From NCBI GenBank assembly GCA_964458455.1, contig CAYWIY010000001.1:2303-66302 (forward strand): a stretch of 64,000 nt of DNA, given 5' to 3'. The notes under the pieces were generated by a model. That model made no database searches. It saw nothing but the letters and a program-made list of their open reading frames with translations, and was not told where the DNA came from. The translations under genes and the position numbers were made by a program. Shown here in pieces: positions 1-64,000 of the stretch. Origin of the DNA: an uncultured Syntrophomonadaceae bacterium (GTDB lineage: Bacteria; Bacillota; Dethiobacteria; DTU022). Numbering within the stretch: the stretch's first letter is position 1; the number at the start of each line of letters is the position of its first letter.

Positions 1-157
1 CCACCGGTTCAGGATCGGCGAAATCGATCAATGCTTGCATCCGCACTGGTATTTCCGGCCACAAATAGAGCAATGCCGCCCCAAAAAAAATAACCAGCAC
101 GGTTGCAACCGCTAACCGGGAAAATACCTTTTTCTTATTTAACCGTTTTTTACGCAA
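1..157 (-). CDS. N-terminal fragment of a hypothetical membrane-anchored protein; the gene runs off the window start
   Basis: GGAGG sits 7 nt upstream of a TTG start at 157. Minus-strand translation gives (M)RKKRLNKKKVFSRLAVATVLVIFFGAALLYLWPEIPV, a basic N-terminus followed by a TM helix. The frame stays open to coordinate 1. Confidence 0.3.
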   Translation of the reverse strand, partial: MRKKRLNKKKVFSRLAVATVLVIFFGAALLYLWPEIPVRMQALIDFADPEPV

Positions 158-308
158 TATTTTTCCTCCCCGAAAAAACTGACAGCTCTGCTTTTCTATA
201 AGGCTTTACAGCCTTTAGGTTAATTATACATTTTCGGTCAAGGAAATGCAGCTGTCCTCACTTTGCAATCACGTGGGTTATAATGATGATAGAGCTCGTT
301 ATTAAAGA

Positions 309-1196
309 TTACCGCGAAAAATACTCCGCAACAAAGTCCTCCAGGTCCAGGTCTATTATAGCGTATTCAGCAACATCGGCATCATTAAAATGCCACCATT
401 CGCTTTCTATCGGGGTAAAGCCATTGTTGATCATCACTTCTGTCAGGTACTCCATGTTATCACGGGCTTCTCGCGGTATATCCGGGTAAGACCGGGAAGC
501 TTCGGCGGTAAAAACATCAAAGCCGGTGGGCATTTCCAGTTCTCTACCCTCTTCATCCACCAGGGTAACATCGACTGCGGCGCCGCGGTTATGGTTTGAC
601 CCGGTTTCCGGGTCGGCAACATAGACAGGATCCGGCTTTTCTTCCCAGAGCGCCTCCTGGACACTCAAGGGCCGGTAAGCATCCCAGATCTTGAGCCGGT
701 AACCGTCGGCCATGAACTCGGCATTGGCAGCAGCCAGTTTTTTCGCAGTTTCCTTCCTCAAAAGGCAAACCTCTACCGGGTAGAGCCGGCGGCCAGTAAA
801 ATTATCTTCTGTTGCGTACTTCAGTTCTACTTCCAGGCCGGGGCACAAATCCCTGACTTCGACCAGGCCTTTCATCTTAAATATCTCCCCTTCGACACCT
901 GTTCCTTCTTTCAGTGCTGCCTTTTCAGCCCTGGCCGATGCCAGTTCTTGTTCCAGGTCCCGGAGGTTTTCCTGCAAGTCCGCCCTTTCTATTTCAAGTT
1001 CTTCCACCCGGGCAGAAAGGACTTCAATTTGTTCTTTATCCCCGGCCCTCTGGACCAGCAATAACAGGTTAAAAACCAGCAGAACAGCTAAAAGAATACC
1101 GGCTAATGCGATCAAGCGGCCCATATTGTCTTTTAAAAGCCTGCGGAGGTCACGTTGCTCGCTTCCACCGACTGTCCGCTTACTACCGCCTGGCAA
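309..1196 (-). CDS. D-alanyl-D-alanine dipeptidase, VanX/DdpX type (peptidase M15D), with an N-terminal TM anchor and coiled-coil segment
   Basis: VanX signature motifs are present: KYATEDNFTG, SNHNRGAAVDVTL and EWWHF. The N-terminus has a hydrophobic helix (LIALAGILLAVLLVFNLLLL) followed by a heptad-like Glu/Leu-rich stretch. TTG start with RBS AGGAGAGGA. Confidence 0.8.
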   Translation of the reverse strand: MPGGSKRTVGGSEQRDLRRLLKDNMGRLIALAGILLAVLLVFNLLLLVQRAGDKEQIEVLSARVEELEIERADLQENLRDLEQELASARAEKAALKEGTGVEGEIFKMKGLVEVRDLCPGLEVELKYATEDNFTGRRLYPVEVCLLRKETAKKLAAANAEFMADGYRLKIWDAYRPLSVQEALWEEKPDPVYVADPETGSNHNRGAAVDVTLVDEEGRELEMPTGFDVFTAEASRSYPDIPREARDNMEYLTEVMINNGFTPIESEWWHFNDADVAEYAIIDLDLEDFVAEYFSR

Positions 1197-1478
1197 TGCT
1201 AATCCTCTCCTGTATCTTTAATACTTTCTATATGCCTTCTTTATAGTGATCATAGCGAACCGGGCACCGGTTTAACAGGGCAAAATGCATAATGGGACCG
1301 GCATTATGGGGCTAGATTGCATCACAATGGGGCTAAATTGTGGCAAGAAAAAGGGATCACAGGGGACGGTTCCACGGCCTTCTCTTCGGCTTTTAAATTA
1401 TGCTTTAAGAAGCTTTCAAACCGTCCCCTTAGCGGCGCTTATCGTTTAACAAGGGCAATAGGCTGTAGTTAAGTTTTA

Positions 1479-3473
1479 TCAAGCAAGAACAACTTCCGCC
1501 TGCCTGACCAGGTTTTCTACTGTAAAGCCCCTCTTCTCCATCACTACCGGGCCGGGAGCAGAAGCGCCGAAATCATCGAGGCCGATTACTTTCCCCTCAG
1601 AACATGCAAAACTTTCCCAGCCCATGGGCAGGGCCGCTTCCACGATTAACCTTTTAGTTATGGCAGAAGGAAGGATTTCTTCTTTGTAGTCTTCATCCTG
1701 GGCCAGGAAAAGTTCCCGGCTGACCATGCTGACCACACGTACACTGTATCCTTTGTCTTCCAGTTCCCGGGTGGCTTTAAGGGCCGGATCTACTTCAGAT
1801 CCGCTGGCGATTATAATCAAATCCGGGTTTCCGTCCTTTTCCCGGTGGATAATATAGCCCCCCTTGAGAGCTTTTTTCCCGCTTCCTTTCAGCTGGGGCA
1901 ATTTTTGCCTGGAAAGGACCAGGGCTGTCGGTCCGCAGCGGCGCTGCAGGGCATGCAGCCAGGCCGCCGCCGTTTCCTTGCCATCAGCAGGCCTGAGGAC
2001 ATGCATGTTCGGTATGGAACGCAAATGGGACAACTGTTCCACAGGCTGGTGGGTGGGGCCGTCTTCCCCGACGGCAATGCTGTCGTGGGTGTAAACATAA
2101 ACCACCGGCAGGCCCATCATGGCTGCCAACCGCACAGCAGGTTTCATATAGTCGAAGAATACCAGGAAGGTCGAGCAGAATGGACGCAGGCCGCCGTGCA
2201 GGCACAGCCCGGATAAAATGGCTCCCATGGCATGCTCGCGAACACCGAAGTGGATGTTGTTTCCACCCGGGTTACCGGCCTGGAAATCACTAAACTGTTT
2301 CAATCCTGTTTTTGTAGAGGAATTAAGATCGGCTGAACCGCCAATCATGTTGGGAAGGAATTCGGCCAGAACCTGCATAACCTGACCGGATGCAGCCCGG
2401 GTAGCCAGGGGTTGATCTTCAAAATCCCACAGCCTGCTGTCATTTTCTAATTGATCTGGAACCTGCCCCGAAAACCAGCTGTCCCATCTTTCACCCAGAT
2501 CGGGATACTCTTGCCTGTAGTCGCTTAAAAGAGCATCCCATTCTTCTTTCCTGGCCTTGAGGGTTTCTTTAAACCCGGAAAAATGTTCATAAACCTCAGG
2601 TGGAACATAAAAATCAGGCTCCAGGGGCCAGCCCAGGTTCTTCTTGGTTTCTACTACTTCTTCAAAGCCCAGGGGGGCGCCGTGTACTCCGGCTGTTCCC
2701 TGCTTGTTCGGGGAGCCGTAACCAATTTCTGTCCGGACCATGATCAGGCTGGGGCGACCGGTTTCCTGCCTGGCTTCGGAGATCGCTTCAGAGATCATTT
2801 CCACCCGGTTACCTTCATCGACCCTCAGCACCTGCCACCCGTAAGCTTCGAAACGTTTGCCCACGTCTTCGGTAAAGGTAATATCGGTGCTACCGTCTAT
2901 GGAGATGCTGTTATCATCATAGAAACAGATCAGCTTGCCCAGTTTCAAGTGACCGGCCAGCGAAGCCGCTTCGGAAGAAATCCCTTCCATCATGCAACCA
3001 TCGCCGGCGTATACATAGGTATGGTGATCGACCAGAGGATAGCCGGGGCGGTTAAATTCTTCGGCCAGGCGCCGCTCGGCAATGGCCATACCGACTGCAT
3101 TGCCAAAGCCCTGGCCCAGTGGGCCGGTAGTGGTCTCAACACCGGGAGTATGACCAAATTCTGGGTGACCGGGAGTCCTGCTTCCCCACTGGCGAAAACT
3201 TTTTATTTCTTCCAGGGACAGGCCGTAACCAAAAAGATGCAGCAGGGCATATAAAAGCATTGAACCATGCCCTGCCGACAGGACAAAGCGATCCCGATTG
3301 GCCCAGTCCGGTACCTCCGGGCAATGCTTGAGATGCTGGGTCCACAGTGTATACCCTGTGGCCGCCCCACCCATGGGCAACCCGGGATGCCCTGAGCCGG
3401 CTTTTTCTACCGCATCAACCGCCAAAAATCGAATGGTATTAACTGCCATTTCGTCGATAGCATTCAAGTGCAA
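1479..3473 (-). CDS. tkt: transketolase
   Basis: 664 aa with the thiamine-diphosphate motif region [19 protein letters not shown] and full-length collinearity with bacterial Tkt. Confidence 0.95.
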
Positions 3474-3486
3474 CCACTCCTTCTTT

Positions 3487-4125
3487 CTAAGGTTTATCCA
3501 CTACCCTTAACTCGATTTCCAGGGCGACATAATCGATGGGGTCGGTAGTAAAACTCCCTTCCTGCTCTTTGCCCAGGATGACCCTGTCAATCACAACCCG
3601 GAAACCCTCTTGCTCCTCGGCCAAATCTACTTTAAAAACCTGATCCCCTTTATCTTCCGGCTCCGGATCAAGATCTTCTATTTCAAACATAAAATTCAGC
3701 TCAAATTCCCTTTCATGCAGGGCATAATAATCTACGTCAAAAGTTAAAGCTACCCACTCTATTTCAAAAACGTCGGTCTGCTTTACCAGCCAAACTATCC
3801 GGCCGCTGTAATCGGTGCCCCGGGTAAATTCGCCCACAAAACCGGTATCAGATTCGAAAAGATGTGACCCGTCAATAACTTCAGTGCTGGACAGGACGAG
3901 TTGACCGTGGCTGAGCCAGGGCCAGAAATAGTTTTCCGACGGCTCCGGATCTTCAACTTCAATTTCGTCGTTAACCGGCTCTGGAACTTCTTCTTCATTT
4001 ACCTCGACAGGGTCTTCATCCGGATCAACCACCGGTTCATGGTCGGGAGCACAACCGGACGCAGTAAATAAAAGTACCATCGCCAGGAATAAAGAAATCA
4101 GCACACCCGGGTTATTCTTTTTCAC
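3487..4125 (-). CDS. acidic lipoprotein of unknown function
   Basis: Signal peptide followed by a lipobox, LFTASGC. The N-terminal third is very acidic and Pro/Glu-rich ([21 protein letters not shown]). No family was recognised. Confidence 0.55.
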
Positions 4126-4331
4126 CTTGACTCATCTCCCTTGATGGGCTGACCTGCGGAGTTTTCAGGCAGCATACCGTTTCACAATCCTATGTAAATC
4201 CTATAAAGCACGTGGTTAATTTCTTTTCGACACCAGGCCCCTGTAACCTTCATTCAAACAAAAATTGTTGCCTTAACAGTACCTATCAAGCGATCATCCG
4301 GGCGGAACCCGGAGAGTGATATTTTTACAAC

Positions 4332-6137
4332 TTAAAAGGGCCAAATTAAGGGAACAACCAGAATAATCACCAGGAAAACCAAAAGGCTTAAGCCTGCTCC
4401 ATATTTTAAATAATCGACCGACCGGTAGCGTCCCGGTTTCTGGATGAGCAAAGTCATGGGATGGCCCATCGGCATCATGAAAGCGGCAGAGGCCCCGACC
4501 ACCACGGCCATGACAAATGTTTTCGGGTTTGAGCCCAGGGTCTGGGCAACATTGAGGGCTACCGGGGTCATTATAACAGCGGCAGCCACGTTGTGCATGG
4601 GCTGGGTAAGCAGGATGCTCGCCAGGGCGATAAAGGCCAGCACCGGCAGAGGCTCGTAATTACTGACAGATAGCAGGACGCCTGCCATAAGCGACGAAGC
4701 CCCGCTATTTTGAAGGGCCAGCCCAAGAGGATAAAGACAACCGATCAGGATAATTGCCCGCCATTCAATACTTTCATATATTTCGCGCGGTTTGAGGAGG
4801 CCGATCAGGACCATGCAGGCGGCGCCCGTTACGGCGGCAACCGCCACCGGCAGCCAGTTCAAAGCTGCGCTGAGGATAACCAGCAGCAGAATCAGTACGG
4901 CATAAGGGCCGTAACGGCGCAGTTCAGGAGGCGCTTCTTCCCGGCGTGGAGCATGCAGCCAGCGGAAGCTTTTACCGGGCTTAAAACTCCTGGTCTTGGT
5001 CCGGTCCCCGAACAATAGCAATCCGTCCCCTTCCTGCAGGGTGATGTGGCCGACATCGGTCCGGTAAGGAATGCCGTCGCGCCAGAGGGCGATCCCGCTC
5101 AACCCGGTATTTTCTCTGAAATTTATTTCAGTTAATGTTTTGCCGATAACCGGTGAACGCGGTGGAACTACAACTTCGACCATTTCAGCGGTGCTGAGGG
5201 GCAATCTCATCTGGTCCCGCGGATGACCGGCTAAAAAAAGCCCTTCTTCTTCAACCAGCTCTGACACCCGGCCTTCCCTGCCAAGCACCAGCAGGATATC
5301 GCCGTTTTGAATCCGCAGTTCGGTTTGCTCCACCGGAAGCTGCTGATCAGAACGGACCACGGCCACCACGCATAAACCAAATCTTTCCCCCAGGCCCAGT
5401 TCCCTGATCGTCTTTCCCACTGCCGGCGACCGGTCCTGCACCCATACTTCCCAGAGCCGGTCGGCCAGGCCGTAAGTTTCTATCAAATCAGGACGTTCCG
5501 GGTCGGGCCCGTTATTAACAGGGTCTTCTGCCGGCAGCAGGCGCCAGCCCAGGAAAACGCTGTAAAGCACACCCACCAGGAGCAGGATTGCCCCGAGGGG
5601 CATAAATTCAAAAATACTGAAACCGAAACCAAGGTATTCTTCAAGGAGGCTGTTGGCGACAAGGTTATGGGAAGCACCGATCAGGGTCAGGTTGGCCCCC
5701 AGCAGGCAGGACGAAACCAGTGGAAGCAGCAGCCGTGAACGGGACACACCGGCCTGGAAAGCCATCCTCATCAAGGTGGGGATAAAGAATAATACAGTAG
5801 CCGTAACAATGATGAAACCGGCCACCACCCCGGGAAGGGCCGTGCCGGCCAGCATCAGGCGCAGGTCGCTTTTCCCTGTCATCCGGTTGAGGCTGTCGGC
5901 CACCCGGTTGACCACTCCGCTGCGGACCAGCCCGGTGGTGATTACAAACAGGGAAGCCACCGTAATTACCGCAGAACTGCTGAAACCGAGAAAAACTTCT
6001 TCTGCGGTAACAAGCCCCGTAACTACAAGGGCAAACGGGATCAATAGCGGGACAATATCCATGCGGACCCAGCCGGTTATAAATAAAACAATTACCGCAG
6101 CAATGATAATTGTTACCTGTATAATATCAACATTCAT
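4332..6137 (-). CDS. SLC13/DASS-family permease with two central TrkA-C (RCK_C) domains, YfbS-like
   Basis: 601 aa. N- and C-terminal polytopic transporter halves flank two soluble RCK_C-like repeats (…GKTIRELGLGERFGLCVVAVVR… and …GKTLTEINFRENTGLSGIALWR…). Confidence 0.8.
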   Translation of the reverse strand: MNVDIIQVTIIIAAVIVLFITGWVRMDIVPLLIPFALVVTGLVTAEEVFLGFSSSAVITVASLFVITTGLVRSGVVNRVADSLNRMTGKSDLRLMLAGTALPGVVAGFIIVTATVLFFIPTLMRMAFQAGVSRSRLLLPLVSSCLLGANLTLIGASHNLVANSLLEEYLGFGFSIFEFMPLGAILLLVGVLYSVFLGWRLLPAEDPVNNGPDPERPDLIETYGLADRLWEVWVQDRSPAVGKTIRELGLGERFGLCVVAVVRSDQQLPVEQTELRIQNGDILLVLGREGRVSELVEEEGLFLAGHPRDQMRLPLSTAEMVEVVVPPRSPVIGKTLTEINFRENTGLSGIALWRDGIPYRTDVGHITLQEGDGLLLFGDRTKTRSFKPGKSFRWLHAPRREEAPPELRRYGPYAVLILLLVILSAALNWLPVAVAAVTGAACMVLIGLLKPREIYESIEWRAIILIGCLYPLGLALQNSGASSLMAGVLLSVSNYEPLPVLAFIALASILLTQPMHNVAAAVIMTPVALNVAQTLGSNPKTFVMAVVVGASAAFMMPMGHPMTLLIQKPGRYRSVDYLKYGAGLSLLVFLVIILVVPLIWPF

Positions 6138-6248
6138 TGACGCTGGCAGCTCCTCTTCCTGTGATCCCGGGCTTTAAAAAGGCTTTAGACTGTGATTTTA
6201 ATTATATCATTAAGAAGGCTTTAGATTAAATTTTACCGGATGGACATT

Positions 6249-8051
6249 TTACAGCCCGAGTGGCCAGACCAGCAGGATCAGGGGAACTCCCACCACTACA
6301 ACAATTATTTCCAGGGGCAAACCCATGCGCCAGTAATCGCTAAACCGGTATCCTCCCGGACCCATTACCAGGGTATTGGACTGGTGCCCGATGGGGGTTA
6401 AAAATGCACACGAAGCCCCCACAGCCACGCTCATCAGGAAAGGATCAACTGAAACATTCAACCCTGCCGCTATGCCGAGCGCTACCGGGGCCATCAGGAC
6501 CGCTGCCGCAGCATTGTTGACCAGGTTGGAAAGAATAATCGTCCCCGTCATTACCACGGCCAGGGTAACCCATGGGGCCACTTCGCTGGAAAGGGCCAGG
6601 ATCCCGCCTGCGATTAAATCTGCGCTCCCGGTGGCTTCAAAAGCCTGGCTGACAGGCAGTATCGCTCCCAGTAAAACAATTACCGGCCAATCTATACTTT
6701 CATAGATTTCTCTCAATGAAACAAATCCGGCCAATGCCATTAACAGGGCAGCCCCGGCAAAAGCAATTTGAATGGCCAGGACTCCCGCTGCCGCCAGGGC
6801 CAGGGCCCCAGCAAATATGGCCAGGCTGAGCAGAACCTGCCGGGGTTGCCCCACCCTGAGGCCCCTTTCCACAAGGGGCAGGAGGCCCAGGGAAGGCAGG
6901 ACCTCTTCCAGCACTTCTTCAGGGCCCTGGAGAAGCAGGACATCACCGGCTCGGAAATTGATTTTTTCAGGACTTGTCTTCAGGCGCCCGCCCTGTCGAG
7001 CCAGGCCGAGCAAATTAACCCCGTAACGGGAACGCAGGTGGAGGGAACGGGCGGTTCGCCCTTCCATCAGCGAATCCCTGGTTACCGTCGCCTCCATAAC
7101 TTTGATATTGTCCGAGCTGAGGACCTCTTCTCCACCGGCCTTCGAACCGGTCAACTCCAAACCTGTAGCATCAAGCAATTCCTGAAGGTCTTCAGCATTG
7201 GCCTTGATTACCAGAGCATCCCCTTCCTTGAAGGTCCGCCGGGGTGAGGGGGCGGCAAATTTTTGGCCGTCCCTCTCATGGCCGACAATCACCACATCAC
7301 CGTCTGTGGCTTCTTCCAGGTCCTTTAATCTCTTTCCGGTGAGGGTTGAATCCTTCGGCACCTGGACCTCGGTAATATACTCATCAATTTCAAACAGTTC
7401 TTCCGGTGAAAGCTGCCCCTTTCTCTCCGGCAGCAAGCGCCACCCGATCAGGATAATAAAGAGCAGCCCGGCCAGGGCGATCCCGGCTCCCACCGGGGTA
7501 AAATCGAACATCCGGAACGGTTCCCCTACTGCTGTATCCTCCCTGAACAGGGAGATGATAATGTTGGGAGGGGTGCCTACCTGGGTTACCAGCCCGCCCA
7601 GGAGCGAACCAAAAGCCAGGGGCATCAAGAAAAGGGAAGGCGAAATGCTGTTTTTCCGGGCCATGCGGATGGCAACCGGCATGAACAGGGCCAGGGCCCC
7701 GATATTGTTCATGAAACCGGAAAAAACGGTTACAGCAGTAACCAGGACGGTTAGCTGGAGAAGCTGTTTTTCTCCCACACCCGACATCAGACGGACTATG
7801 TAGTCGACCATGCCGGAGTTAAATAGGGCCCGGCTGACGACCAGAACCGCGGCAACAGTTATCACAGCCGGGTGCCCGAAACCGGCAAAGGCCTCACCCG
7901 CCGGCACCAGGCCAAGCACGGTAATAACTAAAAGAAGAAAGAGAGCCACCAGGTCATAACGCCACCGGCCCCAGGCAAAAAGAAACAGGGCCATGGCCAG
8001 CAGGGCAAATACAGTTGCTTGTTCAGTAGTCATAAACACTGCCTCCACCAA
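6249..8051 (-). CDS. SLC13/DASS-family permease with two TrkA-C domains; tandem paralogue of the previous gene
   Basis: 600 aa with the same architecture as the gene at 4332..6137. Its two RCK_C-like repeats are …GKRLKDLEEATDGDVVIVGHER… and …GRTARSLHLRSRYGVNLLGLAR…. Confidence 0.8.
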   Translation of the reverse strand: MVEAVFMTTEQATVFALLAMALFLFAWGRWRYDLVALFLLLVITVLGLVPAGEAFAGFGHPAVITVAAVLVVSRALFNSGMVDYIVRLMSGVGEKQLLQLTVLVTAVTVFSGFMNNIGALALFMPVAIRMARKNSISPSLFLMPLAFGSLLGGLVTQVGTPPNIIISLFREDTAVGEPFRMFDFTPVGAGIALAGLLFIILIGWRLLPERKGQLSPEELFEIDEYITEVQVPKDSTLTGKRLKDLEEATDGDVVIVGHERDGQKFAAPSPRRTFKEGDALVIKANAEDLQELLDATGLELTGSKAGGEEVLSSDNIKVMEATVTRDSLMEGRTARSLHLRSRYGVNLLGLARQGGRLKTSPEKINFRAGDVLLLQGPEEVLEEVLPSLGLLPLVERGLRVGQPRQVLLSLAIFAGALALAAAGVLAIQIAFAGAALLMALAGFVSLREIYESIDWPVIVLLGAILPVSQAFEATGSADLIAGGILALSSEVAPWVTLAVVMTGTIILSNLVNNAAAAVLMAPVALGIAAGLNVSVDPFLMSVAVGASCAFLTPIGHQSNTLVMGPGGYRFSDYWRMGLPLEIIVVVVGVPLILLVWPLGL

Positions 8052-8060
8052 CCGGTTAAG

Positions 8061-8894
8061 TTATTGCAGTTGGGTCAGGTCAATAGAACCGTTTGAGGTT
8101 GTGATGTTAAGCTTATGCCCGCCCCCGTTCATACTACCGGTCAGGGCTGTCTGTTCCAGCAGGGTAGTTTCCAGGCCGAGGTTGCTAAAACTGATCTCCC
8201 CGTTTGAGGTATTTGCTTCCAGGTCAAGAGCCAGTTCCGGGTTGATGGAAAGTTTAATCGATCCATTGCTGGTCCTGATCTCCAGGTCTTCGGCCACAGC
8301 CTGTAATTCAGCCTCGATGCTGCCGTTTGAAGTCCTCAAAGAAGCCAGGGCATCGATGGCGCTGACCACCAGGTCGCCGTTGCTGCTGCGGGCTAATAAC
8401 ACCCCGTTAATCTCGCTGGCATTAATGTTTCCATTGGAGGTGGTAAGCACGGGATCACCTGATACGCCCCTGACATCGATATTACCGTTGGAACATTCTA
8501 CCATGGAAACCCTGACCCCTTCCGGCACCTTGATGTCGTAGCTGACGGTTACATTTTTTGCGTCGTCGGGATGGATGGTTTCAATAACCATCGTATCGGC
8601 TATATCAATAAAAATATCGACCCTGTCCAGGGCCTCCTGGCCGCGGTAAGTCTCTTTGATGGCGGCTATCTCAACTTCGTCTTGATCGGATCCTTCAACC
8701 GAGACCTGCCCGTTGGGATTGTAGATCTCCAGAACCGTCCCCTGCCGCACCTGGTAAGCCTGGTAAAAATCTTCAGTTACCTTTGTCCTGCCGCAACCCG
8801 TTCCGGCAAAAAGCAGCATCCCAATAATTACCGTCAAGATCGCGGCCGTCATGACCGGCTGCAGCTTTTTATTCTTACCTGACACAGTTTTCAT
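8061..8894 (-). CDS. DUF4097-family lipoprotein (LiaG-like putative adhesin fold)
   Basis: Signal peptide with a lipobox, LFAGTGC. Repeated beta-strand motifs TSNGNI/SSNGDL/TSNGSI are spaced about 20 aa apart, typical of DUF4097. Only 9 nt separate it from the downstream permease, suggesting an operon. Confidence 0.6.
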   Translation of the reverse strand: MKTVSGKNKKLQPVMTAAILTVIIGMLLFAGTGCGRTKVTEDFYQAYQVRQGTVLEIYNPNGQVSVEGSDQDEVEIAAIKETYRGQEALDRVDIFIDIADTMVIETIHPDDAKNVTVSYDIKVPEGVRVSMVECSNGNIDVRGVSGDPVLTTSNGNINASEINGVLLARSSNGDLVVSAIDALASLRTSNGSIEAELQAVAEDLEIRTSNGSIKLSINPELALDLEANTSNGEISFSNLGLETTLLEQTALTGSMNGGGHKLNITTSNGSIDLTQLQ

Positions 8895-9215
8895 CCCCCC
8901 TGATTGTAAAATAAACGTGCCCCTGTCTTGTATGCATGAAGGTATAAAACACCGCTTTTTCTGAAGAACAGTGAGTAATCTAGAGCATAATGAAGTATTA
9001 ATGTTAACTACACCAGCTTAGCCCGCTGGTTTGAAGCCTGTACGGTGTTTTACAGCCAGGCACTATGGTTTATATATATTATCCATTTTTGGATAGAATA
9101 ATCAAGAGGAACAGGTCTGTAAAGCAGAAAATATTTAAGATTTCAGGCTGCCCCTTCCACGCCACCGCTGTTTGTTGTATAGTAGTGCTTAGTACGGCAA
9201 AAAGGGTGAGCAATT

Positions 9216-10175
9216 TTGACGAAATTAGCACAATACCTGCCTTACATGGCCGGGGTAGGCGTGGCCCTGACCTGGGGCTTTTCCTTCATGTTTACCAGGG
9301 GCGCGCTCGATCATCTCTCCCCTTTCCACCTGCTCGGCCTGCGCTTTGCCGCTGCCGTACTGGCCATGAGCCTGCTGCGGGTTTTCGGCCTGATCAAAAT
9401 CAAGGTTACACCCGCCGATTACGTTAACCTGTTGCCCCTGGCCCTGTTCCAACCGATCCTTTATTTTGCCACTGAAACAACCGGCATCCTGCTCACGTCA
9501 TCGTCCTACGCAGGAATGATGATCGCCATAATCCCCATTTTTGTGACCATATTTGCCGCTATTTTCCTGCGAGAGTACCCAAACCGGATCCAGCTCTTCT
9601 TTATTATCGCTTCAGTCGGGGGGGCAATCTTCATTATCTACATGGATGCCCAGTCCATCGCCGGGGCCAACCCTGTCGGCACCGCATTCCTTTTGGCCGC
9701 CGTTATCGCCGGGGCCAGCTTTAACATCTTTTCCCGCAAGGCTTCCATCAATCACCCTCCGGTGCGGACGACCTGGATCATGATGGTTTTTGGGGCAATA
9801 GTTTTTAACGCCATCGCCCTGGGGGAGCATTATAACGCCGGGGCAGTGAATGCTTACCTGGCGCCCCTGGCCGAGCAGTGGGTGCCTGTCCTCTATTTAG
9901 GAGTATTCTCATCGGTAGTAGCTTTTTTTCTCTATAATTTTGTCCTCAGCAAAATCACGGCTACCCAGGGCGCGGTATTTGCCAACATGGTCACTGTAGT
10001 CGCTATCACCGCCGGGGTGGTTTTCCGCGGGGAACTGGTCTTCTGGTACCACCTGGTCGGCACCGCCGCGATCCTGGCCGGGGTATGGGGGACCAACCGC
10101 TTTGCTCCCGCCGTCCTGGAAAGAAAACGGCAGAAAAAAATTGCCACAAGGGCCGCAGCCGGGGCCCGTGAATAA
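9216..10175 (+). CDS. EamA/DMT-superfamily transporter
   Basis: Ten predicted TM helices in two EamA-like halves. TTG start with RBS AAAGGGTGAG upstream. Confidence 0.8.
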   Translation: MTKLAQYLPYMAGVGVALTWGFSFMFTRGALDHLSPFHLLGLRFAAAVLAMSLLRVFGLIKIKVTPADYVNLLPLALFQPILYFATETTGILLTSSSYAGMMIAIIPIFVTIFAAIFLREYPNRIQLFFIIASVGGAIFIIYMDAQSIAGANPVGTAFLLAAVIAGASFNIFSRKASINHPPVRTTWIMMVFGAIVFNAIALGEHYNAGAVNAYLAPLAEQWVPVLYLGVFSSVVAFFLYNFVLSKITATQGAVFANMVTVVAITAGVVFRGELVFWYHLVGTAAILAGVWGTNRFAPAVLERKRQKKIATRAAAGARE

Positions 10176-10249
10176 GAACGTCCGACCCTGACCCTTCAGC
10201 ATGGATTCAACATGGATTCAAAATAAACGGACTCAGGGAAATCCTTCTT

Positions 10250-11212
10250 TTAAGTTTTCAGCTTTTCCCGCATCGGCTTCATGTAACTGCTCGAAAGGTT
10301 GTAGCTGTCCCGCAGCCTGTTGACGATCTCATAGAGGCTGTTTTTGTAGGTTTTGTCCGCCCCGCCCTTTTTGTAAAGCGCCCTGTACTGCCCGGTAAGT
10401 TCGGGAAAGTGACTTTCCAGGAAATTAAAATAATAGGGCCTGGTTTTACCTCTTAGATAGAGGACACCGGGCAGGACGTAGTGGACAGCACCGTCCGCAG
10501 CAGCAGAAAACAGCCGGTCAAAGTTATCTTCGCCGTCGGTTAAAAAAGGGAGGATGGGCATGACATGCAGGCCAATCGAGGCATTGGTTTTCCTGAACTC
10601 CTTGAGCATAGCAAACCTCTTTGCGGAAGAAGCCGAGCCCGGCTCGATAACCGTTCGCAGGTTCTCGTCCATGGTGGTAATAGTCGAAGCCACGTTAATA
10701 TAGGTAATACGGGATAACCTGTCGATTAAATCGTAATCCCGCAGGATCAAATCGGACTTGGTGGAAATGATGGCCGGGGTTTTGTATTTGATCAGGAGCT
10801 TCAATATTTCGGGCATCAGGCGGTAGTGTTCTTCAGCCGGCTGGTAACTGTCGGTAACACCGCCGATATTGATCACTTCCCGCTTCCAGTTGCCTTCGCT
10901 TAGCTCCTTTTCCAGCAGTTCGGCAATATTTGTTTTTACATAGATATCAGAAAAGAAACCGCCTCCTGGCGCCGCTGAAACTGCCGCTTCCATCAAAGAT
11001 CGGGCCGGGGCTTTTGCCCTGGGCTGCTCAGCCTTTTCCGCTGCCGCCTCACAGTTTCTCTTAGAGCTGGAGCCAACATATTGATGGGAGTAAAGGGCGT
11101 AGCAGTAACGGCAGCCGTGGCTGCAGCCCCGGTAGATGTTCAGGTCCCAGGAATAGGGGATTTTTCGTTTCAACTTGTGCAGGGCGCTCGCAGCCTGGAT
11201 TTCTACCGCCAT
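10250..11212 (-). CDS. radical SAM protein, spore-photoproduct-lyase / DNA-repair-photolyase-like (COG1533-like)
   Basis: CxxxCxxC motif near the N-terminus (RGCSHGCRYCYA). 320 aa. Contains an Ala-rich low-complexity insert, EAAAEKAEQPRAKAPARSLMEAAVSAAPGGG. Confidence 0.55.
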   Translation of the reverse strand: MAVEIQAASALHKLKRKIPYSWDLNIYRGCSHGCRYCYALYSHQYVGSSSKRNCEAAAEKAEQPRAKAPARSLMEAAVSAAPGGGFFSDIYVKTNIAELLEKELSEGNWKREVINIGGVTDSYQPAEEHYRLMPEILKLLIKYKTPAIISTKSDLILRDYDLIDRLSRITYINVASTITTMDENLRTVIEPGSASSAKRFAMLKEFRKTNASIGLHVMPILPFLTDGEDNFDRLFSAAADGAVHYVLPGVLYLRGKTRPYYFNFLESHFPELTGQYRALYKKGGADKTYKNSLYEIVNRLRDSYNLSSSYMKPMREKLKT

Positions 11213-11408
11213 TTTATGCTTTTCCTCGCTTATTTAATTTTAATATCAACACAAACCCTGGTTGTTATGCTTGCTGTTCTGGCCGGCAGCCAGCATTTAT
11301 GTGCCCTATTTTGCACGACAGTGAATAACCCACCAGCCACGGGGGGCGGGATATAATTTCCACCCAGTTATTTTTAGCCCGGTAAATAAAAGCAGTAATC
11401 TATTCGCG

Positions 11409-11954
11409 TCACATGCTCCCCTGGATAAGGCCTTCCCGTCCGGAAAAAGTCCTTTCCTCAGCACCGCTGTAATGCCCGGTGCTGAAGCGCATTTGCACCT
11501 GCTTAAGGGCGGCCAGATCATGGAGGGGGTTGCCGCGCATGGCAATCAATTCAGGCTTAAGGCCGCACCTGATCGCCCCCATGTCACCGTCAAGGCCTAC
11601 AATTTGCGCATTAGCGGCAGTAGCAGCCCTCAGGATAAAGCGGTTTGAAAGCGCGCCCCTGGCATACATAGACATTTCTGCGGTCAGCCCGGCGCCGTGT
11701 TTGACTCCCGGCGCGCGCGCATCGCTGCCCGCTCCCAGGATAACCCCGCTGTGCAGGGCAAAACGCAGCTTTTCGATGTGTTCCTCACAAATCTTTTCAA
11801 GCAAACCGCTGCTCTGGCCAGATCCGTCCTTAAACAAGCTATTTGCTGCCCCGGCGGCCACAGGGGAGATGGTGGGCACCCAGGCCACCTGATTTTCTGC
11901 CATCAATTGCAGGGTATCTTTTTCAGCATAGTAGCCGTGCTCGATTGAATCCAC
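11409..11954 (-). pseudogene. C-terminal fragment of a metal-dependent amidohydrolase (COG1228-like); the N-terminal half is missing
   Basis: The 181-aa ORF begins at the mid-protein IEHG motif. It aligns by eye with the C-terminal halves of the intact amidohydrolases at 15380 and 16707 (…IEHG…KxGSGSDxxG…DGDP…). No upstream N-terminal coding sequence exists because the next gene starts at 12003. Confidence 0.5.
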
Positions 11955-12002
11955 CCCGGCCTGGTCAGCTCTTTTTACTGCCGCATCAGAACTGGCATAA
12001 CG

Positions 12003-12230
12003 TTAAGTTGCGGCCCTGTCCTCGCCACGTTCCACCAGCATGTAAATAGCCGCTCCGAAAAGTACGAAAGCCATCAGGATTATCCACCCCGTTTTAGAAA
12101 GGTATTTAACATTACTGCGCTGCATAATATCGATTATCGCAAAAGCGATCAATACCAGGTTCAGGATAAGAACGATGGCGATAATAAATAAAATATCCAA
12201 GGTTTTTTTGCCTCCCTGCGAGCCTTTCAT
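12003..12230 (-). CDS. small 2-TM membrane protein, PLD-nuclease N-terminal-domain-like
   Basis: 75 aa with two hydrophobic helices and a short basic loop. Resembles the PLDc_N small-protein family. This is weak similarity judged by eye. Confidence 0.4.
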   Translation of the reverse strand: MKGSQGGKKTLDILFIIAIVLILNLVLIAFAIIDIMQRSNVKYLSKTGWIILMAFVLFGAAIYMLVERGEDRAAT

Positions 12231-12240
12231 TTCTAGCGGT

Positions 12241-13461
12241 TTAGCGCCGTTCTGAAAGGCTGATCAGCAGTTCATAAACGGTGCGGGCAACCTCAACTAC
12301 CTGATCATAATCGATTATTTCCGGTTTGTCATCAGGTGTATGAGCAATATCAAGCAAATCTTGCATGGCCGTCGAGGTAATGGCCAGTGCAGGGCGGCTG
12401 TTGTACAAAAACAGGCCGTGATCTCCCTGGTACCAGGGCTCTCCTTCGACAACACTGCTGCTATCAAAAACCTTCCGGGCAGCCGCTGAAACTTCCTCCG
12501 GGCAGTCATAGCAGGAGTAGGCGGCAGAACCGCCCCGGTAACCGGCCCCGTCAATGTTGATGCCCAGGACGATTTGATCAAACCGGTCCAGATTTTCTTC
12601 CAGGTAGAGCATTTCACCAGGGTTTGAATAATAGTCTTCACCGTTTAGGGCCGTCAGCTCCACCATCATCCGGCCGTTGTAACCGGCCAGCATTTCTGCA
12701 AGCAAGAGCAGCACAGCTGTGCCGGTGGCATTGTCAATCGCCCCGGGAGTGCCCTGCTTGCTGTCTATATGGGCTATGATTGCAACCCTTTCAGCTTGAT
12801 TTTCACCCCTGCGGCCGATGACATTATATCCTTTCGAGGGCTTTCTTTGCGTATCGATTTTCAAAAAGACTTCTTGCCCCTGGCTTACAGCAAGGAGCCT
12901 TTCTCCTTCGCTGTCGGTCATGTAGGCCCCGGGCAGGTTAAAGTCCCCGTCTTCGATTAAAGGAAAAGGATAGACACCCCCGGCTGTTTCCGGGTTACGT
13001 GAAGTGGCGGCAAGGACTGCTATAAAGCCTCTATTTTCAAGGAGTTCATTAATCCTGCGATGTTCATCAGGATTGTAAAAGGTAAAGTTTTTGGGCATCA
13101 GCTGTTCGGCTGCGATTTGCCCGTGCAGAAAAGCAATATTTCCTTTCGCTACTACCTGTTCCAGCTCTTCAATCGTGGCAGCAGCGCTCAAAGGGGCCTT
13201 GATTTCTCCGCCCAGGGTATAAGGATTGCTGAACACCTGGAAACTTTCATTTCCCACAACTACTTCAGAACCCCGGTCTTCCCAGTCGAAACAATCAAAG
13301 CCCGGTGTTTCAACCTGGAACCCAAACTCCCGCATAACCCCGGCGGCATAATCCGTCGCCTTCTTATTTCCCGGGCTGCCCACACAGCGTTCACCAATCT
13401 CCAGGCACAATTTACTGATATGGCGTTCAGTTCCTTTACTGTAGCGCAATTTGCCCATCAT
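12241..13461 (-). CDS. M28-family Zn peptidase (aminopeptidase-like), cytoplasmic
   Basis: M28 metal-ligand motifs are present (…AIIAHIDSKQG…, …DNATGTAVLLLLAE…, NGEDYYS). Preferred start is ATGATG at 13461, with RBS AGGGGAGGA 5 nt upstream. A plausible extended -10 (TGGTATAAT) lies further upstream. Confidence 0.8.
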   Translation of the reverse strand: MMGKLRYSKGTERHISKLCLEIGERCVGSPGNKKATDYAAGVMREFGFQVETPGFDCFDWEDRGSEVVVGNESFQVFSNPYTLGGEIKAPLSAAATIEELEQVVAKGNIAFLHGQIAAEQLMPKNFTFYNPDEHRRINELLENRGFIAVLAATSRNPETAGGVYPFPLIEDGDFNLPGAYMTDSEGERLLAVSQGQEVFLKIDTQRKPSKGYNVIGRRGENQAERVAIIAHIDSKQGTPGAIDNATGTAVLLLLAEMLAGYNGRMMVELTALNGEDYYSNPGEMLYLEENLDRFDQIVLGINIDGAGYRGGSAAYSCYDCPEEVSAAARKVFDSSSVVEGEPWYQGDHGLFLYNSRPALAITSTAMQDLLDIAHTPDDKPEIIDYDQVVEVARTVYELLISLSERR

Positions 13462-13532
13462 TATTCCTCCCCTATTATTCTCAACATCACAGAGCAACGA
13501 TATTATACCATAAGAATAAATGATCAGCGCAT

Positions 13533-13557
13533 TGATGCATTGTGCATTATTGCATCA
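13533..13557. promoter_or_regulatory. inverted repeat TGATGCA-N11-TGCATCA in the divergent M28/symporter intergenic region
   Basis: Perfect 7-bp arms, seen directly in the sequence. They are embedded in 8-nt periodic GCATTG repeats and sit about 215 bp upstream of the candidate sigma-54 promoter. Confidence 0.3.
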
Positions 13558-13577
13558 CTAAAATTGACATCCAATCA

Positions 13578-13609
13578 TTATTATGTTAATATTCATCTTA
13601 ACATAATAA
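13578..13609. promoter_or_regulatory. 12-bp perfect inverted repeat TTATTATGTTAA-N8-TTAACATAATAA
   Basis: Seen directly in the sequence. It lies about 165 bp upstream of the candidate sigma-54 promoter. This is a candidate enhancer-binding-protein or repressor site. Confidence 0.3.
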
Positions 13610-13761
13610 AGCCTTTTCAAACCGTAGGGTCTTTCACAATTACAACCTCCATATTGCTTTTAAATTTTATGATTTCTTTATTATAAAGTGGATTAGGTTC
13701 TAGCCGATTTCAATATAGCCTATCATTCCACTAAGGGGGCGATAAGAATGCTCTAATTTAA

Positions 13762-13779
13762 CCCGGCACGAGATTTGCA
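13762..13779 (+). promoter_or_regulatory. candidate sigma-54 (-24/-12) promoter for the symporter gene
   Basis: cCGGCACGagatTTGCAac matches the TGGCACG-N4-TTGCW consensus at 11 of 12 positions. The predicted TSS is about 30 nt upstream of the ATG at 13819. rpoN is encoded in this window. Confidence 0.5.
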
Positions 13780-13818
13780 ACCTCAATCTAATTAATGAAT
13801 ATGAAAGGATGAGACATC

Positions 13819-15237
13819 ATGGAATTTACACCAAGTCCAAGTTTACTGTATTTTGTTATTGCTTATGCTATTATTGTAGCAATTATTGGTTATGTTTGGT
13901 CTAGAAAAATTGTTACCACCGATGATTTTATGCTGGCAGGCAGATCGTTAGGGCCTATCATCCTGATGGGGACCTTGCTGGCAACCTGGATGGGTAGCGG
14001 AACAGTTACCGGTGGACCGAATTCAATGGCTTACAGCCACGGTTACTGGGTAGCAGTACTATATGCTACACCGGTGCTAATTGGTATTGCCGTTTTATAT
14101 TTCCTTTCCAACCGGGTCAGGTTACTTTCCAAGTACACCATACCCCAGATCCTTGAAATAAAGTACGGTCCTGTGGCAAGAGTGGTGGCTGTAATAATTA
14201 TCGTTCTTGCTTACCTGGGTATAGTTTCTTACCAATTCCAGGGTGTTGCCCTGGTCTTAAATGCGGCCACCGGGCTTGATATGGCCGCAGGGATTTGGAT
14301 TGCTCTTATACTTATGACATTTCTTGCCATGATCGGCGGTTTAATGTCAATCGCTCCTTCAGACGCCTTGAGTGCTTTTTTAATGGTAATTGGCCTCATC
14401 ATTGCAACACCGGTCATGATTGGCATTGCCGGGGGCTGGGACAACGTTGTAGCCAATGTTCCCGCCCAGCATTTCGAGCTTACTGGAAATATTGATTTTA
14501 TAACTGTTCTGGGATTATACTTTCCGATTCTATTCCTGGTCATGGGTGACCAAAACATGTGGCAGCGCATGACTGCTGCCAAAGAAGAAAAAGCAGGCAG
14601 AGGCGGTGTTATAGGCTGGTTCATAGGGGTTGCTGTTGCCATGCCCCTGGTAGGGACAATAGCTCTTTGCAGCAGGGCCATGTTCCCTGAAATCCCCCCC
14701 GGACAGGCTTTAATTGCCGCCACTACTGTTATGCCGGTATTTGTTGGTGGGGTTTTGTTAGCCGCAGCAACTGCATTTATTTTTACAACCGGTAATTCAT
14801 TCTTGCTGTCGGCATCTTCCAACTTAACTTATGATGTTTACGGACGTATTTTTAACAAGAACGCCACTTCCAAGCAGAACCTCATTTTTACCAGGCTCGC
14901 AATTCCCATTATGGCTCTTATCGCCTTTGTGTTAATCCAGTTTTTCCCCACCATCCTGGCCGTACAAATGTATTCTTACACTGTTTACGGTGCAGGTATC
15001 ACACCGGCCCTACTGGGTGCTGTCTTATGGAAAGGTGTTACTAAGGCCGGGGGTCTATCTTCGATGATAGCCGGTACTGTAGTTACTATTTTTTGGGAAA
15101 CAATGGATCAACCGTTTGACCTGGAGGCAGTTATTGTATCCGCACCAGTCGCTATTGTTGTCTTGATCGTAGTCTCTTTACTGACACCGGGGACAAGAAC
15201 CTCTATTGAAGAAGATGCAAGTATTAAAAGCGAATAA
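13819..15237 (+). CDS. sodium:solute symporter (SSS family) transporter
   Basis: 472 aa. The N-terminus (…DDFMLAGRSLGPIILMGTLLATWMGSGTVTGGPN…) is typical of SSS/PutP-like permeases. 13 predicted TM helices. RBS AAAGGA upstream. Confidence 0.85.
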   Translation: MEFTPSPSLLYFVIAYAIIVAIIGYVWSRKIVTTDDFMLAGRSLGPIILMGTLLATWMGSGTVTGGPNSMAYSHGYWVAVLYATPVLIGIAVLYFLSNRVRLLSKYTIPQILEIKYGPVARVVAVIIIVLAYLGIVSYQFQGVALVLNAATGLDMAAGIWIALILMTFLAMIGGLMSIAPSDALSAFLMVIGLIIATPVMIGIAGGWDNVVANVPAQHFELTGNIDFITVLGLYFPILFLVMGDQNMWQRMTAAKEEKAGRGGVIGWFIGVAVAMPLVGTIALCSRAMFPEIPPGQALIAATTVMPVFVGGVLLAAATAFIFTTGNSFLLSASSNLTYDVYGRIFNKNATSKQNLIFTRLAIPIMALIAFVLIQFFPTILAVQMYSYTVYGAGITPALLGAVLWKGVTKAGGLSSMIAGTVVTIFWETMDQPFDLEAVIVSAPVAIVVLIVVSLLTPGTRTSIEEDASIKSE

Positions 15238-15257
15238 TTAAACACGTTAGATTAATA

Positions 15258-15303
15258 ATTACAGGCCCTTCCCATTGGATAGGGCCTGTAATTAAATATT
15301 TTC
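15258..15303 (+). terminator. Rho-independent terminator after the symporter gene
   Basis: AATTACAGGCCC-loop-GGGCCTGTAATT stem followed by AAATATTTT. Confidence 0.55.
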
Positions 15304-15379
15304 CAGGATCTTAAAATGAATATTTATGATTTAACTTTTGCTGGATCTTACAGCATCTTACTAGTTAGGAGGAAAAATT

Positions 15380-16603
15380 TTGAGTTTACAACTATTTAAA
15401 AATGCCACCCTTTTTGATTGCACAGGAAATGATCCTGTTTACCCGGGTTGGGTGGTTGTAGAAAACGATCTTATTAAGGAAACCGGCAGCGGGCCGGAAC
15501 CAAAGTTGAGCGGCGCTGAAGTGATAGACTGCAACGGAAAAACTCTCATGCCGGGGTTAATTGATGCTCATATCCACGCCTCCCTTTATGCTAACGACAT
15601 TTCAGAATTACACCGTAAATACCTGCCTTCCATGGGCTGCTTTAAAGCGGCAAAAATCCTGGAAGATACTCTCGACCAGGGTTATACTACTGTAAGAGAC
15701 GCAGGTGGAGCCGATGCAGGTTTCAGGGATGCACAGGTACAGGGATTAATAAAAGGCCCCAGGATGCAAGTTTGTGGCCGGGTCCTCTCAATGACCGGGG
15801 GGCACGCCGATGCCCGTCTTCCCACTGAGGTTGCCCCTCCTATTGAAACGGGAATGCTTGGAGTAATTGCCGACGGGGTGGAAGAAGTACGCAGGGCTGC
15901 CCGGGAACAACTCAGGCAAGGAGCAGATTACATTAAAATTATGGCCGGTGGTGGATGCGCAAGCCCGGCAGATGAGCCCGATACTGTCCAATATTCTCCT
16001 GAGGAAATATCGGCAATAGTGTATGAAGCAGAGGCAGCCGGCAAGAAAGTGCTTTCCCATAATTATTCAACCCGCAGTATGCAGTTATGTGCAGAATCCG
16101 GTGTCTACAGCATTGAGCACGGCAATTACCTGGATAATGAAACTGCTGCTGTTCTGAAAAAACACGGGTGCTGGCTGGTTCCGACCATGGCCACATATGA
16201 AATAATGGCCACCCGCGGTGAAGAATTTGGAATACCACCCTACTTCCTGCGTAAAATGAGAGAAGTCCAGCAACATTCAGAGCAGGCCCTTTCCATCGCA
16301 TTCAAAGAAGGTGTTAAAATCGGTTCCGGTTCAGACATGGTCGGTTCGGGACAGCCATTTAAGGCCCTTGAAATTGAATTAAAAGCCCGGGTAATGGGCT
16401 CGATGAAAGCGCTGCTATGCACAACCAGGGACAATGCCGAATTAATGGGCCTGTCCGACAGGGTCGGCACTATTGAACCCGGGAAATATGCCGATTTAAT
16501 CATTGTTGATGGCGATCCCCTGGAAGATGTCCGCATTCTACAAAATCGAGACAATATCAAGGCTATCGTCCAGGGTGGCTGTTTCATAAAGAACATATTA
16601 TAA
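15380..16603 (+). CDS. metal-dependent amidohydrolase (COG1228 / imidazolonepropionase-related family)
   Basis: HxH motif (LIDAHIHAS), …HNYS…, …IEHG… and DGDP near the C-terminus. TTG start with RBS AGGAGG 8 nt upstream. Confidence 0.85.
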   Translation: MSLQLFKNATLFDCTGNDPVYPGWVVVENDLIKETGSGPEPKLSGAEVIDCNGKTLMPGLIDAHIHASLYANDISELHRKYLPSMGCFKAAKILEDTLDQGYTTVRDAGGADAGFRDAQVQGLIKGPRMQVCGRVLSMTGGHADARLPTEVAPPIETGMLGVIADGVEEVRRAAREQLRQGADYIKIMAGGGCASPADEPDTVQYSPEEISAIVYEAEAAGKKVLSHNYSTRSMQLCAESGVYSIEHGNYLDNETAAVLKKHGCWLVPTMATYEIMATRGEEFGIPPYFLRKMREVQQHSEQALSIAFKEGVKIGSGSDMVGSGQPFKALEIELKARVMGSMKALLCTTRDNAELMGLSDRVGTIEPGKYADLIIVDGDPLEDVRILQNRDNIKAIVQGGCFIKNIL

Positions 16604-16608
16604 ATTAC

Positions 16609-16648
16609 AAGGACGAGACGGTAGCTACATTAAGTCTCGTCCTTTTTA
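16609..16648 (+). terminator. Rho-independent terminator between the two amidohydrolase genes
   Basis: AAGGACGAGAC-loop-GTCTCGTCCTT followed by TTTT. Confidence 0.55.
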
Positions 16649-16706
16649 TATCTTCTTATCCCTGAATCAATCAGGATCAGCAAAATATTTCTATAATGGG
16701 GTATAT

Positions 16707-17897
16707 TTGATGGAAACTCTTCTCACAGGAATAAATGTTGTAGATGTAAGAAACGGCTCTATCGAAAACAACACCAATCTACTAATTAAGGACCATTACA
16801 TCGCCGAATACATAAAGGATAAAAATGACTACCTGGCCAACAACCAGCAAACTAAGGTATTGGACTGCAAAGGTTGTTACGCCATCCCTGGATTGATAGA
16901 CCTGCATGTTCATCTAATGTGGAGCGGGGGGACAGATCCCCAGGAAACTGTTGAAAAAGAAGGTCTACAAACAACAATTTTAAGGGCGGCACAAAATGCT
17001 TACAAGAATTTATCCTCAGGAATTACCACAGTGAGAGACCTGGGCTCTCACGCGAATGCTGCTATAGCGATTAATAAAGCGATTGAAAACGGTTACATAA
17101 GCGGCAGCAGGGTAGTTCCAGCCGGCATGAGCGTCATCATGACCGGTGGACATGACCCTTTTTGGGGCAATGAAGCAGATGGGGTTGATGAGGTAATCAA
17201 AGCGGTGCGGAAACAAGTTTTAGCAGGGGCAAAAGTAATTAAGGTATCAGCAACCGGCGGAGTTTACGGCCGAGCCGAAGGTGAGGAGGTGGAAAATACT
17301 GAGCTTACTTTTGAAGAACTTAAGGCAATAGTACAGGAAAGCCACCGCCTTGGCCTAAAAGTGGCAGCTCATTCTATTTCCTGGCTGGGTATAAAAAATT
17401 GTGTAGAAGCAAAAGTAGACAGCATTGAACACGGCCATTTTTTAACAGAGGAATTATGCGATCAAATGTCTGATAGTGGTTTGGCTTTGGTCCCCACCCT
17501 TTACATTTATAAAAAAATAGCTGAAGGAGTCAACGTTCCTGCTTATGCCACAGAAAAAGCTAAAACTATAACCAGTAAACATAAACAAGCATTTAACCAT
17601 GCTTTAAACAAAAATGTCCTGCTCGGTTCAGGATCCGATGCCGGATCGCCGAATCTTCCCCACCCAGCCCTTGTAGATGAACTTGAGTGCATGGTTGAAA
17701 GTGGAGCCTCAGAGCTCAAGACATTGCAAGCATCCACTGTAGATTCCGCCAGAATTCTTGGTTACGATGACATCCTGGGCCTTGTTGAAAAAGGTAAGCT
17801 TGCTGACTTGCTGATAACAACCGACAATCCCCTGGATGATATCTCTAACTTGCGAAAAATCAAGTATGTGTTTAAGGAAGGCCAATTGATCAGTTAA
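16707..17897 (+). CDS. metal-dependent amidohydrolase, paralogue of the 15380 gene
   Basis: Same motif set (LIDLHVHLMWSG, …AAHS…, IEHGHF, SGSDAG). The true start is probably the ATG at 16710. Confidence 0.85.
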   Translation: MMETLLTGINVVDVRNGSIENNTNLLIKDHYIAEYIKDKNDYLANNQQTKVLDCKGCYAIPGLIDLHVHLMWSGGTDPQETVEKEGLQTTILRAAQNAYKNLSSGITTVRDLGSHANAAIAINKAIENGYISGSRVVPAGMSVIMTGGHDPFWGNEADGVDEVIKAVRKQVLAGAKVIKVSATGGVYGRAEGEEVENTELTFEELKAIVQESHRLGLKVAAHSISWLGIKNCVEAKVDSIEHGHFLTEELCDQMSDSGLALVPTLYIYKKIAEGVNVPAYATEKAKTITSKHKQAFNHALNKNVLLGSGSDAGSPNLPHPALVDELECMVESGASELKTLQASTVDSARILGYDDILGLVEKGKLADLLITTDNPLDDISNLRKIKYVFKEGQLIS

Positions 17898-17989
17898 AGG
17901 TCTGAAAAATCTACTTTCCTGGCTATCATATAGAAAGGGTTTTTGTAGTTTCCTTGCAGTTAAAGGAACCAAAAACCCTTTAAATATAG

Positions 17990-18064
17990 TGGTGGGGACG
18001 GAGGGTTTTGAACCCACGGCCTCTTGAATGTGAATCAAGCGCTCTCCCCCTGAGCTACGTCCCC
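17990..18064 (-). tRNA. tRNA-Val (anticodon CAC), CCA encoded
   Basis: Minus-strand sequence GGGGACGTAGCTCAGGGGGAGAGCGCTTGATTCACATTCAAGAGGCCGTGGGTTCAAAACCCTCCGTCCCCACCA. It has a 7-bp acceptor stem, D and T arms, and an anticodon loop TTCACAT. Confidence 0.9.
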
Positions 18065-18179
18065 GTATGTTCTTCTATTCATCTATAATTCCATAATATT
18101 GCTACAAGCATTATAGCATACATTTTTTATAGGTGAAAACAATTGGATAGATGACTTTTTTGAGCATGGCTGAGACAAA

Positions 18180-19016
18180 TTAATAAACAACATCCTGCAC
18201 TATATCATTTCCCCGTTGAGAAAGGCCGTAGCTTTCCAGCTCTTTTTTAATTAGAGCCGGGTCTCCGTAGCCACCTCCAATGCCGTTCAGCCTGGCGGCA
18301 ACGGTTGAGTCGACCAGGCCTTCAATATCAGGGTAATAGGCCTTTATTTCAATCGCCAGTTCTTCTACGTTCTGCAGATAATATTTCTGGTGGTAATCTT
18401 CAGCCAGGTAGAATTTATCCAGGGGCTGAACCTCAGTGTGGATTTTTGTACCCAACTGTCGCTCCACTGCTTCTTTACTTTGCCTGGCTGCATCTTCCTG
18501 ACCTTCATTGTGAAAAAGTATTATGGCCATATACTGCCTGGACCAGCTCCTGGAAGCAGGGTTGTGGTTGGCCCAAAATATTTCCAGGATCTCTTCATAG
18601 GAGAGCTTATCAGGATCATAATCGATTTGAAAAACTTCTGTGTGGTCGCCAAGACGATGATAAGTAGGATTATCGAGGATCCCGCCCGCATAACCAACAC
18701 GGGTCCTGTATACGCCTTCTAACTGCCCGAACCGGGCATCCGGACCCCAAAATCAGCCCAGGCCTAAAGTTGCCGTCTCCAGCTTCAGGGGAACCTGGAG
18801 GTCCAGCGGCGGTTTTGAGTCATTCAAAAAAGCCTTTTCCTGTTCCATATCATAATTATCCTTTCCATATTCAGATTGGTAGCCAGCTTTGTTGTCATTT
18901 CTATTTATAATTGATATACTCTCGTTTTCGTTATACACGATAATCAAAAACAACACAATCATAACTAAAGCTAGAAAAGGCAGCACACGGTAAATTAGAA
19001 TTGTTTTTGGAAACAT
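18180..19016 (-). CDS. msrA: peptide methionine sulfoxide reductase MsrA with an in-frame TGA at the catalytic Cys position (candidate selenocysteine) and an N-terminal signal anchor
   Basis: ORFs 18753..19043 and 18180..18530 are in the same frame, separated only by TGA at 18750..18752. The read-through protein is …LKLETATLGLG-U-FWGPDARFGQLEGVYRTRVGYAGG…AEDYHQKYYLQN…, which is the MsrA GCFWG active-site motif with TGA replacing TGC. Best start is ATG at 19016 (RBS GGAAAGGA 6 nt upstream), giving an N-terminal TM helix ILIYRVLPFLALVMIVLFLIIVY. Confidence 0.65.
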
Positions 19017-19079
19017 AAGAAATCCTTTCCATGGCTGGCTCAACTAAACTGTGCCTCTTATAACCAGCCAGTTGTTAGC

Positions 19080-21815
19080 TTATTCCTTCTCCATTTCGGC
19101 CAGCTCGCTCCTGGCCTGCTCATAATAAGCATCATCTTCGTCAACTTTTTCATAGTAATATCTTGCCCTGTCATATTCTTCCATCAGGTAATGGGCCCTT
19201 CCCAGCATAAAAGCCAATGGCTTACTGTATCCAAGGTTTTTTTCCATGAGTTCTTCCAGGTTTAAGATTTCATTCAGGTATTGATGAGCCTGGGCTTGCT
19301 CTCCTTCCTGTAAAAGAAACTCTGCAATTTGCAAACGAGATACAGCAGGCTGCAGGTAACTACTTTCCTGTCTCGGCCTTAGTTCAATGAGCCTGTCCTG
19401 GTACTCAAGGCCTTTTTCAACATCGACAAACTGCAACAGCAAGTTGCCATAGCGATTCACATAACGGGGATTATAAGGCTCAAGTTCATAAGCCTGTTCG
19501 GCCAGGGAAAGCATCCTCTCTATGTTTTCCGGTGATTCGGTTCTTCTAGCCTGATCTTCCAATAATATGTTCAAATTGTGATAATTCACCGCACTTAAAG
19601 GATCGGCGCGCATTGCCATTTCCATCTCGGTTATGGCCTGCTTATAATTATTTCTTTCCATTAACTCCTGTGATCGCCAGGTTGCATTGAGCCCGGACAG
19701 TAGCATAATGCTGTATGCCATTAAAAGCAAACCTCCGATTACCCCAAGCAACCCGGGAATAATACTTTTTTTACCGGATGACGGTACCTTTTTCTCAAAG
19801 TTCTTAAACCAGTTCCCTTGATCGAGGCTCCGGCCCACGCCGAGTAAAACAAACAGGAAAATACCGACCGCAGTCATAGAAAAGTTCCAATCTATTATGC
19901 TATGGGTTCCAAGGGCGGCAACAGGCAGAAAAGATGCAGTCCAATATTGCCAGTAAGGCTTTGAAACTTTTGCCTTCACGCAATTTTTAATAAAAGCGGC
20001 TGCAAAACTGACCCAGATGCCGACAAAAGCAATAAAACCAAGCAGACCTGCTTCAATCCAAACCTGCAGGTAATGATTATGAACTTCACTGGAACTATAT
20101 TGAATGTCCTGGTAGCTGCGGTAGAGGGCATTCCAACCGCCCCCGCCGGTACCAAACACCGGGTAATCCCTGATAATTTTTACCGCATCATGGTAGTAAT
20201 CAAACCGGCGGTCCAGGTTGCGATCCAAAGAGAAGGAGTAAAGGCGATCATAAAAACGGTCCGGCAGGATCCGGTTTGCAGTGAAGTTCAAATTATGATC
20301 ACTTTCAGCGCCGCTGAGGGTGACCTCACGAGCGGAAATCGAGGTTCCGGGATAACGATTATAGATCTGGATCCCAAGCCTCAGTGCTTCTTCGCTGGGA
20401 ACGAACGTAAATTCTTTTTGCTCCCATCCATCTGTCTCGCTACCACGATAATCTATTAATTCAATATTCTTATAGCCTTCCACACCCTCAAAGATCCTCA
20501 CACCCCAGACATATCCAGGCGATTCAGAAACCTCTTTTTGTTCGGCATTAACCTCCATGGATAAACTATATTCATTACCAGGCTGGACATCGCCTACCAG
20601 CTGCTCGACTCTCCGGGTGCTTTTCTCCTCGTCGGCAGCGCTTTCCAGCTGCACCGGGCCGGTGGCAGGCAATATTATAAGGACAACAACGGCAATTACA
20701 GCAACCAGCGCCGCAGTTCCGGCTACGGCCAACCGTACCCTGAAGGTCCTGCTTAAGTACAGCTCTGCACCAAGTCCGAGTACTATAGCAGAGACAACGG
20801 AAGCCGTAATAACCAGCCATGCCCCCAGGGGTTCGCCGGCCCTAAATGAAGGATCTGCCAAAAAGGCGGCAGGCACAGCAGTTACACCGGTGATTGCCAG
20901 GTAAAGAAAAGAACGGAGCCTTTCTCCAGGAGCAGCCGCTAATATAAGCAGTAAAGCCAATGGCGGAAGAAGCAACCAGGCTCCGCGAGAAAAAGTAAGG
21001 ATAATGGTTATTAACATCAAGGTAGAGGGAACCAGGTAAAAAATCTTATACCAACTGTTCGTTAACGGTGCCAGCCCCAGAGCAAGCAAATAAGCAGCCA
21101 TCAGGTAAGCTGCGGCAGTGTTTGCATAACCCATGGGCGATGCTATACGGGCTGAAGCATAAGCCCCCGGGAATTCCCAGTACCCTGCAGCAACACCTAG
21201 GCTGGCTATGGTCACCACAACAGCGGCTCCCAGGGCCAGATGCAGAAGCAGGCTGACACCTGGAGGAACAGAGGAAGAACTCTCCGTGGAAACCTGATCC
21301 TGCCCGGCATCATCAGGTTTATAATCACCTGTTGAGGACTTTTTAAAAGGAAAACGCCAGTAACGACATATTTCGATCGTTGCCAGGTAAACAACCAGGT
21401 AAGAAGCAATTTTAAGCAGCTCTTCCAGGGCATCTCGTTTGTGGACAGCCACAAAAAATGAAACCAGGTAGGCCAGCAGTAAAAGTAACAGGCATATATC
21501 AAGAGGTGTTTCAATCAACCGCCCGTTATTAACAGCTAAACGGAAAACACCCCATATGACCAGCAAGCCAAATACAGCTATCTGGGCAGTAAGCAACTCC
21601 TGCGGGAAAAACAAGCCTCGCTGAAAAGGTCCTACAAAAAGCAGTACAGCAATGATAGCCACCATGATCACCGGGGCTGCTGTTTCAACCCGCGTCGCCG
21701 ATCCGCCAGGCCGCCTGGTTATACCTGCTCCTGCCTTCTTAGCAGGCTTTTCACTTTTCGAATACTTGTTTTCCTGGTTTTTCTTTTTATGTTTACCCGG
21801 TTTCTTGCCTGACAT
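19080..21815 (-). CDS. large polytopic membrane protein: O-antigen-ligase/polymerase-like (Wzy_C) core with an extracytoplasmic insert and C-terminal TPR repeats
   Basis: More than 12 TM helices. The Wzy_C-type motif HNHYLQVWIEAGLLGF is present. A soluble insert of about 170 aa sits between TM blocks. The C-terminal ~220 aa is TPR-like. The N-terminal tail is Lys-rich. Start chosen at ATG 21815 with RBS GAGGAGGG. Confidence 0.6.
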   Translation of the reverse strand: MSGKKPGKHKKKNQENKYSKSEKPAKKAGAGITRRPGGSATRVETAAPVIMVAIIAVLLFVGPFQRGLFFPQELLTAQIAVFGLLVIWGVFRLAVNNGRLIETPLDICLLLLLLAYLVSFFVAVHKRDALEELLKIASYLVVYLATIEICRYWRFPFKKSSTGDYKPDDAGQDQVSTESSSSVPPGVSLLLHLALGAAVVVTIASLGVAAGYWEFPGAYASARIASPMGYANTAAAYLMAAYLLALGLAPLTNSWYKIFYLVPSTLMLITIILTFSRGAWLLLPPLALLLILAAAPGERLRSFLYLAITGVTAVPAAFLADPSFRAGEPLGAWLVITASVVSAIVLGLGAELYLSRTFRVRLAVAGTAALVAVIAVVVLIILPATGPVQLESAADEEKSTRRVEQLVGDVQPGNEYSLSMEVNAEQKEVSESPGYVWGVRIFEGVEGYKNIELIDYRGSETDGWEQKEFTFVPSEEALRLGIQIYNRYPGTSISAREVTLSGAESDHNLNFTANRILPDRFYDRLYSFSLDRNLDRRFDYYHDAVKIIRDYPVFGTGGGGWNALYRSYQDIQYSSSEVHNHYLQVWIEAGLLGFIAFVGIWVSFAAAFIKNCVKAKVSKPYWQYWTASFLPVAALGTHSIIDWNFSMTAVGIFLFVLLGVGRSLDQGNWFKNFEKKVPSSGKKSIIPGLLGVIGGLLLMAYSIMLLSGLNATWRSQELMERNNYKQAITEMEMAMRADPLSAVNYHNLNILLEDQARRTESPENIERMLSLAEQAYELEPYNPRYVNRYGNLLLQFVDVEKGLEYQDRLIELRPRQESSYLQPAVSRLQIAEFLLQEGEQAQAHQYLNEILNLEELMEKNLGYSKPLAFMLGRAHYLMEEYDRARYYYEKVDEDDAYYEQARSELAEMEKE

Positions 21816-21995
21816 TTTTCCCTCCTCAAAAAACATGGGATAGTAACTCTATCTTACAGTAGAGATCCCTGGTCTTTATTTAAATGACTGCCCGAAATAG
21901 TACGAGCAGCCATTAGTGTATTATCTAAAACACAACAAGCGATCCCTCATAAACATTTTATCCAATAATTTACATGATTATAAAGTAGCTATACA

Positions 21996-23426
21996 TTATT
22001 CTTCCTCTATATCATCTGGGACATTATCTTCATAGGTATTATCATCAGGATCACTTAGTTCTAAGACTGCATCTTCCAACACGTAGATAGCTCCGCCGCT
22101 ACTGGCCCGGTTACCTTCAAACACGTTGTTTGTTAGGGTTACAACTGCTTCTACAGCTGCATAAATGCCCCCTCCATCACGCCGGGCGTCATTGTTGTTT
22201 ATATTATTACCTTCAAAGGTTGCCGTAGCAGTCTGGATATAGACACCGGCGCCATTACGCTCCGAGTTATTTCCGGTAATATCGTTGCCCTCAAACTCGG
22301 GTGCTGATCCTTCAATAATGACAACTCCCCCACCATTTCGGGAGCGGTTATCAGAAATGACATTACCTTCAAACCGTGGGGTTGACTCCATCATGACCAG
22401 GACTCCTCCGCCGGCATCGATCGCTTCATTGCCAATCATCATATTATTCTCAAGCTGCGGTGAGGACTCGTAGAAAACTGCCATCGCACCGCCCCTTGAT
22501 TCAGCGGTGTTATCATTAAGATCATTACCCGATACAAGGGGAGAAGCTTTAAAAACATACAGGCCTCCGCCTGCCTGGTGAGCAGTATTGTCTAAAATCG
22601 TATTGTTAAATATATTTGGCTCAGCCTCAAAAATGGAAAAGCCTCCGCCGTTCTGGGCCCGGTTGTTGGAAATATTATTCGCTTCAAAAGTTGAAGCTTC
22701 ATCACCCTGGCCGCTTACAGCGACTCCGCCACCGCTTCTTTCAGCCACATTGCCGGAGATTTCATTATCACTGACACTGGCAGCTGTTGCGTGAGCAAGG
22801 AACAATCCTCCACCGCCGCCAGTCGAAGTATTGTCGCTGATCCTGTTGTTATTTATGACCGGGGATGAATCATGAACCATGATCCCCCCGCCTCTTTCAG
22901 CCACATTTTTAACAAAATCATTATTTTCCACGGTAGGTGAGCTTTCGTTCATGATGATCATTCCTCCACCATAATACGCGCCTTCCTCCCTGGTTTCTCC
23001 TTCAACAGTGAACTCAAGCGTGGCCCTTTTACCGCCACCGCCGGTGATGGTAAAACCTGAAATCATTGCTCCTTCATTTTCTCCATTTTCAAATGTGACC
23101 ACGGACCCGGTGCGCCCACCGTCTATGACTGTCTGCTCCCTGACTTCGGGATCTTCTGGAGCGGTGCTGCGCAGGGTGATATTTTTCCCCTCAAAATTTA
23201 TGTTCTCATTATAGGTTCCTGTTTTGACAACAATAACATCCCCATCTTCCGCTGCATCTATGGCACCCTGAATTGATGAGTAGTCGTCTGGCACAGTTAT
23301 CGCACCCTCTTCAATTGCTCCGTTCCCCGCACCTTCATCACACCCGGAAAGCACGGAAAACATTGTGATTAGCATTAACGCCATCAGCGCAATGCTAATA
23401 GGGTGCCTGCTAATACTTCTATTCAT
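21996..23426 (-). CDS. lipoprotein with right-handed parallel beta-helix (PbH1) repeats
   Basis: Lipobox LSGC. There are more than 12 tandem repeats of about 22 aa with N-x-I/F-x-x-N and GGG motifs (…NNISNNRAQNGGG…, …GNVISDNRSRNGGG…), typical of pectate-lyase-fold or NosD-like proteins. Confidence 0.65.
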   Translation of the reverse strand: MNRSISRHPISIALMALMLITMFSVLSGCDEGAGNGAIEEGAITVPDDYSSIQGAIDAAEDGDVIVVKTGTYNENINFEGKNITLRSTAPEDPEVREQTVIDGGRTGSVVTFENGENEGAMISGFTITGGGGKRATLEFTVEGETREEGAYYGGGMIIMNESSPTVENNDFVKNVAERGGGIMVHDSSPVINNNRISDNTSTGGGGGLFLAHATAASVSDNEISGNVAERSGGGVAVSGQGDEASTFEANNISNNRAQNGGGFSIFEAEPNIFNNTILDNTAHQAGGGLYVFKASPLVSGNDLNDNTAESRGGAMAVFYESSPQLENNMMIGNEAIDAGGGVLVMMESTPRFEGNVISDNRSRNGGGVVIIEGSAPEFEGNDITGNNSERNGAGVYIQTATATFEGNNINNNDARRDGGGIYAAVEAVVTLTNNVFEGNRASSGGAIYVLEDAVLELSDPDDNTYEDNVPDDIEEE

Positions 23427-23510
23427 TTAAAGACCTCCATTCTGCTCTTACGTTTTAGACATCTATGATAAAGGTTTTCAGGCAATCCTCAACGCCCGAA
23501 AACCCCTACC

Positions 23511-23586
23511 TGGTGGACGTGAGGGGATTCGAACCCCTGACCTCTTGAATGCGAGCCAAGTGCTCTCCCAACTGAGCTACACGCCC
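23511..23586 (-). tRNA. tRNA-Ala (anticodon CGC), CCA encoded
   Basis: GGGCGTGTAGCTCAGTTGGGAGAGCACTTGGCTCGCATTCAAGAGGTCAGGGGTTCGAATCCCCTCACGTCCACCA. The G3:U70 identity pair is present and the anticodon loop is CTCGCAT. Confidence 0.9.
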
Positions 23587-23624
23587 TCGCAGACGTATTA
23601 TAGCAAATAGCGATCTATTAAGCA

Positions 23625-23656
23625 ATAGAATCAATGTAGCATAGAATCAATGTAGT
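23625..23656 (+). repeat. tandem 16-nt direct repeat (ATAGAATCAATGTAGY x2)
   Basis: Two adjacent, near-identical 16-mers that run into the 5' arm of hairpin copy A. Confidence 0.4.
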
Positions 23657-23679
23657 AATAACTCCGTCCCCTTGCTACA
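23651..23679. repeat. 29-nt hairpin repeat, copy A (TGTAGTAATAACTCCGTCCCCTTGCTACA)
   Basis: Stem GTAGTAA/TTGCTAC with a CCCCGTCCCC-containing loop. It is about 80% identical to copies at 26636..26663 and 26671..26699. Confidence 0.4.
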
Positions 23680-23755
23680 CCGTCTTTTACTACTTTGCTA
23701 TTTCGAAATAGAAGAATTTATATTGACAATGTAAGATTTTTGTTGTACCTTTGAG

Positions 23756-23770
23756 TCAATAATTATTACA
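23756..23770 (+). promoter_or_regulatory. Fur-family (PerR-type) operator candidate in the perR promoter
   Basis: Perfect 10-nt palindrome AATAATTATT within tcAATAATTATTaca, resembling the TTATAATNATTATAA Per/Fur box. It lies about 25 nt upstream of the perR start, and a second TTATTACAAA half-site sits 14 nt further downstream. Confidence 0.45.
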
Positions 23771-23791
23771 AATTTCAACTTATTACAAACA

Positions 23792-26448
<2,657 letters not shown>

Positions 26449-26485
26449 GACTTAGCTCAGTCTAAGTAAATGGAGCTTTCATGAT

Positions 26486-26516
26486 AAAACCCCTTGAAAT
26501 CAAGGGGTTTTATTAT
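26486..26516 (+). terminator. Rho-independent terminator after katG
   Basis: AAAACCCCTTGA-AAT-TCAAGGGGTTTT followed by ATTATAT. Confidence 0.6.
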
Positions 26517-26623
26517 ATCACAAAAAAAAAGGCAGGGTTCAACCCCTGTTAAAAGCCATATATACCTTATATACTTTTGTTACATAAATAGCAACATTAT
26601 CGTGGAGTAAGTGAAACACCGTT

Positions 26624-26699
26624 AAAAAAACAATCTAGCAATAACCCCGTCCCCTTGGTACATAAAAAAATGTAGCAACATCCCCGTCTCTTTGCTACA
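26624..26699 (-). terminator. tandem ssrA terminators built from hairpin-repeat copies B and C
   Basis: Read on the minus strand: TGTAGCAAAGAGACGGGGATGTTGCTACA followed by TTTTTTT (copy C, 26671..26699). A weaker copy B follows (TGTACCAAGGGGACGGGGTTATTGCTAG…TTTTTTTT). Confidence 0.55.
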
Positions 26700-26713
26700 C
26701 TTTCACTTAGATT

Positions 26714-27065
26714 GGTGGAGGCGGCGGGAATCGAACCCGCGTCCGAAGGCCTGGCTGCAGAAGCCTCTACAAGCTTAGTCCCGGCTTTGTTTCTCACGCT
26801 GCCGGCTCCCCGGAACAGGATCCGACTGCGCCAGTCCCTTTAGGTTTCCCGCAACAGCGGAGGGACACCCGCTGTAACGGTAGGCCGGTTTTTTGACACC
26901 CCTGTTCTTTCCCCCGGCCAGGGAAAGGAGGGATGCGCTGCTTTATTTAAGCAGCGAGTGCGTAATTCGGTTTGGCGTCTATAGCCGTTCCATGTTTTAT
27001 CCAGGTCATGGTCCTGGGCTTGCAGCTTCTGCTTCCAACGACCCTCGTCGAATCCTTACGCCCCC
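26714..27065 (-). ncRNA. ssrA: tmRNA (transfer-messenger RNA)
   Basis: 5' end GGGGGCGTAAGGATTCGACG. 3' tRNA-like end GGACGCGGGTTCGATTCCCGCCGCCTCCACCA with a G3:U70 pair. Internal tag reading frame …GCC AAA CCG AAT TAC GCA CTC GCT GCT TAA gives AKPNYALAA. smpB lies immediately upstream. Confidence 0.9.
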
Positions 27066-27078
27066 ATGCTTTGGGAAC

Positions 27079-27555
27079 TTAAATCTTTTCCTTGATGACC
27101 TTATCTTTCATGTCTCGTTCCATTTCACGCTTGCGGTCACGCTCGGCTATATCGCGCCGTTTATCATACTTCTTCTTACCCCTGGCCAGGCCCAGTTCCA
27201 CCTTGACCAGGCCCTGTCTTAAATAAATCTTTAGGGGTATCAAAGCGTAGCCCTTTTCTTTGACTTTCCCGACCAACCTGCCGATCTCTGCTTTGTGCAT
27301 CAGCAGCTTACGCGTCCGCACCGGATCATGATTAAAGCGGTTGCCCGGATCATATTGGCTTACATGCATATTATACAAGAAAAGTTCGCCACCTTCAACC
27401 TTCGCATAGCTGTCCTTGAGGTTGACCTTGCTGTTGCGTATAGATTTGACTTCAGTGCCGGTAAGGACTATCCCCGCTTCAAAACTGTCCTCAATGTGAA
27501 AATCATGCCTTGCTTTTCGGTTGGTGCTTACAACTTTGATCGTGTTATCGCTCAA
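27079..27555 (-). CDS. smpB: SsrA-binding protein SmpB
   Basis: 158 aa. The N-terminal stretch …[25 protein letters not shown]… and a Lys/Arg-rich C-terminal tail are typical of SmpB. Confidence 0.95.
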
Positions 27556-27581
27556 TTTAACTCATTCCCCTTGCCACATTT

Positions 27582-28124
27582 TTACCCGGTATATGAACGG
27601 CCCCATTCTTCGGCATAGGTTATTTCGGACAGATCCTTGCGCGGCCGCGGGGAGGGCTGTTTTTCCGGCACCCCGACAGGAGTAATGGCCACTACCCTGT
27701 ACTCCGGCGGCACCGCACAGGCTTCACGAATAGTGGCTTCATCAAACCAGGCCACCCAGCAGGTGCCCAGTCCTTCGGCATTGGCGGCCAGCATCAGCTG
27801 CTGCATGGCCAGCCCGGAATCGAGCAAATAATAATCTTTGCCGTCCTGTTTCCCGGATCCTTCCGGGTCTGCACACAGCACAATTACTACCGGGGCCGTC
27901 TCGCCTACTGCTTTGCGGGCAGGGTTGTCTTTCGGCATGGCCGAAGCAAGCTTTTCCTTCTTTTCCGGATCCTTTACCACTATAAACCTCCAGCACTGCT
28001 TGTTAGCCCATGAGGGAGCCAGCCTTCCTGCCTCGAGCAGACGGTTGAGCTTATCTTCTGGCACGGGATCGGAGGTATATTTCCTCACACTTCTTCTTTC
28101 CTTCAAAGCTTCATAAATATCCAT
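27582..28124 (-). CDS. nitroreductase-family protein
   Basis: N-terminal RRSVRKY motif and an NAD(P)H-nitroreductase fold pattern. 180 aa. Confidence 0.8.
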   Translation of the reverse strand: MDIYEALKERRSVRKYTSDPVPEDKLNRLLEAGRLAPSWANKQCWRFIVVKDPEKKEKLASAMPKDNPARKAVGETAPVVIVLCADPEGSGKQDGKDYYLLDSGLAMQQLMLAANAEGLGTCWVAWFDEATIREACAVPPEYRVVAITPVGVPEKQPSPRPRKDLSEITYAEEWGRSYTG

Positions 28125-30287
28125 TTAAACAGCTTCCTCCTTTTCTGCAGGGGCAAAAGTTACTTTTCCTTCTTCTTTACTGGCCCTGATTACCTGCACC
28201 TGGATACTGTCACCTAAACGATAAGTTTTCCGGGTTCTTTCACCAACTAATTGGGACGCTTTTTCGTTATAGATATAGTAATCGTCACTTAACTCTGTTA
28301 CCGGGATCATTCCCTCTACCGTATTGTCCAGCTCGACAAAAACACCGAAGTGGGTAACTCCATTGATAATACCGGTGTATACTTCACCGATCCTTTGCTC
28401 CATGTACTGCGCTTTTTTCATATCTAAACTGGCCCGCTCGGCCTCCACGGCTGCCCGCTCTCTTTCTGAAGACTGCTGGGCAATGGCCGGCAGGCGGGAC
28501 TGCAGGCGCCTGGCTTTTTCCTTAGAATAGCCGCCCGGCAGCAGGTGCTGCTTCAAAATCCGGTGCACTACCAGGTCCGGGTAGCGCCGGATCGGAGAAG
28601 TGAAATGGCAATAGCACTCAGAAGCAAGGCCAAAATGCCCTTCATTAAAAGCACTGTAAATAGCCTGTGGCAGTGAACGCAGGACCAGGTAACGGACCAA
28701 TTTTTCCGTTTTTTCCCCCCTGGTTTCTTCAAGCAATTTATTCAGGTCTTCAGGCCTGAGCTGCTTAAACTTAGCTGCAGCCTTAACATTCATCAAGGTC
28801 AGGGTTTCTCTCAGCATGGCCAGCTTCTCATCCATGGGCACGGCATGAATCCGGTAAATACAGGGCAGACCCTTTTCTTCCAGGTATTCGGCAACGGTTT
28901 CGTTGCAGTAAATCATAAATTCCTCGATCAGCGATTCTGACTGCCCCATGACCCGCTTTCCGATTTTTAGGGGGACTCCTTCTTCGTCCACCTCGATCCT
29001 TGCTTCCGGGATCTCAAGATCAAGGCTGCCGCGCTGCATCCGCCGTTCCCTGAGCTTTTTAGCCAGTTCGGCCATCCGGTCAATCATATCGGCGACGCTT
29101 CGATCGTTAAAGACCGAGGCATCTTCCCTGCCGGACAGGTAGGCCTCAACCTGCTGGTACGAAAGGCGCTCATCAACCCTGATCAGGCTGGGTTTGAAGG
29201 CTGCTTCGACCAGGTTTCCTTCCGCGTCTAGATCCATTATAACACTTACAGCCAGGCGATCTTTACCGGACTGCAGGCTGCATAATTTTTCTGATAGCCC
29301 GGAAGGGAGCATATGGATGGCCCTTTCAACCAGGTAGATGCTGGTTCCGCGCTTTAATGCTTCCCGGTCTATCGGTTTGCCCTGGCGGACATACTGGGAC
29401 ACGTCGGCGATATGGACTCCCAACCGGTAAACGCCGCCGTCACCTTCTTCCAGGGAGACGGCATCGTCAAAGTCACGGGCCTGTTCATCGTCAATGGTCA
29501 CCATTTGCATCTTTTTCAAGTCGGCCCGCTTCTGTTCTTTGGCCAGGCGCGGTATGTCTTCTTCCCCGGGCAAATTCTCCAGTTCCTTTAAGGCCTGGGG
29601 TGGGTGTTCACCGGGCAGTTCAAAACGGCGCTGAAAAGTAACCTGCTCGGTATGCAGGCTGCCTACCGGCCCGATATATTCAACCAGTTTACCCCGGGCC
29701 GCCTTCTTTCCCCGGGCCCACCTTTCAATCTCAACAACCACTTTGTCCCCGATTTCGGCTTCCTTCATGCCCTTCAGGGGCACCTGTATAGGCCCTGGAA
29801 AACGCTGATCGTCAGGAATAACATAGTATTTCTTACCTTCCCGGTGCAGGGTGCCGACCAGCCGCCTGCTGCCCCGCTTGAGGATTCCGATCACGGTCCC
29901 TTCTCTTTTCCGGCGGCCCTTTCTGCGATCAAGCTTAACCATGACCCTGTCGCCGTGAGCGGCGTCATTGAGGTTGTTTGGGCTGATAAAAACATCCTCG
30001 CGCTGCTGTTCAGGACGCAGGAAAGCAAAGCCGCGCCGGTTTCCTTCCAGGACACCGGTCAAAATCCCCAGCTTTTCGGGCAAACCGTAACGATTCCCCT
30101 CAGTCCTGATCACCAGTCCCTCACTGCTCATTTTTTTCAGCTCGTCTTTGACGATGCTTTTATCGTTTTTATCCATTTCGAGGCCGGCCAGGATTTGTTT
30201 TAAAGAGAGCGACTGCTGACGGCTTCTTCCAAGCAAATCGAGGATCTTTTCTCTTAAAATACCGGCTGTATTTTTATGTTTTTTCAA
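28125..30287 (-). CDS. rnr: ribonuclease R
   Basis: HTH/cold-shock N-terminal region, an RNB catalytic domain, a C-terminal S1 domain (…GEVYTGIINGVTHFGVFVEL…) and a basic tail. The ORF extends to 30419, but the first ~44 codons look non-native. The likely start is TTG at 30287 with GGAGTG upstream. Confidence 0.9.
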   Translation of the reverse strand: MKKHKNTAGILREKILDLLGRSRQQSLSLKQILAGLEMDKNDKSIVKDELKKMSSEGLVIRTEGNRYGLPEKLGILTGVLEGNRRGFAFLRPEQQREDVFISPNNLNDAAHGDRVMVKLDRRKGRRKREGTVIGILKRGSRRLVGTLHREGKKYYVIPDDQRFPGPIQVPLKGMKEAEIGDKVVVEIERWARGKKAARGKLVEYIGPVGSLHTEQVTFQRRFELPGEHPPQALKELENLPGEEDIPRLAKEQKRADLKKMQMVTIDDEQARDFDDAVSLEEGDGGVYRLGVHIADVSQYVRQGKPIDREALKRGTSIYLVERAIHMLPSGLSEKLCSLQSGKDRLAVSVIMDLDAEGNLVEAAFKPSLIRVDERLSYQQVEAYLSGREDASVFNDRSVADMIDRMAELAKKLRERRMQRGSLDLEIPEARIEVDEEGVPLKIGKRVMGQSESLIEEFMIYCNETVAEYLEEKGLPCIYRIHAVPMDEKLAMLRETLTLMNVKAAAKFKQLRPEDLNKLLEETRGEKTEKLVRYLVLRSLPQAIYSAFNEGHFGLASECYCHFTSPIRRYPDLVVHRILKQHLLPGGYSKEKARRLQSRLPAIAQQSSERERAAVEAERASLDMKKAQYMEQRIGEVYTGIINGVTHFGVFVELDNTVEGMIPVTELSDDYYIYNEKASQLVGERTRKTYRLGDSIQVQVIRASKEEGKVTFAPAEKEEAV

Positions 30288-30437
30288 AACTATTAATTTA
30301 CACTCCTTTACCCGGGCCCGTTTTTCTAAGATGGACTTGCAACTCCTGAACCGGGATAAGCGGCTGCCTTGTGATTTACACTGCCGGGTCCACAGTAGTT
30401 TTAATCGCCTGGTTAACATCTATGCCGGGCGCATAAT

Positions 30438-30467
30438 GAAAAAGCAGGGGCCGTAGAGCTCCCTGCC
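30438..30467 (-). terminator. candidate terminator after secG
   Basis: Minus strand: GCAGGG-agctctacgg-CCCCTGC followed by TTTTTCATT. Confidence 0.4.
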
Positions 30468-30494
30468 GGTAGTCAAGATATTATGTCAGACTGT

Positions 30495-30716
30495 TTAAAC
30501 CACGACCATTATAATCGTGAAAAGCATAAAGCCTATCGCCAGGTACTGGGTCACTTTACCCAGGGTTTCATCAAGCCCTTTCTTCTTACCGACCAGGGAT
30601 TGAGCGCCACCGGCAATAGCGCCGAGACCCGCGCTGCGGCCTGACTGTAAAAGCACTGTTGCGATGAGAGCGATACATAATACCAGGTAAATTATATTTA
30701 TTACAGTCTCGATCAT
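30495..30716 (-). CDS. secG: preprotein translocase subunit SecG
   Basis: About 73 aa 2-TM protein containing LLQSGRSAGLG. Start at ATG 30716 with GGAGG 7 nt upstream. Confidence 0.85.
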   Translation of the reverse strand: MIETVINIIYLVLCIALIATVLLQSGRSAGLGAIAGGAQSLVGKKKGLDETLGKVTQYLAIGFMLFTIIMVVV

Positions 30717-30790
30717 CTTAAAACCTCCAGCATTTATCACTATATGTTAAGCACACGATATTTTAACATATAAACGCAGCTTTGACAAAC

Positions 30791-33610
<2,820 letters not shown>

Positions 33611-33614
<4 letters not shown>

Positions 33615-34378
33615 CTCTGAACCGCCTTTCGGGCTGCCTGGATTAAGGCGCTAAAAGTATCTGCTTTCAAACTGGCGCCCCCGACCAGGGCGCCCTGGAT
33701 AGAAGATAGCTCTACAAACGAGCCGATATTTCCTTCTTTTACACTTCCACCGTATTGAATACGCACCTTATCCACCTTCCCGGCACCGACGTCCTTCTCA
33801 ATAACTTCACGGATATATGAGCAGGCAGCATCAGCATCACCGGGCTGGGCCGCTTTTCCGGTCCCGATAGCCCATACTGGTTCATAAGCAATCACCACTT
33901 TATCCATATCCCCGGCAGCCATTCCTTCCAGGGCGGCAAGGAGTTGTTTTCTGATCACGCTGTTTGTGGAACCAGCTTCCTTCTGAGCTTCAGTTTCGCC
34001 TACACAGAGGATCGGTTTAAGACCGCATTCCAGGGCCGCCTTCACTTTAGCTGAGATTTGGCTGTCATCTTCGCCTATGACATGACGCCGTTCTGAGTGG
34101 CCGACGATCACGTATTCTACACCCAGGTCGGCAAGCATGGGGCCGGCTATTTCGCCGGTGAACGCACCCTCCTGTTCCCAGTGCAAATCCTGGGCGCCCA
34201 GCTTCAGGGAACTGCCGCCGAGAATATTTGCGGCTGCCGGCAAAGACGTATAGGGAGGGCAGATCAATACCTCCACCCCTGCAAACTTATCTTCACCCTG
34301 CAGGATGGCGCGGCAAAACTCTACCGTATCAGCGGTTGTTTTATGCATCTTCCAGTTTGCTGCTATTACCAGTCCCAT
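33611..34378 (-). CDS. tpiA: triosephosphate isomerase
   Basis: 255 aa with …AANWKMHKT…, GHSERR and …IAYEPVWAIGTG…. Confidence 0.95.
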
Positions 34379-34445
34379 ATTTCATACCTCCAGTGCTCCC
34401 AGGAACCTGTATACCGGTGCAACGGGAGCGCGCCTAAATTTTTAG

Positions 34446-35627
34446 CTACTTGTCCTGCAACACTTTGATCCCGGGCAGCTCTTTACCTTCCCAGAATTCC
34501 AGGGTGGCTCCGCCACCAGTAGAAATAAACCCGATCTGCCCGGTCAGGCCCATGGATTCAAGAGCGGCTACCAGATCTCCGCCTCCTACCACCGAATAGG
34601 CCTCACTTTTTGCCATATCACCGGCAACAAGCCTGGTGCCCTGATCAAAGGGAGGGACCTCGAACACTCCAAGCGGCCCATTCCAAACAATCATGGCAGA
34701 GCGGGAAATGTACCGGCCAAAGTTTTTGACAGTTTCAGGGCCAATATCGGCAGCCTTCCAACCCCTGTCGATATTCCCGGGGGTTACAACTTTTGACTCA
34801 CTACCAGGTTGTAGTTCCCTGGCCACTACTAGATCATCCGGTAAAATCAGGCGGCAACCGCTTTGTTCACTTTCGCTTATGATCGAAGATGCTGTCTCCA
34901 GCAGGTCTTGTTCATAAAACGAATCCCCCAGGTTAAAACCCCTGGCAGCCAGGAAAGTATTGGCCATGCCGCCCCCGATTAAGAGCTGGTCGGCCAGCTG
35001 CAGGAAACGGCGCATTACATTGATTTTATCCGAAACCTTGGCCCCGCCCAGTATGGCGGTCAGGGGACGCTGTGGATTTTCCAGGCAGTAAGACAAGGCC
35101 TCGATCTCTTTTTTCATCAAAAGGCCGGCAACAGCAGGGACAAATTCAGCCACTCCGGCTGTTGAAGCATGGGCCCGGTGGGCGGTGCCAAAAGCATCAT
35201 TGGCAAAAAGATCCACCGGTTCAGCCAGCTGCCTGGCAAACTCCCGGTCATTGCTTTCTTCTCTATTATCAAAGCGAAGATTTTCCAGGAGTATGATATC
35301 CCCGCTTTTCATTTCAGCAACGGCTTCAGCAACCTCGGGCCCAACCACCTGGCCGAGCTTTTTTACCGGCTTGCCCAGCAGTTTGCCCAGCCTTTCAGCC
35401 ACCGGGTCCATCATCACTTCGGGAACGGCTTTTCCTTTGGGGCGACCCAGATGAGAGGCCAGCACCAGGCTCGCTCCCCGTTCCAGCAGGTAGTTTATGG
35501 TCGGCAGGACAGCCCGGATCCGGGCATCGTCCCGGACTTTTCCTTGATCCAACGGGACGTTAAAATCAGCCCGCAGTAGTATTTTTTTTCCTTTCACGTC
35601 CACATCTTCAACACTTTTCTTCAGCAT
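34446..35627 (-). CDS. pgk: phosphoglycerate kinase
   Basis: 393 aa with …[10 protein letters not shown]… and …ASHLGRPKG…. Confidence 0.95.
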
Positions 35628-35651
35628 CAGCAGTAATCACCGTCCCGGAGT

Positions 35652-37103
35652 TTATGATCGGCGGCGTTTGTAGGAAGGGGCAATAGATAACTCCTCCCTG
35701 TATTTAGCTACGGTCCGCCTTGATATTTGAATGCCTTTCTCATTTAAGAGCTCGGCCAGGCGCTGGTCGCTGAACGGTTTGGCCTGGTCCTCGGATTCAA
35801 CCAGCTCCCGGATATGGGTTTTGATGCTTGGTGCGGAATGATCGCTCCCATCCGCACCCCCCAGCCCGCTGGAAAAGAAAAATTTTAGGGGAAACAGGCC
35901 GCGGGGGGTTTGGATATACTTATTAGCGGCGGCGCGGCTGACCGTCGATTCGTGGACGCCTACATTGGAGGCTACTTCTTTGAGGGTTAGGGGTTTCAAC
36001 TTTTTGATCCCGTGATCCAGAAACTCTTTCTGGATATCAACAATCTGTTGGGCTACCTTATAGAGGGTTATCCTTCTTTGCTCAATACTGCGGATTAACC
36101 AGTAGGCTTTTTCTATCTTGTTTTTGACAAAGGTAAAAAGCTGCTCGTCTATCGAATCGCTTTTCAGCATCTTATGGTAAAATGGGCTGATTGTCAGCTG
36201 GGGCATTCCTGCTTCGTTACCGGTAACCACATATTCATCGTCAACCTTTTCTACAATAACGTCGGGAACTATATAGCGGGTTTCTTCTCCTTCACCGTAA
36301 ATACTGCCCGGTTTGGGGTTAAGGGTGCGGATAAATTCAACCGCCTCTTCGACGGTCTTTTCATTACAATCCAACCGTGAAGCGATGTAGCGGTACCTGC
36401 CGTCCGCAGCTGCCGGCAGGTAATGGTTGACTATTTCAACAGCCACCCTGGGCGGATTGTCCATCTTTTGAATCTGAAGGAGCAGGCATTCCTGTAAGCT
36501 CCGGCAGCCAATACCGGTTGGCTCCAACCTCTGAACTACCCTGAGAGCTTTTTCCAGCTCCCCCAGTTTAACACCCAGGACCGGGGCCAGTTCTTCAAGA
36601 TCGCCCTGCAGGTAACCATTGCGATCAAGATTGCCTGCCAGGAAGGCAGCAAGCCTGTACTGCCGGTCGGTAAGCGAAAACATGCGCAGCTGGCTGAGCA
36701 GGTCTTCAAGCATTGTGCCGGTCATGCCGGCACAATTTTCTACCGTCGGTTGGCTGTCGTTAACTTGCTTAACACTTCCGCCCCTGTCGGAGGCCGAGTC
36801 CAGGCCCATATCTCTAAAGTATTCTTCCCAGGGAAAATCATTTCCATAGATCTGCTCTTCATTCTTATCGGGGCTTTCCCCGTCCACTTCATCTTCTTCA
36901 TTTTTTTCCTCTTCCCGGTTTTCCATAACTTCCAAAACTGGGTTATTGATAAGTTCTTCCTGGATATGATCTTGCAGTTCCAGAGCGGAGTACTGCAGAA
37001 GAGTTATGGCCAGCTTAAGCTCAGGGGTAATGATCAGTTTTTGGCTTTGTTCCAGCTTCAGGCTGTAATCAAGCTTCACTGTTATCTCTCCCGCCTTCCT
37101 CAT
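35652..37103 (-). CDS. rpoN: RNA polymerase sigma-54 factor
   Basis: 483 aa. N-terminal Gln/Leu-rich activator-interacting region, an acidic linker, and a C-terminal RpoN box (…ISRRTVAKYREEL…). Confidence 0.9.
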   Translation of the reverse strand: MRKAGEITVKLDYSLKLEQSQKLIITPELKLAITLLQYSALELQDHIQEELINNPVLEVMENREEEKNEEDEVDGESPDKNEEQIYGNDFPWEEYFRDMGLDSASDRGGSVKQVNDSQPTVENCAGMTGTMLEDLLSQLRMFSLTDRQYRLAAFLAGNLDRNGYLQGDLEELAPVLGVKLGELEKALRVVQRLEPTGIGCRSLQECLLLQIQKMDNPPRVAVEIVNHYLPAAADGRYRYIASRLDCNEKTVEEAVEFIRTLNPKPGSIYGEGEETRYIVPDVIVEKVDDEYVVTGNEAGMPQLTISPFYHKMLKSDSIDEQLFTFVKNKIEKAYWLIRSIEQRRITLYKVAQQIVDIQKEFLDHGIKKLKPLTLKEVASNVGVHESTVSRAAANKYIQTPRGLFPLKFFFSSGLGGADGSDHSAPSIKTHIRELVESEDQAKPFSDQRLAELLNEKGIQISRRTVAKYREELSIAPSYKRRRS

Positions 37104-37236
37104 ATTCTCAAATTACCAGGTTTCCACAGCTTATAACCAGCCAGAAGGCTGACTTGTATTTACAGTGGTATGCTCAACACTTTTTCATTGTGCTTCGATT
37201 ACTTCGACACGACTGCGGCAACTCCTGCCCTTGATT

Positions 37237-38208
37237 TCAGTAATTGGCACGGTTTTTGCTGGGAACTTCCCCGCTCTCAGTCTTGCGATCAAACATTTTG
37301 CTCAGCTGGCGAAAACGATGGTTCATCCCCGATTTGCTAACAGGTGGATCGAGCTTTTTGCCCAGTTCTTTCAGGGAAGCATCCGGGTACCTCATTCTGG
37401 CCAGGGCTGCATCACGGAGGGCTGGAGGGAGGTTTTCCAGGCCGACAATATTGTCGGCACGTTCTATTAAATCAAGCTGCTGCTGGGCCGACGCCACCAC
37501 TTTTTCCAGGTTGGCCGTTTCACAGTTGACGACCCGGTTGACCTGGTTTCGCATGCTTCTAACCACACGCATGCTCTCCAACTCCAGCAGGGTTCCCCCT
37601 GCCCCGATAATCCTCAGAAAATCGGCAATGGCTTCTGCACTTTTAAAGTAGAGATAGGCATAGCCTTCACGTTTTCTAAGCAGGGGCGTTAAATTAAACA
37701 GCCCGAGCACTTTTCGGTAAATCCGGGCATCTTCCAGGCTTCCGCAGTTTATTTCCAGGTGGTAACCGGAGCGCCTGGTTATGCTGATACCGCCTCCGGC
37801 TAAATAAACACCCCTGAGAAAGGCCCGGCGGCAGCAGGTCCTTTTTGGAATCACTGTATTCAGGCGGGGTAGACTCAGGTAACGGCCGGCCTCTTTCATA
37901 TCCAGGTAGACCAGCAGGGCATCGATCTGCTCGTTTCCGCTAACCTGGACCAGGAAGCGGGTTTTATCGAGGCGTTTTTCCTGTTCTCTGATAATAGAAG
38001 GGGTCTCCACCCCGGCCTGCCTGAGCAAGTTAAACAGGCGCCGGGCAACAGCGCTGTCTTCAACGGCAATGATCAGGGCATGCGTATTTCGGCGAATAGC
38101 GTAATAACCATTCCTGAGAAGAAGTGACTTTAACTCCCAGGAACCGCAGCATGCCAGGGGCTCTTCCAACCTGGCCAGTTCATGTTTCACCTGCCTGGTT
38201 AAAGACAA
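37237..38208 (-). CDS. whiA: DNA-binding protein WhiA
   Basis: 323 aa. N-terminal CC pair (LACCGSWEL) within LAGLIDADG-like repeats, and a C-terminal HTH. Confidence 0.9.
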   Translation of the reverse strand: MSLTRQVKHELARLEEPLACCGSWELKSLLLRNGYYAIRRNTHALIIAVEDSAVARRLFNLLRQAGVETPSIIREQEKRLDKTRFLVQVSGNEQIDALLVYLDMKEAGRYLSLPRLNTVIPKRTCCRRAFLRGVYLAGGGISITRRSGYHLEINCGSLEDARIYRKVLGLFNLTPLLRKREGYAYLYFKSAEAIADFLRIIGAGGTLLELESMRVVRSMRNQVNRVVNCETANLEKVVASAQQQLDLIERADNIVGLENLPPALRDAALARMRYPDASLKELGKKLDPPVSKSGMNHRFRQLSKMFDRKTESGEVPSKNRANY

Positions 38209-38225
38209 TTAAATCCAGCCTCCTG

Positions 38226-39074
38226 TCAGCTTTTATAGATATCCCTGTGTTCCACGGTCAGGTTAAACCGGGATCCCAGCGATTTTCCGATTTCATCGGC
38301 AATCACAACCGAGCGGTGCTTGCCCCCGGTACAGCCAATGGTTATCACAAGGCTGGCCTTCCCTTCCTTGACATAAAAAGGAATTGAAAACTCAAGCATA
38401 TCCTGCAGTTTTGCATAATACTCCCTGGTTTCGGGCCAGCGCCAGAGATATTCTTTAACCTGGTCATCATCACCTGTCAAGAGAGCCAGATGTTCGACAT
38501 AGTGTGGATTTGGCAAGAACCTGACATCAAAAACCAGGTCCGCGTGGGGAGGCAGGCCGTACTTGAAACCAAAAGAAACAATCCTGATCTGCATGTTTTT
38601 ATCCCGCTGGCCGGGCTCATAAAGCTCGACAATCTTGGCCTTAAGCTCCCAGGGCTTCAGGTAGGAAGTATCTATTTCCTTGTGCGCTTTTCCTCTTAGC
38701 TCACTCAAGCCTTCCCGTTCCCTTTGAATTGCTTCCGGCAGGCTGACTTCGCCGAGGGGGTGGCGCCTCCTGGTTTCCTTAAAACGCCTGATCAATACAT
38801 CATCGTCTGCCACCAAAAACAGAATTTCATAATCAACATCGTTTTGTTCCAGTTCCTGCAAAGATTCAAACAGGTCCTCGAAAAAAGCGGCGCCACGCAT
38901 ATCACATACCAGGGCCACTTTCTTATTCTCCGACTGGATAAACAGATCGGCAAATTTAGATATCAGGGTCGGGGGCATGTTGTCGACACAGTAGTAACCC
39001 AGATCTTCAAAACAATTCAGGGCATGGCTTTTACCGGCTCCTGAAAGTCCCGTAATAATAATTAATCGAATCAC
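38226..39074 (-). CDS. rapZ: RNase adapter / nucleotide-binding protein RapZ (YvcJ)
   Basis: P-loop ITGLSGAGKSHALNCFEDLGYYCVDNMPP. 282 aa. Confidence 0.9.
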   Translation of the reverse strand: MIRLIIITGLSGAGKSHALNCFEDLGYYCVDNMPPTLISKFADLFIQSENKKVALVCDMRGAAFFEDLFESLQELEQNDVDYEILFLVADDDVLIRRFKETRRRHPLGEVSLPEAIQREREGLSELRGKAHKEIDTSYLKPWELKAKIVELYEPGQRDKNMQIRIVSFGFKYGLPPHADLVFDVRFLPNPHYVEHLALLTGDDDQVKEYLWRWPETREYYAKLQDMLEFSIPFYVKEGKASLVITIGCTGGKHRSVVIADEIGKSLGSRFNLTVEHRDIYKS

Positions 39075-39277
39075 TTCATCATTAACGCTGATTTACACCA
39101 GCCCCCTTTTTAGTAGCGCTCCTGTATTAGCAGCACCGCTACCTTATTACTGCATGCATTGTGAGGCCTCAAAGTGCCCCTTCCATTAAATCCTTCAATT
39201 AAAAGTTTTTATGTTTTTTGAGCCCGGGCTCAATTTAGTCAGGCGCCGCTGCCGTACCAAACCACTGCCAATACAGG

Positions 39278-40108
39278 CTATTTGGGGCCGTACTGATGGT
39301 TAAGCACATATTTTTCAATAATTTCAGCAACCCCGTCTTCATTATGCGGCCCTGTAACCAGCGCCGCCGCTTCAAGGACCTCCGGCTTGGCATTGGCTAC
39401 CGCTACACCGAGGCCGGCGAAACCTAGCATGTCGATATCATTGTAACCGTCTCCAAAAGCCAAAACCTCTCCCGCCTTGACGCCTTCACGTTCAGCCAGC
39501 CACTGCAAAGCCTGCCCCTTGGTCGCCTTTTTGTCCGTAACCTCCAAAAAATATGGACGGGACTGTAAAATCGACAGCCTGCTTCCGTACCGCTTTTTTA
39601 AATAACGCTCTATTTCTTCTATCTGACCATCCCAGGAAATAATACTCAGCTTGGTGGGGGTAACTCTTTTATCCTCCAGGAATGCGCGTAAATCGCCCAC
39701 CGGATGCAGTTCAATGTTTGTCAGAGAGCGGTAATAGCGGGTATGCTCATTTTCTTCCCGCACATAAAGATTGCTCCCAATAAACATGCTCACATGCAAA
39801 TCTAACCGGCTGGTTTCTTCTATCACCTCAATAGCCGTCCGGTTCTCCAGGGGACGGTGGAAAATTACCTTTTCACTTCGCGCAGTCTTGATCATGGCCC
39901 CATGGTAGTTAATCAACGGCCAGTCCCTTTCAAGGCCCAGTTCCTTCATGTAAGGGACGCTGGTTTGAAACATCCGTCCGGTGGCAATGACAAACTTGAC
40001 GCCACGCGAAACCGCCTTGCGGACAGCTTCCTTGTTACGGTCAGATATTTCGGCATTTTCATCAAGCAGTGTATAATCCAAATCCGCTGCAATCAGGCGG
40101 AAGCGCAT
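39278..40108 (-). CDS. Cof-type HAD-IIB family hydrolase
   Basis: N-terminal DLDYTLL, …ATGR…, and …GDGYNDIDML… motifs. Confidence 0.8.
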   Translation of the reverse strand: MRFRLIAADLDYTLLDENAEISDRNKEAVRKAVSRGVKFVIATGRMFQTSVPYMKELGLERDWPLINYHGAMIKTARSEKVIFHRPLENRTAIEVIEETSRLDLHVSMFIGSNLYVREENEHTRYYRSLTNIELHPVGDLRAFLEDKRVTPTKLSIISWDGQIEEIERYLKKRYGSRLSILQSRPYFLEVTDKKATKGQALQWLAEREGVKAGEVLAFGDGYNDIDMLGFAGLGVAVANAKPEVLEAAALVTGPHNEDGVAEIIEKYVLNHQYGPK

Positions 40109-40403
40109 TTAATACCACCTCATCAACAGTATAACACATCATAGATATTTTGTTCCGGAGTTTCAGGCGACCGCCGGTCGCAGCCTCAGGCTAAAGTCAC
40201 TGGAGATACCATTACAGCCCCTCTACTGTCTTAACCTGCTTGAAGATTACTGTACTTGCTGATCTTTTAAGTTGGAACTGCACCGGATTAGGTTGAGCTT
40301 TTCACCCGGGTTATCCTTTTAAAGGGCTCATCCGGGGCTCTCGCTCAGTAGCCGGCTGTTAGCCTGCCAAACCGCTCCAGGCTGAGCAGACACTCAATCC
40401 CTT

Positions 40404-42260
40404 TTATTCCGCTTCTTTCGCACGCAGGGACTTGTAGATAGTTTCTGCCAGGGGCCGGCTAATACCCGGCACTTCTGCCAGCTGTTCTACCGTGGCTTCC
40501 CGCACTCTACCTGCGCTTCCGAAATGCTTGAGCAAGGCAGTCCGGCGGGAAGGACCTACACCGGGGATGGCTTCAAGCCGGGATCGGAGCCCGCTTCGCT
40601 CCCTCCTGCTGCGGTGCCCGCCTACGGCGAAGCGGTGCACCTCGTCACGAATACGCTGCAGCATCTGGAGCAGGGGGTCATTGGCAGCCATACGCACCGG
40701 GAGGGCTGTTCCTTCCAGGAAAAGCTGATCGGGATCCTTGGCCAGGGCAGCGAGGGGCACATCTTCCAGGCTTGTCCCATTTAAGGCCTCCCGGGCGGCA
40801 CCAAGCTGGCCCCTGCCCCCGTCAATCAAAATCAGGTCCGGCCTGGGCCAGGTATCCTGCCCGGCCCTTCTTTGCAAAGCTTCCTGCAGAGCGCCGTAAT
40901 CGTCGCCGGGCTGAGCCGAACGGATATTAAAGCGGCGGTAGCCTTCTTTATAAGGTTCCCCGAAACGGAAAACCACCATGGCCCCCACCGGTTCGCCTCC
41001 GCTTAAATGGGAAATATCAAACCCCTCGAGCCTTACAGGCGGCTCATCCAGGCCTACGAGGCGGCCAAGTTCTTCCAGTGGCTGTTCTGTTTTACGGACC
41101 CGCTGCTCCTCGTCTTCTTCCAGGCGCAAGCAACAGTTACGCCGGGCCAACTCAACCAGTTTTTTTAAGGATCCACGCCTGGGGACGCGGAGCTCAACCT
41201 TGCGGCCTGCTTTAATCTTAAGCCATTCCTGGAGCAGTTCGGCCTCGGCGGGTTGATCCGAAACCACTATTTCAGGCGGCAGGCTTTCAGCCTGGTTGTA
41301 ATATGACTTGATAAAAGAAGCGATTACCTCGTCCTTTTCCACTTCTTCGGCCCCGGTAAGGGGGAAATGCTCCTGGCTGAGCAGCTTGCCGCTGCGGACC
41401 TGGAACAAATGCACTGCAGCCCGGTCCCCGTGCCGACCCAGGGCCAGGACATCCCTTTCGGCATCGTCTTCTTGCAGGGTCATTTTTTGCTGCTGGCCGG
41501 CTACCCTCTGCAGGGACTGGAGCCGGTCGCGCAGGGCGGCTGCTTCTTCAAAGCGATGCTCCCGGGCCGCTTCCTCCATCTGGGCTTTCAGCCTGCTTTC
41601 CAGTTCTCCATGCCTGCCCTGCAGAAACAGGACCACCTGCCTGACCATTTTCTCGTATTCTTCTGGCGGCACTGCTTCTGCACCGCGGCAAGGAGCCAGG
41701 CAGCGTTTCATCTGGTAATTAAGGCAGGGCCTATCTGATGCCTGGGAGCCGTCCAGAGGCTGGCGGCAGCGGCGCAGGGGGAAAATGGAACCGATAAACC
41801 GCATCGTCTCTCGCACCGCCCCTACATCGGTAAAGGGCCCGAAACGTTGTTCTTCTTTGCCAGGGACAGGCTTATAACGGCCGCGCCGCCCACCCCGCTG
41901 TGATAGCCGCAGCAGTTCCATGCGCGGGTAAAGCTCAGGCGTAAGGATCAGGTACGGGTAATCCTTATCGTCCTTCAGGTTCACGTTGAAGCGGGGCCGG
42001 TACTCCTTGATCAGGTTGCACTCTAAGATAAGGGCTTCTACTTCGGTGTCTGTTACCACGTAATCAATATCGGCGAGCCTGCCCTGCAGGGAGCGCAGGC
42101 GCGGGGATATGGTACCGTTATCTGCCAGGTACGATCGCAGGCGGTTGCGCAGCAAATTGGCCTTTCCTACGTAAATAACCCGACCGGTTTTATCTTTAAG
42201 CAGGTAAACACCCGGCATGGCCGGTACCTGCCGCACTTTTTCCTTCAACTGCTCAAGCAT
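40404..42260 (-). CDS. uvrC: excinuclease ABC subunit C
   Basis: GIY-YIG N-terminus (PGVYLLKDKTGRVIYVGKA), a UvrBC-interaction region, and C-terminal RNase H-like and HhH2 regions. Confidence 0.95.
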   Translation of the reverse strand: MLEQLKEKVRQVPAMPGVYLLKDKTGRVIYVGKANLLRNRLRSYLADNGTISPRLRSLQGRLADIDYVVTDTEVEALILECNLIKEYRPRFNVNLKDDKDYPYLILTPELYPRMELLRLSQRGGRRGRYKPVPGKEEQRFGPFTDVGAVRETMRFIGSIFPLRRCRQPLDGSQASDRPCLNYQMKRCLAPCRGAEAVPPEEYEKMVRQVVLFLQGRHGELESRLKAQMEEAAREHRFEEAAALRDRLQSLQRVAGQQQKMTLQEDDAERDVLALGRHGDRAAVHLFQVRSGKLLSQEHFPLTGAEEVEKDEVIASFIKSYYNQAESLPPEIVVSDQPAEAELLQEWLKIKAGRKVELRVPRRGSLKKLVELARRNCCLRLEEDEEQRVRKTEQPLEELGRLVGLDEPPVRLEGFDISHLSGGEPVGAMVVFRFGEPYKEGYRRFNIRSAQPGDDYGALQEALQRRAGQDTWPRPDLILIDGGRGQLGAAREALNGTSLEDVPLAALAKDPDQLFLEGTALPVRMAANDPLLQMLQRIRDEVHRFAVGGHRSRRERSGLRSRLEAIPGVGPSRRTALLKHFGSAGRVREATVEQLAEVPGISRPLAETIYKSLRAKEAE

Positions 42261-42278
42261 AGTTTAACTCTCCGTGTT

Positions 42279-45122
42279 TCAGGTTTCAGCTGCTGTCCTG
42301 GACCGCGGCAGGGCCCCGGTCAGCCAGCGCCCGGTATAAGAATCTTCACAGGCAGCTACCTCTTCCGGCGAACCGGCGGCAACAACCCAGCCGCCCTTGT
42401 CCCCGCCTTCAGGGCCCAGGTCGATGATATAATCCGCCCTCTTAAGCACGTCGAGGTTATGTTCGATCACAACCACGGTATTGCCGCTGTCGACCAGGCG
42501 GTCCAGGATATGCAGGAGTTTGCTGATATCATCAAGGTGCAAACCGGTAGTCGGCTCATCCAGGACATAGAGGCTGCGGCCGTTGCTGCGCCGGGAAAGC
42601 TCGGTGGCCAGTTTTACCCGCTGGGCCTCTCCACCGGACAGGGTGGTTGCCGGCTGGCCCAGCCTGATATAACCGAGCCCGACATCGTAAAGGAGCTGCA
42701 ATTTGCGCTGGACCCTGGGAATGGCCGAGAAAAATTCAAGCGCTTCTTCCACGGTCATATCAAGCACATCGGCAATATTCTTTTCCTTGTAACGGACTTC
42801 CAGGGTTTCCCTGTTGTAGCGTTTGCCGCGGCATACCTCACAGGGCACATACACATCGGGCAAAAAGTGCATCTCGATCCTCAGGATGCCGTCTCCCCGG
42901 CAGGCTTCGCAGCGACCTCCCTTGACATTGAAGCTGAAACGGCCCGGCTTGTAGCCGCGGCGCCGCGATTCCTGGGTCTTGGCAAAGAGTTCCCTGATCC
43001 CGTCAAAAAGTCCGGTGTAAGTGGCCGGGTTGGAACGCGGGGTCCGCCCGATGGGAGATTGATCAATAACGATCACTTTGTCAAGCTGCTCCACCCCTTC
43101 CAGGCCTTTGTGCCGGCCGGCTTGCACCCTTGAGCGGTGCAGTTTCCGGGCCAGGGCCCGGGCTAAAATTTCGTTAATCAGGGTGCTTTTGCCCGAACCG
43201 GACACCCCGGCCACGCAGTTAAACATGCCCAGGGGAATCCCAACGTCGATATTTTTCAAATTATGTTCTTCAGCGCCGCGGATCCAGAGCCAGCGATCGT
43301 TAGCCGAACGCCTTTTTTCCGGCACGGCCACTTCGCGCCTCCCGGCCAGGTAATCGCCGGTAATTGACTCGGGCACTGCTGTGATCTCTTCCACGGTCCC
43401 CTGTGCTACGATTTTACCGCCGGCCGCCCCTGCTCCCGGCCCGATGTCGACCAGATGATCGGCACTGCGTATCGTTTCTTCATCGTGTTCAACTACCAGG
43501 ACGGTATTGCCCAGGTCGCGCAGTTTCTTCAGGGTGCTGTTCAGGCGGGCGATATCCCTCTGGTGAAGGCCGATAGAGGGCTCATCCAGGATATAGATAA
43601 CGCCGGTCAGGCCGGAACCGATCTGGGTGGCCAACCTGATGCGCTGTGCTTCGCCGCCCGATAAGGTGGAAGCGGCTCGGTCCAGAGTCAGGTATTGCAA
43701 GCCCACATGGCGCAAAAACTGCAGCCTTTCCCCGATTTCTTTTAACACCTGCCGGGCAATGTATTCTTCGCGCGAGGTAAGCTGCAGCCGGTCGAAAAAT
43801 TCCGCCGCCTGCTCCACGGTCAGAGCGGATATCTCGGCAATATTACTACCACCAAGCATAACGGCCAGGCTGGAAGGTTTCAGGCGTCTTCCCTCGCAGG
43901 CAGGGCAAGGTCTGACCTGCATGAACTTTTCCATTTCATCTCTCATCTCTTCTGAAGAGGTGTTGGCATAGCGCCGCTCCAACAACTTAAGCACTCCGGG
44001 AAATACTTTTTTATAATTCCGGACCCGTTTGAACATATTGACATAGCGAAAATTAATTTTTTCCGGGGCGCCGTACAGGATCTTGTGCTGCTCTTCGGTG
44101 GGAAGATCCTTGAAGGGTTTATCCATATCAATGCCCCAGGCTTTGGCTGCCGCTTCCAGGAACTGCTGGTAGTAGTTCTGGCCCGACCAGGCATGAACGA
44201 CCCCTTCCCGCAGGGACAGCTCAGGGTAGGGAATTACCAGGTCGGGAGAAAATTCGGCCCTGCTGCCCAGCCCGCTGCACTCGGGGCAGGCCCCGTAAGG
44301 GCTGTTAAAAGAAAAGATCCGCGGGCTGATCTCTTCAAAGCTGAAGCCGCAATCAGCACAGGCAAAATTTTCGCTGAAAAGCTGCTCCCCGCCATCGACA
44401 TCCTGGACCAGGACCAGCCCTTCGCTCAGCTTGAGGGCATTTTCCAGCGAATCAGCCAGGCGGGACTGGATACCCTCCCGGATCACCAGGCGGTCAACGA
44501 CCACCTCGATATTGTGCTTTTTCTGTTTATCCAGGCGAATATCTTCTTCCAGCTCCCGGACTTCCCCGTCAACCCGGATCCGAACATAGCCCTTGCGAGC
44601 CATATCATCAAACAGGCGCGAATACTCACCCTTGCGGCCCCTGACCAGCGGAGCCAGGACCTGGATGCGGGTCCCTTCCGGCATGGCGGCAACCTGGTCC
44701 ACGATCTGCTGCACAGTCTGCTGGCTAATCGGTTTCTGGCAGGTCGGGCAGTGGGGATTACCGATGCGGGCAAACAGGAGCCGGATATAATCATAAACCT
44801 CTGTAACCGTACCCACGGTGGAACGCGGGTTGCGGGAAGTTGTTTTTTGATCGATCGAAATAGCCGGTGAAAGACCTTCGATCTGATCCACATCAGGCTT
44901 TTCCATCTGCCCCAGAAACTGGCGGGCATAAGCCGAGAGCGATTCGACATAGCGCCGCTGGCCCTCGGCATAGATGGTATCAAAGGCCAGGGACGATTTG
45001 CCCGATCCGCTTAAACCGGTAAAAACTATAAATTGATGGCGGGGCAGTTCAAGGTCGATATTTTTTAAGTTATGCTCCCTTGCCCCGCGGATAATTATTT
45101 CTCCAGTCGACAAATTGGTCAC
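42279..45122 (-). CDS. uvrA: excinuclease ABC subunit A
   Basis: 947 aa. Two ABC ATPase modules with Walker A ([10 protein letters not shown] and [10 protein letters not shown]) and zinc-finger Cys clusters. Confidence 0.95.
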
Positions 45123-45186
45123 CTCGTTCTTGCAATTTCACAGCACATGACAGGGGGGTGATAGGGGGACGTTTCACTTGTCAGGT

Positions 45187-47169
45187 CTAACCCTGCTTTT
45201 CAAGTTCAATGATCATATCCCGCAGTTCGGCCGCTTTTTCAAAGGCCAGTTCCTTGGAAGCCTTATTCATTTCTTTGCGCAGTTCCTTGATCATTTTGCG
45301 GCGTTTGTTTTCGTCCACTTTTTTCAAATCTTCCACGTCATAGCTTTCCGTTTCTTCGGCCACCGCCGTCGCCTCGATCACGGCCCGGATCGGCTTGATG
45401 ATACTCTGCGGGGTGATGTTGTATTGTTCGTTGTAGGCCAGCTGCTTCTGGCGCCGGCGCTCTGTTTCGTCAATTGCCCGCTGCATGGAGGGGGTGATTT
45501 CTTCGGCGTACATGATCACCCTGCCCTCGATATTGCGGGCGGTGCGCCCGATGGTCTGGATCAAGGAGCGATCCGAGCGCAGGAAGCCTTCTTTATCGGC
45601 ATCAAGGATGGCCACCAGGGTGACCTCGGGCAGGTCGAGGCCTTCACGGAGCAGGTTGATCCCGACCAGGACATCGAAATCACCCAGCCGCAGGCCCCTG
45701 ATGATGGTCATGCGCTCCAGGGCATCGATCTCGGAGTGCATGTAGCGCACCCGGAGGCCCATGTTACGGTAATATTCGGTCAGGTCTTCGGCCATCCGCT
45801 TGGTCATGGTGGTAACCAGGACCCGCTGGTCCTTTTCAGCCCTGGCCCTGACCTCCCCGTAAAGGTCATCAACCTGTCCTTCAGCCGACCTGACTTCAAC
45901 CACGGGATCGGCCAGCCCGGTGGGCCGGATGATCTGTTCCACAACCGCATCGCTGTACTCGTGCTCCCACGGGCCGGGGGTGGCTGAAACCAGGATGGCC
46001 TGGTTGACTAAGGATTCGAACTCTTCAAAACGGAGCGGGCGGTTGTCAAGGGCGGAAGGAAGCCTGAAACCGTGCTCCACGAGGGTGCTCTTTCGGGAAA
46101 TATCTCCCCGGTACATCCCGTTGATCTGCGGGATGGTAATATGCGACTCATCGATCACCACGAGCATCTCGGGAGGAAAGTAATCCATCAGGGTCGCCGG
46201 GCGGCTGCCGGGCGGCCTCCCATCCAGATGCCGCGAGTAGTTTTCAATACCGCTGCAAAATCCGATTTCCTGGAGCATTTCCAAATCAAACAGGGTCCTC
46301 TGCTCCAGCCTCTGCGCTTCGAGCAGCTTGCCCTCTTTCTTAAATTTTGCCAGCTGTTCCTGCAGTTCCGCCTCGATGTCGCCTATTGCCCGCTGCAGCT
46401 GGTCGGGGGCGGTCACGTAGTGAGTGGCCGGGAATATGGCCACATGAGCCCGGTCGCCGACAACCTTGCCGCTGACCAGGTCCACCTCTCTCAGCCTTTC
46501 TATCTCGTCGCCGAAGAGTTCCACCCGGATGGCGGCCTCAGAAAAGGAAGCGGGGATAATTTCAATCACGTCTCCCCTGACCCGGAAGGTGCCGCGGTGA
46601 AAGTCGATTTCGTTGCGCTGGTAATGGATTTCTACCAGGCGATTAATGATATCTTCCCGGCTGAGCCTGGCCCCCGGGCGCAGGGAAAGAACCTGTTCGC
46701 TGTATTCATGGGGTGAACCCAGGCCGTAAATACAGGAAACAGAAGCGACAATGATCACATCTTTCCTCTCCAGGAGGGCGCTGGTAGCCGAATGGCGCAG
46801 CTTGTCAATTTCATCATTAATCGAGGAATCTTTCTCGATATAGGTGTCGCTCTGGGGGATATAAGCCTCCGGCTGGTAATAATCATAATAGCTGATGAAA
46901 TACTCCACAGCATTATCCGGGAACAACTCTTTAAATTCACTGCAGAGCTGGGCGGCCAGGATTTTATTCGGCGCCATGACCAGGGTCGGGCGCTGCACTC
47001 TTTCGATGACATTGGCAATGGTAAATGTCTTCCCGGAACCGGTAACTCCCAGTAAAGTCTGGTACCGGGAGCCCCGGTGTAAGCCTTGCACCAGGGTTTC
47101 TATAGCTTCCGGTTGATCGCCGGTAGGCTTGTATTCGGATTTGATTTTGAAACCACTGCTAACTGCCAC
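45187..47169 (-). CDS. uvrB: excinuclease ABC subunit B
   Basis: 660 aa. GDQPEAI, the helicase motif GVTGSGKT, and a C-terminal UvrC-binding region. GTG start with RBS GGGGGTG. A candidate -10 (TATAAT) lies about 45 nt upstream. Confidence 0.95.
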
Positions 47170-47286
47170 TTAAACACCCCCTGTCCAGCGGCTTGTTTGT
47201 AATGGGTGGCAATAATTATTATAACGCATCTACTCAGCCGCTGCCACGCTGAGTAGTTTAAGAAAATATGTTATTGGCGAAGGGTG

Positions 47287-48666
47287 TTAAGAAACGTTTC
47301 GCTTTTTGCCCCTGCCGCGCAGGCGTTTTAAGCGGGCAAAAGGCTCCGGTTTGCGCACTTCAAGGTAGACCGGCGAATCCGGTGCAGGGACCAGGATCAT
47401 GCCCAGGGCTGCACTGCGGTGCAGGATCGAATAATGGGAGCGGGAAGAATTGAGACGGGCCTGGAAAGTGCCGTTGGCATGGTCCCCTTCCCGGGTCTGC
47501 TTCTTCAAAACCGCTGAAAAAGGCTGGTCATCCCTGCTGCCATCCAAAAGAACCATAAAATAGCTGGCTTCAATTTTCTCCAACAAGTCCCTGTTATCGG
47601 CAACCGGGTCGCCATTGACCTTCAGGATAATATCATCCTGCTGCAGGCCGGCCTGTTCTGCAGGTGTACCCGACAGGACCATCATAACCGTTACCCCCGG
47701 ACCGGCCTGGCGGTAGCGGGGAGGGCTGCTTTCTTCCCTGTTCTTGCCGTAGAGGATCAACAGTTCGTGCCCCAGGGGAGCAAAAAGCACCCCGGGTAAT
47801 ATCAGGGGCGGGAAAAACTCCGATCCTACGGCAACAATCAATAGAATAATACTGTATAGGGCCAACCACTTCGCTGAAAAAGCGGTTCTTTCCCGCGGGG
47901 TCGAAGAAAGGACCATGTCGCCGTAACCCAACCCGGCCGCAACCGGGACAATCATAAACTGCAGGCTTTTACCTTCCCCGGGTTCAAAGGCCGGTTGAAG
48001 AATCGGCCACCACTCCGGCATACTTACTCCCACTATTTCCGGTTCCACCACCACTGTTACCAGCAGGGCAACCAGAGGCAGGGGCCAAAAACGCTGCAGC
48101 GAAAATGCACCGACCACTTCACCGTTATCTCTTTTCAAATAGATTGGACTGCTTCCCCAGTGACCGCCGAAATATATTAACATGGCCTCAGCCAAATGCA
48201 ATAAACCAATCAAGACCAGGAGAGCGGGGATATGGATACGCATCAACGACTCGATTACCACATTTTCTCCCAGCACTGGAAACAAGGGAAGCAGGATATA
48301 GCGGACTACCAGGACCATGGTGGCAACTATGCCTCCGGCATAGGAAAAACAGAGGTAGCGGGGATTGATCAGCAACAACAGCAAGGCCACCGGCCAAATA
48401 AAATACAGGCCAATCTGCTCCAGGGAAAGGCCCAGGAACACCAGGATGGCGCTGGCCCCAAAACCGCCCGCCATGCCCAGGGCAACAGAAAGGAGCATCT
48501 GCCTGCCGACCCGGTTTATACTGCGGCCGAACAGCTTTTCTTCAGTCGCAGCCTGGCGCCGGTACTGCAGGTAAACCAGGAACAGCACTATCCAAAAGAT
48601 AGGCATAACCATGGCAATCATAAATGTAGTGACAAAGATCTGGCTTATTTCAAAAAAAAGGTGCAT
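47287..48666 (-). CDS. polytopic membrane protein with a C-terminal PDZ domain
   Basis: About 9 TM helices followed by a PDZ-like segment (…SGTPAEQAGLQQDDIILKVNGDPVAD…). No HExxH motif was found, so a site-2 protease assignment is not supported. Confidence 0.55.
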   Translation of the reverse strand: MHLFFEISQIFVTTFMIAMVMPIFWIVLFLVYLQYRRQAATEEKLFGRSINRVGRQMLLSVALGMAGGFGASAILVFLGLSLEQIGLYFIWPVALLLLLINPRYLCFSYAGGIVATMVLVVRYILLPLFPVLGENVVIESLMRIHIPALLVLIGLLHLAEAMLIYFGGHWGSSPIYLKRDNGEVVGAFSLQRFWPLPLVALLVTVVVEPEIVGVSMPEWWPILQPAFEPGEGKSLQFMIVPVAAGLGYGDMVLSSTPRERTAFSAKWLALYSIILLIVAVGSEFFPPLILPGVLFAPLGHELLILYGKNREESSPPRYRQAGPGVTVMMVLSGTPAEQAGLQQDDIILKVNGDPVADNRDLLEKIEASYFMVLLDGSRDDQPFSAVLKKQTREGDHANGTFQARLNSSRSHYSILHRSAALGMILVPAPDSPVYLEVRKPEPFARLKRLRGRGKKRNVS

Positions 48667-48669
48667 ATA

Positions 48670-50148
48670 TTACTCAATTCCCCCGTGCTCATTCCAGGCT
48701 CCTGGATCTTCCAGCAGTTCCAGCCCATAATTAAGCTGTTCGTCCTGTTCGCGTGACGCTACATCCAGGGCCTCCCGCAATTCCACCCAGGTCTTTTCGT
48801 CAAATTCTCCGCTGGGCTTGATCCCGGCATCGATCTGGAAATCTTTCAAAGCCTGGCTGGTATTTTCATCAAAATATCCACTACTGTCAACTTCAAATCC
48901 CAGTTGAATCAACATTTCCTGCAGCATTTCTACCTCGGTCCCGTAATCATTTAATTCCAGGCGGCCGGGGTGAAAGTAACGGTAATAGTGCAGAATTTCA
49001 GGCATTTCCACTTCATAGTCAGGATCAATACCGTGTTTATCAATATTGTGGCCCGAAGGAGTGAAGTAATTGGCAACGGTCAGCATGATCGCATTTTCAC
49101 CGGAGAGCTCTTCGAGCTGCTGCACCGAAGCCTTGCCAAAAGTAGTCTGCCCTACCAGAAGTGCAGCATCCCGGTCCTGCATGGCTCCAGCCAGGAGCTC
49201 CGCCGCACTGGCCGATTCTTCATTGATCAGGACCACGATCGGATACAGCTTCCTGGGAGCACTGGAATTATGAATATTCCTGACCTCCCCGTCGCGGCCG
49301 ACCAGCCTGACTATTTCCCCCTCCGGGACTATTTCCTTAGCTATCTTTACAGCCTGGTCCACCAGCCCGCCGGGATTGTTGCGCAAATCTAAAATCAACC
49401 CCTCTTCCAGGCCTTCCCGCTCAAATTGCTCCAGGCGGTCTAAAAATTCACCGCCTGTATTGCTGTCAAAATTGGTAATGGATATATATCCAACGTCACC
49501 GACCAGCCTTTCGCTGGTCACGGTGGCAATCTGGATTTCTTCCCTCCTGACGGTCATTTCAATCGGTTCTTCCGCCCCCGGGCGGCGAATTTTTATATCA
49601 ACTGCAGTGTCACTCGGACCCCTTAGCAGTTCCACAGCCCGGTCCAGCCCCTCACCAGTCAGGGAATTACCATCTGCTTCCAGTATCCTGTCCCCGGCAA
49701 TAATACCGCTTCTCTCAGCGGGAGAATCGGGAAAAGCTTCAAATACAACAATATCGTCATTGGTTTCAATAACCCTGATTCCCACCCCGCCGTAAGAACC
49801 TCTTGTATCAAGCAGGAACTCTTCCAGTTCATCGGGGTCGTAGAAACGGACCTGGGGATCATCAATAATATCGATCATGCCCCGGATAGCGCCTTCGATG
49901 AGCTTATCATTGTCCACAGGGTAGAAGTAAGTACCGGTAATCCTGTCCAGGGCCTCAAAAAAGATTTCCGCTTCTTCATCAAGCTCTTCATCTCGTTGTT
50001 CATACCTGATGATTGTCCTCGGCTGGTCCTCTGTTAACTGACCGGAATCATTGGAAAATAAAAGGTAATTCAAGGCATTGGTCCCGATCAGCAGGACCAC
50101 AAAAACTATCGACAACCTGAATAGCATTGTTTTATCTAACCGTTCCAA
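48670..50148 (-). CDS. ctpA: carboxyl-terminal processing protease (S41, CtpA/CtpB-like) with PDZ and C-terminal peptidoglycan-binding-like domains
   Basis: Signal anchor, a PDZ domain (…GDRILEADGNSL…), the S41 core (…LINEESASAAELLAGAMQD…) and a C-terminal PG-binding-like repeat (LQEMLIQLGFEVDSSGYFDENTSQALKDFQ). Confidence 0.85.
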   Translation of the reverse strand: MERLDKTMLFRLSIVFVVLLIGTNALNYLLFSNDSGQLTEDQPRTIIRYEQRDEELDEEAEIFFEALDRITGTYFYPVDNDKLIEGAIRGMIDIIDDPQVRFYDPDELEEFLLDTRGSYGGVGIRVIETNDDIVVFEAFPDSPAERSGIIAGDRILEADGNSLTGEGLDRAVELLRGPSDTAVDIKIRRPGAEEPIEMTVRREEIQIATVTSERLVGDVGYISITNFDSNTGGEFLDRLEQFEREGLEEGLILDLRNNPGGLVDQAVKIAKEIVPEGEIVRLVGRDGEVRNIHNSSAPRKLYPIVVLINEESASAAELLAGAMQDRDAALLVGQTTFGKASVQQLEELSGENAIMLTVANYFTPSGHNIDKHGIDPDYEVEMPEILHYYRYFHPGRLELNDYGTEVEMLQEMLIQLGFEVDSSGYFDENTSQALKDFQIDAGIKPSGEFDEKTWVELREALDVASREQDEQLNYGLELLEDPGAWNEHGGIE

Positions 50149-50321
50149 AACCTCGCCCCCAGTCTCCTCAAATCTGTAAACCCTGCATAAGAGGTCCGTT
50201 ACCTATAATACCACAAATAGTGTTCGATTTGTCTACAGTACAGAACCCCTGTTTCCCGTTTTAGAAAATCAATAACGATCAGCAGTTGCAGTTTAATTAA
50301 GCAGCCTAAGTTACTTTCATT

Positions 50322-50362
50322 TTAAAAAGAACAGCCATCCAAGCAAAGTTGCTGAGATGGCC
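50322..50362 (-). terminator. candidate terminator in the M23-peptidase/ctpA intergenic region
   Basis: Minus strand: GCCATC-tcagcaactttgcttg-GATGGC followed by TGTTCTTTTT. It lies 145 nt downstream of the M23 peptidase stop. Confidence 0.35.
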
Positions 50363-50505
50363 GGGTAGAGATCTAACTGATCGTTTTCCTGTTAAACTAA
50401 CTGGCATAAACTTATACCAGGCGGCTTAACGAGCCGGTCCTAGCGTAAGCTTTTTACACTTGCAACCGGTCTGGCCAGGCCTTTTCACAAGCCTGTAACC
50501 TGCCT

Positions 50506-51717
50506 TTAGAAATATTGCATTGGATCATAGCGATGATCCGGTCCTCCACTCGGATAATTGCGAACCGGTGACTTTTCATATTCTCTTACTTCGAAGTGCA
50601 GGTGGACGCCCGTGCTGTAACCGGTGGTTCCGGCCCTGGCAATCCGTTCCCCACGACTAACAATATCACCCTTGCCTACCAGGATACTGCTCATATGGGC
50701 ATACAGGGTAACAGTTCCACCGCCGTGATCGATCATGACGCAATTTCCGTAACCGCCATTCCAACCTGAGTAAATCACTTCTCCCTTTTCAGCGGCCAAA
50801 ATATAGTTTGCCGCTCCATTATGGGGAGCAATATCGAGCCCACCATGCCAGGCCTGCTGGCCGCTGAAAGGATCCCGTCGCCAGCCAAAACCCGAAGTAA
50901 TCCTGGTCGGCGGTTCGATAGGCCATTCCAGGTCCCCGTCAACGCCGGAAAACTGGCTTTGCGCCTGGGCGATCAATTCCCGGATCATTGAATCGAGGCG
51001 CTGGGCTTCCTTTTCAAGATCTTCAATAGCCTGCAGGTTTTTGGCAATCTCTCCCTGCAGTTCCTCGAGAATAGCTTCCCGGTCGGCTGCTGCCTGCTTC
51101 ATTTCTTCTTCGTTGGCGGCAACCTGCCGGCGCATATTTTCTAGTTCGGCCTTGTTTTCCTCCAGCTCATCTTTCCAGGCCTGGATTACATCCCTCTCGT
51201 CCTGGATTTCTTCAATCAACCTTAAATCATTTGAAGCAATAATGCTCAGGTTGTAAAGCCTGGTCAGAAAATCGGGAAAGCTGTTCGATTCAAAAAGAAC
51301 TTCCAGGTACGAAACCACACCGTACTGCTGGATAGCCCGCAGGCGAAGATTCAATAATTCTTCCTGGTAGTTGAGCCTTTCTTCCGCTTCGGCAAGCTCT
51401 TCTTCGGCATGAGCAATTTCATCTTCTACCCCGGCAATTTCACCATGCAGGCGCTGTTGTTCTTGTTCCAACTCATGAATGCGTCTTTCGAGCTCTTCCA
51501 GTTCATCTTTTAAAGCTGCTTCGCGGTTAAGGCGCTGTTCAAGAGCGCTTTTTTCTTCCCTCTTACGCTCTTCAACTTCTTCAAGCTCCTCCTGCCTGGC
51601 ATCGATCTCATCATTAGTGACCGCCTCAACGGGTCCAAATAATAGGGCAATCACAACAAGCGGCAGGAGCAGGACAGCGATAAAGATTTGTTTCCTGAAA
51701 CCAATACCGGCAAGCAT
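50506..51717 (-). CDS. M23-family peptidase with a long N-terminal coiled coil (EnvC-like murein hydrolase activator/peptidase)
   Basis: TM anchor, then about 230 aa of heptad-rich coiled coil, then a C-terminal LytM/M23 domain (…GTTGYSTGVHLHFEVRE…). Start at ATG 51717 with RBS GGGAGGA. Confidence 0.8.
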   Translation of the reverse strand: MLAGIGFRKQIFIAVLLLPLVVIALLFGPVEAVTNDEIDARQEELEEVEERKREEKSALEQRLNREAALKDELEELERRIHELEQEQQRLHGEIAGVEDEIAHAEEELAEAEERLNYQEELLNLRLRAIQQYGVVSYLEVLFESNSFPDFLTRLYNLSIIASNDLRLIEEIQDERDVIQAWKDELEENKAELENMRRQVAANEEEMKQAAADREAILEELQGEIAKNLQAIEDLEKEAQRLDSMIRELIAQAQSQFSGVDGDLEWPIEPPTRITSGFGWRRDPFSGQQAWHGGLDIAPHNGAANYILAAEKGEVIYSGWNGGYGNCVMIDHGGGTVTLYAHMSSILVGKGDIVSRGERIARAGTTGYSTGVHLHFEVREYEKSPVRNYPSGGPDHRYDPMQYF

Positions 51718-51760
51718 GATTCTTTTCCTCCCTGATGAAAATTGTGGTACTTCTATCTCT

Positions 51761-52648
51761 CTATACTCTAAGAAAACGGCCCATAGATAGCATACTACCC
51801 AGGATACCGAGCCCGGTACCAAGTGGGATCAAGTATGCAAACAGTTCGGCCATCACTGCCTGCAGCGGCAGCAGGTTGATAAACATCAATTCATTGGCGG
51901 CCACCCATTCAACTGAAGTAGCGTACAAATAGTACAGGATTCCCAGGGGCAACGCTGCACCGACCAGCCCCATCATGAGACCTTCCAGGAGAAAAGGCCA
52001 GCGGATAAACCAGTTGGTGGCGCCAACATATTTCATTATTGTTATCTCCCTTTTACGCATCATCACGGTCAACTTGATGGTATGGGAAATCAAAAAAACC
52101 GCCGTAATAGCCAGACCGGCCATCAGGGCCAGTCCGATTACTTGAATTACCCTGGTTACTTCAAAGAGGTTTTCCACGTAACCCTGGCCGTAGAATACGG
52201 CCGATACCCCCGGGTAAGTTTCAAATTCATCGGCCAGCCTGACCACCGCTTCCGGATCTTCCGTCCTTACCTCAAACGAAGCCAGAAGTGGATTATCCAG
52301 GGCAGAGTCATAGCCTTCCAGCATTCCTCCCAGCTGCTGCTGAAGGCGGCCCATATGCTCCTCGCTCGATACATATTCAACCCGGTCTACTTCCCGGTGG
52401 CCTAAGATTTTTTGCCCCAGCTCTTCAATGGCAGCCCGGTCGGTTTCTTCATCTATATATACGACCATCTCAACTTGCTCTTTTACAGTCTCGGTGATGT
52501 GCCTTACATTAAGGTTAACCACCATGAACAGGCCAAGCATAAGCAGGGTTACCATTACAACCCCGGTCGAAGTTATGCACATCCAGCGGTTGCGATAAAG
52601 CCCTTTTAAGGTTTCTCCCAGTATATATATGAAGCCGCTAATGAACAT
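51761..52648 (-). CDS. ftsX: cell-division permease-like protein FtsX
   Basis: …GETLKGLYRNRWM…, a large extracellular loop and 4 TM helices. Preferred start is ATG at 52648 (RBS AAAGGGGA), overlapping the ftsE stop by 11 nt. Confidence 0.85.
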   Translation of the reverse strand: MFISGFIYILGETLKGLYRNRWMCITSTGVVMVTLLMLGLFMVVNLNVRHITETVKEQVEMVVYIDEETDRAAIEELGQKILGHREVDRVEYVSSEEHMGRLQQQLGGMLEGYDSALDNPLLASFEVRTEDPEAVVRLADEFETYPGVSAVFYGQGYVENLFEVTRVIQVIGLALMAGLAITAVFLISHTIKLTVMMRKREITIMKYVGATNWFIRWPFLLEGLMMGLVGAALPLGILYYLYATSVEWVAANELMFINLLPLQAVMAELFAYLIPLGTGLGILGSMLSMGRFLRV

Positions 52649-53327
52649 TGGAATAAATCCCCTTTTGCTCATCGCCGACCAGCTTACCGTTTTCCAGGTA
52701 AAGCACTCTCTTCTTAAAACGATCCACAATTTCCCGGTTATGGGTTGCCACCAAAACCGTGGTCCCGCGCAAGTTGATACTGCGCAGCAGGTTCATAATA
52801 TCAAGCGCAGTTCCAGGGTCCAGGTTGCCCGTCGGTTCGTCAGCTATGATCATGGCCGGGCGGTTGGCAATAGCCCGGGCCAGCCCGACCCGCTGTTGTT
52901 CACCACCGGAAAGATCGGTAATTCTTGCTTTAGCCTTATCCTGCAAGCCGACCAGGTTCAAAACATGAGGAACCCGGCGCTTAATTTCCCGGCGGGAAGC
53001 CCCTGTAACAATCATGGCAAAAGCAACATTATCATAAACGGTCCTTTCTTCCATTAACCGAAAATCCTGGAACACCATCCCAATATTTCGCCTCAGATAT
53101 GGCAGGCGGTGCCTCGGCAGGCGGCCGACATCACGATTAAAAACTTTGAGCACACCTTCTGTAGGCTTTAGTTCCCGGATGATCAGTTTCAAAAGGGTCG
53201 ATTTTCCAGCCCCGCTTGATCCGACAAAAAAAATAAATTCGCCACGATCAATAAAAAAATTGACGTTGTCAAGGGCCAGCTGTTTACCTTTGCCGTATTT
53301 CATAAATAAATTTTTTGCTTCGACCAT
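52638..53327 (-). CDS. ftsE: cell-division ATP-binding protein FtsE
   Basis: ABC ATPase with Walker A GSSGAGKSTLL and signature LSGGEQQR. Confidence 0.9.
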   Translation of the reverse strand: MVEAKNLFMKYGKGKQLALDNVNFFIDRGEFIFFVGSSGAGKSTLLKLIIRELKPTEGVLKVFNRDVGRLPRHRLPYLRRNIGMVFQDFRLMEERTVYDNVAFAMIVTGASRREIKRRVPHVLNLVGLQDKAKARITDLSGGEQQRVGLARAIANRPAMIIADEPTGNLDPGTALDIMNLLRSINLRGTTVLVATHNREIVDRFKKRVLYLENGKLVGDEQKGIYSNVH

Positions 53328-53470
53328 GCAGAAGATCCTTCCCCTACATACTTTACATAATCCATAATGCTGTTTGTCTTAGGTTTCGACAGTAATTATT
53401 TTTATCCTGCCAATCATATAAATATATTAACTTATTTTGCAAATTATTAAAACTGTTAAACCCGGGATTT

Positions 53471-54349
53471 TTAATTTTGCTGCATTTTCTTGAAGCCTTC
53501 TCCGTGCACTTCCGTAGCGTTGCCGATTATGACAAAAGCAGTGGGATCAACTTCATGGATGATCGTTTTCAAATGGGAAGTTTGCTGCCTGGTGACTACA
53601 CAGAGCAGGACTTCGCGGCCCTCCCCGGTATAACCGCCGCTGGCTTCAATCCGGGTTACCCCCCGACCGAGTTCCTTCAACAACCTGTTGTTAACTTCAG
53701 CGCCGCAGCAGGTAATGATAATGGCCTGCTTGGCCAGGCCAAGACCTTCCAGTATGGCATCAACCACCTTAATGCTTACAAAAAGAGCCAGAGCGGAGTA
53801 CATGGCCGGTTCACTGCCGAAAACAAAAATGGCCAGGGTTAGCACAAAAAGGTCTCCAAAAAACAGGGCTTGCCCGGGGCTAATGCCGGTTACTTTGGCC
53901 AGGATCAAAGAAAGTAAAGCTGTCCCCCCGGTGGAGCTGCGGTGACGAAAAATCAGGCCCACGCCGACGCCCATAATCACTCCGCCATATACAGAAGCAA
54001 GCAGCAGATCGCCGGTTGCTGTTGGTAAAAAAGGAGCTGTTAAATCTACGGCCAGGGAAAAAATAACGGTCCCGACCAGGCTCTGCACCACCAGGCGCGG
54101 GCCAAGGATCTTGTAAGCAAAGATGAAAAGAGGGATATTAAGAATAATGATGGTCAAACCAACGGGGATACCGAGCACATGGTAAGCAAAAACCCCGATC
54201 CCGCTGATCCCGCCAGGCACAAGAAAGTTGGGCACCTTGAACATGTTCATACTGACGGCCATGATCAGGCAGCCTGCTGTGATTCCAAGCAGGTCAATGA
54301 AATAAAACTTTATATCTGCTTTGCTAACTTGCGGTTTCTTAAGCTTCAT
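53471..54349 (-). CDS. YitT-family membrane protein (DUF161/DUF2179)
   Basis: 292 aa. N-terminal 5-TM domain with ITAG motifs and a C-terminal soluble DUF2179-like domain. Confidence 0.75.
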   Translation of the reverse strand: MKLKKPQVSKADIKFYFIDLLGITAGCLIMAVSMNMFKVPNFLVPGGISGIGVFAYHVLGIPVGLTIIILNIPLFIFAYKILGPRLVVQSLVGTVIFSLAVDLTAPFLPTATGDLLLASVYGGVIMGVGVGLIFRHRSSTGGTALLSLILAKVTGISPGQALFFGDLFVLTLAIFVFGSEPAMYSALALFVSIKVVDAILEGLGLAKQAIIITCCGAEVNNRLLKELGRGVTRIEASGGYTGEGREVLLCVVTRQQTSHLKTIIHEVDPTAFVIIGNATEVHGEGFKKMQQN

Positions 54350-54422
54350 TTACTCTCCATTTCGGTTACTCTTTTTGTGCATGCTCAGCCGTGCTTTATT
54401 TTGGACAACCACCCTGATTGGC

Positions 54423-55545
54423 TTATTTCTTTAACGGCACTTTACCCATGGCTTTCCAGCGCAAGTAAGCATCTATGAAAGGATCGAGCATACCGTTCAT
54501 CACAGCATCCACCTGCCCTATTTCGACCCCGGTGCGATGATCTTTGACCAGGGTGAACGGGTGAAAAGTATAGGTCCTGATCTGGCTACCCCAGGCTATC
54601 TCCCTCTGCTGCCCTCTTTCAGCGTCTATCTCTTCCTCCTGTTCCCGGCGGCTTATCTCAGCCAATTTTGCCTGGAGGACTCGCATAGCGCTGTTGCGGT
54701 TGCTATGCTGGGAACGGTCATTCTGGCAGGTCACCACCAGGCCGGTAGGGAGATGGGTGATCCGGACCGCTGAATCAGTCTTGTTTACGTGCTGTCCCCC
54801 GGCTCCACTGGCCCTGAAGGTGTCGATCTTCAAATCGTCGTAGTTGATTTCATACTCTTCCTCTTCCACCTCAGGGACAACGTCAACTGAAGCAAAAGAG
54901 GTATGCCGCCGCTTGGAGGTATCGTAGGGCGAAATACGGATCAGCCTGTGGACGCCTTTTTCAGCTTGCAAATAACCGTAAGCGGCATAGCCGCGGACGA
55001 TAAAGGTCGCGCTCTTGATCCCGGCTTCATCATCGCTGAGCAGATCAACCAGCTCGACCTCATATCCTTGCTGTTCGCACCACCGGTTGTACATGCGCAG
55101 CAGCATTTCCGCCCAGTCTTGCGACTCAAGTCCTCCAGCACCGGGGTGAAGCGATATAATTGCATCATTAAAATCATACTTCCCATTAAGCAGAGTTTCC
55201 AGTTCAAGACGATCCAGCCTGTCTTTGATCTCTTTTAGTAAACTTTCAGCTTCTTTCTTCGCTTCTTGGTCATCTTCCTGTCCTTCACCGGCCAGCTCCA
55301 GGTATACCTCTGTCTCTTCTATTAATTTTTCCAACTCCTGCAGGGGGCGGATTTTTTCCCGCAGTTCGCCCTGCTGCTTCATAAATTCCTGGGCCCTGGT
55401 GCTGTCGTCCCAAAAACCGGGTTCGCTGGCTTTCGCCTCCGACTCTTTAAGCTGTTTTAAGCTGGCATCATATTCAAAGAGAAGCCCTCATTTCCTCAAA
55501 CCGCTTCTTTTGAAGGGCCAGTTCTTCAAGCTGCTCTTTCAGCAT
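54423..55545 (-). CDS. prfB: peptide chain release factor 2, with programmed +1 ribosomal frameshift
   Basis: Frame 0 is ATG…MLKEQLEELALQKKRFEEMRASL followed by TGA. The +1 frame continues EYDASLKQLKESE…SPYDTSKRRHTSFASV…GQHVNKT…. The shift site is AGGGCU UCU CUU UGA A at 55474..55479, with an SD-like AGGG upstream. Confidence 0.9.
55474..55479 (-). other. prfB +1 frameshift site CUU UGA
   Basis: The in-frame UGA at codon 25 is preceded by a CUU slippery codon and an internal SD-like AGGG. Confidence 0.8.
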
Positions 55546-55577
55546 CCTATCACCACTTTCAGGTTTAAAAACCCTAT

Positions 55578-58500
55578 TTATTCTGCCCCGCAGCACTTTT
55601 TATATTTTTTGCCGCTGCCGCAGGGACACGGGGCATTGCGCCCCACTTTTTCAACAGAAACCGGTTCCTGCTTGGCCGGTTTTTCCGGCGCAGAACCGCC
55701 GGATCCAGTCCCCGCAGCAGAAGCCCGGCCTCCTCCCACTGCAGCCATCCTCTGCCTTTGCCCCCTGAGATCGGTAGCCACGGCTTCCCGCTTGGGAGCC
55801 GCCGTTACCCTTACCTGGTAAACGGCGCGGACGACATCATTTTGAACCTGGCAGATCATATCCTCAAACATTTCCGCGCTCTGCATCCGGTACTCTATCA
55901 GCGGATTTCTCTGTCCAAAAGCCTGGGTATGGATATCCCGCCGCAGGTCATGCATGACGTCGATAAAATACATCCAGTGGCGGTCAACCGTGCGCAGGAG
56001 GACCACCCTTTCTACTTCGCGCATGATCTCCGGGGTCAGTTCCTGCTCTCTTTCTTCATAGAAGGCATACGCTTCATCCCGCAGCAGTTTTTTTACATCT
56101 TCCTTTTCCTGGTCAATCAGGTTCTCCAGGGGAATATAGCCTTTTCGAGCAAAAATGTCTTCCGTCCGCTCAAGTAAAGCCCTGGCATCTTCGTCTTCCA
56201 GGAACCCTTTTTCCGCCGTATATTCTTCCACCATGCGCTCAATAATTTCATCGACCATGTCCAGGATCGGCTGCCGCATATCTTCGCCTTCCAGGACCCG
56301 GCGGCGCTGGCTGTAGATAACTTCTCGCTGCTGGTTAAGAACGTCATCATAGTCGAGCAGGTTTCGCCTGATTTCGAAGTTCCTCGATTCAACTTTTTTC
56401 TGGGCATTCTCGATACCGCGACTAACCAGGGAGTGATCGATGGGCACATCTTCTTCAACCCCGAAACGTTCCATCAAGTTGGCAATATTTTCACCGCCAA
56501 AGAGGCGCATCAGGTCATCCTCGAGCGAAACAAAAAACTGGGAAGAACCGGGATCGCCCTGGCGTCCTGCACGGCCACGAAGCTGGTTGTCGATACGGCG
56601 GCTTTCATGCCGCTCCGTTCCCAGGACATGAAGCCCCCCGGCGGCCACGACTTCTTCCCTCTGCTTCCAGCTTTCTTTTTCCGCTTCTTCCATCAATTTG
56701 GCCTGCCGCTCATCCCAGCGTTTTTGCTGCTCATCGTCCAGGTCCGGGTAGTCGGCGCCAAATTCCTTGATCAGTTGTTCCTTGACCAAATATTCCGGGT
56801 TGCCACCGAGGATAATGTCGGTCCCCCTGCCGGCCATGTTGGTCGATATAGTCACTGCGCCTTTACGGCCGGCCTGGGCAATAATATAAGCTTCCCGGGT
56901 ATGGTTAACCGCGTTTAAGACTTCATGGGGAACGCCCTCTTTTTTAAGCATTTTGCTGAGCATTTCTGATTTATCCACCGAGATGGTCCCCACCAGGACA
57001 GGCTGGCCCCGGCGCTGGCATTCCTTGATCTCTTCCACTACCGCATTAAACTTGGCCGTCTCGGTCTTGTAAATCAAATCGGACCATTCTTCGCGGATCA
57101 GGGGCTTGTTGGTAGGTATGATCACGACATCCATACCGTAAATTTTTTGGAATTCTTCTTCTTCCGTGGCCGCAGTCCCGGTCATGCCGGATATTTTGTC
57201 GTACATCCGGAAATAGTTCTGGAAAGTAATCGAAGCCACGGTCCGGGTAGCCGCCTGGACCTCTACCCCTTCCTTGGCCTCAATGGCCTGGTGCAGGCCG
57301 TCTGAATAGCGGCGGCCGGGCATAAGGCGGCCGGTGAATTCATCAACGATAACCACCTTGCCATCCTGGACAACATAATCGACATCTTTTTCAAATAAAG
57401 AATAGGCCTTGATCAGCTGGTCGAAATAGTGGCGGTGCTGCCCGGCTTCTTCTATTTCTTCAGCAGATTCAACCTCAGTATCTTCCTGTTCGTCATGGTC
57501 ATCATCAAGATAATCTTTGTCTTCTTCTTCTGCCCTGGCTTTACCCAGGCGCAGGATATTGTTCAGCTCGGGATTAACCCTTTCCAGCTCCCGGTAGCCT
57601 TTATCTTTAATATCAGCCAGCCTGGTGGTTTCATCGATGATATAATAAAGCTCTTCATCGAGGTGGGGGAGTCTTTTTTCAGTCATCAGGCGGTGCTTGG
57701 TCCGCTCCACCAGTTTTTCCACACCGGGCTCTTTCAGCATTTTCATCAGCTTCTTGTTTTTGGGAGAACCGCGCCTGGCCAGGAGCAATTTTTCACCGGC
57801 TTCTTCTTCATTGCCGGAATCAAGGTCTTTTCGGGCTTCATTCAGAAGGTCATTGATCAGCTTGCCTTGCCGGCGGATTAAGTGTTCTACTTCGCTTTTC
57901 CAGCGACCGTAATCCTCCTTGCTTTCAACCCTGCTGCTGATGATCAGGGGAGTCCGGGCTTCATCAATGAGGATGCTGTCCACTTCGTCAATTATGGCAT
58001 AATGATGACCGCGCTGGACCATCTGGTCCTTGTAAAGCACCATGTTGTCGCGCAGGTAATCAAATCCCAGCTCGTTATTGGTGGCATAAACTATATCGGC
58101 CAGGTATGCGTTGCGGCGATCTTCCTGTTCCAGGCCCTGCACTACCAGGTCTACCGAAAGACCCAGCATTTCATATACCGGTCCCATCCAGTTCCTATCT
58201 CTCCGGGCCAGGTAGTCGTTAACAGTTACAATATGGACACCTTCCCCGGTAAGGGCATTAAGGTAAGCCGGCAGGGTAGCTACAAGCGTTTTCCCTTCAC
58301 CGGTCTTCATTTCGGCTATACGGCCCTGGTGCAGAACAACAGCTCCCATAACCTGAACGTCAAATGGGCGCATGCCGGTTTGCCGCTGTGCCGCTTCCCG
58401 GGCCAAAGCAAACGCTTCAGGAAGAATATCGTCTTCACTTTCCCCTTTCTGCAGCCGTTCCCTTAAATATTCTGTCTGCTCGGGAAACTGCTCATCGGGA

Positions 58501-58610
58501 AGCGAAGAAGCCCATTGTTCCAGGGCATTGACCTGATCTACGTATTTTTGTAAGCGGCGCACCTCTTTTTCATTTGGATCGCCGAATATTTTCTTAAAAA
58601 AAGCAGCCAT
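55578..58610 (-). CDS. secA: preprotein translocase ATPase SecA
   Basis: 1010 aa. NBD1/PPXD/NBD2/HSD domains and a C-terminal zinc finger CPCGSGKKYKKCCG. An acidic insert, DKDYLDDDHDEQEDTEVESAEEIEE, lies in the PPXD region. Confidence 0.95.
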   Translation of the reverse strand: MAAFFKKIFGDPNEKEVRRLQKYVDQVNALEQWASSLPDEQFPEQTEYLRERLQKGESEDDILPEAFALAREAAQRQTGMRPFDVQVMGAVVLHQGRIAEMKTGEGKTLVATLPAYLNALTGEGVHIVTVNDYLARRDRNWMGPVYEMLGLSVDLVVQGLEQEDRRNAYLADIVYATNNELGFDYLRDNMVLYKDQMVQRGHHYAIIDEVDSILIDEARTPLIISSRVESKEDYGRWKSEVEHLIRRQGKLINDLLNEARKDLDSGNEEEAGEKLLLARRGSPKNKKLMKMLKEPGVEKLVERTKHRLMTEKRLPHLDEELYYIIDETTRLADIKDKGYRELERVNPELNNILRLGKARAEEEDKDYLDDDHDEQEDTEVESAEEIEEAGQHRHYFDQLIKAYSLFEKDVDYVVQDGKVVIVDEFTGRLMPGRRYSDGLHQAIEAKEGVEVQAATRTVASITFQNYFRMYDKISGMTGTAATEEEEFQKIYGMDVVIIPTNKPLIREEWSDLIYKTETAKFNAVVEEIKECQRRGQPVLVGTISVDKSEMLSKMLKKEGVPHEVLNAVNHTREAYIIAQAGRKGAVTISTNMAGRGTDIILGGNPEYLVKEQLIKEFGADYPDLDDEQQKRWDERQAKLMEEAEKESWKQREEVVAAGGLHVLGTERHESRRIDNQLRGRAGRQGDPGSSQFFVSLEDDLMRLFGGENIANLMERFGVEEDVPIDHSLVSRGIENAQKKVESRNFEIRRNLLDYDDVLNQQREVIYSQRRRVLEGEDMRQPILDMVDEIIERMVEEYTAEKGFLEDEDARALLERTEDIFARKGYIPLENLIDQEKEDVKKLLRDEAYAFYEEREQELTPEIMREVERVVLLRTVDRHWMYFIDVMHDLRRDIHTQAFGQRNPLIEYRMQSAEMFEDMICQVQNDVVRAVYQVRVTAAPKREAVATDLRGQRQRMAAVGGGRASAAGTGSGGSAPEKPAKQEPVSVEKVGRNAPCPCGSGKKYKKCCGAE

Positions 58611-58860
58611 GTTTGAGCTCTATAATCTCCTTTATCTTTATAATAATTAAACGCATAACGCCTGCTCCCTGAATACCCTTGCCGGCAGCAAAAAGTTGCT
58701 TCCTGCAAGCTGCAGGCAAATACAGCGCCCGGCCAGGCAGGTGCAGCCTGGAATAATTCCGGTGAATGCGCCATTTATTTATGCTACCTAATTTTATCAC
58801 ATGCTGAACCAAAGCAACAAGATTCATGAGGTTTAAGAAGCAAAGCCGGCCGCTTCAGGA

Positions 58861-59976
58861 TCAATCACTGCCCGGGGCCAGTTCACAGATCAGGGCCCAC
58901 AAGCTCCCGGATACCAGGGAGTGCCCTCCCAGGATGATCGGAATGGGGCACTCCCCGGCCAGCCTGGTAAATTCACTCAGCCAGGGATGCTCTATTTCCT
59001 GCCATAAGCCCAGGTCGGATAAAAACCGTTCCCGGTCGGAGAATTCATACTTGTAATGGTACATCAGCACCCTGCTGTCGATAAAAGCACAGCGGGCCAC
59101 CCGTGGAAGGTAATCAAACAAATTTTCCAACCCGGCATGGTCGAGAAGGAGTCCGAGCAGGGAGATTACCTCCTTGGACTCAATGCGTCCCAAAGATTTC
59201 ATGCCCCGTTCCTCGGAAAAAACCCGCAGACGAAGTTTCAACAGGGCATTAAGGCGCTCAATCACCGGGGCCCCCACCCTGCCGATCAAGGCTACATCTT
59301 CATACTCGTCTTTTAGAACTGCTTTTGCCGCCGCCAGCTTGCTGCCATCCAGCCCCAGGCTGTCCAGGGCTTGCCTGGTGCGCGGGCCGGCAAAAGGCCC
59401 TTCACCAAGGACCAGCAGATCGGCCGGGGTATCGATATCGAACAGCAGGCCCAGGGTGTGGGGCATGAGCTCCATCTCCAGCCCCAGCTGATCACGCAGG
59501 GTCATGGCCAGGCTGTTATCCTTAGCCGGCAGTTCGGCGCTGCCAAAATTTTCGGGTACCGTAAAAGCGATCATGTCAACCGACTGGGTATTGTTGGTAT
59601 AAACAAACTGCTCTCGATCGAGCAGTTTGCGGCAGATCATATTCAGTTCTGTCACTGTTACCAGGGGGCATCCCGCACCGTTCAGGCAAAAAACCTTTTC
59701 CAGCCCGTGCTGCTTTACCGCTGCCTGTAATTCCCGGCCATAGTGAAATTGATCTGTGGCCGTAAAATTAAGCAGGACTCTTGCTCCCAGTTCTTCGGCA
59801 GACTCCACCAGTTCCGGCCGGTTGGTATGCAGGTAGACCTCTTCCAGGAGGGGAACCTGTTGCATTTTTTCCAGGTTGTCAAGCAGCGCTGCCTGGCGAA
59901 CCTGAACCATCATTTCTTCAACCCGGCTTTGCGGCCGGGAACCTTCAAAAATTACTGCGCTTACTTTCTTCTCCAT
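58861..59976 (-). CDS. hypothetical 371-aa protein; N-terminal half has CofC/MobA-like nucleotidyltransferase motifs, C-terminal half unrecognised
   Basis: SAVIFEGSRPQSRV is similar to CofC LIPVKRLSSAKSRL, and DIDTPADL matches the NTP-transferase DIDTPEDL motif. No motif was recognised in residues ~215-371. RBS GAGG. This is a weak, by-eye assignment. Confidence 0.4.
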   Translation of the reverse strand: MEKKVSAVIFEGSRPQSRVEEMMVQVRQAALLDNLEKMQQVPLLEEVYLHTNRPELVESAEELGARVLLNFTATDQFHYGRELQAAVKQHGLEKVFCLNGAGCPLVTVTELNMICRKLLDREQFVYTNNTQSVDMIAFTVPENFGSAELPAKDNSLAMTLRDQLGLEMELMPHTLGLLFDIDTPADLLVLGEGPFAGPRTRQALDSLGLDGSKLAAAKAVLKDEYEDVALIGRVGAPVIERLNALLKLRLRVFSEERGMKSLGRIESKEVISLLGLLLDHAGLENLFDYLPRVARCAFIDSRVLMYHYKYEFSDRERFLSDLGLWQEIEHPWLSEFTRLAGECPIPIILGGHSLVSGSLWALICELAPGSD

Positions 59977-60046
59977 AGTTCTGAACCTCTTCCCGGGGCA
60001 GGCCAGGTAACCGGGAGGCCTGCCTTACCGGACAAAACCAGATCAT

Positions 60047-60586
60047 TTATTCAGGTTCAATCAGCCCGTAATTACCGTCTTTACGGCGATAGACAACATT
60101 AGTGGCATCAGTTTCGGCATTGGCAAAGACGAAAAAGTTATGACCCAGTAAATCCATCTGCAGAATCGCTTCTTCTACAGTCATAGGCTTTAGAGGAAAC
60201 CGCTTGGTCCTTACTACCTGGGGCCTGTCTTCTTCTTCAGCCTCCTCAGCTTCAATAGCCGCCTGCTGCTCATTCAAATTTTTAACACCCTGCTGCCGTT
60301 TCTGCTTGTGCATGCGGGTTTTATATTTTTTAATTTGCCGTTCCAGCTTATCAACAACCTGATCTATTGAAGCATACATATCCCCGGTTGATTCTTCGCC
60401 GCGCAGGATCATGCCATTCAGGTTGACGGTTACTTCTACAATATGTTCTTCGCGAATAATGCTCATTACGACCTGGACGTCGGCATTCGTGTCAAAATGC
60501 TTGTCCAGCTTGCCCAATTTCTTATTGGCATAGTCGACCAGTGAAGGGGTAGCATCGATGTTTTTTCCGCGAACATTTATTTTCAT
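60047..60586 (-). CDS. hpf: ribosome hibernation-promoting factor (long HPF)
   Basis: MKINVRGKNIDATPSLVDYANKKLGKLDKHF…, a central acidic/basic linker and a C-terminal dimerisation domain. ATG at 60586 with GGGAGG upstream. Confidence 0.9.
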   Translation of the reverse strand: MKINVRGKNIDATPSLVDYANKKLGKLDKHFDTNADVQVVMSIIREEHIVEVTVNLNGMILRGEESTGDMYASIDQVVDKLERQIKKYKTRMHKQKRQQGVKNLNEQQAAIEAEEAEEEDRPQVVRTKRFPLKPMTVEEAILQMDLLGHNFFVFANAETDATNVVYRRKDGNYGLIEPE

Positions 60587-60772
60587 TACGATCAACCTCC
60601 CATTTAATATAGAACTCTATATTACTACATTAAGTATTCCCCAGTCCAGTAGAAAATCCTGCCTAAATAATTTGTTACCGCTATCAGCCGTGCATTATTT
60701 TGGACAGGTGACATTGCGCTAGAGCGGTTGCAATGGCCGGCGAAGCAAAGGTTGTAGCTGGTCAGCATATTA

Positions 60773-61642
60773 CTACCATTTGTCCAGGCCGCCGTAAAAC
60801 CCGTTACTCTGCATAACCCTGGTATTGGGGTTATAAGCAAGAGCTGCACCGTAAACTATAGCCCCGGAAAGGCTCAGAATTGATGCCGCTTCTTTCATAG
60901 TCGAGCCGGTGGAATAAACATCATCAACCAGCAGCACCTTTGTCCCGGAGTAATCACCCTGCAGGCACCTGAAAGCCCCGCGAACATTTTCATGCCTTTC
61001 CCGGCGAGAAATTGAAGTCTGGGAACGGGTCTGCTTTTCTTTAATCAGCAGCTTGCGGAAGGGGATTTTGAGTGAACGGGCAGTGTGGCGCGCCAGGAGG
61101 GCGGCCTGGTTATAACCCCTTTCTTTTTCCCGCACAGGATGAAGGGGAACAGGCACAACCAGCCCGGGGTTGCAGTAATCATGGTCGATGATTTCTCCGG
61201 CCAACCAGGTCGCCAGGGGAGCAATAACCGCCTTCCGGTTCTTGTACTTTAGATCGTGCACCAGGCGCCGCCAGCGTGAATCGTAAAGGGCAATCACAAA
61301 CAGGCCGCGCAGGGGCATTTCTTCCACCGGGCAAAAACAGGGCGCTTTTCCCCGAAAAACACCCTCACACCAGGGACAGATCCTGCCGCCGGGTTTATAA
61401 AACTGCAGGCAGGCAGTGCAAAGAGGCCGCCGGTTTGGGGCGGGCAGCACCTCCCTGCAGAACAAGCACCGCCGGGGAAAGAGGTAACTGGCAGCTATGT
61501 CAAGCAGGCCCGGTGGTGAATCGCAAGCGCGAGAAGGACCACCTGGCACACAGTATTTCCCGGCACTATCATTGCCGGTTTTTTTACTCCCTGCCCTGGT
61601 GGAAGGCTTTTCCCCCGGGTTAATACCCCGGCCGGGCATCAA
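60773..61642 (-). CDS. comFC: ComF-family protein (ComFC, phosphoribosyltransferase-type competence protein)
   Basis: N-terminal zinc ribbon (CLFC…CTAC…CPWC) and a PRTase domain (…VLLVDDVYSTGSTM…). The start overlaps the recD2 stop as ATGA. Confidence 0.8.
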   Translation of the reverse strand: MMPGRGINPGEKPSTRAGSKKTGNDSAGKYCVPGGPSRACDSPPGLLDIAASYLFPRRCLFCREVLPAPNRRPLCTACLQFYKPGGRICPWCEGVFRGKAPCFCPVEEMPLRGLFVIALYDSRWRRLVHDLKYKNRKAVIAPLATWLAGEIIDHDYCNPGLVVPVPLHPVREKERGYNQAALLARHTARSLKIPFRKLLIKEKQTRSQTSISRRERHENVRGAFRCLQGDYSGTKVLLVDDVYSTGSTMKEAASILSLSGAIVYGAALAYNPNTRVMQSNGFYGGLDKW

Positions 61643-63852
61643 TCGAGTTCCTCCATTTTAAGGCGCCCGTCTAAAAAGGTGTACCTGTCTTCAGCCCTGG
61701 TATTGCGGACTGCAATGGCCAGGGCCTTTTTGCTTCCAACCAGCACAGCCAGCTTTTTGGCCCTGGTAATCCCGGTATAAAGCAGGTTTCTCTGCAGAAG
61801 CATGTAATGCTGGGTTAATACAGGCATAATGATAACCGGGTATTCACTGCCCTGGCTTTTGTGGACTGAAACGGCATAGGATAGGACCAGTTCATCAAGT
61901 TCAGTAAAATCATAAACCACCGGCCTGTCCATGAGCACATCACGGAAGGTGACAACCAGTTCAGCCGTTTCCCGGTCGATAGCTGTAACCAGCCCGATGT
62001 CACCGTTAAAAACTTCTTTCTGGTAATTGTTGCGGATCTGCATGACCTTATCCCCCAGGCGAAAAACATTACCCCGGGAAGCGGTTTCGATTTTATCCCG
62101 TCCAGGGGGGTTCAAGGCCTGCTGCAGCAAAATATTAAGCCGGTCCACCCCGGCCGCTGTTTTACGCATTGGGGTGAGGACCTGCAGGTCAAGGAGAGGA
62201 TCGTAAGGGCCGTAGTTGGGCAGCCTTTCCCGGCACAGCTGCACGACCAGTTCTGCAGATTGCTCTGGATCTTCTTCATGCATGAAAAAGAAATCTTTTC
62301 TCTTCACGTTCAGGTAAGGCATCTCACCCTGGTTGACCCGGTGGGCATTTAAGACAATCATGCTTTCCCGGGCCTGGCGGAATATGTAACCGAGGCGAAA
62401 ACACTGGAGCTCACCGGAACCAATCAGGTCACGCAGAACATTGCCAGCACCTACTGCCGGAAGCTGATCGACATCACCAACCATGATCAAGCGGCAGCCG
62501 GAAGGCAGCGCTTTAAGCAGGTTATGCATCAGCAACAGGTCAACCATGGAAGCCTCATCAATAATTACAACCCGGGCATCAACAGGATTATCCTCGTTAC
62601 GTTTAAAAGTAAATCCTTCTCCTTCGACAAAACTGTATTCCAGGAGGCGGTGAATGGTGAAAGCTTCCTGGCCGGTAGCTTCGGTCACTCTTTTTGCGGC
62701 CCGGCCTGTAGGGGCTGCCAATAGCACTTTCTGCCTGAGCAGTTTGAAGGTGGAAAGTAAAGCCTTGATCGTGGTAGTTTTCCCGGTCCCGGGGCCGCCG
62801 GTAACAATCAGAACCCCGTTATGCAAGGCTTCATCGAGAACTTGCAGCTGTTCCTCGGTTAAATGGGGATAATCATGCTTAACAGATCCCAGGGCCTGGC
62901 TCGTTTCAATGGGAGTATAAGGTTGAGCAAGCTTACTTAAACGGAGGAGCAGGCGAGCAGAATTTTTTTCAGCATAATAAAATGGAGCGTAATAAACAGC
63001 TTCCGTATCTGCAAGCTGTTCGCAAAACAATCTTTTTTGTTTGACCATCTCCCGGAGCTGCCGGTCCAGGTAAGGTTCGCCAATGTTTTCATCAGCGCCG
63101 TCAAGCAGTTCTTTGACTCGTTCAAACAAAACTTCACGGGGCAGGTAAACATGACCCTGCTCGGCAGCCCGGCTGAGGGTGTAAGCAATAGAAGCCTGGA
63201 TCCTTTCCGGCGCATCTTTCGGCAAACCCAGCTTGAGGGCAATTTTATCCGCTGTTTTAAAACCGACCCCAAATATGTCATCAGCCATGCGGTAGGGATT
63301 TTCCTTGACCTGCCGGATGGTGTCAGAACCGTAGCGGCGATAAAGCCGCATCGCCTGGCTGACACCGATCCCGTAGCCCTGCAGAAAAACCAGCACATTT
63401 TGAACGTCTTTGTACTGCCGGTAACTCTTCAAGATGTCGGCAGCCTTCCTGGCCCCGATACCTTCGACTTCCTGCAGCCGGCCCGGTTCATATTCCATAA
63501 TATCCAGGGTGTCCAGGCCGAAATGATCGACTATCTTGTCAGCGGTAACCGGCCCGATCCCTTTGATCAAGCCTGAAGAAAGGTAGCGTTTGAGGCCTTC
63601 CTCGGTAGCCGGCAGCAACCGCTCCCATTGATCTACTGCCAGCTGGCGCCCATAACGGGGGTGCACCTGCCACTGGCCCTTTATGAGCAGGTTTTCTCCT
63701 TCCTGCATAGGTGGGAAATTGCCCACAATAGTAACAGTTTTGCTGTCACGGCAGCGCAGAACACCTACCAGGTAGGAGCTCTCATCACTGTAAAACCTGA
63801 TCTTTTCCAGGGTTCCTTCAATTCGCTCCAGGAAAACGCCCTCCTGCATCAT
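61639..63852 (-). CDS. recD2: ATP-dependent RecD-like DNA helicase (RecD2/YrrC)
   Basis: N-terminal HhH region, Walker A (VTGGPGTGKTT), an SF1 helicase core and a C-terminal SH3-like domain. Confidence 0.85.
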   Translation of the reverse strand: MMQEGVFLERIEGTLEKIRFYSDESSYLVGVLRCRDSKTVTIVGNFPPMQEGENLLIKGQWQVHPRYGRQLAVDQWERLLPATEEGLKRYLSSGLIKGIGPVTADKIVDHFGLDTLDIMEYEPGRLQEVEGIGARKAADILKSYRQYKDVQNVLVFLQGYGIGVSQAMRLYRRYGSDTIRQVKENPYRMADDIFGVGFKTADKIALKLGLPKDAPERIQASIAYTLSRAAEQGHVYLPREVLFERVKELLDGADENIGEPYLDRQLREMVKQKRLFCEQLADTEAVYYAPFYYAEKNSARLLLRLSKLAQPYTPIETSQALGSVKHDYPHLTEEQLQVLDEALHNGVLIVTGGPGTGKTTTIKALLSTFKLLRQKVLLAAPTGRAAKRVTEATGQEAFTIHRLLEYSFVEGEGFTFKRNEDNPVDARVVIIDEASMVDLLLMHNLLKALPSGCRLIMVGDVDQLPAVGAGNVLRDLIGSGELQCFRLGYIFRQARESMIVLNAHRVNQGEMPYLNVKRKDFFFMHEEDPEQSAELVVQLCRERLPNYGPYDPLLDLQVLTPMRKTAAGVDRLNILLQQALNPPGRDKIETASRGNVFRLGDKVMQIRNNYQKEVFNGDIGLVTAIDRETAELVVTFRDVLMDRPVVYDFTELDELVLSYAVSVHKSQGSEYPVIIMPVLTQHYMLLQRNLLYTGITRAKKLAVLVGSKKALAIAVRNTRAEDRYTFLDGRLKMEELD

Positions 63853-63864
63853 CGGTCCGTCATT

Positions 63865-63958
63865 ATTTTCTCCACCACACCTGCCCTCTCCCCATTGGGA
63901 AGAGGGCAGGTGTAAGTAGTTCTTAATCTCATCTCCGCTGCACTCCGGTTAGCGGAGA
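63865..63958. other. two strong inverted repeats upstream of recD2
   Basis: CACCTGCCCTCT-N12-AGAGGGCAGGTG (12-bp arms) and ATCTCCGCT-N11-AGCGGAGAT (9-bp arms). Neither has a clear U-tract on either strand. Confidence 0.3.
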
Positions 63959-64000
63959 TTCATGCTTTATTCAATGTATCAAACTTGAAGCCTAACCTCA

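Follow-up and report, generated by a model that had tools for sequence, protein, structure and literature searches.

Results and Discussion

A symporter gene and two amidohydrolase genes lie between an M28 aminopeptidase gene and tRNA-Val in the 64-kb stretch of DNA analyzed here (the window). This arrangement raises the questions of whether the genes were acquired, which solute they handle, and from which promoter they are read. A preliminary description of the locus had proposed an acquired, AT-richer module bounded by tRNA-Val, read from a sigma-54 promoter and serving to import and hydrolyze an N-modified amino acid or a peptide. All the features it named lie at the coordinates given there. 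The proposals were examined by homology and by comparison with related contigs, which came from soda-lake sediment metagenomes.

Presence and absence of the module at the M28 locus

The block and its flanks comprise the following features.

11409..11954, minus strand: AH3, remnant of a third M38 amidohydrolase gene (partial Pfam and NCBIfam matches)
12241..13458, minus strand: M28 aminopeptidase (PF04389; GC3 0.53), ancestral divergent neighbor outside the insertion
13502..13510 (plus-strand coordinates), minus strand: extended -10 promoter of M28, TGGTATAAT, conserved in every relative
13513..17988, plus strand: accessory block, very probably inserted, delimited by the homology break against the module-less loci L164 and L166 (boundaries approximate to a few bases)
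17928..17987, strand not assigned: cassette-closing terminator hairpin, an inverted repeat adjoining the tRNA-Val 3′ end
17990..18064, minus strand: tRNA-Val(cac), identified by ARAGORN and Rfam, ancestral flank

Junction alignments with L164 and L166 showed that homology ends at window position 13512 and restarts at 17990. About 38 bp were replaced at the insertion point, and no target-site duplication was seen in the alignments with the module-less loci. The block, which consists of a regulatory region, the SSS symporter, the amidohydrolases AH1 and AH2 and a terminator, occupies this locus in four contigs that are near-identical or closely related (the window, L170, L084 and L081) and was missing at the matching syntenic site in L164, L165, L166 and L167. 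M28 and its promoter are present in the module-less loci as well, with M28 nucleotide identities to the window of 90.9% in L164 and 78% in L166 and L167; the sigma-70 extended -10 promoter previously suggested for the divergent peptidase is thus conserved in all relatives. Both states of the locus were recovered from one JGI sample, which yielded the module-bearing contig L084 and the module-less contig L165. The three ORFs were found again in L171, where the similarity covers exactly 13819..17921 at 87.5% nucleotide identity and the flanks are unrelated. A comparison with close relatives had been suggested in the preliminary description; it showed that the module is polymorphic at the locus, and the proposed acquisition was borne out both by this polymorphism and by the unrelated context in L171.

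The empty sites of L164 and L166 can be aligned with each other and contain a common filler sequence that is missing from the module-bearing copies. Therefore, the empty state is ancestral. We hold with high confidence that 13513..17988 is an inserted, accessory segment in this lineage, placed between the ancestral M28 promoter and the spacer that flanks tRNA-Val in a Firmicute lineage. The opposite course of events, in which an ancestral module was lost separately from the L164/L165 and L166/L167 lineages, would fit a locus that is prone to deletion: the window has lost segments of 836 and 817 bp, and L164 has lost AH3 and rSAM. It would also fit the M28 gene of module-less L164 being closer to that of the window (90.9%) than the M28 gene of module-bearing L081 is (87.9%). 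However, two independent deletions would not have recreated homologous filler, and the unrelated context in L171 and the composition and identity values given below also speak against this course, which we regard as very unlikely. The larger of the two deletions in the window, at 11996/11997 relative to L084, reduced AH3 from a 430-aa gene to its C-terminal 160 residues, with loss of the HxH, Lys and first His motifs. AH3 is also intact in L166.

The GC3 values of the SSS, AH1 and AH2 genes (0.41-0.46) are 2-3 SD below those of the remaining window genes (0.57 ± 0.06). The genes past the tRNA, msrA, Wzy/TPR and beta-helix, have equally low values (0.44-0.47), so the low-GC block extends from about 13.5 to 23.5 kb and does not end at tRNA-Val. 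The AT-richness described earlier for 13.5-18.1 kb therefore holds for the three genes, but not as a limit of the module. The window and L081 share 93.9% identity in the module and 87.9% in the flanking M28 gene, an excess that would be expected if the module spread by recombination. In all, the symporter-amidohydrolase block is a genuine but ordinary accessory module.

Contact with tRNA-Val

The locus resembles tRNA-associated genomic islands in its deviating composition, its strain-specific presence and its place beside a tRNA 3′ end, which the block touches at present. These features had led to the tRNA-Val boundary being taken as the signature of an acquired island, a reading in which an integrase inserted the block at the tRNA-Val 3′ end and its gene was later lost. 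Unlike in such islands, neither an integrase gene nor a remnant of one was found in the block or in the extra tRNA-proximal DNA of L084 and L081, in agreement with the earlier remark that no integrase is present. No att site or partial tRNA repeat was found elsewhere in 8-24 kb. The tRNA-Val gene is 100% identical in module-less L164. The gap between module and tRNA-Val measures 817 bp in L084 and 569 bp in L081, and the only gene it carries in each is a conserved ORF of 53-56 aa. The matching spacer, including this ORF, is kept between tRNA-Val and M28 in the module-less loci (about 530 bp in L164). Since the spacer is present in L084, L081 and the module-less loci, insertion took place at its M28-proximal end. 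These alignments place the original insertion point 0.5-0.8 kb away from tRNA-Val and indicate that the contact is secondary, the product of a later 817-bp deletion specific to the window and L170. The closing hairpin is kept in L084 and L081, where it leads into the spacer deleted from the window. An integrase island targeted to the tRNA, as originally stated, is refuted by the ancestral spacer that separates module and tRNA in these two contigs; with the missing target-site duplication and the replacement of about 38 bp, we give any version of this origin hardly any credence.

Symporter and amidohydrolases

Three genes encode the putative uptake and hydrolysis functions.

13819..15237, plus strand: SSS sodium:solute symporter, 472 aa (PF00474, E 1e-31; full-length profile coverage)
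15380..16603, plus strand: AH1, M38/amidohydrolase superfamily, Sgx9260 relative (PF01979, E 2e-48 for AH1 and 7e-42 for AH2)
16707..17897, plus strand: AH2, second M38 amidohydrolase, Cc2672/2qs8/ochratoxinase-like branch (PF01979); its start codon is likely the ATG at 16710

AH1 matched PDB entries 3mkv (E 6e-93) and 3feq/3n2c (E 2e-85) over its full length, and its HxH, Lys, His, His and Asp motifs are all intact. These structures belong to Sgx9260b and Sgx9260c, the "mis-annotated prolidases" of MEROPS family M38 (3MKV, 3FEQ/3N2C), with which AH1 shares the binuclear-metal motifs. Enzymes of the Sgx9260 type cleave Xaa-Pro dipeptides and N-acyl-prolines (PMC11511702). Unlike these enzymes, which were characterized in isolation, AH1 shares its locus with a dedicated SSS transporter and a paralogous enzyme, and it is too diverged for a safe transfer of specificity. 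The best matches of AH2 were 9kov (E 3e-58), 2qs8 (E 5e-55), 3mtw, which is Cc2672 (E 5e-49), and 3be7 (E 5e-49). Its nearest branch, in which the catalytic motifs are kept, holds the L-Xaa-L-Arg/Lys carboxypeptidases Cc2672 and Sgx9355e and the ochratoxinase-type amidohydrolases (3MTW, 3BE7, 2QS8, 4C5Y, 8IHQ). All of these act on dipeptides or N-acyl amino acids and free the amino acid at the C-terminal end, but similarity to none of them assigns a substrate to AH2. The NCBIfam equivalog scores of both amidohydrolases (258 bits for AH1 against NF051886, and 262 bits) are far below the cutoff of 500; consequently, any assignment of substrate specificity is only putative.

The two enzymes had been described as paralogous amidohydrolases. 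Both are PF01979 proteins in which every metal motif aligns, but they are only 34% identical, and Actinobacteria encode a separate orthologue of each (at 44-48% for AH2). Their paralogy is therefore ancient. AH2 is missing from some SSS-AH1 operons, those of L172 and L173, in which the symporter and AH1 form a tight pair, so AH2 is an add-on rather than the core enzyme.

The symporter has the PF00474 domain, the length of about 470 aa and the full-length profile coverage of PutP and OpuE (proline) and PanF (pantothenate), but it scored only 118.8 bits against the PutP model (cutoff 515.5) and 106 bits against the PanF model (cutoff 328). By these scores it represents a distinct SSS subfamily, neither PutP nor PanF, and its clade is defined by the adjacency of a prolidase-type hydrolase. 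Among homologues with 48-59% identity an M24 hydrolase adjoins in 25 of 27; this partner resembles PepQ (NCBIfam NF040821) and, among PDB entries, matches the prolidase 1pv9 best, well ahead of the creatinase 1chm. Among those with 35-47% identity, 25 of 40 have an AH1 or AH2 orthologue next to them. A prolidase of the M24 or the M38 type thus nearly always accompanies this clade.

On these homologies, the import and hydrolysis function proposed earlier is consistent with the data, and a cassette acting on a peptide or N-acyl amino acid is likely. The narrower assignment to a proline-type substrate, either Xaa-Pro dipeptides or N-acyl-prolines, is a tentative one that falls just short of an even chance. 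The symporter would bring in the small amide-bonded solute, AH1 would cut it in the cytoplasm, and AH2 would widen or complete the hydrolysis, with release of free amino acids. We know of no SSS transporter that carries dipeptides, which counts against dipeptide uptake. Alternatively, the symporter could import free L-proline like OpuE and PutP while the hydrolases act on peptides supplied by other import systems, the genes being clustered only through their common feed into the proline or amino-acid pool. Among named SSS models, PutP and PanF match best, and sodium:proline symporter is the annotation given to many of the homologues. Partners include a proline/sarcosine-dehydrogenase-like complex (L007) and a PrdR-like regulator (L051). 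The homologues come mostly from halophiles, in which proline is an osmoprotectant. This possibility is rather doubtful, however, given the low PutP equivalog score and the near-obligate pairing with cytoplasmic prolidases of two unrelated folds, which is explained more simply if the transporter delivers the substrate of the hydrolase. Combining the presence/absence data with the predicted import and hydrolysis of an amide-bonded solute, we consider it reasonably probable that 13513..17988 as a whole is an accessory catabolic cassette.

Control region

The block arrived with its own 300-bp control region, in which four elements were considered, together with rpoN elsewhere in the window.

13533..13557, strand not assigned: palindrome 1, TGATGCA-N11-TGCATCA (perfect 7-bp arms, 11-nt spacer)
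13564..13592, plus strand: sigma-70-type promoter candidate, TTGACA-17-TAATAT with TG extended -10 (10/12 plus TG)
13578..13609, strand not assigned: palindrome 2, TTATTATGTTAA-N8-TTAACATAATAA (12-bp perfect arms, 8-nt spacer)
13764..13779, plus strand: sigma-54-type -24/-12 element, CGGCACG-AGAT-TTGCA (11/12 consensus positions, GG-N10-GC spacing)
35652..37103, minus strand: rpoN, sigma-54 (Sigma54_AID, Sigma54_CBD and Sigma54_DBD, E 1e-64)

The sigma-54-type element, which deviates from the consensus by a C in place of T at -26, lies about 40 nt upstream of the start codon, and its predicted start is near 13790, about 30 nt ahead of the ATG. The near-consensus match reported earlier was confirmed at the locus, but the number of sites carries no significance in itself: chance alone would place about 0.74 sites with no more than one mismatch in a window, and two or more turned up in 15 of 100 shuffles. 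It is the position alone that makes the site notable. The core of the element is kept in L170 and L084, and the substitutions in L084 are confined to the N4 spacer. In L081, the -24 box is changed at 5 of 7 positions, all to A or T, compared with 20 of 127 positions elsewhere (Fisher P 0.0025); palindrome 2 of this contig carries two mismatches as well, and 130 bp have been inserted between it and the element. That three copies keep a GC-rich -24 box amid an AT-rich spacer, and that the box has decayed to A/T in the fourth, suggests that it is or was under constraint. The element was not found in L171, L172, L173 or L082.

Both palindromes had been put forward as enhancers. They are present as described, but only palindrome 2 is statistically meaningful. 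When the region was simulated with a Markov-1 model, 52% of the runs produced arms of at least 7 bp (P about 0.5), and in L081 the spacer of palindrome 1 is lengthened by a 5-bp insertion. On its own, palindrome 1 is probably meaningless, being no better than chance. In contrast, 12-bp arms were reached in 0 of 2000 simulations. The arms of palindrome 2 are perfect in L084 and L170, and the two mismatches in L081 are in the right arm. Palindrome 2 is thus a candidate protein site, either a bEBP enhancer or an operator over the -10 and +1 of the sigma-70-type promoter. It lies about 172 bp upstream of the -24 element, within the 100-250 bp typical of UAS sites in Clostridiales (PMC6615313).

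The presence of rpoN, as noted before, means that the host can use -24/-12 promoters. The absence of a bEBP gene from the module was also confirmed, and a motif scan and phmmer with a bEBP query found none in the whole 64-kb window. EBP genes in Clostridiales mostly adjoin their targets, but 38 of 263 do not (PMC6615313). The arrangement recalls PrdR-type sigma-54/EBP control in Clostridia (PMC6615313), with a -24/-12 promoter ahead of an amino-acid-related uptake and catabolism gene and a palindrome 100-250 bp upstream. Exactly this arrangement was found in the Peptococcaceae MAGs L007 and L051, where a TTGGCAC-N5-TTGCT promoter precedes the orthologous symporter gene and a PrdR-like bEBP is encoded next to it. 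The window differs in that no EBP gene is nearby, the PrdR-type TGT-N10-12-ACA enhancer motif was not found, the promoter is not conserved in all copies and a sigma-70 alternative exists. A functional sigma-54 promoter at the symporter is plausible, and we rate its chance as about even. It is the start to which we would give most weight, and a trans-encoded bEBP, possibly PrdR-like, may bind palindrome 2, with a similarly balanced likelihood.

The candidate at 13564..13592 could be a rival or tandem promoter for the symporter gene. If regulation were purely sigma-70, transcription would start near 13599 from TTGACA-17-(TG)TAATAT, palindrome 2 would be the operator of a repressor encoded elsewhere, overlapping -10 and +1, and the sigma-54-like sequence in the 220-nt leader would be fortuitous or vestigial. 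Neither hexamer nor the TG varies among the window, L170, L084 and L081, even though L081 has lost the -24 box. The SSS-AH1 operons of L172 and L173 lack a sigma-54 site and have long leaders behind TTGACA/G-17-TATGAT promoters, and the chance frequency of sigma-54-like sites and the lack of a bEBP gene in the window point the same way. However, sigma-70-like matches are common in a region of 33% GC (25 found versus 10.8 expected in 12000..18600), the -24 box is maintained in three copies and decayed to A/T in the fourth, and nothing in the 220-nt leader, neither a structure nor a known RNA element, accounts for its length. Purely sigma-70 regulation is possible, though somewhat below an even chance. 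Alongside the sigma-54-type start, the conserved sigma-70-type promoter may serve as a second or alternative one.

Two further hairpins lie downstream of the symporter and of AH1.

15256..15294, plus strand: SSS-AH1 intercistronic hairpin (perfect 14-bp arms)
16609..16649, plus strand: intrinsic terminator just after AH1, AAGGACGAGAC-N14-GTCTCGTCCTT followed by TTTTT (11-bp perfect arms)

Both probably modulate the downstream genes. The terminator, whose stems are invariant and whose loop is variable in the window, L084, L081 and L171, argues against one simple operon. The intercistronic hairpin, which may serve in attenuation or in mRNA stability, has a core that does not vary in four sequences, and in L171 its outer stem shows a compensatory exchange of T.A for C.G.

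Gene Content and Composition of the Locus

The gene content read from the sequence in the preliminary description was upheld: a symporter, two amidohydrolases (AH1 and AH2), an M28 peptidase, tRNA-Val and rpoN are all found at the coordinates listed here. The cassette (13513..17988) comprises a regulatory region, the symporter, AH1, AH2 and a terminator.

Features of the locus
12241..13458, minus strand: M28 peptidase
13819..15237: SSS sodium:solute symporter, 472 aa (PF00474)
15380..16603: AH1, amidohydrolase (PF01979, E 2e-48)
16707..17897: AH2, amidohydrolase (PF01979)
17990..18064, minus strand: tRNA-Val(cac)
35652..37103: rpoN, with all three sigma-54 Pfam domains

The rpoN gene, whose presence in the window was thus confirmed, sits in the order whiA-rpoN-pgk-tpi-pgm-eno, which is typical of Firmicutes.

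The cassette had been described as an AT-richer module that ends at tRNA-Val. The GC3 values of its genes (0.44, 0.46 and 0.41) are lower than the mean of the remaining window genes (0.57 +/- 0.06), but the low-GC dip continues past tRNA-Val and reaches tRNA-Ala at 23.5 kb. Three genes at 18.2..23.5 kb, namely msrA, Wzy/TPR (918 aa) and beta-helix (476 aa), match the cassette in their low GC3 (0.44-0.47); every relative has them in synteny between these two tRNA genes. Therefore, low GC3 by itself is no evidence of recent acquisition. In the msrA-to-beta-helix segment it reflects either acquisition at an earlier time or codon usage that is relaxed locally. The msrA gene (18180..~18990, minus strand) is a selenoprotein candidate, in which an in-frame TGA (18753..18755) replaces the catalytic Cys (G-U-FWG), with the selenoprotein-MsrA helical domain PF20939 downstream and an N-terminal hydrophobic anchor.

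The Cassette as an Insertion

Close relatives were recovered by protein searches, and contigs with and without the cassette were found at the same locus.

Relatives at the M28 locus (nucleotide identity to the window)
L170: cassette present; 99%
L084: cassette present; ~97%
L081 (GCA_003552005.1): cassette present, 93.9%; flanking M28 gene only 87.9%
L164 (GCA_007121075.1): cassette absent; M28 gene 90.9%
L165: cassette absent; M28 protein the same as that of L164; JGI sample the same as that of L084
L166, L167: cassette absent; M28 gene 78%; contig names point to soda-lake sediment

The order in L164, L165, L166 and L167, from which the block is missing, is tRNA-Ala, beta-helix, (Wzy/TPR), msrA, tRNA-Val, spacer, M28, 65-aa ORF, (AH3, a third M38 gene, and rSAM), EamA, ..., transketolase. 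The spacer between tRNA-Val and M28 carries a 53-aa ORF and measures ~530 bp in L164. Nucleotide alignments placed the left junction directly after the M28 extended -10 (ACGATATTATACCATA, window ~13512) and the right junction directly after the terminal hairpin of the cassette. The insertion replaced ~38 bp, and these alignments showed no target-site duplication at the junctions. The empty sites of L164 and L166 hold mutually homologous filler that is missing from the module-bearing copies; consequently, the empty state is ancestral and the block is an insertion. These comparisons indicate that the cassette block is acquired, as the preliminary description had proposed. L084, which has the module, and L165, which does not, both come from JGI sample 3300027784 (Ga0207421), and their co-occurrence shows one community to be polymorphic for the presence of the module.

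The same proposal took the adjacency of tRNA-Val as the signature of an island, and this part did not hold. In L084 and L081, 817 bp (10187..11003) and 569 bp (5273..5841) of ancestral spacer, respectively, remain between the cassette terminator and tRNA-Val. The spacer includes an ORF of 53-56 aa (MFKVGDKVKSRFGIEYEI...) with a strong RBS, present in module-bearing and module-less relatives. In the window and L170 the spacer has been deleted (817 bp in the window, at 17988/17990), which brought the hairpin at 17928..17987 against the tRNA-Val 3' end; the adjacency is the product of this later deletion. Neither the block nor the tRNA-proximal DNA of L084 and L081 contains an integrase, a recombinase or a remnant of one. 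A search of 8-24 kb found no direct repeat of the tRNA-Val end, the sole repeat involving this gene being its similarity to tRNA-Ala. Of the traits of tRNA islands, presence/absence polymorphism and atypical composition were found, and an integrase, a distal direct repeat and a junction at the tRNA gene were not. A tRNA-targeted genomic island was rejected on the lack of an integrase, a remnant or a tRNA-derived repeat, together with a junction lying 569-817 bp from the tRNA in L081 and L084. The cues that suggested an island (lower GC, a neighboring tRNA and no integrase) had pointed to a correct conclusion on faulty grounds: the tRNA was uninvolved in the acquisition.

Other differences were observed on the far side of the M28 gene. 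AH3 is intact (429-430 aa) in L084 and L166 and ancestral to the locus; the window retains a remnant (11409..11954, minus strand; breakpoint 11996/11997) after an 836-bp deletion of the N-terminal two-thirds, with which the HxH, Lys and first His ligands were lost. With just 29-31% identity to AH1 and to AH2, AH3 was rejected as a recent duplicate of either. A 107-bp segment (10958..11064) within the Rv2578c-like radical-SAM gene is missing in L084, and the protein has 320 aa in the window and 284 aa in L084.

The Cassette in Other Contexts

Contig L171 carries exactly the segment 13819..17921 of the window at 87.5% nucleotide identity, from the SSS start codon to 24 nt beyond the AH2 stop; its flanks are unrelated, with no palindromes, sigma-54 element or tRNA. 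In L172 and L173, AH1 (78% identity) lies directly 3' of an SSS gene that is only 43% identical, and AH2 is absent. In L082 and L083, an SSS gene 73-79% identical is followed by an AH2-like and an AH1-like gene, respectively. All three genes occur together in many Actinobacteria, where AH1 (37-41%) and AH2 (42-48%) each have an orthologue of their own. From these varied combinations, the core unit is SSS plus an AH1-type enzyme, with AH2 as an add-on. The comparisons indicate that the cassette moves and that its component genes have separate histories. The 300-bp regulatory region is confined to the lineage in which the M28 locus contains the block.

Two hairpins inside the cassette are conserved across contexts:
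15256..15294: hairpin after SSS, core invariant, with a compensatory change in L171
16609..16649: canonical terminator after AH1, stems invariant and loop variable

Their conservation makes it unlikely that SSS, AH1 and AH2 form a single uniformly expressed operon. A TATAAT at 16692..16697 is not conserved in L171, and a dedicated AH2 promoter is not claimed.

Promoter of the Symporter Gene

A near-consensus sigma-54 sequence had been noted before the symporter, and it is present. CGGCACG-AGAT-TTGCA (13764..13779) agrees with TGGCACG-N4-TTGCW at 11/12 positions and has the canonical GG-N10-GC; its sole mismatch is C for T at -26. By chance, 0.74 sites per window would be expected to differ from the consensus at no more than one position, and the window has only one other such site, a perfect 12/12 match at 37245..37260. 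What makes the 13764 site interesting is its location, ~40 nt before the start codon and co-oriented with the gene. The module had been said to lack a gene for a sigma-54 activator protein (bEBP), and this extends to all six-frame ORFs of the 64-kb window, which contain neither the GAFTGA nor the Walker A motif and gave no match to a bEBP query in phmmer (E<=10).

Two perfect inverted repeats, 13533..13557 (palindrome 1) and 13578..13609 (palindrome 2), were also confirmed. They had been assigned to the position of enhancers, and only the second departs from chance. The 12-bp arms of palindrome 2 appeared in 0/2000 Markov-1 simulations, and it lies ~172 bp upstream, a distance within the 100-250 bp described for enhancers of Clostridiales (PMC6615313). 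Palindrome 1 is no better than chance, with about half of the 2000 simulations producing 7-bp arms. Palindrome 2 matches no known upstream activator sequence motif, and its overlap with a sigma-70-type -10 element is what one would expect of a repressor operator. Among the loci, its motif was found elsewhere only in the near-identical L084 and L170, plus a single match in L010. PrdR-type TGT-N10-12-ACA enhancers were absent from the window and from L007 and L051, two sister contigs with symporter relatives. The only other palindrome 2 core in the window, ATGTTAA-N12-TTAACAT (30744..30769), has a different spacer and probably forms a terminator-like hairpin, immediately 3' of eno.

The -24/-12 element is kept in L170 and missing in L081, L171, L172, L173 and L082. 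The L084 element differs from that of the window at two positions, both in the non-consensus N4 spacer, and keeps the GGCACG and TTGCA cores. In the L081 variant (CTAGTAAAATAATTGCA), 5/7 positions of the -24 heptamer are changed, all to A or T, compared with 20/127 in the aligned sequence next to it (Fisher P 0.0025); this decay was not significant in a scan-wide permutation test (P 0.17). Palindrome 2 of L081 also carries two mismatches, and ~130 bp are inserted between it and the -24 element; the changes look like joint decay after constraint was lost. Upstream of the L007 symporter, which is 53% identical, there is a sigma-54 promoter (TTGGCACAAATTTTGCT), and L051 has kept a neighboring bEBP gene, for which PrdR is the top-scoring model (597 bits, under the 795 cutoff). 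The L081 insertion (~860..980, between window 13690 and 13691) holds a degenerate GGCAAAATTTTTGA string that resembles the L007 promoter, with GA replacing the -12 GC.

Transcription could instead start from a candidate sigma-70-type promoter at 13564..13592 (TTGACA-17-TAATAT with TG). Its hexamers and TG are identical in 4/4 copies at the M28 locus, and L172 and L173 have similar sigma-70 promoters. No RNA element was found in the regulatory region with Rfam (gathering threshold for the whole window; E<=1 for 13440..13900), the 228-nt leader showed no more folding stability than shuffled sequences (z = 0.14), and the L172 and L173 leaders gave only sub-threshold Rfam noise. Counted for a sigma-54 promoter were the geometry, rpoN, the L084 core, the L081 decay, the distance of palindrome 2 and the L007/L051 arrangement; counted against it were the absence of a bEBP in 64 kb, the C at -26, the patchy conservation and the sigma-70-type promoter. 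On balance, we give even chances to 13764..13779 being a functional sigma-54 promoter. Since the -24 box is present in some natural variants and lacking in others, sigma-54 versus sigma-70 is a well-posed question.

The perfect match to the consensus (TTGGCACGGTTTTTGCT, 37244..37260, plus strand) is of a kind expected, by arithmetic, only ~0.015 times per window. It lies antisense in the last whiA codons (stop 37237..37239), ~140 bp before the rpoN start and directed away from that gene; it might serve as an antisense promoter or in sigma-54 autoregulation.

The Enzymes and Their Pairing with the Symporter

AH1 aligned end to end with PDB entries 3mkv (E 6e-93) and 3feq/3n2c (E 2e-85), and 5/5 of its metal-center motifs (HIH, IKIMA, SHNY, IEHG and GSGSD) aligned with those of 3mkv and 3feq. 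In these (beta/alpha)8 amidohydrolases the metal is bound by HxH, a carbamylated Lys, two further His and an Asp. These Sgx9260 enzymes cleave Xaa-Pro dipeptides and N-acyl-prolines (PMC11511702). AH2 matched 3MTW, 3BE7 and 2QS8 over residues 4-395 (E 5e-55 to 5e-49) and has the motifs HVH, IKVSA, AHSI, IEHG and GSGSD; it belongs to the 2qs8/Cc2672/3be7/ochratoxinase branch. Members of this branch cleave dipeptides or N-acyl amino acids and thereby release the C-terminal residue, Xaa-Arg/Lys being the specificity of the Cc2672 type. Against NF051886, the curated Xaa-Pro dipeptidase model, AH1 scored 258 bits and AH2 262 bits, under the cutoff of 500. Since both are well below this NCBIfam equivalog cutoff, substrate specificity can only be inferred, and for AH1 we infer hydrolysis of Xaa-Pro or N-acyl-Pro.

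The symporter matched PF00474 over residues 37-419 (profile positions 1-406 of 406). Its equivalog scores were under the cutoffs for PutP (118.8 vs 515.5) and PanF (106.4 vs 328), by which it is neither. The genes beside its homologues differed with identity.

Hydrolase genes adjacent to SSS homologues, by identity to the window symporter
48-59%, 27 loci: M24 hydrolase at 25, M38 at 1
35-47%, 40 loci: M38 (AH1/AH2 orthologues) at 25, M24 at 2
<35%, 92 loci: none

The best NCBIfam model for the M24 partners was PepQ (205-212 bits vs 82-85 for DoeA) and the best PDB match 1pv9 (177 bits vs 82 for creatinase 1chm). A Creatinase_N domain, an EctC-like neighbor and a creatininase neighbor had hinted at creatinases or ectoine hydrolases, a reading rejected because the PepQ/prolidase matches dominate. 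As for the neighbors, a solitary ectoine-synthase-family cupin (L001 9241..9642, in a halophilic Bacillus relative) and a creatininase-family protein (L006 9067..9834) lie near symporter homologues, suggesting compatible-solute or guanidino-compound metabolism.

Prolidases of two unrelated folds replace each other beside a single transporter clade, which indicates that the SSS transporter would deliver the prolidase substrate. The interchange of M38 for M24 was also counted as indirect support for the proposed activity of AH1. The symporter may import Xaa-Pro or N-acyl-Pro directly; the conservative alternative is that it imports free proline. The general function suggested earlier for the module, uptake and hydrolysis of a peptide or N-modified amino acid, agrees with the homology and genomic association found here. 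The near-obligate pairing of SSS and prolidase, at ~50 loci and with two unrelated folds, is the most useful lead, the SSS clade being uncharacterized. It predicts a testable class of transporter substrates, Xaa-Pro or N-acyl-Pro, and lends physiological context to Sgx9260-type amidohydrolases, which to our knowledge have so far been characterized in vitro only.

The cassette is an ordinary accessory uptake-and-hydrolysis unit of known kinds (SSS, M38 amidohydrolases), possibly including a sigma-54-controlled amino-acid-related operon. A broader reading joins these elements, and we consider it rather unlikely as a whole. The SSS clade would import Xaa-Pro dipeptides or N-acyl-prolines, as the first in its family to do so, and would belong to a two-part 'import and cleave' unit whose prolidase is swapped between unrelated folds (M24 PepQ-like in Bacilli and Peptococcaceae; M38 here and in Actinobacteria). 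The three-gene version would spread without a mobility gene and would here be wired to an orphan sigma-54 promoter, with the bEBP encoded elsewhere.

L007 (1..9232) and L051 (956..8295) contain a Peptococcaceae-MAG operon in the order PrdR-like bEBP, sigma-54 promoter, SSS, PepQ-like M24, a Fer2/Pyr_redox_2/Fer4/SoxA-A3/DAO complex and aldehyde:ferredoxin oxidoreductase. The SSS and M24 genes are fragmented in L051, and the complex resembles proline or sarcosine dehydrogenase.
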